Positions 1 through 64,000 are shown, counted from the first letter of the stretch. The stretch is DNA of 64,000 bases from an uncultured Acidimicrobiales bacterium (GCA_963759645.1 CAVXAI010000013.1:149571-213570), one strand, 5' to 3'. The notes: generated by a model from the letters alone, not told the origin. Numbers and translations are program-made.

Positions 1-330
1 CTCACGGCGGGCATCCGCGGACGCGGCCCGCACGTCGAGCTGGGCCCGGCGTCCGCGCGCACGCCGGTCGTTGCGGGCCAGGTTCGCGACGATCCTCAGG
101 AACCAGGGGCGGAACGGCCGAGCCGGGTCGAACGTGTCCATCGACTTCCACGCTCGCTCTGTCGCCTGCTGCACCACGTCGTCGGCTCCATCTGGTGACC
201 CGAGCACGACGGTCGCGACTCGGAGCGCGCCGGCGCGGTGGCGAGCCACGAGGTCGCCGTACGCCTCAGCGTCACCATCGCTGGGCGCGCCGAACGATTC
301 GCTCTTCCAGGTCGTCGATCCGTTCGTCCT
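1..330 (-). CDS. ECF-type sigma-70 factor, N-terminal part (the gene continues past the window start); apparent frameshift near 278
   Basis: Minus-strand translation of 270->1 gives AEAYGDLVARHRAGALRVATVVLGSPDGADDVVQQATERAWKSMDTFDPARPFRPWFLRIVANLARNDRRARGRR. This is sigma70 region 2 with the FRPWxxRIxxN signature. The expected preceding DDLEERIVRRAQR lies one frame off. Confidence 0.75.
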
Positions 331-367
331 ACTCCACCCGTCCTTGCTTCGGAAGTCGCATCTGAAT

Positions 368-1292
368 TCAGTCGCCGAGGAGGTAGCTCACCAGCGCCTC
401 GACCTCGGCATCGGAGAGGTTCAGGGTCGGCATGTTCGCCGTCGGCCCGTTCGGCCGGAACGCGGGCGAGATGAACGCGTTGGGCACCCGGATCGACTCC
501 GTGAGGTACTCCTCCGCGCTCATCCCCGGGCCGGCGATCGCCCGCGAACGAGGCCGCGTCCGAGAGGTTGGGGAACTCCAGGAACAGCGCCTGGCTGTCG
601 GGGCCGGTGTGACACGTCGCGCAGCCCTTCGCTTGGAACAGCGCCGCGCCGTCGAGCGCCGCTCTGGATGCCGGCGCCGACGGAGGTGTCGAGACCGTGT
701 CCCATCCGATGAACGCCGCGGCCGACGAGGGTGACCGCGCCGATCGCGGCGGCGACGCCCGTCTTCGTCACTGGCTCGCCGATTCCTTCCGCCGGCGACT
801 CGACGACCGCGTCGGCGATCGCGACTCCCGCGAGCACGATCGCGGCGACGGGCAGGAGGGCTCGAGCCGCGGACGGCCAGCGGTACGACGACGATGACTC
901 GACGGCGACCGGAGTCTCCAGAGAGGCGGACGCTCCGACGTCGATGACACCGAGCGACTGCGCCGCGAACCAACCCTGGCGGATCTCCCACGTCGACGGG
1001 CCCGCCTCGAAGACCACAGTCGCGACGTAGTGGCCCGTCGCTGCCGTCCTGCCGCGCGTCGAAGACCGCGATGGCACCCGACGGTCCAGTGATCGCGACC
1101 GCCACGTCTTCGAGGTCGACCGGCGTCACGCCGTGCTGGCGGATCGTGAACCCCACCTCGGTCTCCTGGCCCGCCACGGGCGGGTCCATCGGATCGAGCG
1201 TGCTCACCGCCCACCCGCCGGCAGAGCGCGGAGGGCGACAGGATCGCCAGCAGGGCGACGACGAGACCGAGACCGACCAGAAGCTTCCTCAT
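368..1292 (-). CDS. Secreted or membrane-anchored mono-haem c-type cytochrome with an N-terminal beta-rich domain and a central TM helix; about 4 apparent frameshifts
   Basis: A signal peptide MRKLLVGLGLVVALLAILSPSAL starts at 1292. Then come STLDPMDPPVAGQETEVGFTIRQHGVTPVDLEDVAVAITGPSG, HYVATVVFEAGPSTWEIRQGW and the TM segment ALLPVAAIVLAGVAIADAVV. FQAKGCATCH (CxxCH) is encoded at 609-623. The C-terminus reads MSAEEYLTESIRVPNAF...LSDAEVEALVSYLLGD. The pieces lie in three frames, with joins near 1228, 1040, 660 and 525. Confidence 0.6.
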
Positions 1293-1363
1293 GCCCTCAC
1301 CTACACCGGAGCGCTCGGTTCGGTTCCGCCGAGTGCCAGGATCCGCCGGTGGATGAGGCCGCC

Positions 1364-1757
1364 GTGAATGACCATGAGCTCGTCGATCGAAGAACGATCG
1401 CTCGGCGGAAAGCCCGACTCTGCAAGATCGTGCTTGCGCTCCCCGACACCACCGTGACGGGCGACCAGCACCTGAGCCTCTTCTACAAGGCCAAGAGGTT
1501 CGGCTACTACCTCGATGACCACCATGGCGACGGCGTGGTCGCGGCTGTCCTGCAAGGCGGAGCCGGGCGTGAACCAGGCCTTGGTGAGGGCAGATCCGGT
1601 CCGGTTCTTCATCCCCGCCTATGTGGGACCGAAGGGCTGGCTGGGATTGCGCCTCGACCTCGCCGACATCGACTGGGGGGAGGTCGAGGCGTTCGTGCAC
1701 GACGCCTACAGGCTCACTGCTCCTCGAGGGCGGGGGGATCGCCGAAGAAGCCCGTGA
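1364..1757 (+). CDS. MmcQ/YjbR-family protein (frameshift near 1555)
   Basis: VNDHELVDRRTIARRKARLCKIVLALPDTTVTGDQHLSLFYKAKRFGYYLDDHHGDG is in one frame. KAEPGVNQALVRADPVRFFIPAYVGPKGWLGLRLDLADIDWGEVEAFVHDAYRLTAP is in the next. Together they have the length and motifs of a YjbR-like protein. Confidence 0.55.
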
Positions 1758-2090
1758 TGCGCCGCAGGCGTCCATCGTCCGCGAGCTCGCCGACGTCGTA
1801 CCCGGCGATGGCGACTGCGCCATCGGGGCCGACGAGCTCCCAGCCGAACCGCACGAACTCGTGGTGCGCGTCGATGCCGGTCGTCCGCCGGAAGCTGTGT
1901 CCGGGGAAGTGTGTCTTCACCGCGACGGCTTGCTCGCTGATCGCGTCGTGGCCCTCGCGCTGCGAGCGGCGGGTCGACGAGCCGGCCCGTCGGGTCCCAG
2001 GCCAGCTCCACCAGCTTCTGCCGGCGGTCGGGATCGACCTCGCTGTAGGCCTCGAGATAGGTGTCGATGATCGTCGTCACGTCGTCCATG
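1714..2090 (-). CDS. NTF2/SnoaL-like small protein (frameshift near 1935)
   Basis: MDDVTTIIDTYLEAYSEVDPDRRQKLVELAWDPTGRLVDPPLAA joins to KTHFPGHSFRRTTGIDAHHEFVRFGWELVGPDGAVAIAGYDVGELADDGRLRRITGFFG. The gene is divergent from an MmyB-like regulator, which is a common pairing. Confidence 0.55.
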
Positions 2091-2160
2091 GGAGCTCCTT
2101 CCTGAGTGAATGAACCAATCCGTTTGAGACGACTCTCACGCAGCCGCGGCCGCTCTGCGA

Positions 2161-2197
2161 TTACCCGTTGGGTAACCGGCGCGCTACCTGAGAGGTA
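2161..2197. promoter_or_regulatory. Two inverted repeats sharing a TTACC half-site in a divergent intergenic region; candidate operator of the adjacent MmyB-like regulator
   Basis: TTACCC-gtt-GGGTAA is at 2161-2175 and TACC-tgaga-GGTA at 2185-2197. Both lie between the divergent starts at 2090 (-) and 2234 (+). Confidence 0.3.
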
Positions 2198-2233
2198 ATG
2201 GCGGCGAGCGCGCGCCGCCCGTACGTTCGGTTC

Positions 2234-3028
2234 ATGCAACGTCTCGTCGTCGGGGAGCTCGTACGCGACTGGCGGACGCGCCGCCACCGCAGCCAGCTCG
2301 ATCTCGCGCTCGGAAGTCGGGGTGTCCGCCCGCCATCTCAGCTTCGTGGAGACAGGTCGCGCCAAGCCCAGCCCGGAGCTCGTGCTCGCGCTCGCCGAGG
2401 GGCTCGAGGTGCCGCTTCGTGAACGCAACGCCATGCTCTTGGCCGCCGGCTACGCGCCCCGCTATGGCGAGACCCCGCTCTCCGACCCGTCGATGGCCCG
2501 TGTGCACGGAGCGCTCCAGCGTCTGCTCGACGCGCACGATCCGTATCCCGGCGTCGTGATCGATCGGCACTGGAACGTCGTGCTCACGCAACGCCGCCGC
2601 CGTCGACGCTCGTCGCCGGGTTGCCACCGGCACTCTTGGAGCCCCCACTCAACGTGTACCGGGTGTGTCTCCACCCCGACGGCCTCGCTGCTCGGACCCG
2701 CAACTTCCGCGAGTGGGGCGGCTATCTCCTGCAACAGCTCCACCGGGCGGTCGTGCTGACGAACGATCTCAGAGCTGATCGAGCTGCAGGAGGAAGTCAC
2801 GCGCCTACCCGAACGTGCGGGCAATCGGCGCCACCGCGCTGGGCGACGTGGGACGAGCCCCCGTTGCTCGTCCCCGTGATCATCGAGGTCGAGAACGCGG
2901 TGCTGTCGATGTTCACGACGCTCACCACGTTCGGCACGCCGCGAGATGTGACGCTCGATGAGCTCGCCGTCGAGCTGTTCTTTCCCGGCGATGACGAGAC
3001 GGACGCGATTCTGCGCGGCGCTCCGTGA
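2234..3028 (+). CDS. MmyB-like XRE-family HTH transcriptional regulator (about 4 apparent frameshifts)
   Basis: The HTH reads MQRLVVGELVRDWRTRRHRSQLDLAL / VGVSARHLSFVETGRAKPSPELVLALAEGLEVPLRERNAMLLAAGY. The MmyB-type C-terminal domain reads DPYPGVVIDRHWNVV..., LPPALLEPPLNVYRVCLHPDGL..., PVIIEVENAVLSMFTTLTTFGTPRDVTLDELAVELFFPGDDETDAIL. Joins are near 2312, 2590, 2765 and 2830. Confidence 0.65.
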
Positions 3029-3034
3029 ACGCGT

Positions 3035-4211
3035 TCACCGAGCCGCGGGCACCAAGTTGGTCGCGCTGATCACCCGCGCGAGCCACGTCGGCCTCGACGC
3101 GAGGACAGGTGAGGCGATGGCGAGGATGAACACGTAGAGACCGACGAATGGCGTGATGCGCGGGTCGAGTCCGGCGGCCGCCGCCAAGCTGGCGAGGATC
3201 AACGAGAACTCGCCCCGAGCGAGAACGGTGAGACCGATCCGCGCGGCTGCCTGAGGGCCCTGCTTGATCAGCCGAGCGGCGGCCACCCCCGCGAGCGTGT
3301 TGAGCACGAAAGAGAGGGCCACCGCCGCCAGAACCACCGGCAGCACGTCGGAGGCGTCTCCGGGATCGAGGCTGAGGCCGAAGGCGAAGAAGAAGACCGC
3401 GGCGAATGCATCACGAAGGGGCAGAACGAGCCGCTCGACGCGTGGCGCGACGACGGTCGCGGCGACGATCGTGCCGGCGAGAAAAGCCCCGATCGCGTCG
3501 GAGACGCCGAGCTCCTCGGCGACTCCCGCGGTCAGGAGGGCGACGCCCAGGAAGCCCACTGTCAGCAGCTCGTCATCCGGGGTCGCGATCAGCTTTCCGA
3601 CGAGAAACGACCCCTTCCTCGCGATCACCACCACGACGAGGACGAAGAGGAATGCGATCGCGACATCGCGCACCGCACCGAGCCCCGAGCTCCCGGAGAT
3701 GCACCGGCTGGAGCACCGCGAGGTAGAGCGCGAGGAACAGGTCTTCCACGACGACGATGCCGAGGATCAGCCGCGTCTCGGGGTTCGCGAGCCGCCGGAG
3801 CTCGACCAGCAGCTTCGTGACGATCGCCGACGACGAGATGCCGACCGCGCCGGCAATGACGAGCGCTTCACGTGTGCCCCAGCCGATGGCGAAGCCGAAC
3901 AGCAGGCCCCCGGTCAGGTTCAGGGCGAGATAGGTCGCCCCGGCGATCGCAAGGGGCTTGCCTCCCGAGGAGAGGTCGTCGAGCGAGAACTCGAGCCCGA
4001 GGTGGAAGAGCAGCAGGACGAGCCCGAGGGCGGCGAGAAACTCGAGGTCCTCGGGATGGTCGACGAGCGCAATGCCCGGAGTGTTCGGTCCGAACACGAT
4101 GCCCGCGGCCATGAACAGCGGGATCGTCGGCAGCCCGATCCGCCGGCCAGCGCGAGCGAGCAGGCCCGCCGCGAGGAACGCCCCACCGAGGGCGATGAGG
4201 AAATTCTCCAT
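3035..4211 (-). CDS. CPA2-family cation:proton antiporter (KhtU/Kef-like); frameshift near 3690
   Basis: ORFs 3573..4211 (MENFLIALGGAFLAAGLLARAGRRIGLPTIPLFMAAGIVFGP...) and 3035..3673 (...LARGEFSLILASLAAAAGL...) are the N- and C-terminal halves of one polytopic Na+/H+-exchanger-type protein. Its start codon overlaps the stop of the upstream KhtT-like gene. Confidence 0.8.
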
Positions 4212-4699
4212 CAGGTCACCACCACCGACAGAAATGTCGGGAGGTCCTCAGGCCGGCCGATGACGACGAGCCGATCGCCGACCTCGAGCGGCGTCGCGGG
4301 GTCCGGAGCCACGATCGGCGAGTCGCCCCGCACGATCGCGGCGATCGTCATGCGCGTCGTCCGGCGGACCTCGAGATCGGCAATGGAGCGCCCGACCCCC
4401 GGCGACCTGGCGTGCAACGTGACCCAGTCGATCAGCAGACCGCCGATGACCGCCTCGACCTGCGCCACGGCAGCGGGCTTGAAGTACACGCCCGCGAGGA
4501 TGGCGCCGACTCTTCTCGCCTGGTCATCGGTGAAGCTCACCGCGTCGGCTTCGCCGCGCCCCGAACCAGTCAGGTACAGGTCCCGGCGGCCGGAGTGATG
4601 GACGATGATCGTGACCAGCTGACCGGAGTCGTCGTGCAGCTGATAGCGCCGACCGATGCCGGGAAGGTCCTGCTCGGTGATGGGCTCTGGAGTGTTCAT
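4211..4699 (-). CDS. Antiporter regulatory subunit with a C-terminal RCK_C/TrkA-C domain (KhtT-like)
   Basis: 162 aa. The sequence LPGIGRRYQL...TIIVHHSGRRDLY is followed by RSIADLEVRRTTRMTIAAIVRGDSPIVAPDPATPLEVGDRLVVIGRPEDL. The gene is translationally coupled to the CPA2 gene. Confidence 0.8.
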   Translation of the reverse strand: MNTPEPITEQDLPGIGRRYQLHDDSGQLVTIIVHHSGRRDLYLTGSGRGEADAVSFTDDQARRVGAILAGVYFKPAAVAQVEAVIGGLLIDWVTLHARSPGVGRSIADLEVRRTTRMTIAAIVRGDSPIVAPDPATPLEVGDRLVVIGRPEDLPTFLSVVVT

Positions 4700-4771
4700 A
4701 GACGCGATCCTCTCTCCGGCACGCGCGTGTCGGGCGTGCGCCTTGATTCCGGGCCAGTGAGGTGCGGGCGC

Positions 4772-5077
4772 TCAGAACAGTGGAGGAGCTCGCGAGTGAT
4801 CTCTTCGGGCGGGCGCAACGGGGATGAGGCACGCGTCGGCCGCCGGTGAGATCGTGAGCGAAGCAAGGGCAACGAGCATCACGATGGCGGCGAGGATCGC
4901 CAACCCCGCGCGCGGACTCTCAACGGAGCCGCGTGCAGCGGTGACGGTCGCGTGATCGATGCCTATCCGCACTGACTCTGCGCCCGCGCTCGGCGGCTCG
5001 GAGCGAAAGGTGGCGCTCGCGCCGACCACGACCGTGAGTGCGACGGCAAGAAGTGCGAGCAGAGCTACGCGCCGCAT
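4772..5077 (-). CDS. Hypothetical small exported or membrane protein
   Basis: It has an N-terminal signal-like MRRVALLALLAVALTVVVGASA and a second hydrophobic stretch GLAILAAIVMLVALASL. I recognise no family. Confidence 0.3.
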   Translation of the reverse strand: MRRVALLALLAVALTVVVGASATFRSEPPSAGAESVRIGIDHATVTAARGSVESPRAGLAILAAIVMLVALASLTISPAADACLIPVAPARRDHSRAPPLF

Positions 5078-5119
5078 CGAGAGAGGCTACCAACGCGCCC
5101 CGCGCAAGCCTCCCGGCGG

Positions 5120-5524
5120 CTACTGAGACCTGGCCGGATGCACCTCGAGCGACCACGCGGAGAGGTGATCTGAACCATCCGGGCCGTCGACGCCGATCAC
5201 CCAACCGATCGCGGGCTCGAAGCTGAGCTTGGTGACCACGGCGATGCGATGGGACGGCGCGTGGTAGCAGGACGCGACAATCTCGCCGACTCCGGCCCCG
5301 AGGTCGAGCGCGATCCGGTTGCCAAATCCCCGAAGGCGCGTCCACCGTACCGGTAGCGGCGCTGTCGCCAGAAGGGCCGTGAGGTTGCGAATCGCACGAT
5401 CCCGAAACAGCACGGCGGCTTCGCGGTCGAGGTCGGTGTCGCTCCACTTGCGAGCCGAACCGATCGACATCGTCAACCCGACGAAGCAGAGGTACAGGAA
5501 CGGGATCAGCCACATCGCGCGCAT
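5120..5524 (-). CDS. Hypothetical N-terminally anchored protein
   Basis: The ATG at 5524 gives MRAMWLIPFLYLCFVGLTMSIG followed by a soluble domain. I recognise no family. Confidence 0.35.
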   Translation of the reverse strand: MRAMWLIPFLYLCFVGLTMSIGSARKWSDTDLDREAAVLFRDRAIRNLTALLATAPLPVRWTRLRGFGNRIALDLGAGVGEIVASCYHAPSHRIAVVTKLSFEPAIGWVIGVDGPDGSDHLSAWSLEVHPARSQ

Positions 5525-5605
5525 GCTTCCTCCTTCCCTCCGGGCAGAGCGTACGAAACTCGTCGGCCGCGGGCTCATCGAGTTCAAGCGGGACGGCCAA
5601 TCGGC

Positions 5606-6320
5606 TCAGACGAGGTCTCGGATCTCCTGGATGTCCTGGAGGAGCACCGTCAGGCCGAGGAGGGCGATCCCGACCCAGGCCGCGCGCACCACAAGCCGAG
5701 CGGCGCCGTTCCGACCGATCCCCTGCAGCGAGCCGCGCACCACACGCCAGACACCGATCACCACGGCGATCAAAACCGCAAGCACGATGTTGGCCGGGGA
5801 GAACGCGAACGCGACGACAAGCAGGATCCAGGGGCGGTACTTGCCGGTGTTCACCCACGTCCCCGGCCGGTCACACCACGCCAGCACCGGCCCGATGAGC
5901 GCCCCGAAGCACGCCGGGATCACGACGAACAAGGCGATGGCGAGCCAGGCGGGCTTGAGCAGGATGAAGTCGATGCCGTCGGCGTGGATGAGCGCTGACC
6001 CGACCACGACGCCTGCGCCGACGGCGCACGTGAGGTTGCGGAACCAGTCGGGGCCGACGAGCCACGGCCTCACCAAGGCGTAGACCACGGCGCCGACCAG
6101 CCCGAGGATGGCCGCGAACGAGATGAGGCTGAGCGTGCCCAACAGCGTGACTTGGCCGATCTCGAAGCCGTCGTCGGTGAGCACCCCGCTGACGGAGTCG
6201 GGCGACGTGAGGCGCAGGGTCAGCATTGCCAGCCGGCCCCCAAGGCCACCGACAACGACGCCGAGGAACACGCCGGCGAACACCAGCGCGCGGGTGCGGC
6301 GGAGTACATCGACGAGGTCC
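5606..6320 (-). CDS. Hypothetical polytopic membrane protein
   Basis: MDLVDVLRRTRALVFAGVFLGVVVGGLGGRL... is followed by at least 5 hydrophobic helices. The upstream part of ORF 5606..6709 is R-rich junk. Confidence 0.5.
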
Positions 6321-6378
6321 ATCACAGCACGGACGCTCGAGCGACGTTCGCGGGTGACAACGGGAGCAACATCTCCGG

Positions 6379-7272
6379 TCAGCCGTCGTCCGTCAGGACG
6401 GCATCCAACGTTTGTTGGCTCACCCCGCGCATCACGGGGTTGTCGGCCGAGCTCGCCAAGATCGCGAGCGCCAGGGCCAGCGCCCATCCCCGTGCACGTG
6501 CCCACGTCCCGTCGTCGATGTGACCCGCATGCGCTCGGAGCACGTCGCGGGCGTCCGCAGGAAGCAGCATCCACGCGACCGACAGATCGCCCGCGGGATC
6601 TCCCCCGGTGAGGTCGCCGAAGTCGACGACGCCCGACAGCTCGCCGTCGTGCACGATCAGGTTTGCGGGGTGAAGATCGCCGTGAAGCCACAGCGGGGGG
6701 CCATTCCACACGGGCGCGGCGACGAGCTCATCCCACAGCGAGCGCACCGCGACGCGGTCGATCGTCTCGCCGAGCTCCTCGACGCGCTCGCACGTGATCT
6801 CGTACCGGTCGGCGAGCGGCACGCCGCGGTAGGGATTGACCGGATGGTCGCTCGGAGCGGGTTGATGCATCGCGGCGAGGAAACGGCCGAGAGTCTCCGC
6901 CGCGCGCTTGAGATCGGCCGGAGGATGCACTGCCGCGCTCTCTCCCGGGAGCCAGCGACACACGCTCCACGACCAGGGATAGCCGTGCCCCGGTCGTCCG
7001 TTCCGGACCGGTGCTGATGTGGGGAGCGGCAATCGCGCGGCCAGCTCAGGGAGCCATCGCTGCTCGTGCTCGATCAGTGCGGCCGCGAGAGCCCGCCGCG
7101 GAAGCCGAACGACGAGGTCTCCGCCGAGGCGGTACATCACGTTGTCCCATCCCGAGGCGGACGCGCCGAGCTCGAGCTTCGCGAGATCGGGATGCTGCTC
7201 GGCGAGCAGGGCGCGGACGAGCGCGGCATCGATCCCCATCTCGGCGCCGGGCATCGGTTGGACGGGCATCAC
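6379..7272 (-). CDS. Aminoglycoside/choline-kinase-type phosphotransferase (APH family)
   Basis: The catalytic loop is WLHGDLHPANLIV and the metal-binding motif is VVDFGDL. The N-terminus IDAALVRALLAEQHPDL is typical of APH proteins. Confidence 0.8.
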   Translation of the reverse strand: MMPVQPMPGAEMGIDAALVRALLAEQHPDLAKLELGASASGWDNVMYRLGGDLVVRLPRRALAAALIEHEQRWLPELAARLPLPTSAPVRNGRPGHGYPWSWSVCRWLPGESAAVHPPADLKRAAETLGRFLAAMHQPAPSDHPVNPYRGVPLADRYEITCERVEELGETIDRVAVRSLWDELVAAPVWNGPPLWLHGDLHPANLIVHDGELSGVVDFGDLTGGDPAGDLSVAWMLLPADARDVLRAHAGHIDDGTWARARGWALALALAILASSADNPVMRGVSQQTLDAVLTDDG

Positions 7273-8139
7273 TCAGTACTGGATGACGTGGACCGGCTCG
7301 GCTGCACCGTCCAGTGCGACCGCCAGATCGTCGATGGACCAGTGCTCACGTCGATCGAGGACCGTCTCGTGGGGATGCGACCACATCGCGAGCTTGGAGC
7401 CGTTGAACGTCACCAGCTGACTGCGGAGGTGCGCGGCACGATCGCTGCACAGGTACACAACGATCGGCGCGACCGCGTCCGTTGTGCCGAAGCCGAGCTG
7501 GGCAGGGGTGGGCGCCGGATGCCCGGCGTCGACAGCACGCTTGGTTGCGTTTTCGAACACGACCTGGGTCATGTCGGTCTGCGCGATCGGCCAGAGCGCG
7601 TTCACGCGTATGCCGAACCGCTTCAGCTCGACATCCCACGAGTACAGCATCCCCATCACTCCCGCCTTGGATGCGGCGTAGTTCGTCTGCCCGACCGACC
7701 CTACGAACGCCGCGTTCGACACGACCTGCAGGAGGAGCCCGCCACGCTCCCGCATCGCTCTCGCAGCATGGCGACTCATCGACCACGTGCCGCGGAGGTT
7801 TACCGTGATGACCTCGTCGAACTCCTCCGGAGTCATGTTCATCAGCGTGCGGTCGCGGACGATGCCCGCGTTGTTCACGACCGCGTCGATGCCGCCGAAC
7901 GCGTCGACACAGGTAGTCACGACTGACTCGGCCAGCGCGTCGTCGGCGACGGAGCCGACCGCCGGGACGGCCACTCCTCCGGCGCTCGTGATCGAGTCGA
8001 CAACGCCCGCGACCAGCCCCTCATTCGTGCCGTTGACCACCACCTGCGCGCCCTCGGCCGCGACCGCGACTGCGAACGCGCGCCCGAGCCCCCGCGAGGC
8101 GCCGGTCACGACGATCCTCTTGCCGTCCAGGATGCCCAC
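7273..8139 (-). CDS. Short-chain dehydrogenase/reductase (SDR)
   Basis: Motifs present are VVTGASRGLGRA (TGxxxGxG), NNAG and YAASKAG (YxxxK). I prefer the GTG at 8139 as the start. The ATG at 8193 would overlap the divergent start at 8192. Confidence 0.8.
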   Translation of the reverse strand: MGILDGKRIVVTGASRGLGRAFAVAVAAEGAQVVVNGTNEGLVAGVVDSITSAGGVAVPAVGSVADDALAESVVTTCVDAFGGIDAVVNNAGIVRDRTLMNMTPEEFDEVITVNLRGTWSMSRHAARAMRERGGLLLQVVSNAAFVGSVGQTNYAASKAGVMGMLYSWDVELKRFGIRVNALWPIAQTDMTQVVFENATKRAVDAGHPAPTPAQLGFGTTDAVAPIVVYLCSDRAAHLRSQLVTFNGSKLAMWSHPHETVLDRREHWSIDDLAVALDGAAEPVHVIQY

Positions 8140-8191
8140 GGCGGGCGAGCGTAGGTGACTGCGAGGCGGACGGAGACGGTACGGTCCCGTC

Positions 8192-9025
8192 ATGCGCGAC
8201 GACATCGAGGCGATCGCGAGCCTTCTGATGGACGCATACGATCGGCGCGAGACGATCCCGCCGATCACGAGCGAGCATCCCGACTTCGACACCGACGCTG
8301 CCTATGAGGTGCTCGCCGTGATCGAGCAACGGCGTCGGGCGAGCGGCTGGCGGTCGGTTGGCCGCAAGATCGGCTTCACGAACCGGACGTTGTGGCCGCG
8401 CTACGACATCTGGCAGCCGATGTGGGCATCGATGTGGGAGCACGGGATCCACCCCGCCGACGATGGACGCGCCTCCTTCTCGCTCTTGCCCCTCGTGCAG
8501 CCTCGCATCGAGCCAGAAGTCGTGTTCTGCCTGCGCGAGGCGCTGGCCCCGACCGACGACGCCACCGAGATCCTCAGGCGCACAGAGTGGATCGCCGCGA
8601 GCTTCGAGATCGTGCACGCTCACTTCCCCGATTGGAAGTTCGCTGCCCCCGACTGCACGGCTGCGTTCGGGCTGCACGGAGGACTGGTGATCGGCACCCC
8701 GCTGACGGTCACCGACGAGAACCGAGACTCGCTCGTCGATGCCCTCCCCCGCACCGAGGTCACGCTGTCGAAGGGCGGCACCGTCGTGGACCGGGGGGTC
8801 GGGTCCGACGTGCTCGACAGCCCGGCCCTCGCGCTCGCCCACCTCACGCGAGTGCTGCACGAGCAGGGCGCGGCGCCGGTGCAGGCCGGCGACATCGTCA
8901 CGACAGGAACAATCACCGACGCCTGGCCGGTCGAGCCCGGCGACACATGGTCTTCGGACTATGGCTGCCTTGGCGTCGAGGGCCTCGTCGTGACGTTCAC
9001 CGACAGCCTCTCTCGCGACGAGTGA
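8192..9025 (+). CDS. 2-keto-4-pentenoate hydratase / HpcG-MhpD-like hydratase-decarboxylase family
   Basis: 277 aa with GRKIGFTN, PRIEPEVVF and AGDIVTTGT, consistent with the FAA-hydrolase fold. Confidence 0.75.
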   Translation: MRDDIEAIASLLMDAYDRRETIPPITSEHPDFDTDAAYEVLAVIEQRRRASGWRSVGRKIGFTNRTLWPRYDIWQPMWASMWEHGIHPADDGRASFSLLPLVQPRIEPEVVFCLREALAPTDDATEILRRTEWIAASFEIVHAHFPDWKFAAPDCTAAFGLHGGLVIGTPLTVTDENRDSLVDALPRTEVTLSKGGTVVDRGVGSDVLDSPALALAHLTRVLHEQGAAPVQAGDIVTTGTITDAWPVEPGDTWSSDYGCLGVEGLVVTFTDSLSRDE

Positions 9026-9028
9026 CCG

Positions 9029-9866
9029 TCACGAGTTGCGGGGCGGCGGAAACTTCACCGCCAAGCCCTTCGCACCCAGCTGATAGAGCGGGACGAGCTC
9101 GGGGATGCCGCGGAGCCGTTGGGCCCCGAGGCTGCGATAGCGCACCATCTCGACGGTGTCGCGTCCCGCGGCGTCGCGCGTAGCCCCCGAGACGACGATC
9201 TGCCCGCCATGTGAGACCGCGCAGATCCTCGCGGCAGCATGCACGTCCATGCCGATGTAGTTGCCTTCCGACACAGACGGCTCCCCGGTGTGTATGCCAA
9301 TACGCACTCGCACTGTGGCCGCGCTCGGCCAGGCGCGAGTGCGGAGATCACGCTGGATCGCGATCGCGGCGTCGAGCGCAGGTCCCGGCCGCTCGAAGAC
9401 GGCGAAGAGCTCGTCGGCCCTCGTCTCGACGACGGTCCCGCCCGCGCCGACCGCGGCGTCGATGAGGATGCCCCGAACGCTGTCGATGAGGTCGCGGTAC
9501 CCGTCGCCGAGCTGGTGGACGAGACCAGTTGAATCCTCGATGTCGGTCATCATCATCGTGACCAGACCTGACGGCAGAGCGAGTGGTTGCTTGGCCTGCT
9601 TCTTTCCCCGCTCGCGCTCGTTCTGCAGCTGCCCCGTGATGAAGCCGACCGGCACGATGCCGTACTTCTTCGCCGCGGTGAGGAGCTTCTTGCGGGCCCG
9701 CTCCCGGGCGGCCTCGTCCTCGAATGCGACCTGCTCGAACCGCGCGAGCGCATTGCGCACGTGGGGTTCATCGTTGATGGGAAGCCGGCGCTTTCCTTTG
9801 GAGTCGACGTACGCGAAGGCGCTGTCGGGCAGGTCGAGCGCGCTTGGTCGAGTCGAGCTTGGCCAC
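9029..9866 (-). CDS. Class III adenylate/guanylate cyclase with an N-terminal LPDSAFAY...HVRNALARF module (DUF6582-like, name from memory); frameshift near 9840
   Basis: The cyclase core reads VTMMMTDIEDSTG...VETRADELFAVF...RIGIHTGEP...MDVHAAARI. The N-terminus reads (V)AKLDSTKRA|LDLPDSAFAYVDSKGKRRLPINDEPHVRNALARFEQVAFEDEAARERARKKLLTAAKKYGI. The GTG start is at 9866. Confidence 0.75.
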
Positions 9867-9925
9867 GAACTGACGCTAGCGAGGGTCTGTGTCGTCCCAG
9901 CGGCGAAAGGGCAATACTGGGCGAT

Positions 9926-11158
9926 GTGACGACTGCCGCATCGCCTCGCAACGAGTGGCGCCAGCAGACTCCGGGCTCGGCGTCATGGCCCCGAACCGCT
10001 CACCCCGACGACCCGAACAAGTTCTTCATGGTGTCGAGCGACTGCCACGCGAACGAGCCAAGCGCCTACCTTGCCGAGTACATCGAACCGGAGTACCTCC
10101 CGCGGATCCCCCACATCGAGGTGCGCGACGACGGATCCCAGTGGTCGGTCACCGAGGGGAATCGGCCGATGATGATCAAGCCGGCCGACGCGGTGGCCGC
10201 GAAAGCGACAGGCGAACAACGTCATTGGGGCTCGCGCATGGAGCCCGAGGATGTCCTGCGTAACTCCACCGGCCGCACCATCGCCGAGCGCCTCGCGGAC
10301 CAGACTGCCGACGGCGTCGACATCGAGCTCATCTTCCCGAACAAGGGGCTCCTCTGCTGGGCAACACCCGATCCGGTCTTCGCCGACGCGATGTGCCGCG
10401 CCTGGAACCGGTGGGCCTACGACTTCCACGGCGGCGAGGGCGGCTGGAACAACGGACGCACGCGCCCGCTCGCCTCTATCGCCGCCGGGGACCTGGATTG
10501 TGCGGTGGCCGAGGTGACCTGGGCCGCGGAGCATGACTTCGTCGGCGTGTGTCTCGGCAACTCCCCGATCTACGGGCCCAAGGTGTGGGGTCACGTCGAG
10601 TACAACGACCCGGTCTACGAGCCGCTCTGGTCTCTCATCGAAGAAGCGGGGCTCCCCCTCACCTTCCACGTGTCGACCGGCCGCGACCCACGCGCGGTCG
10701 GAGGCAACGGCGGCGCGATCATCAACTACGTGTGCCACTCGATGGAGACGACCATCGAGCCGCTGGTGCAGCTCATCACGTCGGGTGTGTTCGAGCGGCA
10801 TCCCGCGCTGCAGGCGGGGCTCGTCGAATCCGGCATCGGCTACGTGCCGTGGCTGCTCGAGACGATGGACTACGCGTACAAGGCGCACCACTTCTGGGTC
10901 CGCCCGGTGATCCCAGAGCTCCCTTCGGCCTACTTCCGTCGGCACTGCTTCGCGACGTTCCAAGAAGATCACGCCGGCATCGACGCGGCGGAGGGTTACG
11001 ACCTCGTCGACAACCTCATGTGGGCCAACGACTATCCGCACCACGAGGGGTCGTGGCCGTTCTCGGCCGCATCGATCGAGCGTCAGATGGCGAACCTCGC
11101 CGATGGGTCCCGGGCCAAGATCCTCGGGGGCAACGCCGTCCGCGTGTTCCGCCTGTAG
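9926..11158 (+). CDS. Amidohydrolase_2 (ACMSD-like) family metal-dependent hydrolase/decarboxylase
   Basis: The GTG at 9926 gives about 410 aa with FMVSSDCHANEP, LTFHVSTG and MWANDYPHHEGSWP. The stop is TAG at 11156-11158. Confidence 0.8.
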   Translation: MTTAASPRNEWRQQTPGSASWPRTAHPDDPNKFFMVSSDCHANEPSAYLAEYIEPEYLPRIPHIEVRDDGSQWSVTEGNRPMMIKPADAVAAKATGEQRHWGSRMEPEDVLRNSTGRTIAERLADQTADGVDIELIFPNKGLLCWATPDPVFADAMCRAWNRWAYDFHGGEGGWNNGRTRPLASIAAGDLDCAVAEVTWAAEHDFVGVCLGNSPIYGPKVWGHVEYNDPVYEPLWSLIEEAGLPLTFHVSTGRDPRAVGGNGGAIINYVCHSMETTIEPLVQLITSGVFERHPALQAGLVESGIGYVPWLLETMDYAYKAHHFWVRPVIPELPSAYFRRHCFATFQEDHAGIDAAEGYDLVDNLMWANDYPHHEGSWPFSAASIERQMANLADGSRAKILGGNAVRVFRL

Positions 11159-11179
11159 TGCACGGCCTGTAGTGCACGG
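11152..11179. repeat. Perfect 14-bp tandem duplication (cctgtagtgcacgg x2) spanning a stop/start junction
   Basis: Read directly from the sequence. 11152-11165 is identical to 11166-11179. Copy 1 carries the amidohydrolase TAG stop. Copy 2 carries the in-frame GTG start of the thiolase. Confidence 0.95.
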
Positions 11180-12326
11180 CAGAGCCGCCGTCGTCGGTGT
11201 GGGCGAGTCGCGCTATTACAAGCGCGGCGAGGCGCCCGACACCGAGTTCCAGTTGGCGTGCACAGCGATCCGTAACGCGGTCGAGGACGCCGGACTCTCG
11301 ATGCGCGACATCGACGGCGTGGTCGCGTACATGGAGCGCAACGAACCCGTACGCCTGAGCGCGGCTCTTGGTATGGGCGACCTCGACTTCACCGCTCAGA
11401 CCTTCGGCGGCGGCGGCAACGGCGCGGGCGCGGCGGTCACGATCGCGGACGCCGCGATCACAGCGGGCTACGCCGAGTGCATCGTCGTGTTCCGTTCGCT
11501 CGCGCAAGGCCAGTTCGGGCGCTACGGGCAGTCCGGGCGGGCCCGACGATCTCGCGGGGCGGGCGCGTTCACTGTTCCCTACGGCCTGCAGACGCCCGCC
11601 CAGATCTGCGCGATGCAGACGCACCGGTACATGTATGACCACGGCATCACCCAGGACAGCCTCGCCGAGGTCGTGCTTGCCTCCTACGCCCACGCCCAGC
11701 GCAACCCCCGCGCGATCCGGTATGGCACGCCGCTGACGCGAGAGGAGTACCACGCGTCACGATGGATCGCCGAGCCGCTGCACCTCTACGACTGCTGCCC
11801 GGAGAACGACGGGGCTGCGGCGATCGTCGTCTCGAGCGCAGAGCGGGCGCGTGACGTGCGCACGCGACCGGTAGCGATCGTTGCCGGCGCCCACGGGCTC
11901 GAGCACCGCGACGGCGTTGCCGCGTTCGGCGAGGCGAACTTTCCCACCGCGCATCACCGCCATGTCGGTGAACAGCTTTGGAGGCGATCGGGCGTGTCGC
12001 CTCGCGACATCCCGGTCGCGCAGTTCTACGAGAACTTCACCGGCCCGGTGCTGATGGCGATCGCCGAGATGGGGTTCTGCGAGGCAGGCGAGCTGAATGA
12101 GTTCGTCGCGGACGGCAACATCCGGTGGCCCGGCGGCCGGCTGCCGATCAACACGAGCGGCGGCAACCTGGGCGAGGCTTACATCCACGGGTTCGGCAAC
12201 GTGCTCGAGGCGGTGAGGCAGATCCGGGGCGAATCGACGTGTCAGGTGGAAGGCGCGGAGCTCAGCCTGTCGGTGTCCGGCCCGGGGTACGCACCCGGCA
12301 GCGCTGTCCTGTTCGGAACGCTCTGA
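11172..12326 (+). CDS. SCP-x/nsLTP-type thiolase-like protein
   Basis: VHGRAAVVGVGESRYYKRG..., CCPENDGAAAIVV and NTSGGNLGEAYIHGFG are present. It is followed by its usual DUF35 partner. Confidence 0.85.
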   Translation: MHGRAAVVGVGESRYYKRGEAPDTEFQLACTAIRNAVEDAGLSMRDIDGVVAYMERNEPVRLSAALGMGDLDFTAQTFGGGGNGAGAAVTIADAAITAGYAECIVVFRSLAQGQFGRYGQSGRARRSRGAGAFTVPYGLQTPAQICAMQTHRYMYDHGITQDSLAEVVLASYAHAQRNPRAIRYGTPLTREEYHASRWIAEPLHLYDCCPENDGAAAIVVSSAERARDVRTRPVAIVAGAHGLEHRDGVAAFGEANFPTAHHRHVGEQLWRRSGVSPRDIPVAQFYENFTGPVLMAIAEMGFCEAGELNEFVADGNIRWPGGRLPINTSGGNLGEAYIHGFGNVLEAVRQIRGESTCQVEGAELSLSVSGPGYAPGSAVLFGTL

Positions 12327-12327
12327 C

Positions 12328-12765
12328 GTGGCAGCGCTGCCCGCCGACTGGGGCGTGCCTGAGCTCGACGCCACGAGCGGCGCCTGGTTCACCTCGGGAG
12401 CCCTGGCCGTGCAGCAGTGCGCGACCTGTGGCGTCCTGCAGCATCCACCCGAGGAGGTCTGCCATCGGTGCGGCGGGACGTCGTTCGACGTGAACGTGCT
12501 CGCGCCGCGCGGCACGGTGCACAGCTACACCGTCGTGCACTACGCCGCGAACCGCGCGCTCGTCGACGCTGTGCCCTACACGGTCGTGCTCGTGAGCCTC
12601 GACGACGCTCCGCACCTCCGCGTGGTGGGGAACATGGAAGGCGACGTCGAGATCGGCATGCCCGTCGTGCCGTACTGGGAAGAGCGCACCGCCGAGGACG
12701 GCACCGTCGTGCTCCTTCCGCAGTGGAGAAAGGCCAGGTCGGAGCCCGACGCGTCTCGTTCCTGA
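12328..12765 (+). CDS. Zn-ribbon/OB-fold protein (DUF35 family), thiolase partner
   Basis: It has CATCGVLQHPPEEVCHRCGG (a 4-Cys ribbon) followed by the OB-fold segment GTVHSYTVVH...VVLVSLDD. Confidence 0.85.
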   Translation: MAALPADWGVPELDATSGAWFTSGALAVQQCATCGVLQHPPEEVCHRCGGTSFDVNVLAPRGTVHSYTVVHYAANRALVDAVPYTVVLVSLDDAPHLRVVGNMEGDVEIGMPVVPYWEERTAEDGTVVLLPQWRKARSEPDASRS

Positions 12766-12788
12766 GCCGCGGGGGAACGATCCGGCGA

Positions 12789-14239
12789 ATGGACCGAACG
12801 CGCCCTCCCGCGAGTCTCAGTACCGTTCCCCCAGCCCATGAGGTGCAAACGGTGAACCACTCCAGCGAGTCACCGCTCGTGATCGTCGCGAACCGGCTCC
12901 CGGTCCAGGCACCCGCCCGCGGCCGGGGGCCGTGGACCCGATCACCAGGAGGTCTCGCCGACGCGCTGCACAACACGCTCGTCGATCGCGGCGGCGTGTG
13001 GATCGGCTGGCCGGGTGGCCGGCAGACGGTTGGCCTCCCGAAGGATCTCGGATACGACCTGCAACCGGTCGCGCTCGACGCCGGAGACCTGCGCGGCTAC
13101 TACGACGGCTTCTCGAACGCGACGTTGTGGCCGCTCTACCACGACGTGATCAGGCAGCCCGTGTATCACCGGGCCTGGTGGCACGACTACCAACGCGTGA
13201 ACGCACGCGTTCGCCGATGCGGTCGCCGCGACTGCGGCGCCGAACGCAGCAGTGTGGATTCACGACTACCACCTGCAGCTCGTCCCCGCGCTGGTGCGCG
13301 AGCGCCGGCCGGATCTTCGCATCGGGTTCTTTCTGCACATCCCGTTTCCTCCCGCCGACCTGTTCGCGCGGCTTCCGTGGCGCCAGGAGCTTCTCGACGG
13401 CGTCGCCGGTGCGGACCTTGTCGGCTTCCAAACCCCACGTGACGCCGACAACTTCTGTGAGGCCGAGGGGCGGTTCGCCAACCGGAATCGCGCGAGCTAC
13501 CTCCGGAGCACGACGAGCGACAAGCACATTGCCGCTTTCCCTGTCTCCATCGACTACGAGCACTGGAACGAGATCTCGCATCTCCCTGAGGTGGAGAAGA
13601 GGGTGATCGAGCTACGCGAGCAGCTGGGCAACCCACGTGCGGTGCTGCTGGGCGTCGATCGCCTCGACTACACGAAGGGCATCGAGCAACGACTTCACGC
13701 GTTCCGCGAATTGCTCACCGAAGGCCGGCTCGCGGTGCCCGACGCCGTGTTGGTGCAGGTTGCGAGCCCGAGCCGCGATCGCGTCAGCGCCTATCGCAAC
13801 GAGCGGGGGCGCATCGAGCAGCTCGTGGGCGAGATCAACGGCGACTTCGCGCGAAGTCGGAACCCCCGCGGTCCACTACATCCACCAGCCGCTCGAACCG
13901 GCCGAGGTCGCGCCGCTCTACCAGGCCGCCGACGTGATGCTCGTCACCCCGATCCGCGACGGTATGAACCTCGTCGCCAAGGAGTTCGTCGCCAGCCGGT
14001 ACTCCGACCACGGCGTGCTGGTGTTGAGTGAGTTCGCGGGGGCCGCGCACGAGCTCACCGACGCCCTCCTCATCAACCCGCACGACATCGAGGGAATCAA
14101 GCGCGCGATCCTCACCGCCCTCTCGTTGCCGGAGGAGGAGGTCATCCGGCGCATGCGAGCGTTGCGTACGACGGTCAAGCAGCACACGGTCTTTGACTGG
14201 GCAAAGCGCTTCCTGGACGCCCTCGCCCTGGCAGGCTGA
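12789..14239 (+). CDS. otsA: Trehalose-6-phosphate synthase (GT20); frameshifts near 13211 and 13850
   Basis: Motifs LVIVANRLP, GGLADAL, VWIHDYHLQLVPALVR, FFLHIPFP, VTPIRDGMNLVAKEF and LVLSEFAGAA are spread over ORFs 12417..13442, 13252..14031 and 13637..14239. Confidence 0.85.
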
Positions 14240-14243
14240 ACAC

Positions 14244-16827
14244 ATGGTCTCGGCGGACACCGATACACCGGAGCGCCCACCCACCGCGTCCGCGCTCGGC
14301 GACGTGGTCTCGGCGCCGATCCTGCTCATCGCGTGTGACTACGACGGGACGATCGCGCCCCACGTCGACGACCCCGCCCGTGCCCTGCCCCAACGCGAGT
14401 CGATCGTCGCCTTGCGCTCGCTCGCATCGCTCCCCGACACCCATGTCGCCGTGATCTCAGGCCGGTCGTTGCGGGACCTGGCCGCACTGAGCCGGTTGCC
14501 GCCCGAGGTGCACCTCGTGGGGTCACACGGCTCCGAGTTCGAGCCCGGGTTCGCTCAGGACCTCCCCGACCAGGTGCGATCCGCGAGACGCAGCGTGATC
14601 CAGCAGCTCGACGAGATCGCAAGCCGGACCCCGGGGGCAATCGTCGAACGCAAGCCGGCGAGCGTGGCCTTCCACTACCGCCAGGCGGCTCCGGCCGCCG
14701 CGGCGGCGGCCGTGAAGGAGATCCTCGACGCGGCGGCGACCCAGCCGGGCGTCACTGCGAAGCACGGCAAGATGGTCATCGAGCTCTCCCTCGTCGACAC
14801 CGACAAGGGCGCGGCCCTCACCCGCATCCGGCAACAGATCGGAGCGGAAGGGACACTTTTCATCGGCGACGACCTCACGGACGAGGACGCGTTCGCGGTG
14901 CTCGCCGGGCCCGACGTCGGCGTGAAGGTCGGATCGGGCCCGACCACCGCGGGCTTCCGAGTGCCCGACACCGACTCCGTCGCTCGGCTCCTCGCGGAGG
15001 TGTTCGGCCGGCGGCGGGCGTGGCTCGAGGGTGACTCCGCACCTCCGATCGAGCGGCACACGTTGCTCTCCGACCAACGCACGGTCGCCCTGCTCACGCC
15101 CGACAGTCGGGTCTCGTGGTTCTGCCACCCCCGCGCCGACTCCCCGGCTGTGTTCGCCGAGCTCCTCGGTGGACCGACGGCAGGGACGTTCGCGATCCGC
15201 CCCGATCCGAGTCGCCCTCCCCTCTCACAGCGCTACGTCGGCGAGACACTCGTCGTCGAGACCCGGTGGCCCGGCCTTCGAGTGACGGACTATCTCGATG
15301 TCGCGCACGGCCGGGTGTTCGAGCCGCCGGGACGCAGTGACCTCATCCGGGTCATCGAGGGCGACGTGAGGGTCGTGATCGAGTTCTCACCTCGCGTCGA
15401 CTTCGGCCGCGTGCCGACCCGCCTCGAGGTCGCCGACGAGAACCTTCTCCGCGTCCGTGGCGCCGGCGACAGCGTGCAGCTGCTCGCACCGGGCGTCGAG
15501 TGGGAGATCCTCGAGGACGGCCCGCACGAACGCGCGGTTGCGAGGTTCGACCTCAAGCCGGACGAGCCCCTGGTGCTCGAGATGCAGGTGGGCGTGGACG
15601 GGACGCCTCCGTGGCATGCGCCAGAGATCGACCGTCGTCGTTCGACGCTCGAGTACTGGAGCACATGGGCGTCCGGGCTCCGGCTGCCCCAGATCTCGCC
15701 CCGCATGGTCCGCCGCAGTGCCCTCACCCTGAAGGCGTTGTGCCATCAGCCCACGGGAGCGATCCTTGCGGCCGCCACGACAAGCCTCCCCGAAGAGATC
15801 GGCGGCAGTCGCAATTGGGACTACCGGTACTGCTGGTTACGCGACGGCGCGATCGCCGCCGATGCGTTGCTGCGGGTGGGCAGCCCACGCGAAGCACTCG
15901 GCTTCCTCGACTGGTTGATCGACCGCGTCGCCCACGTCCCGTCGGCCGAGCGCCTTCGCCCGCTGTATCCGCTGGCCGGTGACGAGTTCCTGCCCGAAGC
16001 GGTGATCCCGACACTCAATGGGTACCGGGGTTCGCGTCCGGTGCGCATCGGCAACCTCGCCGAGCACCAGCTGCAGCTCGACATGTTCGGCCCCATCGTG
16101 GACCTGATCCATCGGCTCGGAGACGAGGGCATGTTCCTCACCGATCGCCTGTGGGACCTCACCAAGGCGCTCGTCGATGCCGTGTGCCAGCGCTGGCGGG
16201 AGCCTGACCACGGCATCTGGGAGGAGCGCCGCAATCCTCGCCACTACGTCGTGTCGAAGCTCCAGTGCTGGGTGGCGCTCGACCGCGGCCTCAAGATCGC
16301 GCGCAACACCGGCCGCGCACCGAACCCCGACTGGGCCGCGACGTGCGAGGAGATTCGCGAGGAGATCCTCACGAGGGGGTGGAACCCCGAGATCGGGTCG
16401 TTCTCGGTCAGCTACGACGACGACGACGTCGACGCCGCGATCCTGCAGATCGCGTTCGTTGGGTTGCTGCCTCCGGATGATCCCCGGGTGATCTCGACTG
16501 TCGCGCGCGTGGAGCGAGTGCTCCGCGAGGGCGAGGTCGTGTTCCGATACCGGCACGAGGATGGTGTGTCGGGTTCGGAGGGCGGCGGGTTTCTGCTCTG
16601 CGCGGCCTGGCTGATCGAAGCGTTCGTCGCGATGCGGCCGTGTCGACGACGCCCGCGAGCTGTTCGACCGCTATCTCGACCTCGCGGGCCCGACGGGTCT
16701 GCTCGCCGAGGAGTGGGACCGCACGATGGAGACCGCCCTCGGTAATTTCCCGCAGGCGTACTCACATGCGGGGTTGATCAACGCAGCAGTCGCGCTCGGC
16801 CGTGCTGGGAGCCGGCCCCTGCGTTGA
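14244..16827 (+). CDS. otsB: Fusion protein: trehalose-6-phosphate phosphatase (HAD) N-terminal domain plus GH15 (glucoamylase/trehalase-type) C-terminal domain; frameshift near 16633
   Basis: The HAD part has LLIACDYDGTIAP, GKMVIELS and FIGDDLTDEDAF. The GH15 part has SLPEEIGGSRNWDYRYCWLRDGA, HQLQLDMFG and EPDHGIWEER. After the join come GRVDDARELFDRYLDLAGPTGLLAEEW...GNFPQAYSHAGLINAA. The ATG at 14244 lies 4 nt after the otsA stop. Confidence 0.85.
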
Positions 16828-16851
16828 GGTACGAAGAGCTACATCGCGCGA

Positions 16852-17353
16852 TCAGAGGTCCGCGTTGGCCAGCGGTGACGAGACTCGAAAGGCCACCTCG
16901 CCGAGCCGGCGGAGATCCTCGGTCAATGCCGCCGTGCGGTCGCGGTGCGACGGGATGACCGTTGCGTACACCACATCCAGGACCTTCGGCGCCCGAATCA
17001 CCTGAAACCGCTGCTCGATCGTCGTGCCCGGGCCGTCTTCGCGGAGCGTGATCGCCCATTCGGTGCTATCGGGGTTGAGCGCGGTCGGGACGGTCCTCCA
17101 TACGAGCTCGTACGGCTCGGCGGACACGACTTCGCACACGCGTCCCCACCGGAACACACTTGCGCGGTTGCGACCGCGGAACCGCGCACCCGGACGAGCC
17201 TCGGTCGCGTCCGCCAGCCACTCGACGCTCACGCACTCGTGGCTCCACTCCCCCGTGCGGGTGACGTCGCGCACGACGTCCCACACTGCGCCGATCGGTG
17301 CGTTGCTCTGCACCTCGCAACGGCCCTGCTTCTGCACGCGTCGCGTTGGTCAT
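16852..17353 (-). CDS. SRPBCC (polyketide cyclase/dehydrase-like) ligand-binding protein; probable frameshift just after the start
   Basis: APIGAVWDVVRDVTRTGEWSHEC...WRTVP...EWAITL are present. The ATG at 17353 overlaps the TetR stop (ATGA) but is one frame off from the body, which begins at the GTG at 17337. Confidence 0.7.
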
Positions 17354-18006
17354 GAGGGTCTCCTTCCTCTCCTCGCTTCGGGTTGCATGACCTGCTCGAG
17401 CGTCGTGGCCATCCACTGCTCGTATTGCGCGGGCGTCCACCCCGAGATGTCGACGAGCAGCTCGTAGACCTCGGGGCTCGTGAGCGCCCACAGCCCGTCG
17501 CGCTCGGTCGGTGTCGCCGGGCGACCGAGGATCAGCGCCGCGCTCGCGGCCACGTCGGAGCGTTGCCGCTCCCGGGTGTCGCGAAGCACCTCGCCCATCT
17601 CCTGGTCGCTCGCCGCGGCCTCGCGAACCACCTTGCGCATCGGCGCCGTTCGCTCGTAGATGCCGGTCAGGAGGCGGGCCGCGGCGGCCGTGCGATCACG
17701 ATGGCTGCCAGTTCCCATCCGCGCGAATTCAGGTCGTTCGGCCACGGCGATCGGCTCGGCATCACCCACCACCGCGACATCGACCACTGCTTGCAGCAGC
17801 GCCCGCTTCGAGGAGAAATGGACGTACAGGGTCTCGGTGGCGACGCCAGCTTCGGCCGCGACCTCGCGCATGCCGGTACGAGACCAGCCCCTGTCGATGA
17901 AGAGCGCCCGTGCAGCATCGAGCAGCGCTCTGCGTGTCTCGGCGGCGCGGCGAGCCCGGAGCGGTGACCGGTACTGCCGACTCCTCGAGGCCTGCTTCGC
18001 GGGCAC
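17350..18006 (-). CDS. TetR/AcrR-family transcriptional regulator
   Basis: The N-terminal HTH reads AETRRALLDAARALFIDRGWSRTGMREVAAEAGVATETLYVHFSSKRALL. The ORF is an intact 218 aa. Confidence 0.9.
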   Translation of the reverse strand: MPAKQASRSRQYRSPLRARRAAETRRALLDAARALFIDRGWSRTGMREVAAEAGVATETLYVHFSSKRALLQAVVDVAVVGDAEPIAVAERPEFARMGTGSHRDRTAAAARLLTGIYERTAPMRKVVREAAASDQEMGEVLRDTRERQRSDVAASAALILGRPATPTERDGLWALTSPEVYELLVDISGWTPAQYEQWMATTLEQVMQPEARRGRRPS

Positions 18007-18023
18007 GAGCGACTTTCTAGCAC

Positions 18024-18034
18024 AATACAGTATT
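18024..18034. promoter_or_regulatory. Palindrome AATACAGTATT inside a locally AT-rich patch (18011-18060); candidate TetR operator or promoter
   Basis: It lies immediately upstream of the TetR start at 18006. This is the only conspicuously low-GC stretch in the region. Confidence 0.25.
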
Positions 18035-18121
18035 CACTACAAGTATGTTCTAGATTCTCGGGCTGACGCCTTCGCAGCGGCCCGTGGTGAGCGTGTCGGA
18101 TGTGTCGAATTCCGGCGACGA

Positions 18122-18148
18122 TGTCGAGAATTCGGCGCCTGCTCCGTC
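18122..18148 (+). promoter_or_regulatory. Candidate ECF42-type promoter TGTCGA-N17-CGTC upstream of the DGPF gene
   Basis: TGTCGA is at 18122-18127, followed by a 17-nt spacer and CGTC at 18145-18148, about 70 nt before the ATG at 18221. Further TGTCG(A/G)A copies occur at 18103 and 18094. The motif is recalled from ECF41/42 literature and was not computed. Confidence 0.35.
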
Positions 18149-18220
18149 TCAGGGGTGCATCCGGTCGGCACGGCCGACAGCACACAGTCGGCAGAGCCGA
18201 CGTCAAACTGGGAGGACACC

Positions 18221-18628
18221 ATGGCCAAGTACCTATTGCTCAAGCACTACCGAGGTGCGCCGGCGCCCGTCAACAATGTCCCGATGGACCAGTGGACGCC
18301 CGACGAGGTCGAGGCACACATCCGGTTCATGAACGACTTCGCAGCTCGGCTCGAGAGCAGCGGCGAGTTCATCGACGGACAGGCGCTGTCGCCCGACGGC
18401 ATGTGGGTCCGCTACGACGGCGAGGGGCGGTCGCCGGTGACCGACGGTCCATTCGCCGAAACGAAGGACTTGATCGCGGGATGGATGGTCATCGACGTCG
18501 ACACCTACGAGCGAGCGATCGAGCTCGCGGGTGAGCTGTCGGCAGCGCCTGGGGCCGGGGGCGAACCGATCCACGAATGGCTCGAGGTCCGGCCATTCCT
18601 GACCGCGCCGCCCAACTTCACCCACTGA
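18221..18628 (+). CDS. YCII-related DGPF-domain protein
   Basis: MAKYLLLKHY...SPVTDGPFAETKDLIAGWMVIDVDTYERAIELAGE are present. A GGAGGA RBS lies upstream of the ATG at 18221. Confidence 0.85.
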   Translation: MAKYLLLKHYRGAPAPVNNVPMDQWTPDEVEAHIRFMNDFAARLESSGEFIDGQALSPDGMWVRYDGEGRSPVTDGPFAETKDLIAGWMVIDVDTYERAIELAGELSAAPGAGGEPIHEWLEVRPFLTAPPNFTH

Positions 18629-18636
18629 CCCAATCG

Positions 18637-19793
18637 ATGAACACGGACGCAGTCGAGCTCCGCGAGCTCGTCCCACGAGTCTTGAGCGTCCTCGTACGTC
18701 GCGGAGCGGACTTCGCGACGGCCGAGGATGCCGTCCAAGAGGCGCTCATCCGGGCGCTCTCCGCGTGGGGGACGAGCCGCCCGCCGACCCCACGGGGTGG
18801 CTCATCACGGTCGCGTGGCGAGCCTTCCTCGACATGACGCGGGCAGATGCTGCTCGGCGCGACCGCGAGGTCCGATTCGACACCGAACCGCCGGCTGGCG
18901 CGATCCCGAGCGCCGACGAGACACTGCGCCTTTACTTCCTTTGCGCGCACCCCGATCTGACGTCGTCGTCGGCGGTTGCGTTGACCCTCCGAGCCGTGGG
19001 TGGCCTCACCACACGCCAGATCGCTCGGGCATATCTCGTGCCCGAGCCGACCATGGCGCAGCGCATCAGCCGCGCCAAACGCATAGTGAGTCGGGCCGGG
19101 GTCGATCGTCCCGGCGACGTAGGCACAGTGATGCGGGTGCTGTACCTCGTCTTCAACGAGGGCTATTCCGGCGACGTCGATCTCGCGGCCGAGGCGATCC
19201 GACTGACCCGGCAGCTGGTCGTCTTGGTGGACGACCCGGAGATCCACGGTTTGCTCGCCCTGATGCTCCTCCACCATGCCCGCCGCCGCAGCCGCACCCG
19301 GGCGGACGGAAGCATCGTGCCTCTCGCCGAACAGGACCGCAGCCAGTGGGACACAGGGCTCATCGTCGAAGGCATCGACATCGCCCGCGCTGCGCTCGCG
19401 CGCGATCAGCTCGGCGAATACCAGGCGCAAGCGGCGATCGCCGCGCTCCATGCCGACGCGCCGCGTGTCGAGGAGACCGACTGGGTCCAGATCGTGGAGT
19501 GGTACGACGAGCTACTCCGGTTCGCCGACACTCCGATCGTTCGGCTGAACCGTGCGGTCGCAGTCGGAGAGGCCGACGGCGCCCCCGCAGGACTGGCGGC
19601 ACTCGCCGAGATCGACGAACACGTCCCACGCCGCGAAGCGGTCGCCGCCTACCTCCACGAGAAGAACGGCGATCTCGAACTGGCGGTGCACCTCTATGCG
19701 AACGCAGCTCGCAACGCACCGAACCTCGCAGAACGCGACCATCAGACGCGCCAAGCCGCGCGACTCAACCAGCACCTGCAACACCACAGATGA
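18637..19793 (+). CDS. ECF sigma factor with a long C-terminal TPR-like extension (ECF42-type); frameshift near 18775
   Basis: Region 2 reads AEDAVQEALIRALSAW | GWLITVAWRAFLDMTR. Region 4 reads LRAVGGLTTRQIARAYLVPEPTMAQRISRAKR. An extension of about 200 aa follows (NEGYSGD...EYQAQAAIAALHA...). The gene is linked to a DGPF gene. Confidence 0.85.
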
Positions 19794-19821
19794 CTCGGAG
19801 CGGGCGTGAAGCGGTCAAGTC

Positions 19822-20358
19822 GTGTCTGGCGGGCAGGATGATCGAGTGACGACGCTGCACCTACTGCGCCACGCGAAGTCCAGCTGGGATGACGCGATGA
19901 TCCCCGACCACGATCGACCGCTCGCTCCTCGAGGTGCTCGTGCGGCTCGAAGGATCGCTGCCCATCTTCCGTCGGCAGGCATCCATCCGGACCTGGTGCT
20001 GTGCTCGTCGTCCCGGCGCACGCTCCAGACGCTCGAGGCGCTACGACCGGCACTCGGCGAGACGGCACTGGTGTCGATCGAACCCGAGCTGTACGGCGCT
20101 GATGCCTCGGAGATCCTGGAGCGGCTCCGGACCGTCGACGCACCGATGCCACAGGTCCTGGTGATCGCGCACAACCCCGGCCTCCAGGATCTCGCGATCG
20201 AGCTGTCTGGCGACGGCGATGCTGTCCTGCTGAACCGGCTGCGAACGAAGTTCCCTACGGGGGCGCTCGCGACATTCGACGTTCACGTCAGCTGGGCCGA
20301 GCTCGGCCGAGGCAACGCGCACTTGACACACCTCGTGACGCCGAAGGACCTCTCATGA
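19822..20358 (+). CDS. SixA-like histidine phosphatase family protein
   Basis: Motifs LHLLRHAKS...RPLAPRG...SSSRRTLQT...VIAHNPG are present. Confidence 0.8.
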   Translation: MSGGQDDRVTTLHLLRHAKSSWDDAMIPDHDRPLAPRGARAARRIAAHLPSAGIHPDLVLCSSSRRTLQTLEALRPALGETALVSIEPELYGADASEILERLRTVDAPMPQVLVIAHNPGLQDLAIELSGDGDAVLLNRLRTKFPTGALATFDVHVSWAELGRGNAHLTHLVTPKDLS

Positions 20359-20428
20359 ACGAGGTTGCAGGGATCCCGTAAACCCGGACGGCGCCCGCAA
20401 GTGTGGGCGCACGTTCGCTCAACGTTCA

Positions 20429-20560
20429 GTGCGTCAGGACGTCGCAGCGGCAGCGGCCTCGATCATTTTCGTGACCGCGTCGGGTCGGGTGATGAGCGAG
20501 AGGTGGCCGGCCTTCACGTGTTCGATCGTCGCGTTGGCGTGCTCGGACATGAATCCCTGC
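20429..20560 (-). pseudogene. C-terminal remnant (about 42 aa) of an alpha/beta hydrolase
   Basis: The remnant reads MQGFMSEHANATIEHVKAGHLSLITRPDAVTKMIEAAAAATS*, which includes the catalytic-His region. No upstream body exists on this strand. Confidence 0.5.
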
Positions 20561-20869
20561 ATCCGGACACATCCTCTGCAACAGCGTCCTCGCGAACCTC
20601 GAACCCGGTCCTCAGGACGTGAGGGTCAACTACAAGAACGACGCACGGCCGCCGCTGCTGTTCGTCTCCGGCGAACACGATCACCTGATGCCGCCCACGG
20701 TCCAACGGTCGAACGCGACGCACTACGAGTCGAACACCATCACCGAAGTCGTCGAGTTCCCGGCCGTTCCCACCTCATGCCTGCGCAGGAAGGCTGGGAG
20801 GAAGTCGCTGACAAGGCGCTCGAATGGGCACTCGCCCACGTCGGCCAGACCGCGACGGCGCAGCTGTAA
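20553..20869 (+). pseudogene. C-terminal remnant (about 105 aa) of a second, different alpha/beta hydrolase; internal frameshift near 20765
   Basis: The remnant reads NSVLANLEPGPQDVRVNYKNDARPPLLFVSGEHDHLMPPTVQRSNATHYESNTITEVVEFP | SHLMPAQEGWEEVADKALEWALAHV. An in-frame stop lies at 20550 and no N-terminal half is present upstream. Confidence 0.6.
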
Positions 20870-20964
20870 ATCCGGCGTTCGTCGCGTCGCTGCGAGGTCA
20901 CCGCCGCGCTCGGCCAGCGCAGACCCGGCCGGGCATCGATGACACAACTCGGTTATCCAGCCGG

Positions 20965-22071
20965 TTAGCGATCGGTGGCGGCGTCCTCGTCGAGGGCTCT
21001 CCGGAGCGCTTTTCCTGACCGAGTCAGCATCCTGCGACCTCCGCGCCGGAGGATGCGGAATCGGAACCGCGTCAACAGTCCGCAGTCCTCGAGTCGATAC
21101 CTGTAGCGGACCATCGTTCCGGTGTCGGTGGGTGTGAACTCGAAGGTCTCGATGCAGGGGACGAAGAGCGGCCCGCGACCCAGGGGGACGAAGCGGGTGG
21201 TCAAGTAGCTGTACGGGCGCCAGTCGAGGTATTCGCGCAACGCGTCGCCGTGAACCCCGTGGGCGCAATGGCTCGAGGCCCCCGGTCCGAGCCTTCCTTG
21301 CTGGTTGGGCTGGTTCTTGATCGCGGTCTGCAGCGGCTGCCAACGCAACCGTTTCTCGGGATCGACGAAGTACTGCCACACAACGGCCGGCGGATACGGA
21401 TGCTCGCCGAAGGTGATCTCGACGTCGGCATCCTCGGAGCCGATGTAGACCCTGCGGGCTTCGCGCATCCGGGCAATGGCCGGCTCGAGGTCGTGCACGC
21501 CCCCCGTCGTCTGACCGAACGGCTCGAAGGACTCGCTGTGCGAGGGCAGGACGAACGATGGGGGCATGCGTTGCAGGCAGGGGTCCGTGAGGAAGGCGTA
21601 GGCATGCGGCCCGCCGCCGTCGCCCACGGTGTTCTTCAGCAGGCGGTGGACGAGGATGACGTCCGGTCCGGCGAGGTCCTCCCGGTCGCCGTCAAAGCTG
21701 AGCACATATGTGCCGTAGTGGACGACGAACTTCAGGTCCAGCGAACCGATCGACGCGCACGCGACACAGCGGCACGTAGTCCCGCGCTTCATGTCCAACA
21801 GGCGGTTGGAGAAGTCGAAATAGCAGCTCTCGATGAGCTCCAGAAGCCGCTCACCGTCGTCGAACGATTTCTCGTCCGCGTAGCAGAACACGGCGTCGCC
21901 TTCGAACTGGACGAAGCGCATCGGAGGCGAAAGCCGCTCGCGGATGAGCGCTGTCAGCTCGTGGACGATCGCGTTGGCGTGCTCGAGCTCGGTGCGGACC
22001 AGGAACGCCGTGTAGCCCGAGATGTCGGCCAGCACCAGGTAGCCCCGCCGGGTCCGCTGATCCCGTGACAC
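20965..22071 (-). CDS. DUF2652 (nucleotide-cyclase-like) domain fused to a C-terminal SRPBCC domain
   Basis: YLVLADISGYTAFL and FVQFEGDAVFCYA mimic the two metal-Asp strands of class III cyclases. The C-terminal domain reads PPAVVWQYFVDPEKRLRWQ...FEFTPTDTGTMVRYRY. The ORF is an intact 368 aa. Confidence 0.8.
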   Translation of the reverse strand: MSRDQRTRRGYLVLADISGYTAFLVRTELEHANAIVHELTALIRERLSPPMRFVQFEGDAVFCYADEKSFDDGERLLELIESCYFDFSNRLLDMKRGTTCRCVACASIGSLDLKFVVHYGTYVLSFDGDREDLAGPDVILVHRLLKNTVGDGGGPHAYAFLTDPCLQRMPPSFVLPSHSESFEPFGQTTGGVHDLEPAIARMREARRVYIGSEDADVEITFGEHPYPPAVVWQYFVDPEKRLRWQPLQTAIKNQPNQQGRLGPGASSHCAHGVHGDALREYLDWRPYSYLTTRFVPLGRGPLFVPCIETFEFTPTDTGTMVRYRYRLEDCGLLTRFRFRILRRGGRRMLTRSGKALRRALDEDAATDR

Positions 22072-22191
22072 AGGCCACGATACTTGCAGCCGACACGGCC
22101 CCGAGCGCCTCGACTATGGCATCACGCGCTCACCTCTTGCGCTGCTAGGGCCAGCTCGACGGGCAATCTGTGCGTGCAGGCTGCCGACGAG

Positions 22192-23049
22192 TTAGCGGCC
22201 CAGATACGCGAACAGGTGCGCCTCGCCGATTCCCTTCAGGGTGTACATCCCACGATCGTCAAACGCGACATCGGATGCAAGCACGAGAGTGCGTGTCAGT
22301 TCCGAGGCGAGTACCTCATCCGGCCCGGCCGCCTGCGCGATGCGCGCCACCTCATGCACTGCGACTCCACGGATGTCGGCGGCGACGACCTCGACCTCAC
22401 CAACGTGGACTCCGGCGCGCATGTGAAGCCGCTCGCGATTCGTTCGCTCTCGAATCTCTCCGGCGCACCAAAGCGCCTGCGCGGGACCGTCAAAGGTGAC
22501 GAGCATCCCATCACCGGTCGTCTTCACTTCGCGGCCGTCGAAGCGTTCGAGTTGGGTTCGCACCATCTCGTAGTGCGCCGAAAGCATGTCACGCCACACG
22601 GAGTCTCCAACGGTCGCAGCGGTTGGCGTCGAGTCGACGAGGTCGGTGAGCAGCAGTGTCAGAAGACGCCGACTCTTCGTGGCACGGAAGGAATTGAAGG
22701 CGCGTACGCCGCCCCATTCGATTGTGCTGACTGGCGCGTCGCCGACGACATAGCCGTCGTGACCCGGCGGCATGTCATACACGTCACCCGCGTGAAGCTC
22801 AGTGCGACTGCCGTCCGGATATTCGAACGCGAATGTGCCCGAAAGAATCGTGCCGACGTGACGGGCTTGGCACCATTCACCCCCGACGATCGGGCGCATG
22901 TGAACGGACCACCGCCAACCGGGCATCGCCGTTGAGTGAGCAACAGTGAGATCGCCGACCGTCACCGCGTGTTGCACGACACCAGGGTTCTCGAACACCT
23001 CGTCCGGATGCTCGAAGGACTTCGATTGCCCCGCCACGGCGGCAATCAT
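22192..23049 (-). CDS. Cupin-domain / class III adenylate-guanylate cyclase fusion
   Basis: The cupin part reads GTILSGTFAFEYPDGSRTELHAGDVYDMPPGHDGYV. The cyclase part has LLLTDLVDSTPT, VKTTGDGMLVTF, RAGVHVGEVE and GVAVHEVARI. The ORF is an intact 285 aa. Confidence 0.85.
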   Translation of the reverse strand: MIAAVAGQSKSFEHPDEVFENPGVVQHAVTVGDLTVAHSTAMPGWRWSVHMRPIVGGEWCQARHVGTILSGTFAFEYPDGSRTELHAGDVYDMPPGHDGYVVGDAPVSTIEWGGVRAFNSFRATKSRRLLTLLLTDLVDSTPTAATVGDSVWRDMLSAHYEMVRTQLERFDGREVKTTGDGMLVTFDGPAQALWCAGEIRERTNRERLHMRAGVHVGEVEVVAADIRGVAVHEVARIAQAAGPDEVLASELTRTLVLASDVAFDDRGMYTLKGIGEAHLFAYLGR

Positions 23050-23298
23050 TGAGCCGAAACTTCGCGGAGGTCAACCGGCGGGCTGAGGCGACCACAAAGC
23101 ACGCACTCACTCACCGACTCTCGACACGCGCCATAGAGGCTTTGTGCACACGCGGTCTTCCGGACGAGCCCGACGACGCCCGCGACGCGGCACAAGCCCG
23201 ACTTCGAGAGCGGGGGAGCTGACCCGGAGTCGGGGCTCGCGATCAGTGGCGACGCGTGAGGACTTTGCGCGTTACATACAGACGATCCGAGGGTTGGT

Positions 23299-23469
23299 TC
23301 ACCGCGGCGGCAGCTTCGCTCCGATGCAGCCGGCGGTCGAGCACTTCGCCCGCGCGACCTCACGCTCGACGCGCTTGCCATCGTCGTTGAGGCGGGCTTC
23401 GTAGGTGACGTTGACGCTGTGGCGGAGGCAGTAGGCGCATTGGACGGTTCGGACGATTGAGTCGGGCAT
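23299..23469 (-). CDS. 56-aa zinc-ribbon miniprotein (below the ORF-track cut-off), probably leaderless
   Basis: The protein reads MPDSIVRTVQCAYCLRHSVNVTYEARLNDDGKRVEREVARAKCSTAGCIGAKLPPR*, with CxxC ... CxxxC. A TACACT (TANNNT) -10 box at 23476-23481 ends 6 nt before the ATG, and no SD is present. Confidence 0.45.
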   Translation of the reverse strand: MPDSIVRTVQCAYCLRHSVNVTYEARLNDDGKRVEREVARAKCSTAGCIGAKLPPR

Positions 23470-23524
23470 CGAACAAGTGTACGATGAGGGGTGGGCGACT
23501 GCGCCCCGAGAGGTTCGGCTCCGG

Positions 23525-23885
23525 GCTAGCTCTTGGTCGTCACCGAGATGTCGTAGAAGGCCGTCGCGTTGTTTACGGGGTGGTAGTCACGGGTGCCGAT
23601 CGCCAGGTCGCCGTTGGGCCTCAAGCTGCCGGAGTCGCGAGCGCTGCGCTTAGTTCTGCAGGCATCGTCGCGACCTTCCGCCGTAGCTGTGCCCCACCAG
23701 GATCACGTCCTTGCCCAGTGCGGACGCATGACGCAACAGTTCTTGTGGCGCACATCAGAGCGCGGGAACGGCCGCGCGGCGCTCGTCGACAAACGGCGCG
23801 ACCGCCGAGTGTGCAATCCCGGAAGCAATCCGGTACCAGAACCCGAAATCCACCGGCCGGAACCCTTGCAGCACTACGGGCTTTT
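23525..23885 (-). pseudogene. N-terminal remnant of an alpha/beta hydrolase (nucleophile elbow present, in-frame TGA, frameshifts)
   Basis: The remnant reads KPVVLQGFRPVDFGFWYRIASGIAHSAVAPFVDERRAAVPAL*CAPQELLRHASALGKDVILVGHSYGG and then loses frame. It abuts tRNA-fragment copy a. Confidence 0.55.
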
Positions 23886-24062
23886 CGTGTCGGAGGGGGG
23901 GACTTGAACTCCCACCGGTCCTGTGATCGCCCGTAGCGCGCTTGCTCTCGGTGTCACGGTTCCGCAGGTCGCGTGGCCTTTCTCGTCGACCCCGCGTGGG
24001 CCGCCGATGGCGGCTGTCCACGGTTGTCTGTGACCAGGGTTGTGACCGCGCTTCGACGCACG
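23850..24062 (-). repeat. tRNA-Leu 3'-end-containing repeat, copy a (core 23888-23914)
   Basis: The core tgtcggagggggggacttgaactccca matches the tRNA T-arm and acceptor 3' half. The left flank is ccggaaccc..ttgcagc. About 150 nt of the right flank is homologous to copy b. Confidence 0.75.
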
Positions 24063-24303
24063 ATGACCAGATCTCGGGACCCATCCCGCCGCCCGGCATC
24101 GCCTGCCGACACCCGTGCGTCGCGGGCTCGTCGAAACGGATGAAACCGGGACGGGAGAGGGGTGTACTCGTCAACTTCTAAGCGGCTACCGCGGCCCCCA
24201 CCCGAGACCATCAACGCCTACCTCGATGAGGCCTACGAACTCGGCAAGGGCTTCAGCGTGCCGCGAGCACCGCGAGCATCGCTCGCCACCAACTAAGCCG
24301 GCC

Positions 24304-24713
24304 ATGAGGCGGCTACCGATCGTCTGGCACCGCCTTGTGTGAGCGGAGGCCGAACGTGCGACCGCTGCGCAGCAACCCAACACGAAGTCGAACACGCTTT
24401 GCACACCCTCGAAGAGGCGCTCCGGCCACTCGAACCACAATTTGAGATCCGCGAACTCGACGAGGTCTCGTTCGAGCAGGGCCCGGCTGCCTCGAACCGC
24501 ATTTGGATCGCCGGTAAGCCGGTCGAAGAGTGGCTCGAAGGCACCGTCGGAAGCGGCCGCTGCTGCTCACTGTGCGGCGACTCGGAGTGCCGCACCGTCG
24601 AGGTCCGGGGCACCACCTTCGACGCCATACCAGAGCGACTCATCCTGCAGGCGTCGCTGCTCGCCATCTCAAGGCTCCTCGACACGCCACCGGCCTCGAG
24701 CGCCTGTGCGTGA
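24304..24713 (+). CDS. DUF2703-family CxxC protein; frameshift near 24340
   Basis: The protein reads MRRLPIVWHRLV | SGGRTCDRCAATQHEVEHALHTLEEALRPL...SNRIWIAGKPVEEWLEGTVGSGRCCSLCGDSECRTVEVRGTTFDAIPERLILQASLLA. This matches the recalled DUF2703 pattern (W.RLV..G.TC.RC ... SNRIW..G.P.E.W ... CC..CG...CRT.EV.G..Y..IP). Confidence 0.7.
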
Positions 24714-24757
24714 GACTCGAAACCGGCAGCGAGAATGTCAGGTCAAACGTTCAGAGC

Positions 24758-24970
24758 GACCCGGAACCACTTCCGTTCCAGCAATCGGACATATCTCGGT
24801 GTCGGAGGGGGGCTTGAACCCCACCGGTCCTGTTCTTGTCTGCGCTGGCTTGGCCTTCGGTGTCACTGGTTCTTCAGGTCGCGGGCCATCGCCTTGACTC
24901 CGACCAAGCCGCCGTTGTCGCTTGTCCGCGGCAGTCTGTGACCATCGAGGTGACCGGCGGTGGTGCACGC
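24758..24970 (-). repeat. tRNA-Leu 3'-end-containing repeat, copy b (core 24800-24823)
   Basis: The core is tgtcggaggggggcttgaacccca. The flanks are homologous to copy a on both sides, at an estimated 65-70 percent identity by eye. Confidence 0.75.
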
Positions 24971-25283
24971 TTGAACTCGGGCGCGTCTGCGTGCCACCTG
25001 GTGATCGGGGTTCGCTGCGGCAAGAAACGACAGCGACACTGATTTGGACGGGTTGTCATGTGATGAGGTCGAGGAGGCGTTGCAGTGCTGAGCGGGCGTC
25101 CAGTCGTGTTCTTGGTGTGCTCCGAGAGGTCCGAGCAGCTTGTCGCGATCCCGATTCGGGAGCCGCCACGCAAATTGGGGCGTGGGCGGCGCCCGTTCGC
25201 GCAGCTCCGTGCGTCTGACTTTCCCGAGAACTCGAGCACACACCGGCTGAGCGAGACGGCGCCGGACCACGTCTTGGCGACCG

Positions 25284-28200
25284 TCAGTCGCACACGGAGC
25301 GCGCCAACAACGCATGTCGCGGCATCCCGAGCGCCTCGTAGCCGTCGATCGCTTCCGCGGCCATCGCGCGCGCGGCCTCGCGGTCGCTTGCCAGACCGCG
25401 CAGATGGAGCATCCGCGCGTAGAAGCGCCCGGCATCAATGACTTCGAGCCGCATCGGAAGCTCAGTAGCGCGTTGGATCGCGTCCTGGTAGTGGCCCTCC
25501 GCCAGCGTCCAGTCCCCCGCGCAGGCCGCCGAGATCCCGCACAAGGTGTCGAGCAGGCGGTAGTCCCAGCTGCGCATCAGGCTACCGGTGGCCGCGAGTT
25601 CGACCATCGCGTCGTACAGCGACGCAGCCTCTTCAGTCGCACCGAGCACCGCGAACGCCTCAACAGCGGCGGCCGCGAGGCCCCACTTCGTCGTGGAGTT
25701 TTGACGTCCGCGCACGGGGAACTCGGGTCGCGCGGCGTCGATCAACTCCAGCGCGCGCTGCCGGTTGCCCAAGTATGCGTGCATGAGGAACAGCCGTCCC
25801 AGGTGTCCTCCAGCCGCGCTGCGGCCTTCGAGACGCGCCGCCGCCTCGAACTCGGCGACCGCTTCGCCCCAGCGGCCGGCCCAAAACATCGCTTGGCCGA
25901 CGCGCGTGTGGCCGACCGACATCATCCACGGGAATCCCATCGCGCTGCCGAGCTCCAGCGCATACCGGCCGCGCTGCTCGAGAACCGCCGCATCCGGATG
26001 CCGACCGAACTCTTGGAACGTCTGGCTCTGCTCGGCAAAGACGTACGCCGACCAGTTGCCGAGCCGCTCCGCGAGCGCGAGCCCCTCGCTGTCCGGCGTC
26101 AGCGGCGTCCCCGAACCGACCGAGCCAGCCGAGTGACGTGCCGAGATACCCCATCACGTTTGCGACGTTCCATAGGTCTCCCGCTCGGCGAAGGTGCGCG
26201 ATGCTTTCGCGGCCTTCATCGAGCGTGAGCGCATACTGGTGGTACTGGAAGTGGTGCGCCGCCTGCGAGTACAACGCGAGGCCGAGCATCCCATCGTCAT
26301 CGTGCGCCCGCGCCGCGTCGATTGCCTCCCGGAACTCGTCCTCCGCGCGGTCGTAGTCTCCCGCCTGACTGGCAAGCTGGCCAGCAAGTGCGCAGAACCC
26401 GGCGCGGTAGGCGCTCGGGCGATCCCCGAGCGCGAGCATCCCACGGTCGAGGAGTCGCATCGTCAGGTCGCCTCGGCGCCACAACGCGACTTGGATCGTG
26501 GCACTGAGGCAGAGGCGTGCTACCGCGAGCGCATCGCCCTGTTCCTCCATGGCGTCCAGAGCGTCGCCCCACCGCTCGAGGGCGGCGTCGAGGTGACCGA
26601 GGCTACGCTCGGCCGTTCCCAAACCCTCGAGCACGCGCCGCGCGTCGCGGTCGCATCGTGGCCAAGACGTTCCCAAGCCTGCTCAAAGTAGGCAATCGCG
26701 TCTCCGTAGGCGGCAGCTTCGAGCGCGCGCTCACCGGCCATGACGAGGAAGCGAATGGTGCGATCGGGATCGGCCCAACGCCCAGCGTGCTCGAGGTGGT
26801 AGGCGATCGAGGCCGCGTGCTCCGGCAGTGCGGTCGCGTTGACTTGCTCGAGAGCGTCCGCGAGTCGCGCGTGCAGCCGCTGCCGGTTCACGAGGGTGAT
26901 CCCGTCGGAGAGCGTCCTGCGGATCAAGTCGTGCGCAAACGTGAACCGAACCGACTCGCCCTCGACCGACGAGGTGATGATGCGGGCGCGTTCGGCCTCG
27001 TCGAGGGCGTCGACCAACTCGTTCTCAGGGAGCTCCTGCAGTGCCTCGAGCAGCTCGAAACCGAAGTCGCGCCCGAGGAGACAGACCGTGGTGAGGATCC
27101 GACGCGTGTCGTCACGGAGCGACTCCAAGCGGTTCTCGATCGTGAGTCGGGCACTCTCGGGGACATCGATGTCGCGGAGAAGGACCGTCCTCCAACCCCC
27201 ACCCGCAACCAGCAGACCTTCGTCCGCGAACTGGCGGAGCACCGCGTCGAGGAAAAAAGGATTTCCTTGCGTCGCCTGATGGAGTGCGTTGACCACGTCG
27301 GGCGGAGGCGTGCTCCCGGCGATCGTCATAAGCAACGCCTCCACGTCTGCAGGTGCAAGGTCGTTGAGGACGATGGAGCGCATGAGGTTGCGCCGTTGCA
27401 GCCGCACGAGTGTCTCTCGTAGGGCCGCGGGAACGGATTCATCGCGCGTGTAGGTCGCGGCAACGAAGATCGGCAGGTCGGGCAGCCGTACAGCGAAGGA
27501 CTCGAGGAGCAGGAGCGAGTGCTCGTCGGCCCAGTGAACGTCGTCGAGCAGGATGACCATTGGTCGGACACGCGCGAGGTTTGCGAGCACTTCGCCGACA
27601 GCACCGAACAGGTAACGGCGTTCCTCGCGCGCCGGCATCTTGGCCGGTGGTGGGATCTCTCTGTACATACGCCGGATGACCGGGAGAAGCCGCGCTATCG
27701 CACCGGCATCGTCTCCAAGACAGACGCGGAACTGTTCGGCGCTCATCCTCCGGCGGGACGCGTCGAGGACTTCTACGAACGGGAGGTATGGGTCCGACTT
27801 ACCGACCGACTCGCACCGAGCAGCGACGAACTGGAAGCCTCTCGCCTCGGCCTCGATGCCAACCTCCGCGACCAGCCGCGTCTTCCCGACGCCAGCGTCG
27901 CCCGTGACCACGACCAGTCCGCCTTGGCCCCCGCTCGCGCGACCGATTCCCTCGCGCAACGATGCTTGCTCAGCCTCGCGCCCGACAAAAGGCGCGCGCC
28001 CTTCGAGGTGCCGTGCCGGTTCGGCGAACTCCCCGTCGGTCGCCTCGAACAGGCGCCACTGCTCGCGAAGACCTTTCAGCCAGAACAACCCGCGATCGAC
28101 GAACGTGTACGCCGGTGCGTCCACTTGCTCACGGACGGCCTCGGAGAGGAGAACCTGCCCGCTGCGCGCCTTTGCGGCAATGCGCGCCGCGGCGTTCACG

Positions 28201-28538
28201 GCGAGACCGAACACATCGCCTTGCTCCTCGATGACCGAGCCGAAGTTCAGTCCGAACCGCACGCGCGGGGCGTCGGCAGGGTGTCCGCTGGCGAGCTCCT
28301 CAAGGCGCGCCCGCATTTCGAGCGCTCCCGCAACGCCGCCAGTGCAAGTCGGGAACACGACCAGGAACCCGTCACCCGTCGACTTCACGACTCGGCCGTT
28401 CTGAGCTTCGGCGGCATAACGAATGACGCGCTCGTGATCACGCAGAAGCGCTACCGCCACCTCGTCGCCGTGGGCGCTCGCGAACGCGGTCGAGCCCTCC
28501 ATGTCTGTGAAGAGGATCGTCATCGGAGGCGTGCTCAT
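25284..28538 (-). CDS. Class III nucleotide cyclase - STAND/AAA_16 P-loop NTPase - TPR multidomain protein (about 1085 aa); frameshifts near 26660 and 26100
   Basis: The cyclase part has ILFTDMEGSTAF, KSTGDGFLVVF and FGLNFGSVIE. Walker A is VVTGDAGVGKTRL and Walker B is MVILLDDVHWAD. TPR-like repeats run through ORFs 25660..26676 and 25284..25940 (...EAIDGYEALGMPRHALLARSVCD*). No C-terminal HTH was found. Confidence 0.85.
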
Positions 28539-28609
28539 ACGGCGCAGTTGCCCAGATCGATTTCCTCATGCACACTTGCACATCTCCAAAGCACCGGAAG
28601 GGGTGTCCG

Positions 28610-28978
28610 ATGCCAGCAGCCGCAGTTGCTTTCAAACTTGGGTCGGTGCTGACGCCAGAGAACCTCGCACAGTTGGGTGGGGACGCGAGTTTGATGTCGC
28701 GCCTCGCCACCGAAGGAAGCTTGGTCGAGCTGGCCCAGGAGTTCGGGGAGATCACCGACCCGGACGAGGTCGAATACTTCAGTTCAATCCCGCGCGCAAT
28801 CCAAGAGTCCATCCGCGTCGCGATCCGGGCGGCGATCCAGGATGGCAAGGGCGTGCAGATCCAGTTCTCGCCCGCATACGACTTTGGGCTCCGCATTTGG
28901 GACTATGGGCAGGCGATCAGCGTGCACTTGGAAGGGCCCTACACCGAAGCCACGATGCCCACGCGACTCTCGCAGTAA
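28610..28978 (+). CDS. Hypothetical 122-aa protein, divergent from the cyclase-STAND gene
   Basis: The ATG at 28610 follows GGAAGGGG. The protein reads MPAAAVAFKLGSVLTPENLAQLGGDASLMSRLATEGSLVELAQEFGEITDPDEVEYFSSIPRAIQESIRVAIRAAIQDGKGVQIQFSPAYDFGLRIWDYGQAISVHLEGPY. I recognise no family. Confidence 0.5.
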   Translation: MPAAAVAFKLGSVLTPENLAQLGGDASLMSRLATEGSLVELAQEFGEITDPDEVEYFSSIPRAIQESIRVAIRAAIQDGKGVQIQFSPAYDFGLRIWDYGQAISVHLEGPYTEATMPTRLSQ

Positions 28979-29117
28979 CCCGTTGCGCGACTGGGGCCGA
29001 CGACCACTCGGTCCCGCCGCGGCCAGGGCTACACCCAAATCCCAGCACGACGCGCCGCCCGACGGCCGTAGTCCGCCGAGCGCGACATCTCCGCTCACAG
29101 GATTCAGCGCAGAACCC

Positions 29118-29200
29118 CACCACCGGAACCCCTTGCAGCCGTAGGCGATCGTGGTGTCGGAGGGGGACTTGAACTCCCACGAGGCCCGTTATCGCCCTGA
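29118..29200 (-). repeat. tRNA-Leu 3'-end-containing repeat, copy c (core 29155-29179, followed by CCA in the tRNA sense)
   Basis: The core is tgtcggagggggacttgaactccca. The left flank caccggaacccc ttgcagcc and about 20 nt of the right flank are homologous to copy a. Confidence 0.75.
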
Positions 29201-29491
29201 CGCACGGCCGTACAACCCGAACCGGTTCTCGCGGGAGTTCGACCGGGCGCTCGCCCGGCACCCCGATCTCGCCCGCATCCGCCTGCACGACCTTCGGCAC
29301 ACCTGGGCCACGCTGGCACTCCAGGCCGGCGTCCCGGTGAAGATCGTTAGTGAGCGTCTCGGTCACTCGACGACATCGATAACGAGCGACACGTATTCAC
29401 ACGTGACACCACGACGAGAGCCGACGCCGCCGAGCGAGTCGCGAGCCTCATCTTCCCGGCGTCGCGACCAACTGGTGACCGGGGACCCTGA
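29181..29491 (+). pseudogene. Tyrosine recombinase (phage-integrase family), C-terminal catalytic about 100 aa only
   Basis: The fragment reads RPYNPNRFSREFDRALARHPDLARIRLHDLRHTWATLALQAGVPVKIVSERLGHSTTSITSDTYSHV (HxxR, LGH, catalytic Y). After a frameshift it continues ADAAERVASLIFPASRP. The N-terminal two-thirds are absent, and homology starts right at repeat copy c. Confidence 0.8.
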
Positions 29492-29530
29492 GACAAAGGG
29501 CAAGCACTGGGGTTGAACTGCGCAAACTTC

Positions 29531-29614
<84 letters not shown>

Positions 29615-29649
29615 CGTGGGGCCGTTGACTGTAGCGAAAGCCTGCTGGC

Positions 29650-29880
29650 TCAGTCGATGAGCAGACCGAGTCCGATCGTGCAGAAGATGAAGACCAACGC
29701 CACGACCACGGTGATGCGGTCGAGGTTCTTCTCCACGACGGTCGAGCCCATCGCGGCCGACCCGATGCCGCCGCCGAACATGTCCGACAGGCCGCCGCCT
29801 TTGCCGCTGTGCAGCAGCACGAGGAAGACCATGACCAGGCCGGCGATCACGTCGACAACGAGGACGAGGGCGGTGAGCAC
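29650..29880 (-). CDS. secG: Preprotein translocase subunit SecG
   Basis: 76 aa, reading MLTALVLVVDVIAGLVMVFLVLLHSGKGGGLSDMFGGG... plus a second TM helix. Confidence 0.9.
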   Translation of the reverse strand: MLTALVLVVDVIAGLVMVFLVLLHSGKGGGLSDMFGGGIGSAAMGSTVVEKNLDRITVVVALVFIFCTIGLGLLID

Positions 29881-29919
29881 GGGTTCCGAGGTTACCAGCG
29901 GGGTCGCAGCGCCCGGCAG

Positions 29920-30951
29920 TCAGACCAGCTCAGCAGCGAGCTCGGCAAAGTGGCAGGCCACGGGGTGGCCCTGTCCACGGTCGATCAGCGCTGGCTCTTC
30001 GGTCGCGCAGATGTCCTGCGCCTTCCAGCACCGGGTGCGGAACCGGCAACCACTCGGCGGGTCGATGGGGCTGGGCACATCGCCGGTGAGCACGATCCGC
30101 TTGCGCTTGCGTTCCTTCTTCGGGTCCGCCATGGGGATCGCCGACAACAGGGCTTGCGTGTACGGATGCGCGGCCTTGGTGTAGAGGTCGTCTGCCGGCG
30201 CCATCTCGACGAGCTTGCCGAGGTACATCACCGCGACGACGTCCGAGATGTGCTGCACCACCGAGAGGTCGTGGGCGATGAAGAGGTACGCGAGCCCGAG
30301 TCGATCCTGCAGGTCCTCGAGGAGGTTCACGACGCCGGCCTGTATCGAGACGTCGAGTGCGGACACCGGCTCGTCGAGCACGACGACACTGGGGTCGAGG
30401 GCGAGCGCTCGAGCGACACCCACGCGTTGGCGCTGTCCACCTGAGAACTCGTGTGGATAGCGGTTGGCGTGCTGCCGGTTCAGCCCGACGAGCGACAGCA
30501 GCTCCTCGACTCGGCTCCGGTGATCCCCGGGCACCTTGTTGATGACAAGCGGCTCGGCGACCGCGGCGCCGATCGTCATCCGGGGATCGAGCGACGCGTA
30601 TGGGTCCTGGAAGACGATCTGCATCTCCCGGCGCAGCGCGCGCATCTGGCGGGGGCCCAGCGTGGTGACCTCCTGCTCGCGGAAGTAGACGGAGCCGGAC
30701 GTCGGCTCGATCAGCCGGAGGATGCAGCGGCCGACCGTCGACTTGCCCGAGCCGGACTCGCCGACGAGACCGAGGGTTTGCGACGGAGCGATCGCGAACG
30801 ACACGTCCGACACCGCCTGCACCACGCCCTTGATGGACTTGATGCCCTTGTGGCTCGTGACGTTGAAGTTCTTCACGAGGTGCTCGACCCGAAGGATCGG
30901 GGGCGTCGATCGGCGCGTCGGGGACGCTCGCTTCGACCGCGATGGTGCTCA
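29920..30951 (-). CDS. Peptide/nickel-type ABC transporter ATPase (OppF/DppF-like); probable frameshift near 30890
   Basis: [37 protein letters not shown] and the C-terminal oligopeptide motif GCRFRTRC are present. The upstream [12 protein letters not shown] and the GTG overlapping the OppD stop lie in different frames. Confidence 0.85.
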
Positions 30952-31987
30952 CTGCTCGATGTCCCAGTGGCCTATGAGCTGCTCGCTGAAGTGGCAGGCC
31001 GCCTCTTGGTCGTGCGCGCCGACGAGCCGGAGGTTCGGCACCTCGACCGTGCAGATCTCCGCCGAGTACTTGCACCGTGGTGCGAAGGCACAGCCCGGCG
31101 GTGGGGCCAGCATGTTCGGCGGCGACCCGGGGATCGGACGCAGCCGATGCGCTTGACCAGTCGGGATCGAGCTCAACAGCCCCACTGTGTAGGGATGTGC
31201 GGGGTTCTCGAACAGGTCGTCGATGTTCGCGAGCTCCACGCTGCGGCCCGCGTACATCACCCGAACACGATGAGCGAGACGGGCGATGACGCCGAGGTCG
31301 TGGGTGATGAAGACGATCGCGCTGCGGGTCAGCTCCTGGACCTGTTGGATGACCTCGAGGATCTGCGCCTGGATCGTGACATCGAGCGCAGTCGTGGGCT
31401 CGTCCGCGATGAGCACTTCGGGGTCGTTGCAGATCGCCATCGCGATCATCGCCCGCTGCCGCATGCCGCCGGAGAACTCGTGCGGGTATTGACGCGGCTC
31501 GTGTCTTCGACTGGGGGATGCCCACCAGGTCGAGCATCTCGATCGCCCGCTTCGTGGCCGCGTCGCCGTTGAGGTCCTGGTGCGCCTGCACGGCCTCGGC
31601 GATTTGGTCGCCGACGCGCAGCACCGGGTTCAGCGCCGTCAGCGGATCCTGGAAGATCATCGCGATCTTCGCCCCGCGGTACTTGCGGGCCTCGCTCGGC
31701 TCGAGCCCGATGAGCTCGGTGCCGCGAAACCTTGCTGACCCGGAGATCTGGGCCGTCCTGTGGAGCAGTCCCATCACGGCGAGCATCGTCACGGACTTGC
31801 CCGACCCCGACTCCCCCACGACACCGAGCACCTCACCGGCGTGGACGACGAGATCGTTCCCGCGCACCGCGTAGACGGGACCGTCTTCGGTGGGGAACGT
31901 GACGTGCAGGTCGCGGATCTCGAGCACGGGCTCACCCGCCGCGGCACCTTCCCGCGCGCTCGCCGCGCCCGGCGTCGTGACCGCCAT
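30949..31987 (-). CDS. Peptide/nickel-type ABC transporter ATPase (OppD/DppD-like); frameshift near 31478
   Basis: The N-terminal half MAVTTPG...VLEIRDLHVTFPTEDGPVYAV...[12 protein letters not shown] lies in the frame of ORF 29930..32449. The C-terminal half (YPHEFSGG)MRQRAMIAMA...ADEPTTALD...GCAFAPRC is ORF 30949..31464. Confidence 0.85.
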
Positions 31988-32994
31988 CAGCCGATCTTCT
32001 GCTGGCGGGGATCCAGAGCGTCGCGGAGACCGTCGCCGACGAAGTTGACGGCGAGGACCGTGGCCACGACCACCAACCCCGGGAACCAGATGAGCCAGGG
32101 GGCGATGGCGAAGTAGCCCTTGCTGTCGGAGAGGAGGTTGCCCCATGTCGGCACGGGTGGGCTGACGCCGAAACCGAGGAACGAGAGCGCAGACTCGAGC
32201 AGGATCGCGGCCGCCACGTTCAGCGTGACGACGACGACGATCGCGCCCACGCAGTTGGGCAAAAGGTGCTTCGCGATGATGCGTCGGTCGTCTGCTCCGA
32301 GGGCGCGCGCCGCTTCGACGAACTCCTTGTGCTTCAAGGACATCACCACGCCGCGGACGATGCGCGCTGTCGTCATCCAGAAGAACAGCGAGAGGACGAT
32401 GACCGTTGCCCGGATGCTCCCGGCGTCGCCCATGACCGTATGCGCCCACGGCTGGCGGTTCGGGAGATTCCGCATGAGGATCAGCACGACGAGCAAAGGC
32501 AGCGCGATGAACAGGTCCGTAACCCGCATCATCAGGTTGTCGAGCTTCCCGCCGAAGTAGCCCGAGGTCGCGCCGATGATCGTGCCGATGACCGTCGCGA
32601 CGATCGCGACCGCGAACCCGACCGCGAGCGAGATCCGGCCCCCGTACACGACTCGGCTGTAGAGGTCGCGGCCGATGGCGTCGGTGCCGAACCAGTGCGC
32701 GCCGCTCGGCCCCTGGAACACCGGACCTACCCCGGTCCTGTCATAGGGGTACCGCGCGACGATCCCGGCGAACAGCGCCATGAGGCTCAGGAGGATCAGG
32801 ATCACCGCGCTGACCATCGCCAGCTTGTGCCGTCGGAAGCGTCGCCACGCGAGCGTGCGGGGGGACAACGAGACCGGAGCGACCTGCTCGGCCTCGGCCT
32901 CGAGTATCTCGTGTTCCTGGACCGCGCCCACCTCGAGCACGTCGTCGGCGGGCGGCTGGAAGGGTGACTCGGCGTCAGATCGGACCTCAGTCAA
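31987..32994 (-). CDS. ABC permease (OppC/DppC-like)
   Basis: The ORF is an intact 335 aa. It has an N-terminal OppC-type extension and a BPD-transporter core (FVEAARALGADDRRIIAKHLLPN). Confidence 0.85.
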   Translation of the reverse strand: MTEVRSDAESPFQPPADDVLEVGAVQEHEILEAEAEQVAPVSLSPRTLAWRRFRRHKLAMVSAVILILLSLMALFAGIVARYPYDRTGVGPVFQGPSGAHWFGTDAIGRDLYSRVVYGGRISLAVGFAVAIVATVIGTIIGATSGYFGGKLDNLMMRVTDLFIALPLLVVLILMRNLPNRQPWAHTVMGDAGSIRATVIVLSLFFWMTTARIVRGVVMSLKHKEFVEAARALGADDRRIIAKHLLPNCVGAIVVVVTLNVAAAILLESALSFLGFGVSPPVPTWGNLLSDSKGYFAIAPWLIWFPGLVVVATVLAVNFVGDGLRDALDPRQQKIG

Positions 32995-33965
32995 GGCGGA
33001 TCCTCGGATCGAGCCACCCGTAGGCGAGATCGGCCAACAGGTTGAAGAGGATGACCGAGAACACGACGACCATCATCCACGGCAAGATCTGCGTGTAGTC
33101 GCCGTTGTTGTAGGCGTCGATGAAGAACCGCCCCATGCCCGGGTACTCGAAGATCGCTTCGGTGATCACGAGGCCTCCGACGATGGCACCGATGTCGAGC
33201 GCGGCGTAAGTGACTACCGGAAGCAGGGCGTTGCGGAACCCGTGGCGCATGATCACGCGCTTCTCGCTGATGCCCTTGGACCGCGCCGTGCGCATGTAGT
33301 CGGAGTTCATGACCTCGAGCATGGAGGACGCGCATGTACCGGCTGTAGATGGCGATGCCCTGGAAGGCGACGACCAACGCCGGGAGGATGAGGTGCTTCA
33401 CCCGCAGCCAGGGGTCGAAACCCTCGTGGCCCGGCGGGTAGACCCCTGCGACCGGCAGGAAGGGCTGGTCCAGGTTGAACCACTTCGTCAGCGTGATCGC
33501 GAAGAACAGCTGGAGGATGAGGGCGAACCAGAACTGCGGGATCGACAGGCTGAAGAACGAGACCCCGGTGCCGATGTTGTCGAACTTGGAGTACTGGCGG
33601 AGAGCCGAGATGATCCCGAGAGTGACGCCCACCGTGATGGTGATGATGAACGCGAACGTGCCGAGCACGATCGTGTTGAAGAGCGCGCGTTGGAGGTCGG
33701 GCCACACGTCGCGGCGAGACGAGAGCGACTTGCCCCAATCGAACATGACGAACGACTTGAGCCAGGTCCAGTACTGCATGGGCAGCGACTTGTCGAGTCC
33801 GAGGCTGCGGCGGTACTCCTCGAGCTCCTCCGGACTCGCCCGGGGGTTGCGGGCGAGCGCCGCCAACGGGTCGGTCGACGATCGGACCGCGATGAACACG
33901 AGGACACTCGCGATGAGAAGGGTCGGGATCGCCCAGAACGCTCGCTTGATGACGAATCTGGTCAA
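32987..33965 (-). CDS. ABC permease (OppB/DppB-like); frameshift near 33318
   Basis: The sequence (L)TRFVIKRAFWAIPTLLIASVLVFIAV... joins to MLEVMNSDYMRTARSKGISEKRVIMRHGFRNALLPVVT.... A TTG start follows GGAGGTGGGGAGG. Confidence 0.85.
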
Positions 33966-34055
33966 CCCGGCACCTCCCCACCTCCAACGTTAGAGGAGGC
34001 GGCGCCCGGTCGCCCGGGCACCGCCCCCTCCAGTTCTTCTCTCTGGCAACCCTCG

Positions 34056-35783
34056 TTAGCTGACGACGGTCCAGTCGTACAGGTTGCGGAAGGCGCTGAG
34101 GTAGTTGCTGACGTCGGCGTCAATCGGCCCGGCGATACGGTCCGTGCGCCATGCGACCATCGTCGGGAACTGAATCAGCGGGACCATGACGAAGTCGTCC
34201 GCCATGAACTTGCCGACCTGGTGGATCTGCTCGACGCGGACGGTCTCGTCGAGCTCCTGGTCGGACTGGATCATGACTGCGGATGCTTCCTCGTTGCAGT
34301 AGCCGCTGTTGTTCTGGCCCGAGGGGTTCTCCGGCGTGGGGATGGCGTCGCACGACATCGTGCCCGTGGGTGTCGGATCGGGCGTCGCGGTCTGGATGTA
34401 CATCGCCAGCTCGGTGTCGAGCGTGGGCAGCCGCTGCTGGAAGTAGGTCGCAGCATCGGAGTTGTCCACGACGAGCTCGAAGCCCTTCTCCTTCATGTCC
34501 GGGATCAGCAGCGCCTGGGTGTTCTCACGACGCGTGTTGCCCGTGTTGACGGTGAAGCGGATGGTGGCCCGCTGGTCGCCCTTGGCCCAGATGCCGTCGG
34601 AGCCCTTGGCCCAGCCGTTCTCCTCGAGCAGCGCCGCGGCCGCCTCGGGGTCGTAGAGACCCTCGTTGAGGCTGGTGTCGCACCAGTCGCCGATCGTCGG
34701 CACCCAGATCATGCAGCCGTTCTGCGTGGCGTTGGGGTCGATCGGCTTGTAGATGGTGTCGATGATCTTCGTGGTGTCGACCGACCTGACGAACGCCTCA
34801 CGCAGGATCGGATCCGAGAAAGGACCCTTCTGCTGCTGGATCCAGAGGTTCTCGTACTGCGTGCCGAGTCCGAACGTGAAGTCGATGTTCGAATCGGTCA
34901 GGCGTTGCTCGGTGCCGGCGGCCGGCTGCGGGAAGATCGCGTCGACCTGACCCGAGAGCAGACCGGCGAGCTCGGTGTCCTGATCCGCCAGCGGCACCAT
35001 CACGACCCGGTCGACGAGCGGGGTCTTGCTCTCGTCGTAGTAGTTCGGGTTCGGGACGAGCACGGCCTGCTCGAGGCTCCACGACTCGAGGAGCCACGGG
35101 CCGGACGAGAACGGCATGTTGTCGGCCATCTCGTTCTCGAGGTTCGTGGTGTCGGGGAACGCGGCTGCCTTCAGCAGCGGGAAGAACAGGTTCTTGTACG
35201 CCGCATAGTTCTCCTGGAACACGATGACCGCGGTCTGCGGGTCGGTCGTGTCGATCGACTCGATCACCTCGTAGCCCGCGGTGGTCACGGAACCCGTGGT
35301 GTCCATGATCGCCCGCCACGTGAAGTCGATGTCAGCCGAGGTGATCGGCGTCCCGTCCTCCCACACCGCGTCGGGGTTCAGCTTGAGGGTCAAAGTGAAC
35401 GGATCCTCGGTGATGCCGCCGTTCTCGAGCGTCGGCTCCTCAGCCAGGAGGGCGGTGGGCTCGAAGCCGCCATCGCCAGTCGTTTCCCAGAGGCCGGGGT
35501 TGACATGCGCCGAAGTGGTCCAGATCATCCACGACGAGTTCGCGCACTGCGTGATCGGGTTGATGCACTCGGGCCACTGCTCGGCGCCGAGGGTGATCGT
35601 GCCACCGGTGGGCACGCGGTCGCCCTCAGCCGCGGCCGTGGTGCCAGCACCCGCTGCCGCGGTGGTGCCAGCGCCGCCTGCGGTGTCGCTGCTGCTATCG
35701 CCATCGTCGCCGCACGCTGCGGCGAAGAGGCCGAGACCGAGCAGCAAGGCCAGAGCCTTGACACTCCTCGGGGTTCGTCTCAC
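34056..35783 (-). CDS. Family-5 substrate-binding lipoprotein (Opp/Dpp/Nik type)
   Basis: The GTG at 35783 lies 9 nt after AGGAGG. The signal and lipobox read VKALALLLGLGLFAAAC, followed by an SBP_bac_5-length body of 575 aa. Confidence 0.85.
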   Translation of the reverse strand: MRRTPRSVKALALLLGLGLFAAACGDDGDSSSDTAGGAGTTAAAGAGTTAAAEGDRVPTGGTITLGAEQWPECINPITQCANSSWMIWTTSAHVNPGLWETTGDGGFEPTALLAEEPTLENGGITEDPFTLTLKLNPDAVWEDGTPITSADIDFTWRAIMDTTGSVTTAGYEVIESIDTTDPQTAVIVFQENYAAYKNLFFPLLKAAAFPDTTNLENEMADNMPFSSGPWLLESWSLEQAVLVPNPNYYDESKTPLVDRVVMVPLADQDTELAGLLSGQVDAIFPQPAAGTEQRLTDSNIDFTFGLGTQYENLWIQQQKGPFSDPILREAFVRSVDTTKIIDTIYKPIDPNATQNGCMIWVPTIGDWCDTSLNEGLYDPEAAAALLEENGWAKGSDGIWAKGDQRATIRFTVNTGNTRRENTQALLIPDMKEKGFELVVDNSDAATYFQQRLPTLDTELAMYIQTATPDPTPTGTMSCDAIPTPENPSGQNNSGYCNEEASAVMIQSDQELDETVRVEQIHQVGKFMADDFVMVPLIQFPTMVAWRTDRIAGPIDADVSNYLSAFRNLYDWTVVS

Positions 35784-36071
35784 GAAATGGACCTCCTGGT
35801 ATGAGCGGGGGGAGATGGATCCACGTCCTCCCTCTGCAGCGGAGACCCGCCTCAGACAACGCGATCCACCGGCGGGAACCGCCCGGCAAGGCCGGCGTTC
35901 GACCACACGGTTTGGTTCCAGCGCACCCGTCCTACCTCCCCTTTATCCAGGGCGGATGGCCGTTTTCGACGGTAGCAGAGGGCTACCCGGCGGAATGGGA
36001 CAGCAACCGTTACGGGTTGTTGACAACACGCGCTGACACTCAGTCAGCAGACAAGCGTCAACAGCGCGGGG

Positions 36072-36860
36072 TCACCCGCCGTGGAGCCGGTACTGGACGA
36101 TGCGGGCGAACTCGTCCGGCTCGAGGCTCGCCCCGCCCACGAGCGCCCCGTCGATGTCGGGCTGCGCCATCAGCTCGGCGATGTTCGCCGCCTTCACTGA
36201 CCCCCCGTATTGCACCCGGACCGACGTGGCGGCCTCGGCCCGCCCGATCTCGCGCACCTCGGCCCGCACGAGGCCGCACACCGCCTGGGCGTCGTCGGGG
36301 GTGGCCGTACGCCCGGTGCCGATGGCCCAGATGGGCTCGTAGGCGATGACCATCGTGCCGATCGCCTCACGGGCGATGCCCGCGAGGCCGGCCCGCACCT
36401 GGGCGACGACCTTCTCCTCGGTCGCGCCGGCCTCACGTTCCTCGAGGGTCTCGCCTACGCACATGATCGGTGTCATCCCGGCCGCGAGGATCGCGCGCAC
36501 CTTGCGATTGACCATTTCGTCGGTCTCGCCGAACAGCTGCCGTCGCTCCGAGTGGCCCGCGATCACGTAGCGCACCTGCAGCTTCGCGAGCATGACAGGC
36601 GCGACCTCACCGGTGAACGCCCCCTTGTCCTCCCAGTGGCAATGCTGCGCGCCGAGCACAATCGACATGTGATCGGAGTCGATCGCCGTCTGCACCGTGC
36701 GGAGATCGGTGAACGGTGGATGCACCGTGACATCCGCGGCGTCGAAGTCCGCTTTGGTGAGGGCGTAGTGCAGCTTCTGCACCGTTTGCAGCGCCTCGAA
36801 GTGGTTGAGATGCATCTTCCAGTTGCCGCTGATGACCGGCTTGCGCGCGTCAGCGGGCAT
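36072..36860 (-). CDS. tpiA: Triose-phosphate isomerase
   Basis: ISGNWKMH, IAGHSERR, AYEPIWAIGTG and YGGSV are present. The ORF is intact. Confidence 0.95.
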   Translation of the reverse strand: MPADARKPVISGNWKMHLNHFEALQTVQKLHYALTKADFDAADVTVHPPFTDLRTVQTAIDSDHMSIVLGAQHCHWEDKGAFTGEVAPVMLAKLQVRYVIAGHSERRQLFGETDEMVNRKVRAILAAGMTPIMCVGETLEEREAGATEEKVVAQVRAGLAGIAREAIGTMVIAYEPIWAIGTGRTATPDDAQAVCGLVRAEVREIGRAEAATSVRVQYGGSVKAANIAELMAQPDIDGALVGGASLEPDEFARIVQYRLHGG

Positions 36861-37949
36861 TTGAGGCCTCACGCAACGCCGCCAGACCGGGAAGGTCGCC
36901 GAGCTCGAGGAGCTCGAGCGACGCACCTCCGCCGGTCGAAAGATGGTCGACTTGGTCGGCGAGGCCGAATTGGGCGAGCGCCGCCGCGCTGTCGCCGCCA
37001 CCGACCACTGTGAACCCATGCGCGTCCGCCACTGCATGGGCAACAGCGAGCGTGCCCGACGCGAACCGCTCGTCTTCGAAGACGCCCATCGGTCCGTTCC
37101 ACAACACCGTGTTGGCGTCGGCGATCACGTCGGCGAACTCCGCTGCGCTACCCGGCCCGATGTCGAGCCCCCTCCAACCATCCGGCAGCCTCGTGCCGTA
37201 GGTGGCGACCTGTCCGGCGGGTGACAGCGCCACGATGTCGGACGGCAAGTGGATCGGCTTGCCCCGCTCGAGCAGCCCGCGGCACGTGTCGACCTGATCG
37301 GGCTCGAAGAGCGAATCGCCGATCGCCGCGCCGCGCGCCGCGAGGAACGTGAAGCACATCGCTCCTCCGACGACCAACGCGTCGACGACCGACAGCAGCG
37401 AGTCGATCACACCGAGCTTGTCGCTGACCTTCGCGCCACCCAGCACCGCGACGAACGGACGACGAGGGTGCTCGCGGACACCGAGCAGCACGTCGACCTC
37501 GCGTGCGAACAATCGCCCCGCCGCGCTGGGCAGCGTCCGCGGCGGACCGACGATCGAGGCGTGCGCGCGATGCGCGGCGCCGAACGCGTCGTCGACGTAG
37601 AGGTCCTGCCCCTTCACGAGGCGCTCCACGAAGGCGGGGTCACCCGCTTCCTCCCCGGGGTCGAACCGCAGGTTCTCGAGCAGCTCGACCCCGGGGCGAG
37701 CTCGGCGAGTCGCGCGCGGACCGGTGCCATCGACCACCGCTCGTCGGGCTTCCCCTTCGGCCGGCCGAGGTGGCTGCACGCGGTGACCGTGGCGCCGTGG
37801 CCGGTGAGCCACTCGATCGTCGGGAGCGCGGCTCGAATGCGCAGATCGTCGGTGATCTCGCCGTCTTCGAGCGGCACGTTGAAGTCGGCACGCAGTAGGA
37901 CGCGCCGCCCAGCGACGTCGGGCAGATCTTCGAGAAGGGGGAGCTTCAC
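36850..37949 (-). CDS. pgk: Phosphoglycerate kinase; frameshift near 37690 (G-run)
   Basis: The sequence [27 protein letters not shown]...[10 protein letters not shown]...[10 protein letters not shown] joins to [14 protein letters not shown]...GGGDSAAA...STGGGASLE. Confidence 0.9.
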
Positions 37950-37965
37950 CGGATGGCGTGCGGTG

Positions 37966-38977
37966 TCACTGGTTGGCGGCGCCGATGATGAGCGCGAGAT
38001 CGACGAGCCGGTTCGAGTAGCCCCACTCGTTGTCGTACCACCCGAGCACCTTCACCAGGTTGCCCATCGCGATCGTGAGACCCGAGTCGAACGTGCACGA
38101 GGCCGGGGAGCCCACGATGTCGGACGACACGAGAGGCTCGTCGGAGTAGACGAGCTTTCCGGCGAGCGGACCCGACGCTGCGGCCTTCGCGTAGGCCTCG
38201 TTCACCTCGTCGACGGTCACGTCGCGACGCAGGACGGCCACGAAGTCGGTGATCGAGCCGTCCGGCACGGGCACGCGGAGCGCCGTGCCGTCGAGCTTGC
38301 CCTTCATCGCCTCGAGCACGAGCCCCGTGGCCCGCGCGGCGCCCGTGGACGCCGGAGTGATGTTGATCGCCGCGGCGCGGGCCCGCCGGAGATCCTTGTG
38401 GGGACCGTCGACGAGCATCTGGTCGCCGGTGTAGGCGTGCACAGTCGTCATGAGGCCACGTTCGACGCCGAACGTGTCGTCGAGCACCTTCACCATGGGG
38501 ACGAAGCAGTTCGTCGTGCACGACGCGTTCGACACGACGAAGTGGTTCGAGGGATCGAACGTGTCGTCGTTGACACCGACGACGAACGTTGCATCGGCCC
38601 CGCCGCACGGCGCGGAGACGATGACCCTTGGCGCGCCGCCGTCGAGATGCGCCGCGGCAGTGTCTCGCTCGGTGAAGAAGCCGGTGGACTCGATCACGAC
38701 GTCGACGCCGAGATCACCCCATGGCAGGTCCTTCGGATCTCGGATCGCGAGCACCTTGAGGAGGTCGCCCGCGACATAGATGCCGTCATCGACGACGCGG
38801 ACCTCGTCGGGGAGACGGCCCATCACCGAGTCGTACTTGAGAAGGTGCGCCATCGTGTCGACCGAACCGAGGTCGTTGACCGCGACAAAGTCGATATCGG
38901 CGCCGGCTGCCTTGGCGGCGCGGAAGACGCCTCGTCCGATCCGACCGAAGCCGTTGATCACCCACACGGATCGCCAT
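37966..38977 (-). CDS. gap: Glyceraldehyde-3-phosphate dehydrogenase; probable 1-nt insertion near 38958
   Basis: [18 protein letters not shown] and WYDNEWGYS are present. MAIRVG, with a GGGAGGA RBS, is one frame off from the body. Confidence 0.9.
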
Positions 38978-39036
38978 GTGCTCGAAGTCCTCCCGGTCGG
39001 GAGAGGCCCGCCCGGCCTCTCGTCACCGGGGCGACG

Positions 39037-39891
39037 TTACTTGTCGACGTCGCGGTGCACGACAACCGGTTGGTAGCCGTGCTGGCGCAATCGACGGGCG
39101 ATCTCCTCGGCTACGACGACGGATCGGTGCTGCCCGCCGGTACACCCGAAAGCCAGCGAGAAGTAGCTCTTCCCCTCCCGCACGTAGGCGGGCAACAGCA
39201 TCGTGAGCAACGTGTCGAGCTGACCGAGGAAGTCCGCCGTCACCTCCTGACGCATGACGAACGTGCGCACCTCGGTGTCGAGCCCCGAACGGGGGCGGAG
39301 GTTCTCGTCCCAGTACGGGTTCGGGAGGAAGCGGCAGTCCACGACCATGTCGGCGTCGAGCGGGAGGCCGTGCTTGTAGCCGAACGACGTGATGCTCGTC
39401 TGCATGCCGGGGGCCGGCACCTCAGCACCGAAAAGCGCCATCAAGCGGTCACGCAGCTGGTTGACGTTCAGGTCGCCGGTGTCGACGACGAGGTCGGCCT
39501 CGGCCTTCACGGGCTCGAAGAGGAGCCGCTCGCGCTCGATCGCGTCGGTCATCGCGCCGGCCTCGTCGGCGAGCGGGTGCCTCCGCCGGGTGCTGCTGTA
39601 GCGGCGCACGAGCACGTCGGTCGGCGCGTCGAGGAACAGGATGCGCACTCGGTGGCCCCCCGCCCGCAGCTGCACGAGCGCCGGCAGCACATCGCCCGGA
39701 TTCGGACCACGACCGACGACGAGGGCCACCCGGCCGATGCTCGAGCCCGGCGCGCCGGCGAGGTCCGCGATGGTCGGGATGAGGGTGGCGGGCAGGTTGT
39801 CGACGATGAACCAGCCGAGATCCTCGAGCGTCACGGCGGCTTGGGAGCGACCCGCCCCCGACAAGCCCGTGACCACGAGGAACTCACTCAC
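39037..39891 (-). CDS. rapZ: RNase adapter / nucleotide-binding protein RapZ (YvcJ family)
   Basis: VVTGLSGAGRS (P-loop), IVDNLP and FGCTGGQHRSV are present. The ORF is an intact 284 aa. Confidence 0.9.
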   Translation of the reverse strand: MSEFLVVTGLSGAGRSQAAVTLEDLGWFIVDNLPATLIPTIADLAGAPGSSIGRVALVVGRGPNPGDVLPALVQLRAGGHRVRILFLDAPTDVLVRRYSSTRRRHPLADEAGAMTDAIERERLLFEPVKAEADLVVDTGDLNVNQLRDRLMALFGAEVPAPGMQTSITSFGYKHGLPLDADMVVDCRFLPNPYWDENLRPRSGLDTEVRTFVMRQEVTADFLGQLDTLLTMLLPAYVREGKSYFSLAFGCTGGQHRSVVVAEEIARRLRQHGYQPVVVHRDVDK

Positions 39892-39919
39892 ATCTTGATG
39901 GTACCGACGACCTCTCGCG

Positions 39920-40654
39920 TCAACGCGCCTTCTCCGCGCGTAGGAACAACAGACGCGGGATCGTCGCGGCGGCCGCGTACTCCGCCGCGCGCGCGAGGAA
40001 GCCCGTTGGCGGCGCCGGTTCCTCCATTCGGTGGATCACGAGGCCAGCCGCCGCCATCGCGTTGACGTACCGACTGAGCGGACGGTGGATGAACGGAATG
40101 AAGACGTCCTTCTCGACTTCTTCGATCGTGCGGTCCTCGATCAGGTATTCGCCGACGCGCCAGTACTGCTCTGGGGGGTCGAGGATCTGGTCGTCGATCC
40201 AGCCGCTGTTCGGGGTCTGCAAGAGCGGATGGTTGAGGAAGAAAAGGAAGCGTCCCCCTTCAACCAGCACGCGTCCGACCTCGGCGAGCGCGCGGTCGAC
40301 GTCGTCGATGTGCTCGAACACGAGGCATGCCACCACCGCGTCGAACGATCGGGACGCAAACGGCAGGTCGGCAGCGGCCGCGCGCGCGTAACCCACCGCT
40401 CCACCGCGACGGCGAGCCACTTCGAGCTGAGCCCACGTCGGGTCGACGCCGGCGACGCGCTCGACCGGCAGCTCGGCCGCGAGACGGCTGAGCTGTCCCT
40501 CGCCACACCCCACGTCGAGCACGCGACAGGCCCCGGCCAAGTGCTCCGCGGCAAGGGGAAGGATCTGCTCCTCGTACTCGGGGTCGGCACCGTCAGTGAA
40601 CCCGTCCTGCCACCACTGGGCGTGCACCTCCCAGAGTCCGTCGCCCTCTGTCAT
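39920..40654 (-). CDS. Class I SAM-dependent methyltransferase
   Basis: VLDVGCGEG (motif I), FDAVVACLVFEHI and GGRFLFFL are present. Confidence 0.8.
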   Translation of the reverse strand: MTEGDGLWEVHAQWWQDGFTDGADPEYEEQILPLAAEHLAGACRVLDVGCGEGQLSRLAAELPVERVAGVDPTWAQLEVARRRGGAVGYARAAAADLPFASRSFDAVVACLVFEHIDDVDRALAEVGRVLVEGGRFLFFLNHPLLQTPNSGWIDDQILDPPEQYWRVGEYLIEDRTIEEVEKDVFIPFIHRPLSRYVNAMAAAGLVIHRMEEPAPPTGFLARAAEYAAAATIPRLLFLRAEKAR

Positions 40655-40664
40655 GAGCAGGCAG

Positions 40665-42530
40665 TCACGAGCGGGGCTGGTGGATCTTCGCGTGCACGGC
40701 GTCAGCGACCGCGTTGGGAAGCCACGGCAGCGCGCGCAGCGTGTCGAGCTCGGCCCGCTTGACGCTCTCCACGCCTCCCAGCTCCTTCACGAGGCGCTTG
40801 CGACGCGCTGGGCCGAGGCCGGGGATGTCGTCGAGCACGCTCTTCGTCATTCGCTTGCCGCGCAGCTCGCGGTGGAAGGTGATCGCAAAGCGGTGCGCCT
40901 CGTCGCGCAGCCGTTGCAGGAGGTAGAGCGCCTCGCTCTGACGCGGGATCGTGATCGGGTCGCTCCGCCCGGGGACATAGACCTCCTCGAAGCGCTTCGC
41001 GAGCGCCGCGACTGGGATCTCGTGTTCCAGCCCGAGCTCGTGGACGACGCGTTCGGCGACGCCGAGCTGTCCCTTTCCGCCATCCACGACGAGCAGCTGA
41101 GGCGGATAGGAGAACCGACCGGGGCGACCCGTCGTCGGACGATCTCGGTCCTCCAGATATGCGGTCAGTCGGCGGGTCAGGACTTCCTCCATCGCCGCGA
41201 AGTCATCGTTGCCGGCGACGCCTTTCACCTTGAACCGGCGGTAGTCCGACTTCTTCGGGAGCCCGTCCTCCATGACCACCATCGAACCGACGTAGTCGGT
41301 TCCCTGGATGTGGCTCATGTCGTAGCACTCGATCCGCAACGGCGCCTCGGGCAGCCCGAGGTGGTCCTGAAGCTCGTTGAGCGCGCGGGCGCGGCTGTTG
41401 TGGTCGGCGGCGCGGCGAAGCCGATGCCGTGTGAACTCCTCCTTCGCGTTTCGCGTCACGGTCTCCTGGAGCGCGCGCTTGTCGCCGCGCTGCGGCACCC
41501 GCACCGCGACGCGAGATCCTCGCATCAGGGTGAGCCACTCCTCGTACAGCTCAGTTTCCTCGGGAGCGACAGGGACGAGCACCTGCTTCGGCACGCCCTG
41601 TGGGGGCTCTTCGCCGTACAGACCTTCGAGCACACGGGCGACGAGGCCGGGCGGGGACAGGTCCTCGACCTTGTCGACGACGAATCCCTTCCGCCCGACC
41701 ACTCTCCCCCGCCGCACGTAGAAGACCTGGACTGCCGCCTCCAGGTCGTCGTCGGCGATGCCGACGACGTCAAGGTCTTCGTTGCGATCGGCCACCATCT
41801 GCTGGCGCTCGATCGCCTTCGTGACGCTGGTCAGGCGGTCCCGGAGCCGGGCAGCGCGCTCGAACTCCAACCCTTCCGCGGCCTCTCGCATGTCCCGCTC
41901 GAGCCGGCGGACAGCGCCCTCGGTGTCACCGTCGAGGAACTCGACGAGCTCGCTCACCAACCGGTCGTAGGTCTCCTTGTCGATCTCGCCGACGCACGGC
42001 CCGCTGCACTTCTCGATGTGGAAGAGCAGGCACGGCCGACCGAGGCGTTGGTGGGTGGCGAGCTTGCTTTCGCTGCACGTGCGGATCGGGAACGTGCGCA
42101 GCAGCATGTCGAGCGTGTCCCGGATGGCGTAGGCGTGCGCGTACGGGCCGAAGTACCTCACGCCCTTTCGCTTGCGGCCGCGCATGACCATCGCCCTCGG
42201 CCACTCGTCGTCGAGCGTGACCGCCAGGAACGGATAGCTCTTGTCGTCCCGCAGCCGGACGTTGAACCGGGGCCGGTGCTGCTTGATGAGGCTGTACTCG
42301 AGCATGAGCGCTTCGACCTCGTTGCGCACCTGGATCCACTCGACGGACTCCGCGGCAGCGACCATCTGAGCCGTACGCGGCGCGAGCCCCCGCGGGTCTT
42401 GGAAGTAGCTCCCGACCCGACTGCGCAGCGACGCGGCCTTGCCCACGTAGATCACACGGCCCTCGCGGTCCTTGAACTGATAGGACCCCGGGGCGTCGGG
42501 GATCGTGCCCGCAGGCGGTCGGTCGACCAT
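40665..42530 (-). CDS. uvrC: Excinuclease ABC subunit C
   Basis: The GIY-YIG motif is GSYQFKDREGRVIYVGKA. A UVR domain, an RNase-H-like domain and a C-terminal (HhH)2 are present. The start is M95 of ORF 40665..42812. Confidence 0.95.
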   Translation of the reverse strand: MVDRPPAGTIPDAPGSYQFKDREGRVIYVGKAASLRSRVGSYFQDPRGLAPRTAQMVAAAESVEWIQVRNEVEALMLEYSLIKQHRPRFNVRLRDDKSYPFLAVTLDDEWPRAMVMRGRKRKGVRYFGPYAHAYAIRDTLDMLLRTFPIRTCSESKLATHQRLGRPCLLFHIEKCSGPCVGEIDKETYDRLVSELVEFLDGDTEGAVRRLERDMREAAEGLEFERAARLRDRLTSVTKAIERQQMVADRNEDLDVVGIADDDLEAAVQVFYVRRGRVVGRKGFVVDKVEDLSPPGLVARVLEGLYGEEPPQGVPKQVLVPVAPEETELYEEWLTLMRGSRVAVRVPQRGDKRALQETVTRNAKEEFTRHRLRRAADHNSRARALNELQDHLGLPEAPLRIECYDMSHIQGTDYVGSMVVMEDGLPKKSDYRRFKVKGVAGNDDFAAMEEVLTRRLTAYLEDRDRPTTGRPGRFSYPPQLLVVDGGKGQLGVAERVVHELGLEHEIPVAALAKRFEEVYVPGRSDPITIPRQSEALYLLQRLRDEAHRFAITFHRELRGKRMTKSVLDDIPGLGPARRKRLVKELGGVESVKRAELDTLRALPWLPNAVADAVHAKIHQPRS

Positions 42531-42611
42531 GGCCCTGTCAGCCTGCCCCGAAGTCGCGCTGACTGCGTACACTTGACTCCACGCCGGCCTGGTCTCCGGC
42601 GCCATATGCAA

Positions 42612-42692
42612 GCTCTGGGGCCGACATCCCCGTGGAGGGCGACCAGGCTGTCCCCACCGGCCGCAACCAGAGCCTTTCCCCCAAGGGGAGGA
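42612..42692 (+). promoter_or_regulatory. Candidate structured nadA leader: ACANCCCC-containing tandem elements plus an SD-sequestering hairpin (possible NAD+-I / nadA-motif-like riboswitch)
   Basis: ACATCCCC is at 42624-42631 inside CUGG...CCAG. A second UGUCCCC is at 42649-42655 inside GGCU...AGCC. A 7-bp hairpin tttcccc/ggggagg at 42675-42691 covers the GGAGGA located 10 nt upstream of the ATG at 42703. Confidence 0.3.
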
Positions 42693-42702
42693 CAACCCAG
42701 CG

Positions 42703-43819
42703 ATGTTGCGGATCCAGACCCCCCTGCCGGAGGGGTACACCGGCGCCGACCCCGACGATCTCGCAACGCGGATCGGCGCGGCCAAGGCCGCCCTCGGTAC
42801 CCGGCTCTTCATCCTCGGCCACCACTACCAGCGCGAGGAAGTGATGCGATGGGCCGACGCACGAGGCGACTCGTTCCGCCTGTCGGTGCTCGCGCAGCAG
42901 CAGCACGACGCCGAGTTCATCGTCTTCTGCGGTGTCCACTTCATGGCGGAGTCCGCCGACGTCCTCACGGCCGACCATCAGAAGGTCATCCTCCCGGACC
43001 TGAATGCCGGTTGCTCGATGGCAGACATGGCCGACATCGACTCGGTGGAGGAGGCCTGGGACGCCGCTCGAGCGAGTGATCGACATCGATCAGCTGGTCC
43101 CGATCACCTACATGAACTCCTCGGCGGCGCTGAAGGCGTTCGTCGGCCGTCACGGCGGCGCCGTGTGCACATCCACGAACGCGCGGGCCGTGCTCGAGTG
43201 GGCGTTCCGACCGCGTGACGACGGGGGCGCTGGCGGATCGAAGGTGTTGTTCTTCCCCGATCAGCACCTCGGTCGCAACACCGGCCTGGCGATGGGCTAC
43301 TCCCACGAGGACATGCGCGTCTGGAATCCCCACCGCGAGCGGGGCGGCCTCACCGAGGCGGAGTGCAAGGAGACGACCTTCCTCCTGTGGCGCGGGCACT
43401 GCTCGGTGCATCAGCGCTTCCGGCCGGAGCACATCGACGCGTTCCGCGAGACCTACCCCGAAGGCATCGTCGTCGCCCACCCGGAGTGCAGCTACGAGGT
43501 CTGCGAGAAGGCCGACCAAGTCGGCTCGACCGACTTCATCATCCGCGCCGTCGATGCCGCGCCGCCCGGCGCGGTCATCGGCGTTGCCACCGAGATCCAC
43601 CTGGTCCAGCGGCTCGACGAGGAGACGCCGGACAAGACAGTCGTCTCGCTCGACCCACTCGTGTGTCCGTGCTCGACCATGTTCCGCATCGACGCCGCCC
43701 ACCTCTGCTGGGTTCTCGAGAACCTCGTCAACGGCCGGGTCGTCAACCAGATCACCGTGGACGCGGAGACCGCCGATGCCGCGAAGGTTGCTCTCGAGCG
43801 CATGCTCGCGATCACCTGA
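42703..43819 (+). CDS. nadA: Quinolinate synthase; frameshift near 43070
   Basis: The sequence MLRIQTPLPEGY...FILGHHYQREEV...FCGVHFMAESADVL...LNAGCSMADMA joins to VPITYMNSSAALKAFVG...AHPEC...PLVCPCSTM. Confidence 0.9.
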
Positions 43820-43883
43820 CTCAACGAGATCGACTGTCTGCCGACAGTAGGCTGAGCCCGTTCGCGAGCCTGGAGGCGCCGTC

Positions 43884-44843
43884 GTGAGCCAGACCGTCCC
43901 CCATGACGCACCCATCTTCGTGGCCGGGCACCGAGGCCTGGTCGGATCGGCCGTGCTCCGTCGCCTCGAGTCGGGCGGCTTCACGAACATCATCACGGCG
44001 AGCCGTGACCAGCTCGACCTGAGGGATCAGGCTGCTGTCAACTACTGGTTCCGTGCACACCGGCCTGAGTACGTGTACCTGGTCGCCGGCACGGTGGGCG
44101 GCATCCTGGCGAACAGCACACGCCCCGCAGAGTTCATCTACGACAACATGATGATCCACGCGACCGTCGTGCAGGCCAGCTACGTCCACTCGGTGTCGAA
44201 GCTCCTGTACCTCGGCAGCTCGTGCATCTATCCGCGCAACGCGGACCAACCCATGACCGAAGACGCGCTGTTGACCGGTCCGCTCGAACCCACCAACGAG
44301 CCTTACGCCATCGCCAAGATCGCGGGCATCAAGCTCTGCCAGTCGTACCGCACGCAGTACGGCGCGAACTTCATCTCGGCGATGCCGACGAACCTCTACG
44401 GGCCGAACGACAACTTCGACCTACAGAGCAGCCACGTTCTCCCCGCGCTTGTGCGCAAGTTCCACGACGCGAAGGTCACAGGCGCGCCCACTGTCACGAT
44501 CTGGGGAACGGGCACTCCACTTCGCGAATTCCTCCATGTCGATGATCTCGCGGATGCGTGTGTCTTCCTCATGGAGAGCTACGAGGGCGCGCAGCACATC
44601 AACGTGGGTACGGGCGTCGATCTATCGATCCGAGACCTGGCCGAGATCGTCCGCGACGTCGTCTACCCAGACGCGACACTCGAGTTCGACACGACGAAGC
44701 CAGACGGTGCCCCCCGAAAGCTGCTCGACGTCACGCGACTCAATGAGCTCGGCTGGAAGGCGTCCATCGAGCTGCGCGCTGGCATCGAGTCGACCTACGC
44801 GTGGTTCTTGGAGCACTACCGGGTCTCCGTGTCGACACCCTGA
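43884..44843 (+). CDS. fcl: GDP-L-fucose synthase (GDP-4-keto-6-deoxymannose 3,5-epimerase/4-reductase)
   Basis: [28 protein letters not shown] (YxxxK) and [12 protein letters not shown] are present. The ORF is an intact 319 aa. Confidence 0.9.
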
Positions 44844-44852
44844 CGTGCGTCG

Positions 44853-46250
44853 ATGAGGACGCAGGACATAGCTGTCGAGCCATCGGGGTCGGCCGCGGTG
44901 CCGTCCCCGGCGGCTGACAGAGGGAGCGCGCCGCAGGGTTTGGCCAGCCGCACCCGAGTCGCGTTGAAGGGAGGGGTGGCGCTCAGCGCCCACCGTGGGC
45001 TCTCGCTCGCCGCCGGGCTCCTGATGATCCCGTTTGCGGCGCACACACTGCCAGTCGAGGAATTCGGGCCGTGGCTCCTCCTGAGCACGATCCCCGCGCT
45101 GCTCGGCTTTCTCGACCTCGGCCTCGCAAACGGGTTGGTCACGCTGATCGCGACCGAATCCGCCCGCGGCGCGGCAGGCCGCGCGAGCATCCATCGCTAC
45201 GTTTCGTCGGCCACGTACATGCTCGCGGCGCTCGGGCTGATGATCGCTGTCGCGCTCGGCCTCACGGTGAGCATCCTCGACCTTCGTTCAGCCATGGGAG
45301 CCTCCGAAGTCGTCCCGCGGGACGACTTTGCACTCGGCCTTCTCATCATCGTGGTGTCGGTCGCCACGTTGATTCCCCTCTCCGTAGCCCAGCGCGTCGG
45401 TCAGGGCCTCCAGCAGATGCACGTGGTCGGCGTGACGGGAGTCGCGGGCGCGGTCGTCCAGCTCATCGCCGCGTGTGTATGCGCGGTCACCGGGGCAGGG
45501 TTCGCCTGGTTCGTGTTCACGTCCTGCGTCGGACTGCTCGCATCGGCCTTGCTCGCCTGGGTCGTGATCTTCCGACGCATCGCCCCCGACCTCCGTCCCT
45601 CTCGCCGCCTCGTCAACCGGGACGCGGCGCGCCTCGTTCGTCGGCGTGGAGGCGCCTTTTTCGTGCTCGGCGTCGCCGCCGCGATCGGATTCCAGACCGA
45701 CGCGCTCGTGATCTCGAGCCGTCTTGGAGTCGAGGCAGTCCCGGAGTACGCCGCGCCTTACCGCCTCTTTGCGATCGCGCCGGCCCTCATCACCCTCTTC
45801 GCGCTTCCCCTCTGGGCAGCGCACGCTGACGCGTTCGCCCGCGGCGAGATCCACTGGACCCGACGCATGCTTCGACGCTCGACGCTCGCCGCCGGCATGC
45901 TCGCGCTCACGGTAACTGCGGCACTCGTGCTGGTCGTTCGTCCCGTTCTCTCGGCGACGCTTGGAGATTCGGACCCGAACCCTCGACTCGCCTTGTTGCT
46001 TGCAATCGGCGCAACGGGAGTCGTGATCAGCCTCAGCCAGCCCCTCGCCATGTTGCTGAATGCGGCGAACGTCCTTCGCTTCCAGGTGGTGATCGCAATC
46101 CTCATGTGCGTCAGCAACCTTGCTCTCTCGCTCATCCTGGTGGAGAGCATCGGCGTCGCCGGGCCACCACTCGCCACGGCTATCGCCCAGACCGTCTGTG
46201 TGCTCGTGCCGTCGCTGATCTACATCCGGCGGATGGAGCGCGTGACATGA
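44853..46250 (+). CDS. Polysaccharide flippase (Wzx-like, MOP superfamily)
   Basis: 465 aa with about 12-14 TM helices and the typical layout. It sits inside a glycan cluster. Confidence 0.7.
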   Translation: MRTQDIAVEPSGSAAVPSPAADRGSAPQGLASRTRVALKGGVALSAHRGLSLAAGLLMIPFAAHTLPVEEFGPWLLLSTIPALLGFLDLGLANGLVTLIATESARGAAGRASIHRYVSSATYMLAALGLMIAVALGLTVSILDLRSAMGASEVVPRDDFALGLLIIVVSVATLIPLSVAQRVGQGLQQMHVVGVTGVAGAVVQLIAACVCAVTGAGFAWFVFTSCVGLLASALLAWVVIFRRIAPDLRPSRRLVNRDAARLVRRRGGAFFVLGVAAAIGFQTDALVISSRLGVEAVPEYAAPYRLFAIAPALITLFALPLWAAHADAFARGEIHWTRRMLRRSTLAAGMLALTVTAALVLVVRPVLSATLGDSDPNPRLALLLAIGATGVVISLSQPLAMLLNAANVLRFQVVIAILMCVSNLALSLILVESIGVAGPPLATAIAQTVCVLVPSLIYIRRMERVT

Positions 46251-47187
46251 GCGTCAGCGAACCAGATCGGTTGGGTCAGCTCATATCGGAGGCCCTCGTC
46301 CGCACCGCCTCGGGCGAACGAGGCAGAGCGCCACGGAGGGTTCGCGCGAGGCTCGTCGGGCGCTGGTTGCGCTTCGTGACCCCGTGGTTCGTTATTCCTT
46401 GCTCGGCTCGGAGCTTCGTCTCCGGTTGTCACACGATCTGCCCGTGCACCGAGCCGAGCACCCGGGGTATTCCGACAACCTTCGGCGGGTCGCGACCAGA
46501 GTGAACGAGAAGCACCCAGACACGACAGCGGTGGACGTCGGAGCGAACATCGGCGACTCGGTGTTGTTCCTGCGCAGCGCTGGATACGAGCAGATCATCG
46601 CGATCGAACCAGCGCCTGAGTTCCTTCCCCTCCTTCGGCGGAACGTGGGCGCGCTCTCCGGCGTCGTGGTCGAGGAGGTCATGCTGGCTGGGTCAGCGCG
46701 TGCTCTACACGGATCGATCGTGACGCGACGCGGCACCGGACACTGGGTGGATGGAGGGGAAGTCGTCCGCACGGCCACTCTCGACGACCTCATGACCCGA
46801 CACCGAGACCTCGGGCCGGTCTCACTGGTCAAGACCGACACCGACGGGTTCGATCTGGACATCCTGCACGGTGCCGAGACGACGTTGGCAGGTTGCCCGA
46901 CGCTCTTCTTCGAATATGACCCGCGGCGCTGGGCCCTCGCACCGTCGAGCGGACTCGACTTCATCGCGTGGCTCGAGTCTCTCGGCTACGGATCGCTCCT
47001 CTTCTACGACGGCGTCGGCACTCTCGTCACCACGACCGACATCGGGGATACTCGCCGGCACCAGGAGCTCGACGCCTACGCCAGGACGACCAGCGTCCCG
47101 TACTTCTACTTCGACATCGCGGCCTTCTCACGAGACGACGCCGACGTAGCCGATGCCGTAAGGGCCGGCGAGCTCCCGCCGCATTGA
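46247..47187 (+). CDS. FkbM-family methyltransferase; frameshift near 46385
   Basis: The ATG at 46247 overlaps the flippase stop. VDVGANIGDS and LVKTDTDGFDLDIL are present. Confidence 0.75.
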
Positions 47188-47198
47188 GCAGTCGAGCG

Positions 47199-48122
47199 AT
47201 GCCCACGTTGACGATCTTCAGTGCGCCAAAGTCGTTCGTGGGCGCAGCAAAAACGAATCAACGCAACGCCGTGTGGAGCTGGACGCAGCTCGGTCCTGAG
47301 GTCGAGATCATTCTCATCGGCGACGAGGAGGGAATCGAGTCCACCAGTCGCGACCTCGGCACGCGCCATGAACCCGAGGTCGCTCGAAGCGCTGCTGGAG
47401 TTCCTCTCCTCGACGACCTGTTTCGGCGAGGGCAGGCAGCGGCACGAGCGGACACGTGCATGTTCATCAACGCGGACGTCGTGGTCGGTCCCGACTTGCT
47501 CGCCGCAGTGAAGGCGGCGACGGCATGGGCGGACCGCTTCCTCCTCGTGGGGCAGCGTTGGGACACGCCGATCGACCATCTTCTCGAGCAACGCGGCGCC
47601 CGGTGGTGGGATGAGACGAGGGCACACGCCGTCGCTAAGGGCCGGCTCAACTCACCGCTCTGGATCGACTACTTCGTCTTCCCGCGCGGCCAGTACGAAG
47701 ATCTCCCGCCGTTTGTGATCGGTCGCCCCGGCTATGACAACTGGATCATTTGGCACACCCGCACGCGCCACATACCGGTGATCGACGTGTCGAGCACGGT
47801 CGTGGTGGTCCACCAGCGGCACGGCTATTCGCAGTACGGGGGGACGAAGGTCCACGTCTGGTCGGAAGACGCTCAGCACAACGCCGACCTCATAGGTGAT
47901 CGACGAAGGCTGTTCACGATCGGGCACGCGACGCACCGCACCACGGCACGGGGCATCGAACCAGCGCGGGGCCCCAAGTACACGGCGGCCCGCCTCTACA
48001 CACGATCGCGTCCGATCATCGACGCGACTGCTAAGGCGCGGCACCGGCTCGGCATCAATGCAGAACTCGTTCAGCGGCTCGTCGCCCCGCTCCGCCGTCA
48101 CCAGCAACGCGAGAATCTCTGA
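47199..48122 (+). CDS. Uncharacterised putative GT-A-fold glycosyltransferase
   Basis: MPTLTIFSAPKSF...CMFINADVVV...YFVFPRG...GRPGYDNWII are present. The context is a glycan cluster. The family assignment is tentative. Confidence 0.45.
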   Translation: MPTLTIFSAPKSFVGAAKTNQRNAVWSWTQLGPEVEIILIGDEEGIESTSRDLGTRHEPEVARSAAGVPLLDDLFRRGQAAARADTCMFINADVVVGPDLLAAVKAATAWADRFLLVGQRWDTPIDHLLEQRGARWWDETRAHAVAKGRLNSPLWIDYFVFPRGQYEDLPPFVIGRPGYDNWIIWHTRTRHIPVIDVSSTVVVVHQRHGYSQYGGTKVHVWSEDAQHNADLIGDRRRLFTIGHATHRTTARGIEPARGPKYTAARLYTRSRPIIDATAKARHRLGINAELVQRLVAPLRRHQQRENL

Positions 48123-48139
48123 GTCAGCTCCGCGGCCGA

Positions 48140-49150
48140 TCAGCCATGGCGGTGTTCGGCTCCCGCTTTCTCGCCGATGAAGCCGGCGAGGGTGCCGACC
48201 CACCAGCTCGAGCCATAGGTCGCGATGCCGCACAGGGCCACGGCGCGCTCGCGCATGCCTCCCGCGGGACCGGGACAGCCAGCCGCCTCGAGCGTGAGCG
48301 CGGAGGCGCCCGCTACCACGACTGTCGGGACCGCCCCCCAGCGTCGCCACACCACGGCTCCAGCGATCATCGCGGCCGGGGGCATCGCGAGGAGCGCTAC
48401 CTGGCGCGCGAGCGGACGGCGCCCGCGGGCCCACCACGTGCCCTTGACCCTTCCGAAGTACCAGTGCTGGCGAGCGAGCGCCAGAAACGTGGCGCGGGCG
48501 AGGTAGCCAGATTGGAGCCGCGCGTCGAACCAGACGAGCTGCCCTGACTTGATGTACCGCTGGCTCAGCTCGAAGTCTTCGTTCAGCGCAGTTGCGTCAT
48601 CCCATCCGCCGAGAGCACGCAGCTCATCGGTGCGAAATGCCCCCATCCACACGTGTTCCGCTGCCGCCGATGCCGTAGCTCTCCGGTACCGCGAGAAGCC
48701 ACTCGTGATGCGATTGCGCTGCGCTCGGGCCAACCCCACATCGACCGGGCGCGACGTCCGCGGCGTCGCCACCTGCGCTCCCCCGATCTCCCCCACCTCG
48801 GGCCGCTCGGCCAGCACGCGCACGCACGTACCGACGTAGTGGGCCTGCACTCGGCTCCGGGCATCGATGCGCACGACGATCTCACCGGCCGCGTCGGCGA
48901 GCCCGACGTTCAGCGCACATGAGGTGCGACGACGAGGGTTGCCGAGCGCTCGAAAGCTCTTGAAGCCGTATCGGGCAGCGGCCTCCCCCGCCCGCGACAC
49001 AGTTCCGTCCTCGCTCTCGCCGTCCACAAGGATCACCTCGATGGACGAGAGTGGGTAGTCCTGCGCCCCGAGGGTGTCGATGCATCCGGAGATGTCCTCG
49101 GCCTCGTTCAATGCGGGGATGATGACCGAGACGAGGGGGACCTCTGTCAC
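48140..49150 (-). CDS. GT2-family glycosyltransferase
   Basis: VSVIIPALNEAEDI, LVDGESEDGT and a DAR...ED acceptor loop are present. TM helices lie at the C-terminus. Confidence 0.85.
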   Translation of the reverse strand: MTEVPLVSVIIPALNEAEDISGCIDTLGAQDYPLSSIEVILVDGESEDGTVSRAGEAAARYGFKSFRALGNPRRRTSCALNVGLADAAGEIVVRIDARSRVQAHYVGTCVRVLAERPEVGEIGGAQVATPRTSRPVDVGLARAQRNRITSGFSRYRRATASAAAEHVWMGAFRTDELRALGGWDDATALNEDFELSQRYIKSGQLVWFDARLQSGYLARATFLALARQHWYFGRVKGTWWARGRRPLARQVALLAMPPAAMIAGAVVWRRWGAVPTVVVAGASALTLEAAGCPGPAGGMRERAVALCGIATYGSSWWVGTLAGFIGEKAGAEHRHG

Positions 49151-50469
49151 CGCCCCTGCCTCTGCACCACACTGCGGAGCGTGCGCCCGATGATGCGCAG
49201 GTCCATCGTGAGGCGCTGATGCCGCAAGTAGAAGAAGTCGTACTGCAGACCTTCGAGCGCTTCGGCGTCGGAGCCGGCGTACCCGAATTTCACCTGGCGC
49301 CAGCCGGTCATGCCCGGGCGGACCAGGTGGCGCAGGTCGTAGAACGGGATCTTCTCGACGAGCTCCTCGACATACGACGGCTGCTCGGGCCGTGGCCCGA
49401 CAATCGACAGGTCGCCGCGGATGACGTTCAGCAGCTGAGGGAGCTCGTCGAGGTGAGTGGTCCGGAGGAACCGTCCGACGCGCGTGATCCGAGGATCGTC
49501 GTCCGACGTCCAGACGGTGACCGCTCCGGGCAGATCACGCATCGACCGAAACTTCCAGATGGTGAACGCCCGGCCTGACTTCCCCACGCGGGGTTGCCGG
49601 AAGAACATCGGCCCCCGGTTCCCGAAGCGGTTCGCGACCGCGACCATCGGAAGCGCCAGGAGCAAGATCGGCACACACGCGACAGCGAGCACGATGTCGA
49701 ACAACCGCTTCACACGGCTGTAGCTGTCGCGATGGATCTCGCCGATGTCGAACATCAGCGAGACGCGCTCGAGCTCACCCAGCGGCAATTTGCCAAGCCA
49801 CTGGTCGTAGAAGAGCGAGACCGTGCGGATGCGCGCGCCCCGCTCATGCAGAAGCGCCGCCTGCGCGACGATGTGCTCGTCAGCCTGCGCCTCCCGATCC
49901 AGCACGAGCAGAGTGGCGTTCACCGCGGTTGCGGCGGCCACGAGCGGGAGACCGTCACCTGTTGAGCGAGCGTCAGCGCATGTCAGCACCCTCACGAGCT
50001 GGGCGGGCCGCTCAGGGCGACCTTCGAGCTCGTCGGCGAGCAGCTGCCCTTCGTCGAGCCGTCCAACGAACAGCAGCCTCTCTCGATCCTCTGCCCGACT
50101 GCGCGCGTGCCGGGCGAGCGTCGCGCAGAACGCGAACCACGGCACGAGGATCAGACCTGCGCCGAAGACCACCAACCTCGGCAGCAAGACGCTGTTCGTG
50201 AGGAGCTGCGCGACGGAGACTCCGAGCGCACCGACGACGCAAGCGGTGACGCTCGCGGCCCACGCGGCGCGCCGAGTCCGCAGGACCTCGGGCAGACCTA
50301 CCGAGTACGAGGAGACCGCGAGGAGGATGACGTAGGCCGCCGACCACCCGAACCGGTATGAGCCGGTGTAGTCGTAGACGTGGCGGACGGCGTGCAGCTT
50401 GCCGAGCCCGAAGACCGCGACGACGATCCCCGCGTACTGGAGCGGGCGCGCGAAACGGGCCATAGCCAC
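49147..50469 (-). CDS. Polyprenyl-phosphate sugar-phosphate transferase (WbaP/exopolysaccharide priming enzyme)
   Basis: KRLFDIVLA, PMFFRQPRVGKSGRAFTIWKFRSM and DELPQLLNVIRGDLSIVGPRP are present. Confidence 0.9.
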   Translation of the reverse strand: MAMARFARPLQYAGIVVAVFGLGKLHAVRHVYDYTGSYRFGWSAAYVILLAVSSYSVGLPEVLRTRRAAWAASVTACVVGALGVSVAQLLTNSVLLPRLVVFGAGLILVPWFAFCATLARHARSRAEDRERLLFVGRLDEGQLLADELEGRPERPAQLVRVLTCADARSTGDGLPLVAAATAVNATLLVLDREAQADEHIVAQAALLHERGARIRTVSLFYDQWLGKLPLGELERVSLMFDIGEIHRDSYSRVKRLFDIVLAVACVPILLLALPMVAVANRFGNRGPMFFRQPRVGKSGRAFTIWKFRSMRDLPGAVTVWTSDDDPRITRVGRFLRTTHLDELPQLLNVIRGDLSIVGPRPEQPSYVEELVEKIPFYDLRHLVRPGMTGWRQVKFGYAGSDAEALEGLQYDFFYLRHQRLTMDLRIIGRTLRSVVQRQGR

Positions 50470-50549
50470 CTTTCCATCATCGGCAGGGGGTCGCGCGCAA
50501 TGAGCCGGAAGGCCCTTTCACCCTCCGTGGTCGCCCGCAGGCCACATGC

Positions 50550-53400
50550 TCAGCTCTGCAGGAGATGGGCGAGGAACTGGCCGGTGTAGCTCTCCGGCGT
50601 GCTGGCCACGGTCTCGGGTGTGCCCTCGACCACGACCGTCCCTCCGCCCGAGCCACCTTCGGGGCCGAGGTCGATGATCCAGTCTGCGGTCTTGATCACG
50701 TCCAGGTTGTGCTCGATCACCAGGACCGTGTTGCCCTGGTCCACGAGACGGCTGAGCACCGTCAGGAGCTTGCGGACGTCCTCGAAGTGGAGTCCAGTTG
50801 TCGGCTCGTCGAGGATGTAGATCGTGTGACCGGTCGACCGCTTCGCGAGCTCCGAGGAGAGCTTGACGCGCTGAGCCTCACCGCCGGACAGCGTGGGCGC
50901 GGGCTGTCCGAGCCGGATGTAGCCGAGGCCGACGTCGACCAGGGTCTGCATGTGCCGGGCAATGACGGGTTGGTTGGCGAAGAAGTCGACCGCCTCTTCA
51001 CACGACAGGTCGAGGACCTCGGCGATGTTCTTGCCCTTGAAGGTGATGTCGAGCGTGTCCCGGTTGTAGCGGGCCCCCTTGCAGACCTCGCACGGCACAT
51101 AGACATCGGGGAGGAAGTGCATCTCGATCTTGATCGTTCCGTCGCCCGCACAGGCCTCGCAGCGCCCGCCACTCACGTTGAACGAGAACCGCCCCGGGAG
51201 GTAACCGCGGACCTTCGCTTCCTGCGTCTGGCTGAAAAGCCGGCGGATGTGGTCGAACACGCCGGTGTAGGTAGCCGGGTTCGATCGCGGGGTGCGACCG
51301 ATGGGCGACTGGTCGATGTCGATCACCTTGTCGAGATGCTCGATGCCCTCGATCTTCTTGTGCCGCCCCGGCGGCATCTTCGAGCGGTAGATCCGCTGCA
51401 TCAGCGACTTGAGCAAGATCTCGCCGACGAGTGTCGATTTGCCCGACCCCGATACGCCGGTGACCGCGACGAAGCACCCCAGCGGGATCTCCACGTCGAT
51501 GTCGCGCAGGTTGTGCTCTTTCGCGCCGCGGATCGTCAGCCACGCGTCGCCGGGCGTGCGGCGCTGCTTCGGAACCGGGATGGTGCGCTTTCCGGCGAGG
51601 TACTGACCCGTCACGGAGTCCTTCGCTCGGATCAGCCCTTTCACGGAGCCCTCGAACACGATGTCGCCGCCGTGCTCGCCCGCGCCGGGACCGATGTCGA
51701 CGACATGGTCGGCGACGCGAATCGTCTCCTCGTCGTGCTCGACCACGAGAACGGTGTTGCCGAGGTCGCGGAGACGGACGAGCGTCTCGATCAGCCTGCG
51801 GTTGTCACGTTGGTGGAGACCGATCGACGGCTCGTCGAGGACGTAGAGCACGCCTACGAGCCCGCTGCCGATCTGACTCGCGAGCCGGATGCGCTGAGCC
51901 TCGCCGCCGGCGAGCGTGCCGGCCGACCGGCTCAGCGAGAGGTAGTCGAGCCCGACATCGAGCAGGAAGCTCATGCGGGCGTTCACCTCTTTCACGACGC
52001 GCTCCGCGATCATCCGGTCTCGTTCGCTCAGCTCGAGAGAGGCCAGCGTCTTGGCCGACTCTCCGATGCTCAGGTTGCAGAGCTCGTGGATGTTGCGTCC
52101 GTCGATCGTGACGGCGAGTGATGCAGGTCGCAGGCGCGCCCCGCCGCACGCCGGGCACGGGACCTCGCGCATGTACCCCTCGACCTGCTCGCGGGCCCAG
52201 TCGCTCTCCGCGTCGGTGTGCCGCCGCCGCAGGAACGGGATGATGCCCTCGTAGGTCGTCTGGAACGAGCGTTGACGGCCGTACCGGTTCTTGTACTTCA
52301 CCTGCACCGTGCCGGACTTCGAGCCGTGCAGGATCACGGTCTGCTGCGCTTTCGTCAGCTTCGACCACGGCGCGTCCATGTCGATGCCGTTCTCGTGGGC
52401 AACAGCACCAACGAGCCGCGTGAAGTACTGCGTTCGGGCGCCGGCCCACGGCGCGATCGCGCCCTCGTTCAACGAGAGATCGGGGTTGGGCACGACCAGC
52501 TCGGGGTCGACCTCGTAGGTCGTACCGAGCCCGTCGCACGTCTCGCACGCGCCATACGGAGAGTTGAAGGAGAAGTTGCGCGGCGCGAGCTCGTCGAAGG
52601 ACGTACCGCACTTCGGGCACGCGAGGTGCTGGCTGAACGTGAGGATCTCGGCCTCGTCCTCCCCTCCCTTCGGGAGGATCTGCACCTCGGCGACGCCCTC
52701 GGCGAGACGGAGCGCGGTCTCGAGCGAGTCAGTGAGCCGGCGCTCGACGCCATCGCGTCGCACGAGGCGGTCGACGACCACCTCGATCGTGTGTTGCTCG
52801 TACCGCGCCAGCCGGGTCGCGTCGCCGATCACCTCGGCGAGGTCGCGGACCTCGCCGTCGATGCGGGCTCGCACGTAGCCCTGGGACGCCAAGTCGGCGA
52901 GGAGCGACTCGTACTCGCCCTTCCGGCCGCGCACCACAGGGGCGAGCACCTGGAAGCGAGTGCCGTCCGGGAGCCGGAGCACACGGTCGACGATCTGCTG
53001 CGGCGTCTGGCGCTCGACGCGGGTGCCGTCGTTCGGGCAGTGCGGCACTCCGATCCGCGCGTAGCAGGAGCCGGAGGTAGTCGTAGACCTCGGTGATCGT
53101 GCCCACTGTCGAACGGGGGTTGCGCGAGGCGGACTTCTGGTCGATCGAGATCGCCGGCGAGAGGCCCTCGATGAAGTCGACATCGGGCTTGTCCATCTGG
53201 CCGAGGAACTGCCGCGCGTACGACGACAACGACTCGACGTAACGACGCTGGCCTTCGGCGTAGATGGTGTCGAACGCAAGCGACGACTTCCCCGACCCGG
53301 ACAGCCCGGTGAAGACGATCAAACGGTCGCGCGGCAGCTCGATCGAGACGTTCTTGAGGTTGTGCTCGCGGGCGCCTCGCACGACCAGCGTGTCGGCCAT
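50550..53400 (-). CDS. uvrA: Excinuclease ABC subunit A; frameshift near 53058
   Basis: The N-terminus [59 protein letters not shown]...EVYDYLRLL is in ORF 52729..53400. It joins to [13 protein letters not shown]... in ORF 50550..53279. An extra c is visible in ctcctgCtacgcg. Confidence 0.95.
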
Positions 53401-53459
53401 CCGGACGATCGTAGCCCGTTTCGGGCAATTGCGAACAGATGTACGATGACGGCCCTAGG

Positions 53460-55171
53460 TCAGCCACGTAGCGGCGGATCACGAAGTCGGTCCCAGAGGA
53501 ACTCGACGGTTCGGGCGCTCTCGAATCGGTACCCGGGATACGCCGGGTGCTCGGAGATCCGCTCGAGCGGGTCATCGTCCGAGTCGATCACGTCGATCCG
53601 TTCCGCGCCGATCTCGCCTGCGACGTCGCACGACCGCCTCCATCTCCGCGTCGTTCGCCGTGCCGATCGGTCACGCCGGCGGTCAACCAGCGGCGATCGC
53701 CGTACCAACTGCCGATCTCGGTGGCCAGATACGGCGAGTCGCTCACCACGACGACGTCCTCGGGAATGGCGAGGACGTCATCGGCGAACGCGCGATGCCA
53801 TGCGTACGGCTCACGTGCCACAGCGACCCCCAGCGCGCTCATCACCGCGGAGAGCCCCACGAGCGCGACAATCAGCGGGGTCGGGCCGATACGGCGAACC
53901 TGGCCGGCCGCGAGCACGACAAGAAGCGCAGTGGGGAGAAGGAGATACCGCCCGCCCCACTGGGGGCTGTGATCGCCCACCCATTGGGTGAGCCAGATGA
54001 GCGGAATGGCCGACACGGCACCGCCGAAGAGCACCTGCTCACGACTGACACGCTTCCCGAAGAGGCCGAGTGCGGCAATCGGCGCGGCGGTGAGAAAGCC
54101 GGGCACCGAGGAGATCCCGAACGTCAAACGCCAGGCCATTCCACCCCACGCCACGACTGCGCCGACGATGCCGGTCATGGAGCGTGCCCGATGAGTTCGC
54201 TGCCGCGGCCGCCATCAGCAAGATGCCGACTGCGATCGCCGCGCCGATCAGCAGCGCGAGCCAGTATTCGTTCGCGAAGACACCGACCGATGGTGATCAC
54301 CGCATCACGCGCCCGCTCGGCGAGGAGGAGTCCGGCAACGTCCGCTCGGTCGGCCGACCCGGACCGATCCCGACGTCGATGAGAACAGGGCCCGCTCGAT
54401 CAACCCGTTGGCCGCGACGGCGACGGCACACGCTCCCGCCCCGAGTGCAAGCTCCCGCCATCGGGCGAGGGACCGCTTCCGTTCCTCGGACACGACGAAC
54501 GCAGCGGCGCCGAGCGTCGCGAAGGTGACGAGGATGTCGTTGCGCATCACGATGGCGAGCCGCCGCGAGGAGGCCGCCGACCAGCACCCGGCGCCGTCCT
54601 CCTTCGAAGATCAGAGCGATCGCGAGCAGGCCGAGGGCGACGGCCGGAGCGTGCTCCCAGAAGTCAGCGCCGTAGAAGAGCACCGGCGACAGCAGGCCGA
54701 CGAACCACAGCGCGAGCCACCCATCGCCACCCGACGCCCACCGCGACAGCCGGCGAGCCGCGTAGGCCGCGAGGACGACGCTGAGGACGGGGAAGCAGCA
54801 CGACTGCGCGCGCCCCGCCGAGACTCCAGAGCGGCCTCCCCGCGACGACGAGCGGCACGCTCGTCACTTGGACGAAGCGGTGGTCGTAGGGCTTCGCGAA
54901 CAGGATCGGATGGTTTCCCCCGTCAGGGTCGACGGCTGACTGCCCAGTAGCCGAGATCGGGCACCCAGCTATCGGCCTCGGCCATCGTCTTCACGGTCGC
55001 TAGCCGCCCGCCCGAGTCCGAGAACGACGCGGCCCGAGGATCGCCCAACCACGCGATGGCGAGGGCCACGCAGCCGATGAGGAACAACGCAAACGCCAGG
55101 TTCCGGCGCTCGTGCGAGGGCGCTCGCTCCGTGAGCTGGGCACGCTCCGACACCGCCGAGACGCTACTCAT
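53460..55171 (-). CDS. Large polytopic membrane protein, possibly a GT-C-type glycosyltransferase or polymerase; at least 4 apparent frameshifts
   Basis: The pieces are MSSVSAVSERAQ...FLIGCVALAIAWLG...GGRLATVKTMAEADSWVPDLGYWAV (54923..55171), LLSPVLFYGADFWEHAPAVALGLLAIALIF (54297..54683), MTGIVGAVVAWGG...LLLPTALLVVLAAG (53588..54178) and ...IDVIDSDDDPLERISEHPAYPGYRFE (53460..53708). The function is guessed from context only. Confidence 0.4.
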
Positions 55172-55258
55172 CGGTCCTCTATCGGCCGAGGCACTCCGGG
55201 CAGTTATACCCGGAGTCGCCGGCTGACCGTCTCCCCGGCAGCGGCGAGCAGCGCACGG

Positions 55259-56467
55259 TCATCCGTGCCGAGGGGAGCCGTGCTGTGGCGCGAGCAGCGC
55301 GTGGACGAACGAGCGAACCGGTCCCAGTGAACGCCTGAGCGCGCTCATGGCCCCTCGCGGTGAGTGCCGCCCGCAGCGCATCGTCGCTCCACACCTCGAG
55401 AAGCGCCTGCGCGATCGACTCCACACCGGCGGACGCACTGCGCGGCAGCATCGCCCGCAAGCTCGCCAAGAGACGACGTCGAGGAGCACGCGACCGGCAG
55501 ACCCGCGTCGAACGCTTCGAGAACGGGAAAGCCGAAGCCCTCGAAGAGGGACGGGAACACGAGACAGCGGGCTTCGCCGGTAGAGGAGTGCGAGCTCGTC
55601 GTCACGCACGTATCCGGGGAAGTGCACGACACCGTCCAGTCCGAGGTCGGCCGCATAGGTCCGGAGGTCGCGGAAGCGGACATTGGGTTGGCCCGGACAG
55701 ACGAGCGAGATGTCGAGCTCCGACCTCGGAGGAGCGCGATCGCATCGAGCAGACGGACATGGTTCTTGTGCAGCCATGCTTGCGCGGGGTACAGCGCAAA
55801 CGGCGGCGCGCCGACGGGCCGGGGGATGGCGGAGGAGGACGGAGCGTCGTGGGAACGCCAGGCGGGACGACGGCGATCCGTGCCGGGTCGATCCGGAATG
55901 CGTCGATGACGTCGGTGCGGACGAACTGCGACGCGACGAGGACAAAGGACGCCCGCTCACTGCATCCGCGCCAGAGGGCATCTCGGACCGCAGCTGCTCG
56001 CCGGTGAAGAAGTGCGGAAAGTGGAGATGCTGGAGATCCCATGGCTGGTAGATGCTCGGCCGATCGGTGATCTCCCCCACCTGGGTGGGGAAGTGCACGA
56101 CGTCGTACCCGCCGGATTCGATCACGTCCGGCGCTCGCCGGACGGTGTAGGGGGTGTCGCGTAACAGGCGGTGCCGAACACGGACCGCCACGTGCCCCGG
56201 TCGAGTCCGGGAGATCCGAACCAGCGTCGGCGACCGTTCCGCTGCCGCTTGAACGACGAAGGACGCCGGCGATGCGATGAACGGCAGAAGCTCCTCCCGC
56301 ACGGCCGGAGAGCCTACGAACTCGTAGGTGTCCGCGCCCTCCACAGCGCTGAGCCCCGCCGCGAGCCCGGCCACGTACTGCTCGATCCCGCCACTCCCTC
56401 GGGAATGGGTGAGCCGGACCGCGAACACGCACAGCCGGGCAGTCTGACGCCCGTGCGCGGCTCTCAA
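55259..56467 (-). CDS. GT4-family glycosyltransferase; at least 3 apparent frameshifts
   Basis: [64 protein letters not shown]...[16 protein letters not shown] and [28 protein letters not shown] (the E-x7-E region) are spread over three frames. Confidence 0.7.
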
Positions 56468-58479
56468 ACGACTTCGCGCAGCTCCCGCTTCAGGTCGTGG
56501 ATCTCGTCGCGGAGACGCGCCGCGTACTCGAACCGCAGGTCGGCCGATGCCTCCTTCATCTCCTCCTCGAGCGTGCGGATGAGACGGGCGAGCTCGTCGT
56601 GCGGCAGCTCGGAGAGATCGGAGCGGGTGCGGTCGCGGCTTCGCGATCGCCGGTCACGGCCCGGCACGGGTGCGGAGTCAGTGCCGCGGAGGTGGGCCAG
56701 GATGTCGGTCACCGCCTTGCGGATCGTCTGCGGGTCGATGCCGTGCTCGATGTTGTGCTCCTGCTGGAGACGGCGACGGCGGTTCACCTCGGAGATCGCG
56801 CGGGTCATCGAATCGGTGACCGTGTCGGCGTACATCACCACCTGGCCGTCGATGTTGCGCGCCGCTCGTCCCATGGTCTGGATCAACGACGTCTGACTCC
56901 GGAGGAAGCCTTCCTTGTCGGCGTCGAGGATCGCGACGAGCGACACCTCCGGAAGGTCAAGGCCCTCGCGCAGCAGGTTGATGCCGACGAGCACGTCGAA
57001 CTCGCCGAGGCGGAGGTCGCGCAGGATCTCGATGCGCTGCACGGTGTCGACCTCGCTGTGGAGGTAGCGCACGCGCACGCCGAGCTCGAGCAGGTAGTCG
57101 GTGAGGTCTTCGGCCATCTTCTTGGTGAGGGTGGTCACGAGCACCCTCGCGCCGGCGATCACGCGCTGGTTGATCTGCTCGAGGAGATCGTCGATCTGGC
57201 CCTTCGTCGGCTTGATGATGACCTCGGGATCGACAAGGCCGGTCGGTCGCACGATCTGCTCGACGACCTGGTTCGAGACCTCGAGCTCATAGCGCGCGGG
57301 CGTCGCGGAGAGGAACACCACCTGATTGAGCCGCTCCATGACCTCTTCGAAGCGCAGCGGGCGGTTGTCGCGCGCGCTCGGGAGCCGGAAGCCGTGCTCG
57401 ACGAGGGTGTCCTTGCGGCTGCGATCACCTTCGTACTGCGCGTGCAGCTGCGGCACCGCGACGTGGCTCTCGTCGATGACGAGCAGGTAGTCCTTCGGGA
57501 AGTAGTCGAGCAGCGTGTACGGCGGTTCGTCGTGCACGCGGCCGTCGATGTGCATCGAGTAGTTCTCGATGCCGTTGCAGTAGCCGATCTCCTGGATCAT
57601 CTCGAGGTCGTACTGGGTGCGCATGCGCAGCCGCTGTGCCTCGAGCAGCTTGCCGTGGGCCTCGAACCACGCCAGGCGCTCTTGGAGCTCGGCTTCGATG
57701 CCGACGACGGCTTTGCGCATGACTTCGTCGCCGGCGACATAGTGCGTCGCGGGAAACACGGCGAGGTCCGTGAGCTCGCTCACCTGCTCGCCGGTGAGCG
57801 GGTCGACGACGGTGATGCGCTCGATCTCGTCGCCGAACAGCTCGATGCGCGTGACCATCTCTTCGTACGCGGGATGCACTTCGATGGTGTCGCCCCGCAC
57901 TCGGAACCGGCCCCGTCCGAGGGTGGCGTCATTGCGCTCGTACTGCATGTCGACGAGCTGACGGAGCAGCGAGCGTTGATCGCGCTCTTCGCCGACCGAA
58001 ACCACGAGAAGCTTGCCGCGGTACTCGTCGGGATTGCCCATGCCGTAGATGCACGACACCGACGCCACGACGATGACGTCTCGGCGGGTGAGCAACGCTG
58101 ACGTCGCCGCGTGACGCAGCCGGTCGATCTCGTCGTTGATCGAGCTGTCCTTCTCGATGTACGTGTCACTCGACGGGAGGTACGCCTCGGGCTGGTAGTA
58201 GTCGTAGTAGGAGACGAAGTACTCGACGCGGTTGTGCGGGAAGAACTCGCGGAACTCGTTCGCGAGCTGGGCGGCGAGCGACTTGTTCGGCGCGAGGACG
58301 AGTGTCGGGCGCTGCACCTTCTCGATCGTCCACGCGATCGTGGCGCTCTTGCCGCTGCCCGTGATGCCGAGAAGTGTCTGGAAGCGATCACCGCGCTCGA
58401 TGCCGGCGGCGAGCTCCTCGATCGCCTTCGGCTGATCTCCCGCCGGCTCGAAGTCGGACACCACCGAGAACGCAGGCAC
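56464..58479 (-). CDS. uvrB: Excinuclease ABC subunit B
   Basis: The ORF is an intact 671 aa. [23 protein letters not shown] and a C-terminal UVR domain ([15 protein letters not shown]) are present. Confidence 0.97.
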
Positions 58480-58488
58480 CGATCGATG

Positions 58489-59130
58489 CTACCGAGGGGG
58501 TGGGACACTCCCTCTGGGTTCGCGTGGCCGGTCCGCGTCGGGCAGCTGCTGCATCCACGCCCACACCTCGGCCACTCGCTTCTCGAGCGCCTCGCGCGTG
58601 CTCGAGTTGTCGATGACCACATCCGCCTTGGCCAGACGCTCGTCTCTCGACGCTTGCACGGCGACACGCGCTCTGGCGTCGTCTTCGGACATGCCGCGCT
58701 GGACGACGAGCCGCTCGACCGCCGTGTCGGTGGGCACATCCACGACGACAATTCCGGACAACCCGCCCCTGCCCGTCTCGACGAGCAACGGCACATCGAG
58801 CACCACGATCCGGCCGGAGTCCTGCTCGGCGGCGATCCGCCGCGCGATCTCGGCACCGACGGCGGGATGCACGATCGCGTTCAGGTCGCGGAGCGCATCG
58901 GGGTCGCCGAACACGATCTCGGCCAGCCCGGCCCGGTCCAGACGTCCGTCCGCAGTCAGCACGCCCGAACCGAAACGGTCGACGATCGCCGCGAGGACCG
59001 GTTGCCCGGGCTCCTGGAGTGCTCGGGTGATCGCGTCAGCGTCGATGACGACCGCTCCGTGGCCGGCCAGGAGCGCCGAAACCGTGGACTTGCCCGCGCC
59101 GATGCCCCCGGTCAACCCGACGAGAATCAT
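58489..59130 (-). CDS. coaE: Dephospho-CoA kinase
   Basis: MILVGLTGGIGAGKST...IDADAI...IVHPAV are present. The start is taken at M21 of ORF 58489..59190. Confidence 0.9.
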   Translation of the reverse strand: MILVGLTGGIGAGKSTVSALLAGHGAVVIDADAITRALQEPGQPVLAAIVDRFGSGVLTADGRLDRAGLAEIVFGDPDALRDLNAIVHPAVGAEIARRIAAEQDSGRIVVLDVPLLVETGRGGLSGIVVVDVPTDTAVERLVVQRGMSEDDARARVAVQASRDERLAKADVVIDNSSTREALEKRVAEVWAWMQQLPDADRPREPRGSVPPPR

Positions 59131-59245
59131 CGGCGGGACGGTACCTGGGCGCGATCGGGAGTGAATCACCGGCGCCGACGTGCCGACCATTTACCCTGAG
59201 GCGTCGGCGCAAGTTCGCGTTGCCGCCCGACCCCCGAAGGAGGTG

Positions 59246-61029
59246 GAGATGGCGTTGCGTGCTCGGCCCGACCGCAGCAGCCCTCCCGCTCCCGAGCCCG
59301 GGGATCCACCCGCCGAGACCGACCCCGCCGCCGAGGAGAAGAACCCGACGTGGGCCTTCACCGAGCGGCATACCTGGGGTCGCGGCGAACGACGCCGGCT
59401 GCCTGATCTGAGTGTTGCGGCGCTCACGCCGCCGGTCATCGCGATCCGATGGGGTGCCCTGGCGGTGGGCTTCGCGCTCGGCTCGGCGGATGTCGCCGAC
59501 GGCGACACCCGCATCATCGCGTTCGGCGCGGTGATCCTTGCCTACGCGGTCTTCCGGACGCTGCGGCCCATCCGATACGAGGAGGGTCCAGGCACGGTCT
59601 GGGGGGTCCTCGCCGAGCTCGCCCTCTGCGTGTTCGTGGTGTGCGCCACCGGGTATTGGGAGTCACCGTTCGTCTTCTCGCTGATGACGGCGGTCATCGC
59701 TGCAGGGTTCGCCCGAGGATTCACGTTCGCCATCAACGCCGCTCTCGGGGCCGCGGCCGCGGTCGCGATCCCCTATCTGGCGACCGCCAGCGAAGGGGAG
59801 GACGCGCTGCGGCGGTCGGCGCAGTGGGCGTTTCTCCTGCTGCTCGTGGCCATGGTGGCGGGCTACGCCCGTCGCATCTTCACCGAGTCCGAGCGTCAGC
59901 AGTCACTGGCACTGGACCGCCTCGGGCGCCTGACCGAGGCGAACGAGCTGCTCGAGTCGCTCCACCGTGTGGCGCAATCACTGCCGGCGTCGCTCGACCT
60001 CGAAGACGTCCTCGACGGCACCATGATTCGGCTCCGGGACCTCATGGACTTCGACTCCGCGGCCGTGCTGCTGCTCGACGAGACCGACGCCACCTGGGTC
60101 ACCGCCCGCCGCGACGGCGTGAAGGTGCCCCGACCGCTGCCGACCCACCGTCTCCCCCTCCCCTTCGTCGCGCCATGGGCGTCACGTCCGGCGTGAACGA
60201 GCCGAACCTCCTCGAGTCCGGTGGGCCGGGCCTGTCGCCGAGCGCCGGCTCGGGCATCTACGCGGCGCTGCGGGCCCGGGGCGCCTTGATCGGGCTGATC
60301 TCGGTGGAGCGCACCAAGGAAGAGTCCTTCGCGGCACGCGACCTCGAGCTCCTGAATCGCTTCGTCGAGCCCGCCGCCCTCGCGGTCGACAACGCCCGGT
60401 GGTTCAACCGGCTGCGCACCGTCGGCGCGGACGAAGAACGGACCCGCATCGCCCGTGACCTGCACGATCGCATCGGCCAGTCCCTGGCGTACCTGGCGTT
60501 CGAGCTCGATCGCATCGTTCGGGCCGCCGACAAGGGCGACGAGGTGAGGGAGTCACTCGACAACCTCCGCAACGACGTGCGCGGCGTCATCGGCGAGGTC
60601 AGGGACACCCTCTACGACCTCCGCACCGACGTCACCGAGGTACAGGACATGACCACGACCCTCAAGCAGTTCCTCGAGCGCGTCTCCGAACGCAGCGGGC
60701 TGAGGGTCACTCTCCGCACCGAGGAACGCGGTCGCCTCCCCCTGCTGCAGGAGCGCGAGGTCTGGCGCATCACCAAGGAGGCCGTCGCGAACGTCGAACG
60801 GCACGCCCGTGCCTCCCAGCTCGCCATCACGTGGCGCTGCGACGGTCAGCGCGCCGAGCTCGTCGTCTCCGACGACGGAGTCGGGCTGGGCAAGGGCCAG
60901 CCCGCCCGACTCGACTCCTACGGCATCATCGGCATGCGCGAACGCGCCGCCAGCATTGGTGCCCGCCTCGACTTCGACACCAACCCCGGTGGTGGGACGG
61001 CGGTGCGAGTGTGGCTCGAACCCGACTGA
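59246..61029 (+). CDS. Membrane sensor histidine kinase (TM region - GAF - HisKA_3 - HATPase_c); frameshift near 60155
   Basis: At least 4 TM helices are present (IAIRWGALAVGFALG...). The GAF part reads LMDFDSAAVLLLDE...ALIGLISVER. The H-box is ERTRIARDLHDRIGQSL. The ATPase part reads VANVERHA...DDGVGL...GIIGMRERA. Confidence 0.85.
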
Positions 61030-61081
61030 CCGACACCGAACCTCGAGACCGCCCGATCTCGACACAAGGGAGGCCGACGAC

Positions 61082-61744
61082 ATGGATGACGGCTCCGAGA
61101 GCATCCGGCTGATGCTCGTGGACGACCACAAGATGCTGCGCGAGGGTCTGCGCCGCTCGATGCTCGACGAAGGCTTCGACGTCGTCGGCGAGGCCGCCGA
61201 CGGCGAGGAGGCGATCCGCCTCGCGGCCGACATCCGGCCCGACGTGATCCTGATGGACGTCTCGATGCCCCAGATCGACGGAGTGGAGGCGACGCGGCGG
61301 ATCCGCGACGAGAATCCCGACGCCCGCATCGTGATGCTCACCATGCACGCCGACCATTCCGTGCTCACAGACGCCATTCGCGCCGGCGCCGTCGGCTATC
61401 TCGTCAAGGACTGCTCTGTCGACGAGGTGGCGGCGACGGTTCGGCAGGCTGCGACCGGTGAGACAGCGCTGTCGCAGGACATCGCCTCGTCGATGCTCGA
61501 CGAGGTCCACAAAATCGACACACCGGCGACAAAGGACGAGGACCGGCTGATCACCAAGCGGGAGGAAGAGGTCCTACAGCTCATCGCAGACGGCTGCTCG
61601 ACACCCGAAGTCGCAGGAAAGCTCTACATCAGCCAGAAGACCGTGAAAAACCACCTCGCGTCCATCTACGAGAAGCTCGATGCTCGCGATCGCACTCAGG
61701 CAGTGCTTCAGGCCGTCCGGATGGGGATCGTTCACCTGCGGTAG
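61082..61744 (+). CDS. NarL/FixJ-type response regulator (REC plus LuxR HTH)
   Basis: LMLVDDH...ILMDVSMPQIDG...VMLT is the receiver domain. ITKREEEVLQLIADGCSTPEVAGKLYISQKTVKNHLASIYEKL is the HTH. Confidence 0.92.
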   Translation: MDDGSESIRLMLVDDHKMLREGLRRSMLDEGFDVVGEAADGEEAIRLAADIRPDVILMDVSMPQIDGVEATRRIRDENPDARIVMLTMHADHSVLTDAIRAGAVGYLVKDCSVDEVAATVRQAATGETALSQDIASSMLDEVHKIDTPATKDEDRLITKREEEVLQLIADGCSTPEVAGKLYISQKTVKNHLASIYEKLDARDRTQAVLQAVRMGIVHLR

Positions 61745-61876
61745 TCCGTTCGCCCCACTCAGTGAATTGGGCCGATCGTCCTATTCATCGAGCCCCAGGT
61801 GCCGACCGATACTTAGTGCACAGGAAGCGCCAGCATCCTGGCTCATAACCAGCCCAAATCCCGACGGGAGAGATAA

Positions 61877-62080
61877 ATGGACCTGAAGACCCAGTGGGAC
61901 TTCTTCGCCTCTTGGATGCGTGCCCGCTTCGCTGATAGCGACCGTGGTGCGACCATGGTGGAGTACGCCCTGATGGTTGCCCTGATCGCCGTGGTGTGCA
62001 TCGCCGCCGTGTCGCTCATCGGTAACAGCTCCAGCTCGAAGTTCAGCACGGTCGGTAACTCGATCAACGCCGCGAGCTGA
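61877..62080 (+). CDS. flp: Flp/Fap-family type IVb prepilin, copy 1 (67 aa, long leader)
   Basis: The protein reads ...DRG|ATMVEYALMVALIAVVCIAAVSLIGNSSSSKFSTVGNSI, with the Flp G/ATxVEYAL motif. GGGAGAG lies 6 nt before the ATG. Confidence 0.9.
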   Translation: MDLKTQWDFFASWMRARFADSDRGATMVEYALMVALIAVVCIAAVSLIGNSSSSKFSTVGNSINAAS

Positions 62081-62104
62081 CGAAAACCAACACAAAGTGA
62101 ACTC

Positions 62105-62142
62105 CGGAGGGCGGGCCGGATGGCCCGCCCTCCGCACTTTCT
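62105..62142 (+). terminator. Strong GC hairpin after flp copy 1 (13-bp perfect stem, GGAT loop, short T tract)
   Basis: cggagggcgggcc-ggat-ggcccgccctccg occupies 62105-62134 and is followed by cactttct. Confidence 0.6.
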
Positions 62143-62178
62143 CCAAAAGTTCCCTCTGACCTCAAGGTGGTTTCCGGC

Positions 62179-62343
62179 ATGAATGCGAAGCGTTTCAGCG
62201 GTGACGACGGAGCAACGATGGTCGAGTACGCCCTGATGGTCGCACTCATCGCCGTGATCTGCATCGCCGCAGTCACCCTCATCGGCACCAACTCCAACTC
62301 GAAGTTCAGCCAAGTCGGCAACTCGATCCAGTCCGGCAGCTGA
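62179..62343 (+). CDS. flp: Flp-family prepilin, copy 2 (54 aa, not in the ORF track)
   Basis: Hand translation gives MNAKRFSGDDG|ATMVEYALMVALIAVICIAAVTLIGTNSNSKFSQVGNSIQSGS*. Confidence 0.85.
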   Translation: MNAKRFSGDDGATMVEYALMVALIAVICIAAVTLIGTNSNSKFSQVGNSIQSGS

Positions 62344-62351
62344 TTCGACCC

Positions 62352-62516
62352 ATGGAGGCACGCCGCCTGCGAGGAGATGACGGAGCAACGATGGTCGAGT
62401 ACGCCCTTCTGGTCGCACTCATCGCCGTCGTTTGCATCGCGTCGATCGGTCTCCTCGGCAGCGCGGCGCAGTCCAAGTTCAGCACCATCGGCAGCAACAT
62501 CGGCTCGGCGAGCTAA
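62352..62516 (+). CDS. flp: Flp-family prepilin, copy 3 (54 aa, not in the ORF track)
   Basis: Hand translation gives MEARRLRGDDG|ATMVEYALLVALIAVVCIASIGLLGSAAQSKFSTIGSNIGSAS*. Confidence 0.85.
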   Translation: MEARRLRGDDGATMVEYALLVALIAVVCIASIGLLGSAAQSKFSTIGSNIGSAS

Positions 62517-62549
62517 CGCATCCGGGCCGCAGAACCGGCGGAGGTTCAC

Positions 62550-62723
62550 ATGCGAGCACGACAGAACAAGCGACTCGACGGAGACCAGGGGGCGACGATG
62601 GTGGAGTACGCCCTCATGGTCGGCCTGATCGCGATGGTGTGCTTCCTGGCTGTTCAGTTCCTCGGTGGAGAAACGAACAGCGGGTACACCCGGGTCAACA
62701 CCTCGCTCATCGCGGCGAGCTGA
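62550..62723 (+). CDS. flp: Flp-family prepilin, copy 4 (57 aa, most divergent, not in the ORF track)
   Basis: Hand translation gives MRARQNKRLDGDQG|ATMVEYALMVGLIAMVCFLAVQFLGGETNSGYTRVNTSLIAAS*. GGCGGAGG lies upstream. Confidence 0.8.
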   Translation: MRARQNKRLDGDQGATMVEYALMVGLIAMVCFLAVQFLGGETNSGYTRVNTSLIAAS

Positions 62724-62751
62724 CTCCTTCTCTCCCCGTGATCGTCGGCGC

Positions 62752-64000
62752 TCAGGCCGGCGGACGGCGCAGCGCCACGATCCACTGTGGGTCGCTGTAG
62801 CGGATCTGCCAGTCGGGTGACTCGGCGAGGATCGCCGCCAAGGCGAAGTCCTTCTGCCAGACGATCACCTCGATGTCGTTGCGATCCAATGCGTCGCGCC
62901 AGTTCGGGTGCACCCCCGAGCAGGCTGATGTAGTCGGCCGACGCCTGCTCGCCGATGACCTCGGCCCGGTCGTCGATGAAGACGTCCCGCACCGGCCCGT
63001 CGAGGTACTCCCTGAGGTTGCCGACGAAGTCCTGGGCCAGCAACCGGCCCTCGCTGCCGTCCGCTGGAGGAACCAGGTCGTTGGCGTCGAGGTACGCCAG
63101 CGCCGCCACTGGATACGAGCTGAGGTCGAGCGCCGGCTTGCCCAGGGGAGTCGTGAGAGTGACGGCGCACAGCGCAGCCATGACGAAAGCTCCCATCCAG
63201 GCGAGCGGCGTCGACGACAGACGTGCGTTGGCCTTCAGGTCGCCCACGCCGGCGAGGCAGGGCGCCATCGCGGCAGTGAGGACGAGGCTGGCGACCAAGA
63301 TGTTGCGGGCGCTGTAGAGCGACGCAGGGACGAACACGACGAACGGCAGGGCGAGACGCCACGTGGGCCGACGGACGAGCACGACGACCGCCACCGCGAT
63401 CTGGACGAGAAACAGCTTCTGCCAGATCGTGTCGTAGGTCGGGGCTTGCCACTCGAGGATCGTGCGCAGGACGTCGCTGCGCTGGAGCATCGAGATCGGG
63501 AAAGAGCAGCAGCTTTGGCCCGTAGGGATTGAGCGCAGCGACCGCGGTCCCCACCAGCGGCCCACTTCAGGCATCGCCACTCGACCCTGCCGTCTCCACC
63601 ATCGAGGCGCCGGCCGGCCCAGAGCAACGCGAGGGCGACGATCCCGAGCGGGAACGAACCGTGGCTGTTGACCCACACGAACATCACGGGCACGAGCCAG
63701 CGCGGATCGAGGCCGTCCTCGGCCGCGATCAGGAGTGACGGCGAGCAGGACGAGCCCGATCATGAGGGGACGCTCGGCCCACGCACTCGCTCCGACGCCG
63801 AGGGTGAGGATGACGAGGCCGAGCCGGGCGACGAAGCCATCGGCGGGGCGAGCCAGGCGCACGATCAGGATGGCGAGGAGGGCCGTGAGCGCGGCGTTGA
63901 ACGCCATCAGAGCGCCCATGCCCCAGGCCTTCACGAGGCTCCAATAGATGACCGACCCCAGCCAGCTCTGCACGACCCACGACGGTTCGTGCGGCGGTGA
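62752..64000 (-). CDS. Large polytopic membrane protein with an extracytoplasmic C-terminal domain (GT-C/ArnT-like?), N-terminus outside the window; at least 2 apparent frameshifts
   Basis: Many TM helices are present (SVIYWSLVKAWGMGALMAFNAALTALLAILIV..., VPVMFVWVNSHGSFPLGIVALALLW, LFLVQIAVAVVVLV...). The C-terminus reads YPVAALAYLDANDL...VFIDDRAEVIGEQASADYISLLGG | PNWRDALDRNDIEVIVWQKDFALAAILAESPDWQIRYSDPQWIVAL*. Confidence 0.5.

Follow-up and report, generated by a model that had tools for sequence, protein, structure and literature searches.

A probable mosaic of separately acquired DNA, with two cyclase-fold genes, beside a tRNA-Leu gene of an uncultured Acidimicrobiales bacterium

Introduction

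Three co-directional genes, two of which encode cyclase-fold proteins, lie among pieces of alpha/beta-hydrolase genes in a 64,000-nucleotide stretch of DNA from an uncultured Acidimicrobiales bacterium (hereafter, the window). Do these genes form a cassette of ligand-sensing enzymes that was inserted or rearranged as a unit, and what do the surrounding gene fragments tell about the way they came together? An original prediction, made from the sequence alone, favored a cassette and suggested that an inversion could explain the flanking hydrolase pieces. Here, the locus was compared with other assemblies, with same-genus genomes, and with distant relatives of each gene.

Layout of the locus

The stretch at 20965-23469 (minus strand) contains three intact co-directional genes, encoding a 56-aa four-cysteine protein, a cupin-cyclase, and a DUF2652::SRPBCC protein. 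Both these genes and the three hydrolase pieces were found where the original prediction had placed them. The features of the locus and its surroundings are as follows:

19822-20358, plus strand: histidine-phosphatase gene, 178 aa (Pfam His_Phos_1, E 2.6e-10), the conserved left flank of the slot
20434-20568, minus strand: C-terminal stub (~43 codons and the native stop) of a ~280-aa alpha/beta-hydrolase of the '...HSYGG...GHLSLITRPDAVTKMIE' family, by family profile
20553-20869, plus strand: C-terminal fragment (~100 codons) of a different alpha/beta-hydrolase, reading ...DHLMPP.../...SHLMPAQEGWEEVADKALEWA..., with its native stop
20965-22071, minus strand: DUF2652::SRPBCC gene, 368 aa (Pfam DUF2652, 79.9 bits, cut-off 22.1; Polyketide_cyc2/SRPBCC, 30.5 bits, cut-off 27.4)
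22192-23049, minus strand: cupin::class III cyclase gene, 285 aa (Pfam Guanylate_cyc, 33.8 bits, cut-off 21.9)
23183-23244, no strand assigned: core of a short repeat (~60 nt), between the mini-protein and cupin-cyclase genes
23299-23469, minus strand: 56-aa four-cysteine protein (C11, C14, C43, C48), a putative tiny zinc-ribbon protein (no Pfam match; GC3 0.86)
23677-23883, minus strand: decayed alpha/beta-hydrolase relic, with a GHSYGG elbow at 23677-23694 and an in-frame TGA at 23755-23757
23888-23914, minus strand: copy of the tRNA-Leu 3' end, an att-like scar (by direct comparison with 29531-29556; one extra G)
29151-29516, plus strand: C-terminal remnant of a tyrosine integrase, adjoining the tRNA (ORF ending ...RIRLHDLRH)
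29531-29615, minus strand: tRNA-Leu(GAG), the right anchor of the slot (ARAGORN; Rfam, 52.8 bits)

This arrangement is not an assembly artefact, since layout, stops, and frameshifts were identical in seven independent assemblies, short-read ones included, and Logan contigs from four further soil or rhizosphere runs agree with the window layout. Over 19800-25300, the seven assemblies were 98.8-99.9% identical to the window, with zero indel differences within the hydrolase pieces. The only differences specific to the window are single extra bases at ~20394-20396, 20911, 23189, and 23488, which look like long-read homopolymer errors and all fall outside the three intact ORFs and both C-terminal hydrolase pieces, the one at 23488 being located in the decayed tail of the N-terminal relic.

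A variable slot next to tRNA-Leu(GAG)

The slot between the histidine-phosphatase gene and tRNA-Leu(GAG) is variable and recombination-prone. In the same-genus genome G010, the histidine-phosphatase is 90% identical at the protein level and nucleotide homology extends to window position 20488; identity reaches 86-94% up to this point and resumes from 29528. In G010, the interval between these two positions is occupied by genes for an FHA-cyclase and a 1455-aa kinase, among others, a content wholly different from that of the window slot. Together with the adjoining tRNA-Leu and the copy of its 3' end, this bears out the view that the region consists of rearranged or inserted DNA. The GC content of the stretch is 0.650, compared to 0.687 for the genome.

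Several of these features recall tRNA-linked genomic islands, in which an integrase has inserted DNA into the 3' end of a tRNA gene: the tRNA-Leu(GAG) itself, its directly repeated 3' end (23888-23914), the integrase remnant, whose equivalent in two other loci (L063 and L064) is called as Phage_integrase, and a content differing from that of the sister species. In contrast to such islands, the att-like repeats bound the neighboring segment 23888-29531, and the three-gene stretch (20489-23887) is located beyond the last repeat, with neither an integrase nor delimiting repeats of its own. This stretch is probably a mosaic of DNA acquired horizontally in separate events, filling the slot between the histidine-phosphatase gene and tRNA-Leu(GAG).

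Two cyclase-fold proteins with sensor-type domains

Pfam, sequence matches to the PDB, and Foldseek all agree with the prediction that both larger genes encode cyclase-fold enzymes with sensor-type domains. Based on its sequence, the 285-aa protein can be assigned to the class III nucleotidyl cyclase family, LipJ/Rv1900c type. The closest solved relative of its cyclase domain is Rv1900c (LipJ) of M. tuberculosis, an alpha/beta-hydrolase fused to a class III cyclase domain (PDB 1YBT/1YBU; phmmer against 1ybt, E 2.3e-33). The window protein has D136 and D180 at the metal-binding positions, K176 and D225 at the substrate positions, R236, and H232 where the catalytic Asn would be expected. Rv1900c, an active enzyme with its catalytic Asn replaced (PMC4886424), likewise has both metal-binding Asp, the substrate Asp, the Arg, and His for Asn. 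The two proteins differ at the other substrate position, which is Lys in the window protein and Asn in Rv1900c, and in their N-terminal domain, a putative cupin of ~110 aa instead of an alpha/beta-hydrolase. The Cupin_2 score of this domain (19.5 bits) is below the cut-off (27.2), and records of Anaeromyxobacter and Thermoproteota contain short stretches, limited to the cupin region (residues ~4-112), that are 37-49% identical to it. A homodimer of the cupin-cyclase would probably make cAMP, under the control of a small molecule bound in the cupin domain.

The DUF2652 family (PF10851), described as 'nucleotide cyclase-like proteins' with members such as M. tuberculosis Rv2561/Rv2562, was predicted in 2016 to be a class III cyclase with the signature residues D, D / K, E / R (Ramakrishnan et al. 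2016, Biol Direct 11:27, PMC4886424). In the actinobacterial group, the metal aspartates and the arginine are conserved, and Ile occupies the position of the transition-state Asn; a polyketide-cyclase/SRPBCC fusion was noted for one Bradyrhizobium protein, and alpha/beta-hydrolase genes were found among conserved DUF2652 neighbors (PMC4886424). A cyclase-like DUF2652 can thus no longer be presented as undescribed. The SRPBCC fusion is itself widespread and far more common than the single published case suggests: the genome collection contains at least 563 stretches that have it.

The cyclase-like residues of the window DUF2652 domain are D16, Q55, D59, I139, and R143. Both aspartates, the arginine, and the Ile for Asn are as in the actinobacterial group. 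A census of 81-84 relatives found D16 in 80 of 81, D59 in all 81, and R143 in 83 of 84, and Ile also replaces the catalytic Asn in most of the family. The difference lies at the adenine-specifying position 55, where the window protein has Gln and the family Lys (77 of 81 relatives).

In the AlphaFold model of this protein (pLDDT 85.6), Foldseek matched the N-terminal half with a probability of 1.00 to CyaC, to a eukaryotic guanylate cyclase (3et6, TM 0.78), and to Rv1900c (1ybu, TM 0.76), and the C-terminal half to 3q63 (TM 0.83). The 368-aa protein is therefore modelled as a class III cyclase fold followed by a helix-grip fold of the SRPBCC/START/Bet v1 type. The C-terminal 150 residues, which match Polyketide_cyc2, resemble SRPBCC/START/Bet v1-like domains such as MLL2253 (PDB 3Q63; AHSA1-like), but differ from them by their fusion to a cyclase-like domain and by a family-invariant H268-C269-x-H271 motif. 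DUF2652::SRPBCC would probably be a second nucleotidyl cyclase, gated by a hydrophobic ligand in the SRPBCC pocket. The protein retains both metal-binding aspartates and the arginine, and has Gln for the usual Lys of the family. The rare K55Q replacement, as well as a 37-bp deletion in the gene of one population (L062), could point to a decaying copy rather than a functional one.

Adjacency of cyclase and DUF2652 genes

The pairing of a canonical cyclase with a DUF2652 paralog, which the original prediction did not know as a described system, was only partly upheld: it recurs above chance, but as a loose association rather than a fixed system. Near the DUF2652::SRPBCC genes of 85 loci, the density of cyclase domains was 11.3 per 100 kb within 500 bp, compared to ~2.3 in the distal flanks (1.6-6 kb) of the same loci that served as a control, a roughly five-fold difference based on nine nearby cyclase domains; averaged over the whole genome studied here, the density is 1 per 104 kb. 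On the tree of DUF2652-SRPBCC loci, the 14 positive tips were associated with 12 changes of state, yet a canonical cyclase is found next door at only ~15% of the loci. Alpha/beta-hydrolase-cyclase fusions with an Asn-less cyclase domain are frequent partners. These data suggest a loose cyclase/DUF2652 partnership and, since adjacency is above chance, that the two cyclase-fold genes of the window may work in one signalling context.

Whether the adjacency of the cupin-cyclase and DUF2652::SRPBCC genes was itself selected, as a two-enzyme module (a heterodimer, for instance, or a pair of inputs that feed a single cyclic-nucleotide pool), is more doubtful. Selection would fit the enrichment, which spans some dozen separate clades and several gene orientations, the recurrence of Asn-less alpha/beta-hydrolase-cyclase partners, and the window partner itself, whose cyclase domain is likewise of the LipJ type and whose gene is placed as such partners most commonly are (upstream, co-directional). 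It is more difficult to reconcile with the closest relatives of the two genes: in the well-supported subclade of the window DUF2652 gene (~73-86% identical), 1 of 10 others has a cyclase neighbor (L035), which is divergently oriented, and no DUF2652 neighbor was found beside the closest relatives of the cupin-cyclase. With ~40 cyclase genes per genome in these genomes and a statistic based on small numbers, a selected module is a tentative explanation that we regard as unlikely, and the mosaic is preferred.

Hydrolase remnants and their junction

As predicted, the minus-strand C-terminal piece belongs to a separate hydrolase family: it is 83-87% identical to the final 38-41 residues of five members (P0001-P0005) and matches positions 239-279 of the family profile (iE 8e-17). 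The plus-strand fragment, with one frameshift near 20760 seen in all independent assemblies, aligns with an intact 278-aa G010 hydrolase (L011, nucleophile GHSAGG) at 72% identity over residues 170-238 of that protein and at 49% over its residues 216-269. The two C-terminal stubs meet at 20553-20568, where they overlap by ~7-16 bp, and the breakpoint expected at ~20555 proved to be a real junction between two unrelated truncated genes. The third piece is far more decayed. Only its GHSYGG elbow matches the family profile (iE 1.2e-4), phmmer aligned it at low identity over residues 10-83 of another protein (P0015), and its first ~65 bp (23820-23888) are tRNA-flank DNA common to G010; frameshifted remains possibly continue to ~23480. 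These pieces are the leftovers of at least two, and probably three, different alpha/beta-hydrolase genes, joined by illegitimate recombination with a breakpoint at 20553-20568.

A simpler history would make the relic (23677-23883) and the minus-strand stub (20434-20568) the two ends of one ancestral hydrolase gene, located between tRNA-Leu and the phosphatase gene and split by a foreign insertion of ~2.9 kb, the G010 copy having been split by a different insertion. Both pieces lie on the minus strand in collinear order and match one family profile at fitting positions (99-112 for the relic, 239-279 for the stub), the relic also aligns with the N-terminal part of P0015, and the G010 insert is flanked by the 65 bp of tRNA-side flank and by the last 17 codons of the stub, all that G010 retains of it. 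Two parts of one pseudogene are, however, expected to decay equally, whereas the stub has no frame errors and is highly similar to its database relatives, and the relic, with its stop and frameshifts, is at most ~30% identical to the well-conserved N-terminal halves of the same proteins. Splitting of a single gene also needs ~60 mid-gene codons to be missing and seems rather improbable.

Three genes rather than one cassette

The three intact genes are unrelated and appear to be of separate origins, because they have different nearest relatives, differ in GC3 (0.72 for the cupin-cyclase, 0.86 for both neighbor genes), and are separated by gaps of 250 bp (mini-protein/cupin-cyclase) and 120 bp (cupin-cyclase/DUF2652::SRPBCC). 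The cupin-cyclase comes closest to genes of Gaiellaceae, which are 52-53% identical and have conserved surroundings of another kind. For the DUF2652::SRPBCC gene, counterparts with 79-86% identity were found in MAGs labelled Thermoleophilaceae, Microthrixaceae, and Acidimicrobiia, and the ten same-genus genomes yielded no match in nine and one 43%-identical match only in the tenth.

A set of 5.8 billion proteins yielded 16 clusters of the mini-protein family, in which C11 and C14 are invariant, as are C43 and C48 with few exceptions. Its model (pLDDT 84.8) is a three-stranded sheet without a match in the PDB. At least five intact paralogs with a common upstream sequence (TACACT..ATG) occur in other contexts of the same genome, and none of the other mini-protein loci has a DUF2652 neighbor. 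The mini-protein is the product of a lineage-specific, multi-copy gene with its own conserved start region. The ~60-nt repeat in the first gap has at least eight further copies in the same genome (78-91% identity), as well as copies in G010; it showed no significant fold (z 0.70) and no Rfam match.

The three-gene cassette of the original prediction, a dedicated operon combining a zinc-ribbon regulator, the cupin-cyclase, and DUF2652-SRPBCC, is very unlikely. The genes are co-directional, no terminator-like site was found between them, and their arrangement is fixed in every population sampled, but the trio was found only in assemblies of the same species and recurs at none of the 85 DUF2652-SRPBCC loci, none of the 8 cupin-cyclase loci, and none of the other mini-protein loci. 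The mini-protein paralogs with start regions of their own, the intergenic gaps, the repeated element, and the differing codon usage also speak against a single unit. The locus turned up in no RNA run, and the three co-directional genes may yet be co-transcribed. Inversion of the intervening 3 kb, proposed to have split one hydrolase into the pieces at 23525-23885 (minus strand) and 20553-20869 (plus strand), both hydrolase-like and located on different strands at either end of the three-gene stretch, is hardly credible, because the plus-strand piece is 72% identical to the G010 hydrolase and the GHSYGG piece only 25% (E 0.12, residues 2-89), the nucleophile motifs are unlike (GHSYGG and GHSAGG), the GHSYGG piece is closer to the N-terminal half of the other family, and no inverted repeats were found at the would-be end points.

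Implications

As a whole, the locus is probably best explained as a mosaic of separate acquisitions, in which two predicted cyclases stand beside a mini-protein and hydrolase debris that would be bystanders. Beyond this locus, it is conceivable, though quite improbable, that DUF2652::SRPBCC proteins partner with Asn-less LipJ-type class III cyclases, the cupin-cyclase here and alpha/beta-hydrolase-cyclases elsewhere, and that gene adjacency is the genomic trace of this association. If so, one possible form would be a heterodimer with a single competent active site, integrating the ligands of the SRPBCC pocket and of the partner's sensor domain.

Gene content of the region and reliability of the sequence

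The source metagenome-assembled genome has a size of 4.26 Mb (21 contigs, 69% GC). As anticipated from the sequence alone, the ORF list and Pfam searches recovered three co-directional minus-strand genes in 20429-23885, together with three hydrolase pieces: one with a GHSYGG motif and an in-frame TGA (hereafter the relic), a plus-strand C-terminal piece, and a minus-strand C-terminal stub.

Features of the region (window positions)
20434-20568, minus strand: hydrolase C-terminal stub
20553-20869, plus strand: hydrolase C-terminal piece, with one frameshift near 20760
20965-22071, minus strand: DUF2652::SRPBCC gene, 368 aa (Pfam DUF2652, 79.9 bits, then Polyketide_cyc2/SRPBCC, 30.5 bits)
22192-23049, minus strand: cupin-cyclase gene, 285 aa (Pfam sub-threshold Cupin_2, then Guanylate_cyc, 33.8 bits)
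23299-23469, minus strand: four-cysteine mini-protein gene, 56 aa, no family match
23677-23694, minus strand: GHSYGG motif of the relic, with a same-frame TGA at 23755-23757
23888-23914: copy of the tRNA-Leu 3' end, with one extra G
29531-29615: tRNA-Leu(GAG), adjoined by an integrase remnant

This arrangement is common to seven places with DNA, which share 98.8-99.9% identity and come from different samples (nanopore, SPAdes and Logan assemblies). Logan contigs from four soil or rhizosphere runs agree with it, an identical mini-protein is encoded on 17 contigs, and no well-supported read or contig joint skipping the three-gene stretch was found. None of the RNA runs contained the locus. Since no indel within the hydrolase pieces sets any of the seven assemblies apart, the stops and frameshifts of these pieces are genuine. 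Compared with independent assemblies and with all short-read data covering the same positions, one additional base is present in the window at each of ~20394-20396, 20911, 23189 and 23488; homopolymer errors are the probable cause, and all four sites fall outside the three intact ORFs. As population variants, two low-coverage assemblies carry deletions, one of 37 bp breaking the frame of the DUF2652 gene (L062, from soil; window 21676-21712) and one of 9 bp, in frame, in the cupin-cyclase gene (L065; window 22688-22696). Further along, a cyclase-AAA-TPR gene (25284-28538) is read as three ORFs in the window versus one gene of 1079 aa in L063 and L064, both Logan assemblies of this locus from short reads; because the gene is undivided there, its frameshifts in the window are probably long-read assembly errors.

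A variable slot beside tRNA-Leu(GAG)

Nucleotide comparison with the genus revealed that G010, the genome of a sister species, is 86-94% identical to the window as far as 20488 and from 29528 onwards. Between these flanks, G010 lacks the three genes and has instead a different stretch of ~7.2 kb with genes for an FHA-cyclase, a 1455-aa kinase and other proteins. Of the intervening DNA it keeps only the final 17 codons of the stub and, from the tRNA flank, ~65 bp that correspond to window 23820-23888. In the window, the three genes are placed just outside the last tRNA-end repeat, their DNA has a GC content of 0.650 (0.687 for the genome), and it has no counterpart in other same-genus genomes. 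No direct or inverted repeats were found flanking them, and an Rfam scan of 15000-32000 detected nothing besides the tRNA. The suggestion that the stretch was rearranged or inserted holds in the form of an ordinary mosaic, made up of acquired genes and the debris of others, beside a tRNA gene.

In G010 the slot is likewise bounded by tRNA-Leu and the phosphatase gene, and its cargo (L043, G010:C3:2197000-2210000, positions 1303-8108) is again of a signalling nature, the 1455-aa protein being Ser/Thr kinase-like and accompanied by a membrane protein.

Origin of the hydrolase pieces

A search of 5.8 billion proteins retrieved a family of ~280-aa hydrolases, to the last 38-41 residues of whose best members the stub is 83-87% identical; the family profile matches it at positions 239-279 (iE 8e-17). 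The same profile matches the relic only at the GHSYGG elbow (positions 99-112, iE 1.2e-4), and phmmer aligns the relic collinearly, at low identity, with the N-terminal halves of certain members. That relic and stub are collinear within the same broad family could be explained by a single hydrolase gene split by insertion, but this is unlikely given their very unequal conservation, the stub being clean and the relic, at most ~30% identical, being interrupted by a stop and frameshifts. Different source genes for the relic and the stub are therefore favoured.

The original prediction had paired the relic with the plus-strand piece, as two halves of one gene separated by inversion. Aligned to an intact hydrolase of G010 (278 aa, nucleophile motif GHSAGG) from an unrelated locus (L011), the plus-strand piece is 72% identical over residues 170-238 and, in a shifted frame, 49% over residues 216-269, versus only 25% (E 0.12) for the relic over residues 2-89, so that the inversion model fails and the two pieces are not supported as collinear halves.

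The breakpoint proposed at ~20555, where the C-terminal pieces abut, was confirmed as a junction of unrelated genes. The two pieces overlap by ~7-16 bp at 20553-20568, and the joining of unrelated genes points to illegitimate recombination. The sole exact repeat, of 17 nt and direct (20529-20545 and 21969-21985), is found 8 bp from this breakpoint; it encodes EHANA in both the stub and the DUF2652 gene and probably arose by chance.

Intact paralogs of the hydrolase pieces were absent from the window's own genome, as were close relatives of the GHSYGG/stub family from 80 related genomes. At the locus of the window's genome syntenic with L011 (C8:246113-246889), the MBL-fold gene, hydrolase and AraC-type regulator have no detectable match, and a 300-bp fragment in the window is all that remains in this genome of the GHSAGG-type hydrolase. 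A stitched hydrolase reading had only weak matches among PDB sequences (polyneuridine-aldehyde esterase, E 0.018), which were set aside in assigning the pieces.

The three genes do not form a unit

The idea of a three-gene cassette did not survive a search for co-occurrence across genomes: among DUF2652::SRPBCC loci, first 15 close ones and then 80 wider ones, none carries the mini-protein or an ortholog of the cupin-cyclase. It is in Gaiellaceae that the cupin-cyclase has its nearest relatives (52-53% identity), and there they follow a DNA-ligase-like gene in a context that is conserved but different. The mini-protein gene is a small, zinc-ribbon-like gene unrelated to the cyclases, with at least five intact paralogs in unrelated contexts of the same genome, each with the same TACACT..ATG start region. 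GC3 is 0.72 for the cupin-cyclase versus 0.86 for the other two genes, and the gaps between the three are of 250 and 120 bp. On these grounds, the reading as a three-gene cassette was rejected.

The mini-protein family comprises only 16 clusters, with named records in Acidimicrobiales MAGs; of its cysteines, C11 and C14 never vary and C43 and C48 hardly do. Its only Pfam match, IL17, is spurious, and a fold search with its structure model found no match (best E 1.5). One paralog (C16:262922-263568) lies directly behind a STAS (anti-sigma-antagonist-like) ORF and overlaps its 3' end, a hint that the family may be involved in regulation. The first gap, between the mini-protein and cupin-cyclase genes, contains a ~60-nt repeated sequence (23183-23244) with at least eight copies in the genome (78-91% identity; C13:447558, C16:306818, 347170, 668461, 673588, 843021 and 843706, C18:61699), sometimes just downstream of mini-protein paralogs. 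It folds no better than shuffled sequence (z 0.70) and has no Rfam match.

One canonical and one predicted cyclase

Both larger enzymes belong to described families, one being a canonical and the other a predicted cyclase. The 285-aa protein has a cyclase domain whose closest match is that of Rv1900c (LipJ; E 2.3e-33). Residues D136, D180, K176, D225 and R236 are present, and H232 replaces the catalytic Asn, as in Rv1900c; judged from its sequence, the protein very probably functions as an adenylate cyclase. A sigma-70-like promoter was matched at just one site of the region (TTGACC-18-AATGAT, 23045-23074, minus strand). This site overlaps the annotated ATG of the cupin-cyclase gene, and translation may for this reason start at codon 5, a GTG lying four codons downstream, with the mRNA being leaderless.

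DUF2652 was predicted in 2016 to be a class III cyclase subfamily with conserved aspartates and arginine, Ile in place of Asn, one polyketide-cyclase domain fusion and alpha/beta-hydrolase neighbours (PMC4886424). In the structure model of the 368-aa protein (pLDDT 85.6), the N-terminal half matches class III cyclases by fold comparison and the C-terminal half matches the SRPBCC protein 3q63 (TM 0.83). Fold comparison alone reaches the PDB, a DUF2652 alignment profile having no significant match among PDB sequences. Among 81-84 relatives, D16, D59 and R143 show essentially no variation; 69 have Ile and 13 have Asn at position 139, and 77 have Lys at position 55, where the window protein and a single other relative have Gln. 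Also invariant in the DUF2652::SRPBCC family are C83 and C100-x-C102-x-x-C105, inserted in the cyclase fold, and H268-C269-x-H271 in the SRPBCC domain, which may represent metal or redox sites.

Association of DUF2652::SRPBCC genes with canonical cyclases

A cyclase-domain profile built from 20 domains of the window's genome, which encodes 41 (1 per 104 kb), detected 27 canonical cyclase domains in 85 DUF2652::SRPBCC loci (805 kb); the fusion is present at 563 or more loci in all. Their density per 100 kb fell from 11.3 within 500 bp of the DUF2652 gene to 3.8 at 0.5-1.6 kb and ~2.3 at 1.6-6 kb: DUF2652::SRPBCC genes lie beside canonical cyclase genes more often than expected by chance. Seven or more loci, drawn from three phyla, have an alpha/beta-hydrolase-cyclase fusion as this neighbour, in upstream, divergent and convergent orientations. 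The window has the commonest arrangement (cyclase upstream, co-directional), with a cupin replacing the hydrolase domain.

Fourteen tips of a tree of 83 proteins have a cyclase within 1.6 kb; they require 12 changes of state, and the adjacency is therefore not one inherited operon. In the well-supported subclade of the window gene (~73-86% identical), only one of the 10 other members (L035) has a cyclase neighbour. The proposed pairing stands as an enrichment at short distance and not as a tight link; we regard the association as loose, with a functional link possible but less likely than not.

These results mainly correct the picture of a cassette framed by halves of one gene to that of a patchwork typical of tRNA-adjacent variable DNA. 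The DUF2652::SRPBCC fusion, with its strongly conserved cyclase-type catalytic residues, is widespread in soil Actinomycetota and Chloroflexota, and M. tuberculosis carries a DUF2652 protein. If real, the DUF2652::SRPBCC/cyclase pair would represent a ligand-gated branch of cyclic-nucleotide signalling.

Follow-up and report, generated by a model that had tools for sequence, protein, structure and literature searches.

A STAND-linked class III cyclase and its conserved small divergent partner: a candidate signalling module in an Acidimicrobiales bacterium

Class III nucleotidyl cyclases work only in dimeric form, the two subunits sharing the active sites. In the mycobacterial Mclx proteins Rv0386, Rv1358 and Rv2488c, a cyclase-homology domain is joined to an AAA/NB-ARC ATPase, with or without TPR repeats, and to a LuxR helix-turn-helix (HTH) (PMC4452763; bioRxiv 10.1101/2024.03.06.583649). 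Activators of the MalT/LAL/AfsR type combine an AAA_16 NTPase with a TPR-like superhelical sensor and a DNA-binding domain, and the logic expected of them, from works listed in the references of PMC13581612, is oligomerisation under ligand control, with small protein inhibitors in the case of MalT. The antiviral Avs proteins consist of an N-terminal effector, a central STAND NTPase and a C-terminal repeat sensor; the main text of a 2026 STAND survey does not name class III cyclases among the effector types, and the word 'cyclase' has 0 occurrences there. In Pycsar, the cyclase PycC, which has a class III-type fold, acts with a cNMP-activated effector (TIR or TM).

The window, by which we mean the whole 64-kb stretch of DNA analysed here (64,000 nucleotides from an uncultured Acidimicrobiales bacterium), contains a cyclase-STAND-TPR gene at 25284..28538 on the minus strand. 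Three minus-strand ORFs (26520-28538, 25660-26676 and 25284-25940) jointly make up one protein of ~1082 aa, the length obtained by reading through two single-base indels. Its intact form, P0001, has 1079 aa, and five independent short-read contigs span the whole gene intact. Pfam domains and located motifs bear out the three-part layout proposed in a first-pass annotation of this DNA, namely a cyclase domain, an AAA_16/STAND NTPase and C-terminal TPR repeats.

The class III nucleotidyl cyclase catalytic domain occupies aa 4-158 (28065..28529, minus strand) and matches PF00211 Guanylate_cyc with 53.4 bits in the window ORF and 50.8 bits in P0001, against a Pfam cut-off of 21.9. The motifs FTDMEGST (28488-28511) and KSTGDGF (28365-28385), both on the minus strand and both noticed in the first reading, each supply a metal-binding Asp, the transition-state Asn/Arg are located in AVNAAAR, and the substrate-specifying Lys/Asp pair is present and of the adenylate-cyclase type. 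The closest solved cyclase domains in the PDB are those of Ma1120 from M. avium (4wp9, E 4e-24) and Rv1900c/LipJ (1ybt, E 3.5e-18). All catalytic positions align; with the adenylate cyclase Ma1120 these comprise the two metal Asp, the Lys/Asp pair, and the Asn/Arg together with a Lys. Unlike the protein described here, these two cyclases are isolated or fused to an alpha/beta-hydrolase, without STAND or TPR modules. By established class III rules, the Lys/Asp pair points to ATP, not a pyrimidine, as substrate, and the product is probably cAMP. It had been asked whether the catalytic residues might prove degenerate; they are intact here, and the cyclase catalytic and Walker residues are kept in 93-116 of 116 full-length homologs. 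This conservation makes it most likely that the protein works as an adenylate cyclase, which, by analogy, would be switched through STAND oligomerisation; it is most naturally read as a STAND enzyme that generates a signal.

The AAA_16 (MalT-type STAND) P-loop NTPase core lies at aa 183-358 (27465..27992, minus strand) and matches PF13191 with 95.9 bits in the window ORF (Pfam cut-off 32.6). It contains Walker A, GDAGVGKT (27879-27902, minus strand), and Walker B, LLDDVHWAD (27525-27551, minus strand); the Lys of the former and the second Asp of the latter are present in every one of the 116 homologs. The C-terminal TPR/superhelical sensor takes up roughly aa 600-1082 (25284..26740, minus strand). 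TPR_12 scores 31.4 bits in intact P0001 (cut-off 30.1), Pfam also finds TPR matches in the C-terminal ORF pieces of the window, and TPR_1, TPR_2, TPR_12 and TPR_MalT (PF17874) occur among the homologs. Searched against the PDB, a 41-homolog profile finds consensus TPR proteins (E 2e-13) as well as the TPRs of LGN/Pins. For the STAND part, the best 60 matches of the PDB profile search are only cyclases and TPR proteins; no solved structure of MalT or AfsR was matched by sequence among them.

The protein resembles Mclx proteins in placing a STAND-type ATPase behind an N-terminal class III cyclase, and Rv0386 also in having TPR repeats; NCBIfam furthermore gives sub-threshold matches over the ATPase region to the LuxR-type STAND regulators AbsR2 and IniR. 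The protein differs from Mclx in the lack of a C-terminal LuxR/GerE HTH, in its canonical Lys/Asp pair and conserved small partner gene, and in its hosts, which are Acidimicrobiia-type bacteria and not mycobacteria. Pfam finds no HTH in intact P0001, nor in the ORFs that lie downstream of the stop, and PF00196 LuxR/GerE is absent from all 120 full-length homologs listed among the at least 1820 that passed the E-value threshold, in agreement with the initial view that this is not a LuxR-type transcription factor. With the MalT/LAL/AfsR activators it shares the AAA_16 NTPase and the TPR-like superhelical sensor, TPR_MalT being found in some homologs, but in place of a DNA-binding domain its effector is an N-terminal enzyme, the cyclase. 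The TOMM kinase/cyclase fusion TIGR03903 is collinear in its cyclase, AAA_16 and helical regions (aa 66-753 against model positions 364-1064), but the score of 148 bits is far under the 705-bit cut-off, and neither an N-terminal kinase nor a TOMM context is present here.

Most of the 120 listed homologs are collinear, combine cyclase, AAA_16 and TPR, and measure ~1090 aa, a uniform length that is maintained across two phyla. The architecture is common: soil Actinomycetota and Chloroflexota have many cyclase-STAND-TPR proteins, which are annotated by their domains alone, and we know of no HTH-less member with a known input or role. A plasmid search returned no close relatives, only rhizobial and Cupriavidus megaplasmid homologs that share 23-28% identity and bear the annotation adenylate/guanylate cyclase or AAA ATPase.

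The new result concerns the small ORF at 28610..28978 on the plus strand, which encodes a 122-aa protein and is transcribed divergently from the large gene, its start separated by 71 bp from the ATG at 28538. As first suspected, this ORF is without a family: no match is found in Pfam, NCBIfam or PADLOC. The protein is acidic (pI 4.4), and its AlphaFold2 model (pLDDT 92.7) predicts six helices, then a three-stranded sheet. Foldseek of this confident model finds nothing significant in the PDB (best E 0.25, TM 0.30) or among the viral structures of BFVD (best E 0.08), so that the ORF represents an unannotated family with a confidently predicted fold and no PDB match. The family, of which 1.84 billion representatives yield 95 clusters (50% identity), has the conserved motifs SPAYDF...WDYG...VHL.GPY. 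Substitutions between orthologs are commonest at codon position 3. A Pfam scan of 40 members with E values up to 1 gave a weak HATPase_c_2 match in 5 of the 40 (best E 0.022), which we consider noise, as there is no match to a GHKL fold.

At every locus with a close homolog of the small ORF and enough upstream DNA, a cyclase-STAND gene is found in divergent orientation, 85-110 bp away (L009-L011, L014-L020, L022-L029, L031 and the P0002 contig). Across these loci identity is 46-85% for the STAND protein and 36-76% for the small protein, with flanking genes that are not the same. The loci were retrieved by pattern with alignment A4, the broader alignment A3 being too diverse. To the question raised earlier of whether the 122-aa ORF is conserved beside the homologs, the answer is yes for the Acidimicrobiia-type loci just listed. 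On this genomic association, the small protein is probably a dedicated partner of the cyclase-STAND protein, and we propose that the pair moves between genomic sites as a unit. In the clade with the small ORF, conservation of the TPR region (51-53%) equals that of the NTPase (49-52%); against a clade of which the single member examined has no small ORF, the TPR region is the part that has diverged most (34-38%).

We favour, if modestly, the interpretation that the locus is a two-gene signalling module with a physiological role, made of a STAND/TPR-gated soluble class III adenylate cyclase and a dedicated small partner. The resting state would be a closed, ADP-bound monomer. Recognition of a cue by the TPR array would allow the NTPase domain to exchange its nucleotide and to oligomerise, and oligomerisation would bring the N-terminal cyclase domains together and switch on cAMP synthesis, a step that we propose because of the dimer requirement of class III enzymes. 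The cAMP would be read by receptors encoded elsewhere; no cAMP receptor gene is present within the window, and Crp-type genes (cNMP_binding plus HTH_Crp_2) adjoin the module in two of its relatives, L010 and L011. The 122-aa protein would most likely act on the TPR sensor, as its protein ligand or as a brake, in the manner of the protein inhibitors of MalT. This co-inherited partner provides a testable handle on whether it is the TPR ligand and whether it activates or restrains the cyclase, and the pair supplies a clean test of STAND oligomerisation switching on a dimer-dependent enzyme.

The order of effector, STAND NTPase and repeat sensor is shared with Avs proteins, and the first-pass annotation had suggested a signal-generating STAND module for defence or stress. 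As a conflict module, the TPR array would sense a phage or mobile-element protein and oligomerisation would raise a cyclic-nucleotide alarm, with the small protein as adaptor, guard or effector. The signal-generating half of that suggestion is supported by the intact catalytic residues; the defence half we regard as unlikely. PADLOC finds no Avs model or other complete system in P0001, and its one match, to generic PycC, is weak and partial (E 1e-5, aa 2-76). This match covers less than half of the domain, and the Lys/Asp pair points away from a pyrimidine substrate; moreover, Pycsar lacks anything equivalent to the STAND and TPR parts, a cNMP-activated effector or toxin is not encoded next to the pair in the window, and L010 and L011 have Crp-type regulators as their cNMP-binding neighbours. 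The genomic context of the pair varies between genomes, and in the window the pair lies between att-like repeats next to an integrase remnant, both of which are also seen with accessory or defence genes; a CHAT protein encoded 7 kb from the pair in L009 would fit defence as well. However, the 79 flanking proteins from nine contexts, a small sample, gave only partial generic-domain matches in PADLOC, and by Pfam the flanking genes are ordinary metabolic or transport genes; no bona fide defence genes were seen beside the pair in these nine contexts. No close relatives were found on 2.9 million IMG/VR viral contigs or in 50,697 phage records. Furthermore, the TPR sensor is not hypervariable, and the length of the protein is uniform over two phyla. 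An Avs-like domain layout is by itself no evidence for defence, and ordinary physiological signalling is probably the function of the module, rather than phage defence.

It is quite unlikely that the small protein is the missing DNA-binding output of the cyclase, or an autoregulator at a shared divergent promoter, the pair then being a split form of the mycobacterial cyclase-ATPase-LuxR regulator. Such a role would suit the constant divergent arrangement of the genes over 71-110 bp and the promoter-like elements conserved between them. In the window this region spans 28539..28609, and a comparison of 14 intergenic regions revealed two conserved promoter-like elements, TTG... and ...(C/G)A(G/C)ACT, spaced by about 17 nt, together with a strong, conserved GGAAGGGG Shine-Dalgarno ahead of the small ORF; a promoter scan of the intergenic region, with an E. 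coli-type consensus on DNA of 66% GC, found nothing. No conserved palindromic operator was seen in the regions compared, which argues against autoregulation there. The N-terminal half of the predicted structure is an all-helical bundle, and several family members, with pI about 10, have a long C-terminal tail rich in Lys/Arg, as nucleoid-binding proteins do, but the close members, including the 122-aa protein itself, are acidic and lack the basic tail. Neither the Pfam scan of the 40 members nor the PDB search detected a HTH or other DNA-binding family or a structural match to any DNA-binding protein.

Distant members of the small-protein family adjoin a different partner, an alpha/beta-hydrolase-TIR protein; one of them is co-transcribed with the alpha/beta-hydrolase-TIR gene, with PIN and integrase genes near, which would also suit a role in defence. 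This association possibly indicates a more general role of the small protein, perhaps in biological conflict. Extended further, the 122-aa family would be a modular adaptor or guard for varied nucleotide-signalling effectors, cyclase-STAND-TPR proteins in Acidimicrobiia and hydrolase-TIR proteins in the distant lineage, and the pair an unrecognised conflict or immune-like system with a cAMP alarm, a view that we hold to be distinctly improbable.

In this lineage the gene pair lies in a decayed tRNA-Leu integration array. The integration target is an intact tRNA-Leu(gag) detected by ARAGORN at 29531..29615 on the minus strand, and copies of its 3' end, comprising the last 25-31 nt of the gene in the same orientation with 92-96% identity, are found at 23884..23914, the outermost, at 24799..24822 and at 29154..29179. 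The latter two, which are att-like, bracket the gene pair and form the left and right boundaries of a 4.3-kb segment. The earlier placement of the gene between tRNA-fragment repeats in an integration hotspot is thereby located precisely, and direct repeats of the tRNA 3' end flank the cargo as in a genomic island. Similarity extends into the flanks of the 23884 copy (23845-23932) and the 29154 copy (29112-29197). Between the last att-like repeat and the tRNA lies the remnant of a tyrosine integrase (29198..29516, plus strand) that covers PF00589 profile positions 101-170 of 172 (E 7.5e-12); only the C-terminal third remains of what would be a functional integrase, and the short-read contigs carry the same remnant. 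In the related loci L010 and L011 we considered a tRNA-Thr att repeat around the pair, and discarded it as too weak, with just a 12-nt match in L011 (E 0.07).

Both indels, placed near 26660 and 26100 in the first-pass annotation, are present in the window, and comparison with independent short-read assemblies puts them at about 26639 and at 26090. At the first, one G is missing from a GCGCGC run (26639..26640) relative to six short-read contigs (L002-L005, L007 and L008), and at the second there is one extra T relative to five short-read contigs and two other long-read contigs. Seven short-read contigs, with 99.8-99.9% identity where measured, cover one or both sites, and the indels are absent in all seven. 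The two frameshifts are most likely assembly errors of the long-read data rather than biology, because single-base indels also break the adjoining housekeeping opp ABC-ATPase genes of the window, at 30907 and 31496, and the pseudogene look of the locus should be taken with caution as a probable artefact. That both frameshifts are real, and the copy a dead, decaying cargo of a degraded integrative element, is very unlikely: the two frame-breaking indels, the integrase stump and the position of the extra T outside any homopolymer or GC-repeat context would fit, but the gene is intact in the five spanning contigs (DNA identity 99.8-99.9%, where measured), in the partial contigs L002 and L006 the covered sites are free of the indels, further long-read contigs from the same population show different indels, mostly in CGCG contexts, the opp genes hit in the same way look essential, and, indels aside, the coding sequence agrees with the intact form at 99-100% identity. 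Only if the indels were real would this copy be dead; both of them fall inside the C-terminal TPR region.

The large gene occupies 25284-28538 on the minus strand as three overlapping ORFs (26520-28538, 25660-26676 and 25284-25940), which two frame changes join into a single collinear protein of about 1082 aa, in agreement with the roughly 1085-aa cyclase/STAND/TPR protein proposed in the first-pass annotation. By Pfam, aa 4-158 form a class III cyclase catalytic domain (53.4 bits, cut-off 21.9) and aa 183-358 an AAA_16 P-loop domain of the STAND type (95.9 bits, cut-off 32.6); the C-terminal pieces carry TPR matches, and TPR_12 is above threshold in P0001, an intact 1079-aa homolog. Pfam found no HTH family in P0001 and no family at all in the ORFs within 460 bp past the stop, so that the claimed lack of an HTH up to or beyond the stop also holds. 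A search of 5.8 billion proteins gave at least 1820 homologs below threshold. Among the matches listed (the best 120), which stem from Acidimicrobiia, other Actinomycetota and Dehalococcoidia, most are 1080-1110 aa long and combine cyclase, AAA_16 and TPR domains, a LuxR/GerE domain is present in none, and the source names are "class 3 adenylate cyclase/TPR repeat protein" or "AAA family ATPase". This HTH-less family differs from the mycobacterial cyclase-ATPase-LuxR relatives, which carry an additional LuxR HTH, as stated in the first-pass annotation (PMC4452763; bioRxiv 10.1101/2024.03.06.583649). The large protein adds a new member to an architecture that is common but experimentally uncharacterised.

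The two frameshifts, previously noted near 26660 and 26100, are present in the window and could be read as pseudogenisation. Identical copies of the small protein encoded by the divergent 122-aa ORF are found on 22 public contigs, and five short-read contigs (L003-L005, L007 and L008), with 99.8-99.9% DNA identity to the window where measured, encode the unbroken P0001; compared with them, the window has a surplus T at 26090 and is one G short at about 26639, within a GCGCGC run. The partial short-read contigs L002 and L006 are free of these indels at the sites that each covers, and two other long-read-style contigs from the same population have different indels, mostly in CGCG contexts. Taking L002 and L006 as reference, single-base insertions at 30907 and 31496 cut two neighbouring opp-type oligopeptide ABC-ATPase genes (29920-30876 and 30949-31464) to 318 aa instead of 343 and to 171 aa instead of 345. 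Since the window has about 0.5 indels per kb overall and housekeeping genes are affected too, both frameshifts of the large gene are probably assembly errors and not pseudogenisation. An error-prone long-read assembly seems to be the source of the window, and other "pseudogenes" in it merit equal suspicion.

Every catalytic position of the large protein aligns with the nearest solved cyclase domains, those of M. avium Ma1120 (E 4e-24) and Rv1900c/LipJ. Over 116 full-length homologs, the two metal-binding Asp are conserved in 113 and 116, the substrate-specifying Lys in 115 and Asp in 114, and the transition-state Asn in 93, while the transition-state Arg, the phosphate-binding Lys, the Walker A Lys and the second Walker B Asp are kept in all 116. 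The cyclase residues are therefore not degenerate. By the established rules for this enzyme class a Lys/Asp pair indicates ATP as substrate, and with these residues conserved the large protein has the look of a fusion in which both parts, adenylate cyclase and STAND NTPase, are active.

The 122-aa ORF spans 28610-28978 on the plus strand, with 71 bp between its start and the ATG of the large gene; as first described, it has no family in Pfam, NCBIfam or PADLOC. It is preceded by a conserved Shine-Dalgarno sequence, GGAAGGGG, and promoter-like elements, its orthologs have most substitutions at codon position 3, and protein length and motifs are kept down to 36% identity; by these sequence signatures the small ORF is a real gene. 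A profile run against 1.84 billion representative proteins (E up to 0.001) defined a family of 95 clusters, mostly of 115-135 aa, with the common motifs YL..P...EA.RA and SPAYDF...WDYG...VHL.GPY. An AlphaFold2 model from a 40-sequence alignment (pLDDT 92.7) has six helices followed by a three-stranded sheet, and Foldseek gave no significant match to it among PDB or viral structures. Five family members (P0132, P0141, P0142, P0144 and P0146) end in a Lys/Arg-rich tail of 30-40 aa with a pI of about 10, which may bind nucleic acid in the lineages that have it; the acidic small protein of the window has no such tail.

The novel element is the conserved partnership of the cyclase-STAND gene with this unannotated small protein of apparently new fold. 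In every retrieved locus with a close homolog of the small ORF and enough upstream DNA (L009, L010, L011, L014, L015-L020, L022-L029, L031 and the contig of P0002, a further homolog), a cyclase-STAND-TPR gene lies divergently, 85-110 bp off, with 46-85% identity to the window protein for the STAND protein and 36-76% for the small one. The genes around the pair vary between loci: the window has SecG, opp and tRNA-Leu, L009 has RibD_C and fasciclin, L010 and L011 have PadR, tRNA-Thr and a Crp-type regulator, L014 has PAP2 and P450, and the remaining loci have glycerol-3-phosphate dehydrogenase, enoyl-CoA hydratases, methyltransferases, heliorhodopsin and others. The homologs are thus not core, syntenic housekeeping genes. 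The small ORF is absent beside the one Dehalococcoidia homolog compared (41% identity), and the pair is therefore a conserved, relocatable unit of an Acidimicrobiia-centred subclade within a much larger family. In L031, a 2.07-Mb actinobacterial contig, the heliorhodopsin gene (8524-9210) is directly downstream of the cyclase-STAND gene.

The pair indeed lies between tRNA-fragment repeats. The 3'-terminal 25-31 nt of a tRNA-Leu(gag) gene (29531-29615) are repeated in direct orientation at 23884-23914, 24799-24822 and 29154-29179; the pair fills the 4.3-kb segment delimited by the last two of these att-like fragments, and the tandem array around it also contains a DUF2703 gene and a tyrosine-integrase C-terminal stump, the latter between the 29154-29179 repeat and the tRNA gene. 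In L010 and L011 the cyclase-STAND gene has a tRNA-Thr(cgt) gene right at its 3' end. This evidence, with which the variable contexts agree, supports acquisition of the pair through integrative elements that have since decayed. The DUF2703 gene (24339-24713, plus strand; 98 bits, Cys-rich motifs) is alone in the 0.9-kb segment 23914-24799 and may be a separate remnant of an earlier integration. The att-like sites at 23845-23932 and 29112-29197 are alike past the tRNA fragment on both sides (73-86% identity over about 90 nt), which suggests that related elements entered this tRNA-Leu repeatedly.

Island position alone does not indicate defence. The first-pass annotation had proposed an Avs-like, signal-generating STAND module and not a transcription factor; the signalling part agrees with the conserved cyclase residues and the lack of an HTH, and the tripartite layout is similar to that of Avs proteins, but Avs membership is not supported by the tests run. 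PADLOC matched no Avs model to the large protein, its sole match being a partial one to the Pycsar cyclase PycC (aa 2-76, E 1e-5). Among 79 flanking proteins from nine contexts PADLOC gave nothing beyond partial generic-domain matches: the Crp-type neighbours matched the cNMP-binding half of PycTIR, and the other matches concerned SAM-methyltransferase folds, ABC ATPases, a kinase and a single CHAT protein 7 kb from the pair. No relatives of either protein occur in 2.9 million viral contigs, nor of the large protein in 50,697 phage records, and plasmid matches are limited to proteins of 23-28% identity on rhizobial or Cupriavidus megaplasmids, where the annotation is cyclase or ATPase. In the clade with the small ORF, conservation of the TPR region (51-53%) is on a par with that of the NTPase (49-52%), a pattern unlike that of a rapidly evolving pathogen sensor; compared with the distant clade, the TPR region has diverged more than any other part (34-38%), which fits a change of sensed ligand. 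A 2026 survey of STAND NTPases counts no more than 198 of its 589 clades as defence-associated and emphasises that these lie scattered among non-immune ones (PMC13581612).

A class III cyclase works only as a dimer, in which the active sites are composite, and MalT-type STAND NTPases pass from a closed monomer to an oligomer upon ligand binding and nucleotide exchange. With a dimer-dependent cyclase fused to an oligomerising NTPase, the simplest model is that STAND oligomerisation would bring the cyclase domains close and switch on cAMP synthesis. The best explanation for the constant co-location of the small protein, and for the correlation of its presence with the TPR subtype, is that it is a dedicated protein partner of the TPR sensor; by analogy with MalT, which has protein inhibitors, the acidic protein could act as a brake or a ligand. 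Genes for Crp-type regulators (cNMP_binding and HTH_Crp_2) lie 0.1-0.6 kb past the small ORF in L011 (9007-9702) and L010 (5549-6124), in agreement with a cAMP output read by transcription factors; the 64-kb window holds no such cNMP-binding regulator gene.

Farther out in the small-protein family the neighbours are different. In L033, a 5.03-Mb genome, P0234 (117 aa) is followed after 14 bp by a same-strand 406-aa alpha/beta-hydrolase-TIR protein (7001-8588 for both; TIR_2, E 1e-21), with PIN and integrase genes 3-4 kb upstream, and in L035 and L036 a related alpha/beta-hydrolase N-terminus is encoded divergently beside the small ORF. The small proteins may thus act as a modular adaptor to more than one kind of signalling effector, which would leave some room for a role in conflict systems.

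Other cyclase-related genes occur in the window. A cupin plus class III cyclase gene, LipJ-like (22192-23049, minus strand; NCBIfam, 151 bits), and a DUF2652/Polyketide_cyc2 gene (20965-22071, minus strand) lie just left of the tRNA-Leu array and are kept there in two related contigs, L001 and L012. A third class III cyclase-like domain at about 9173-9562 (minus strand) has 30% identity to the cyclase domain of P0001 (E 1.6e-8), so that at least three cyclase-domain genes lie inside 20 kb.
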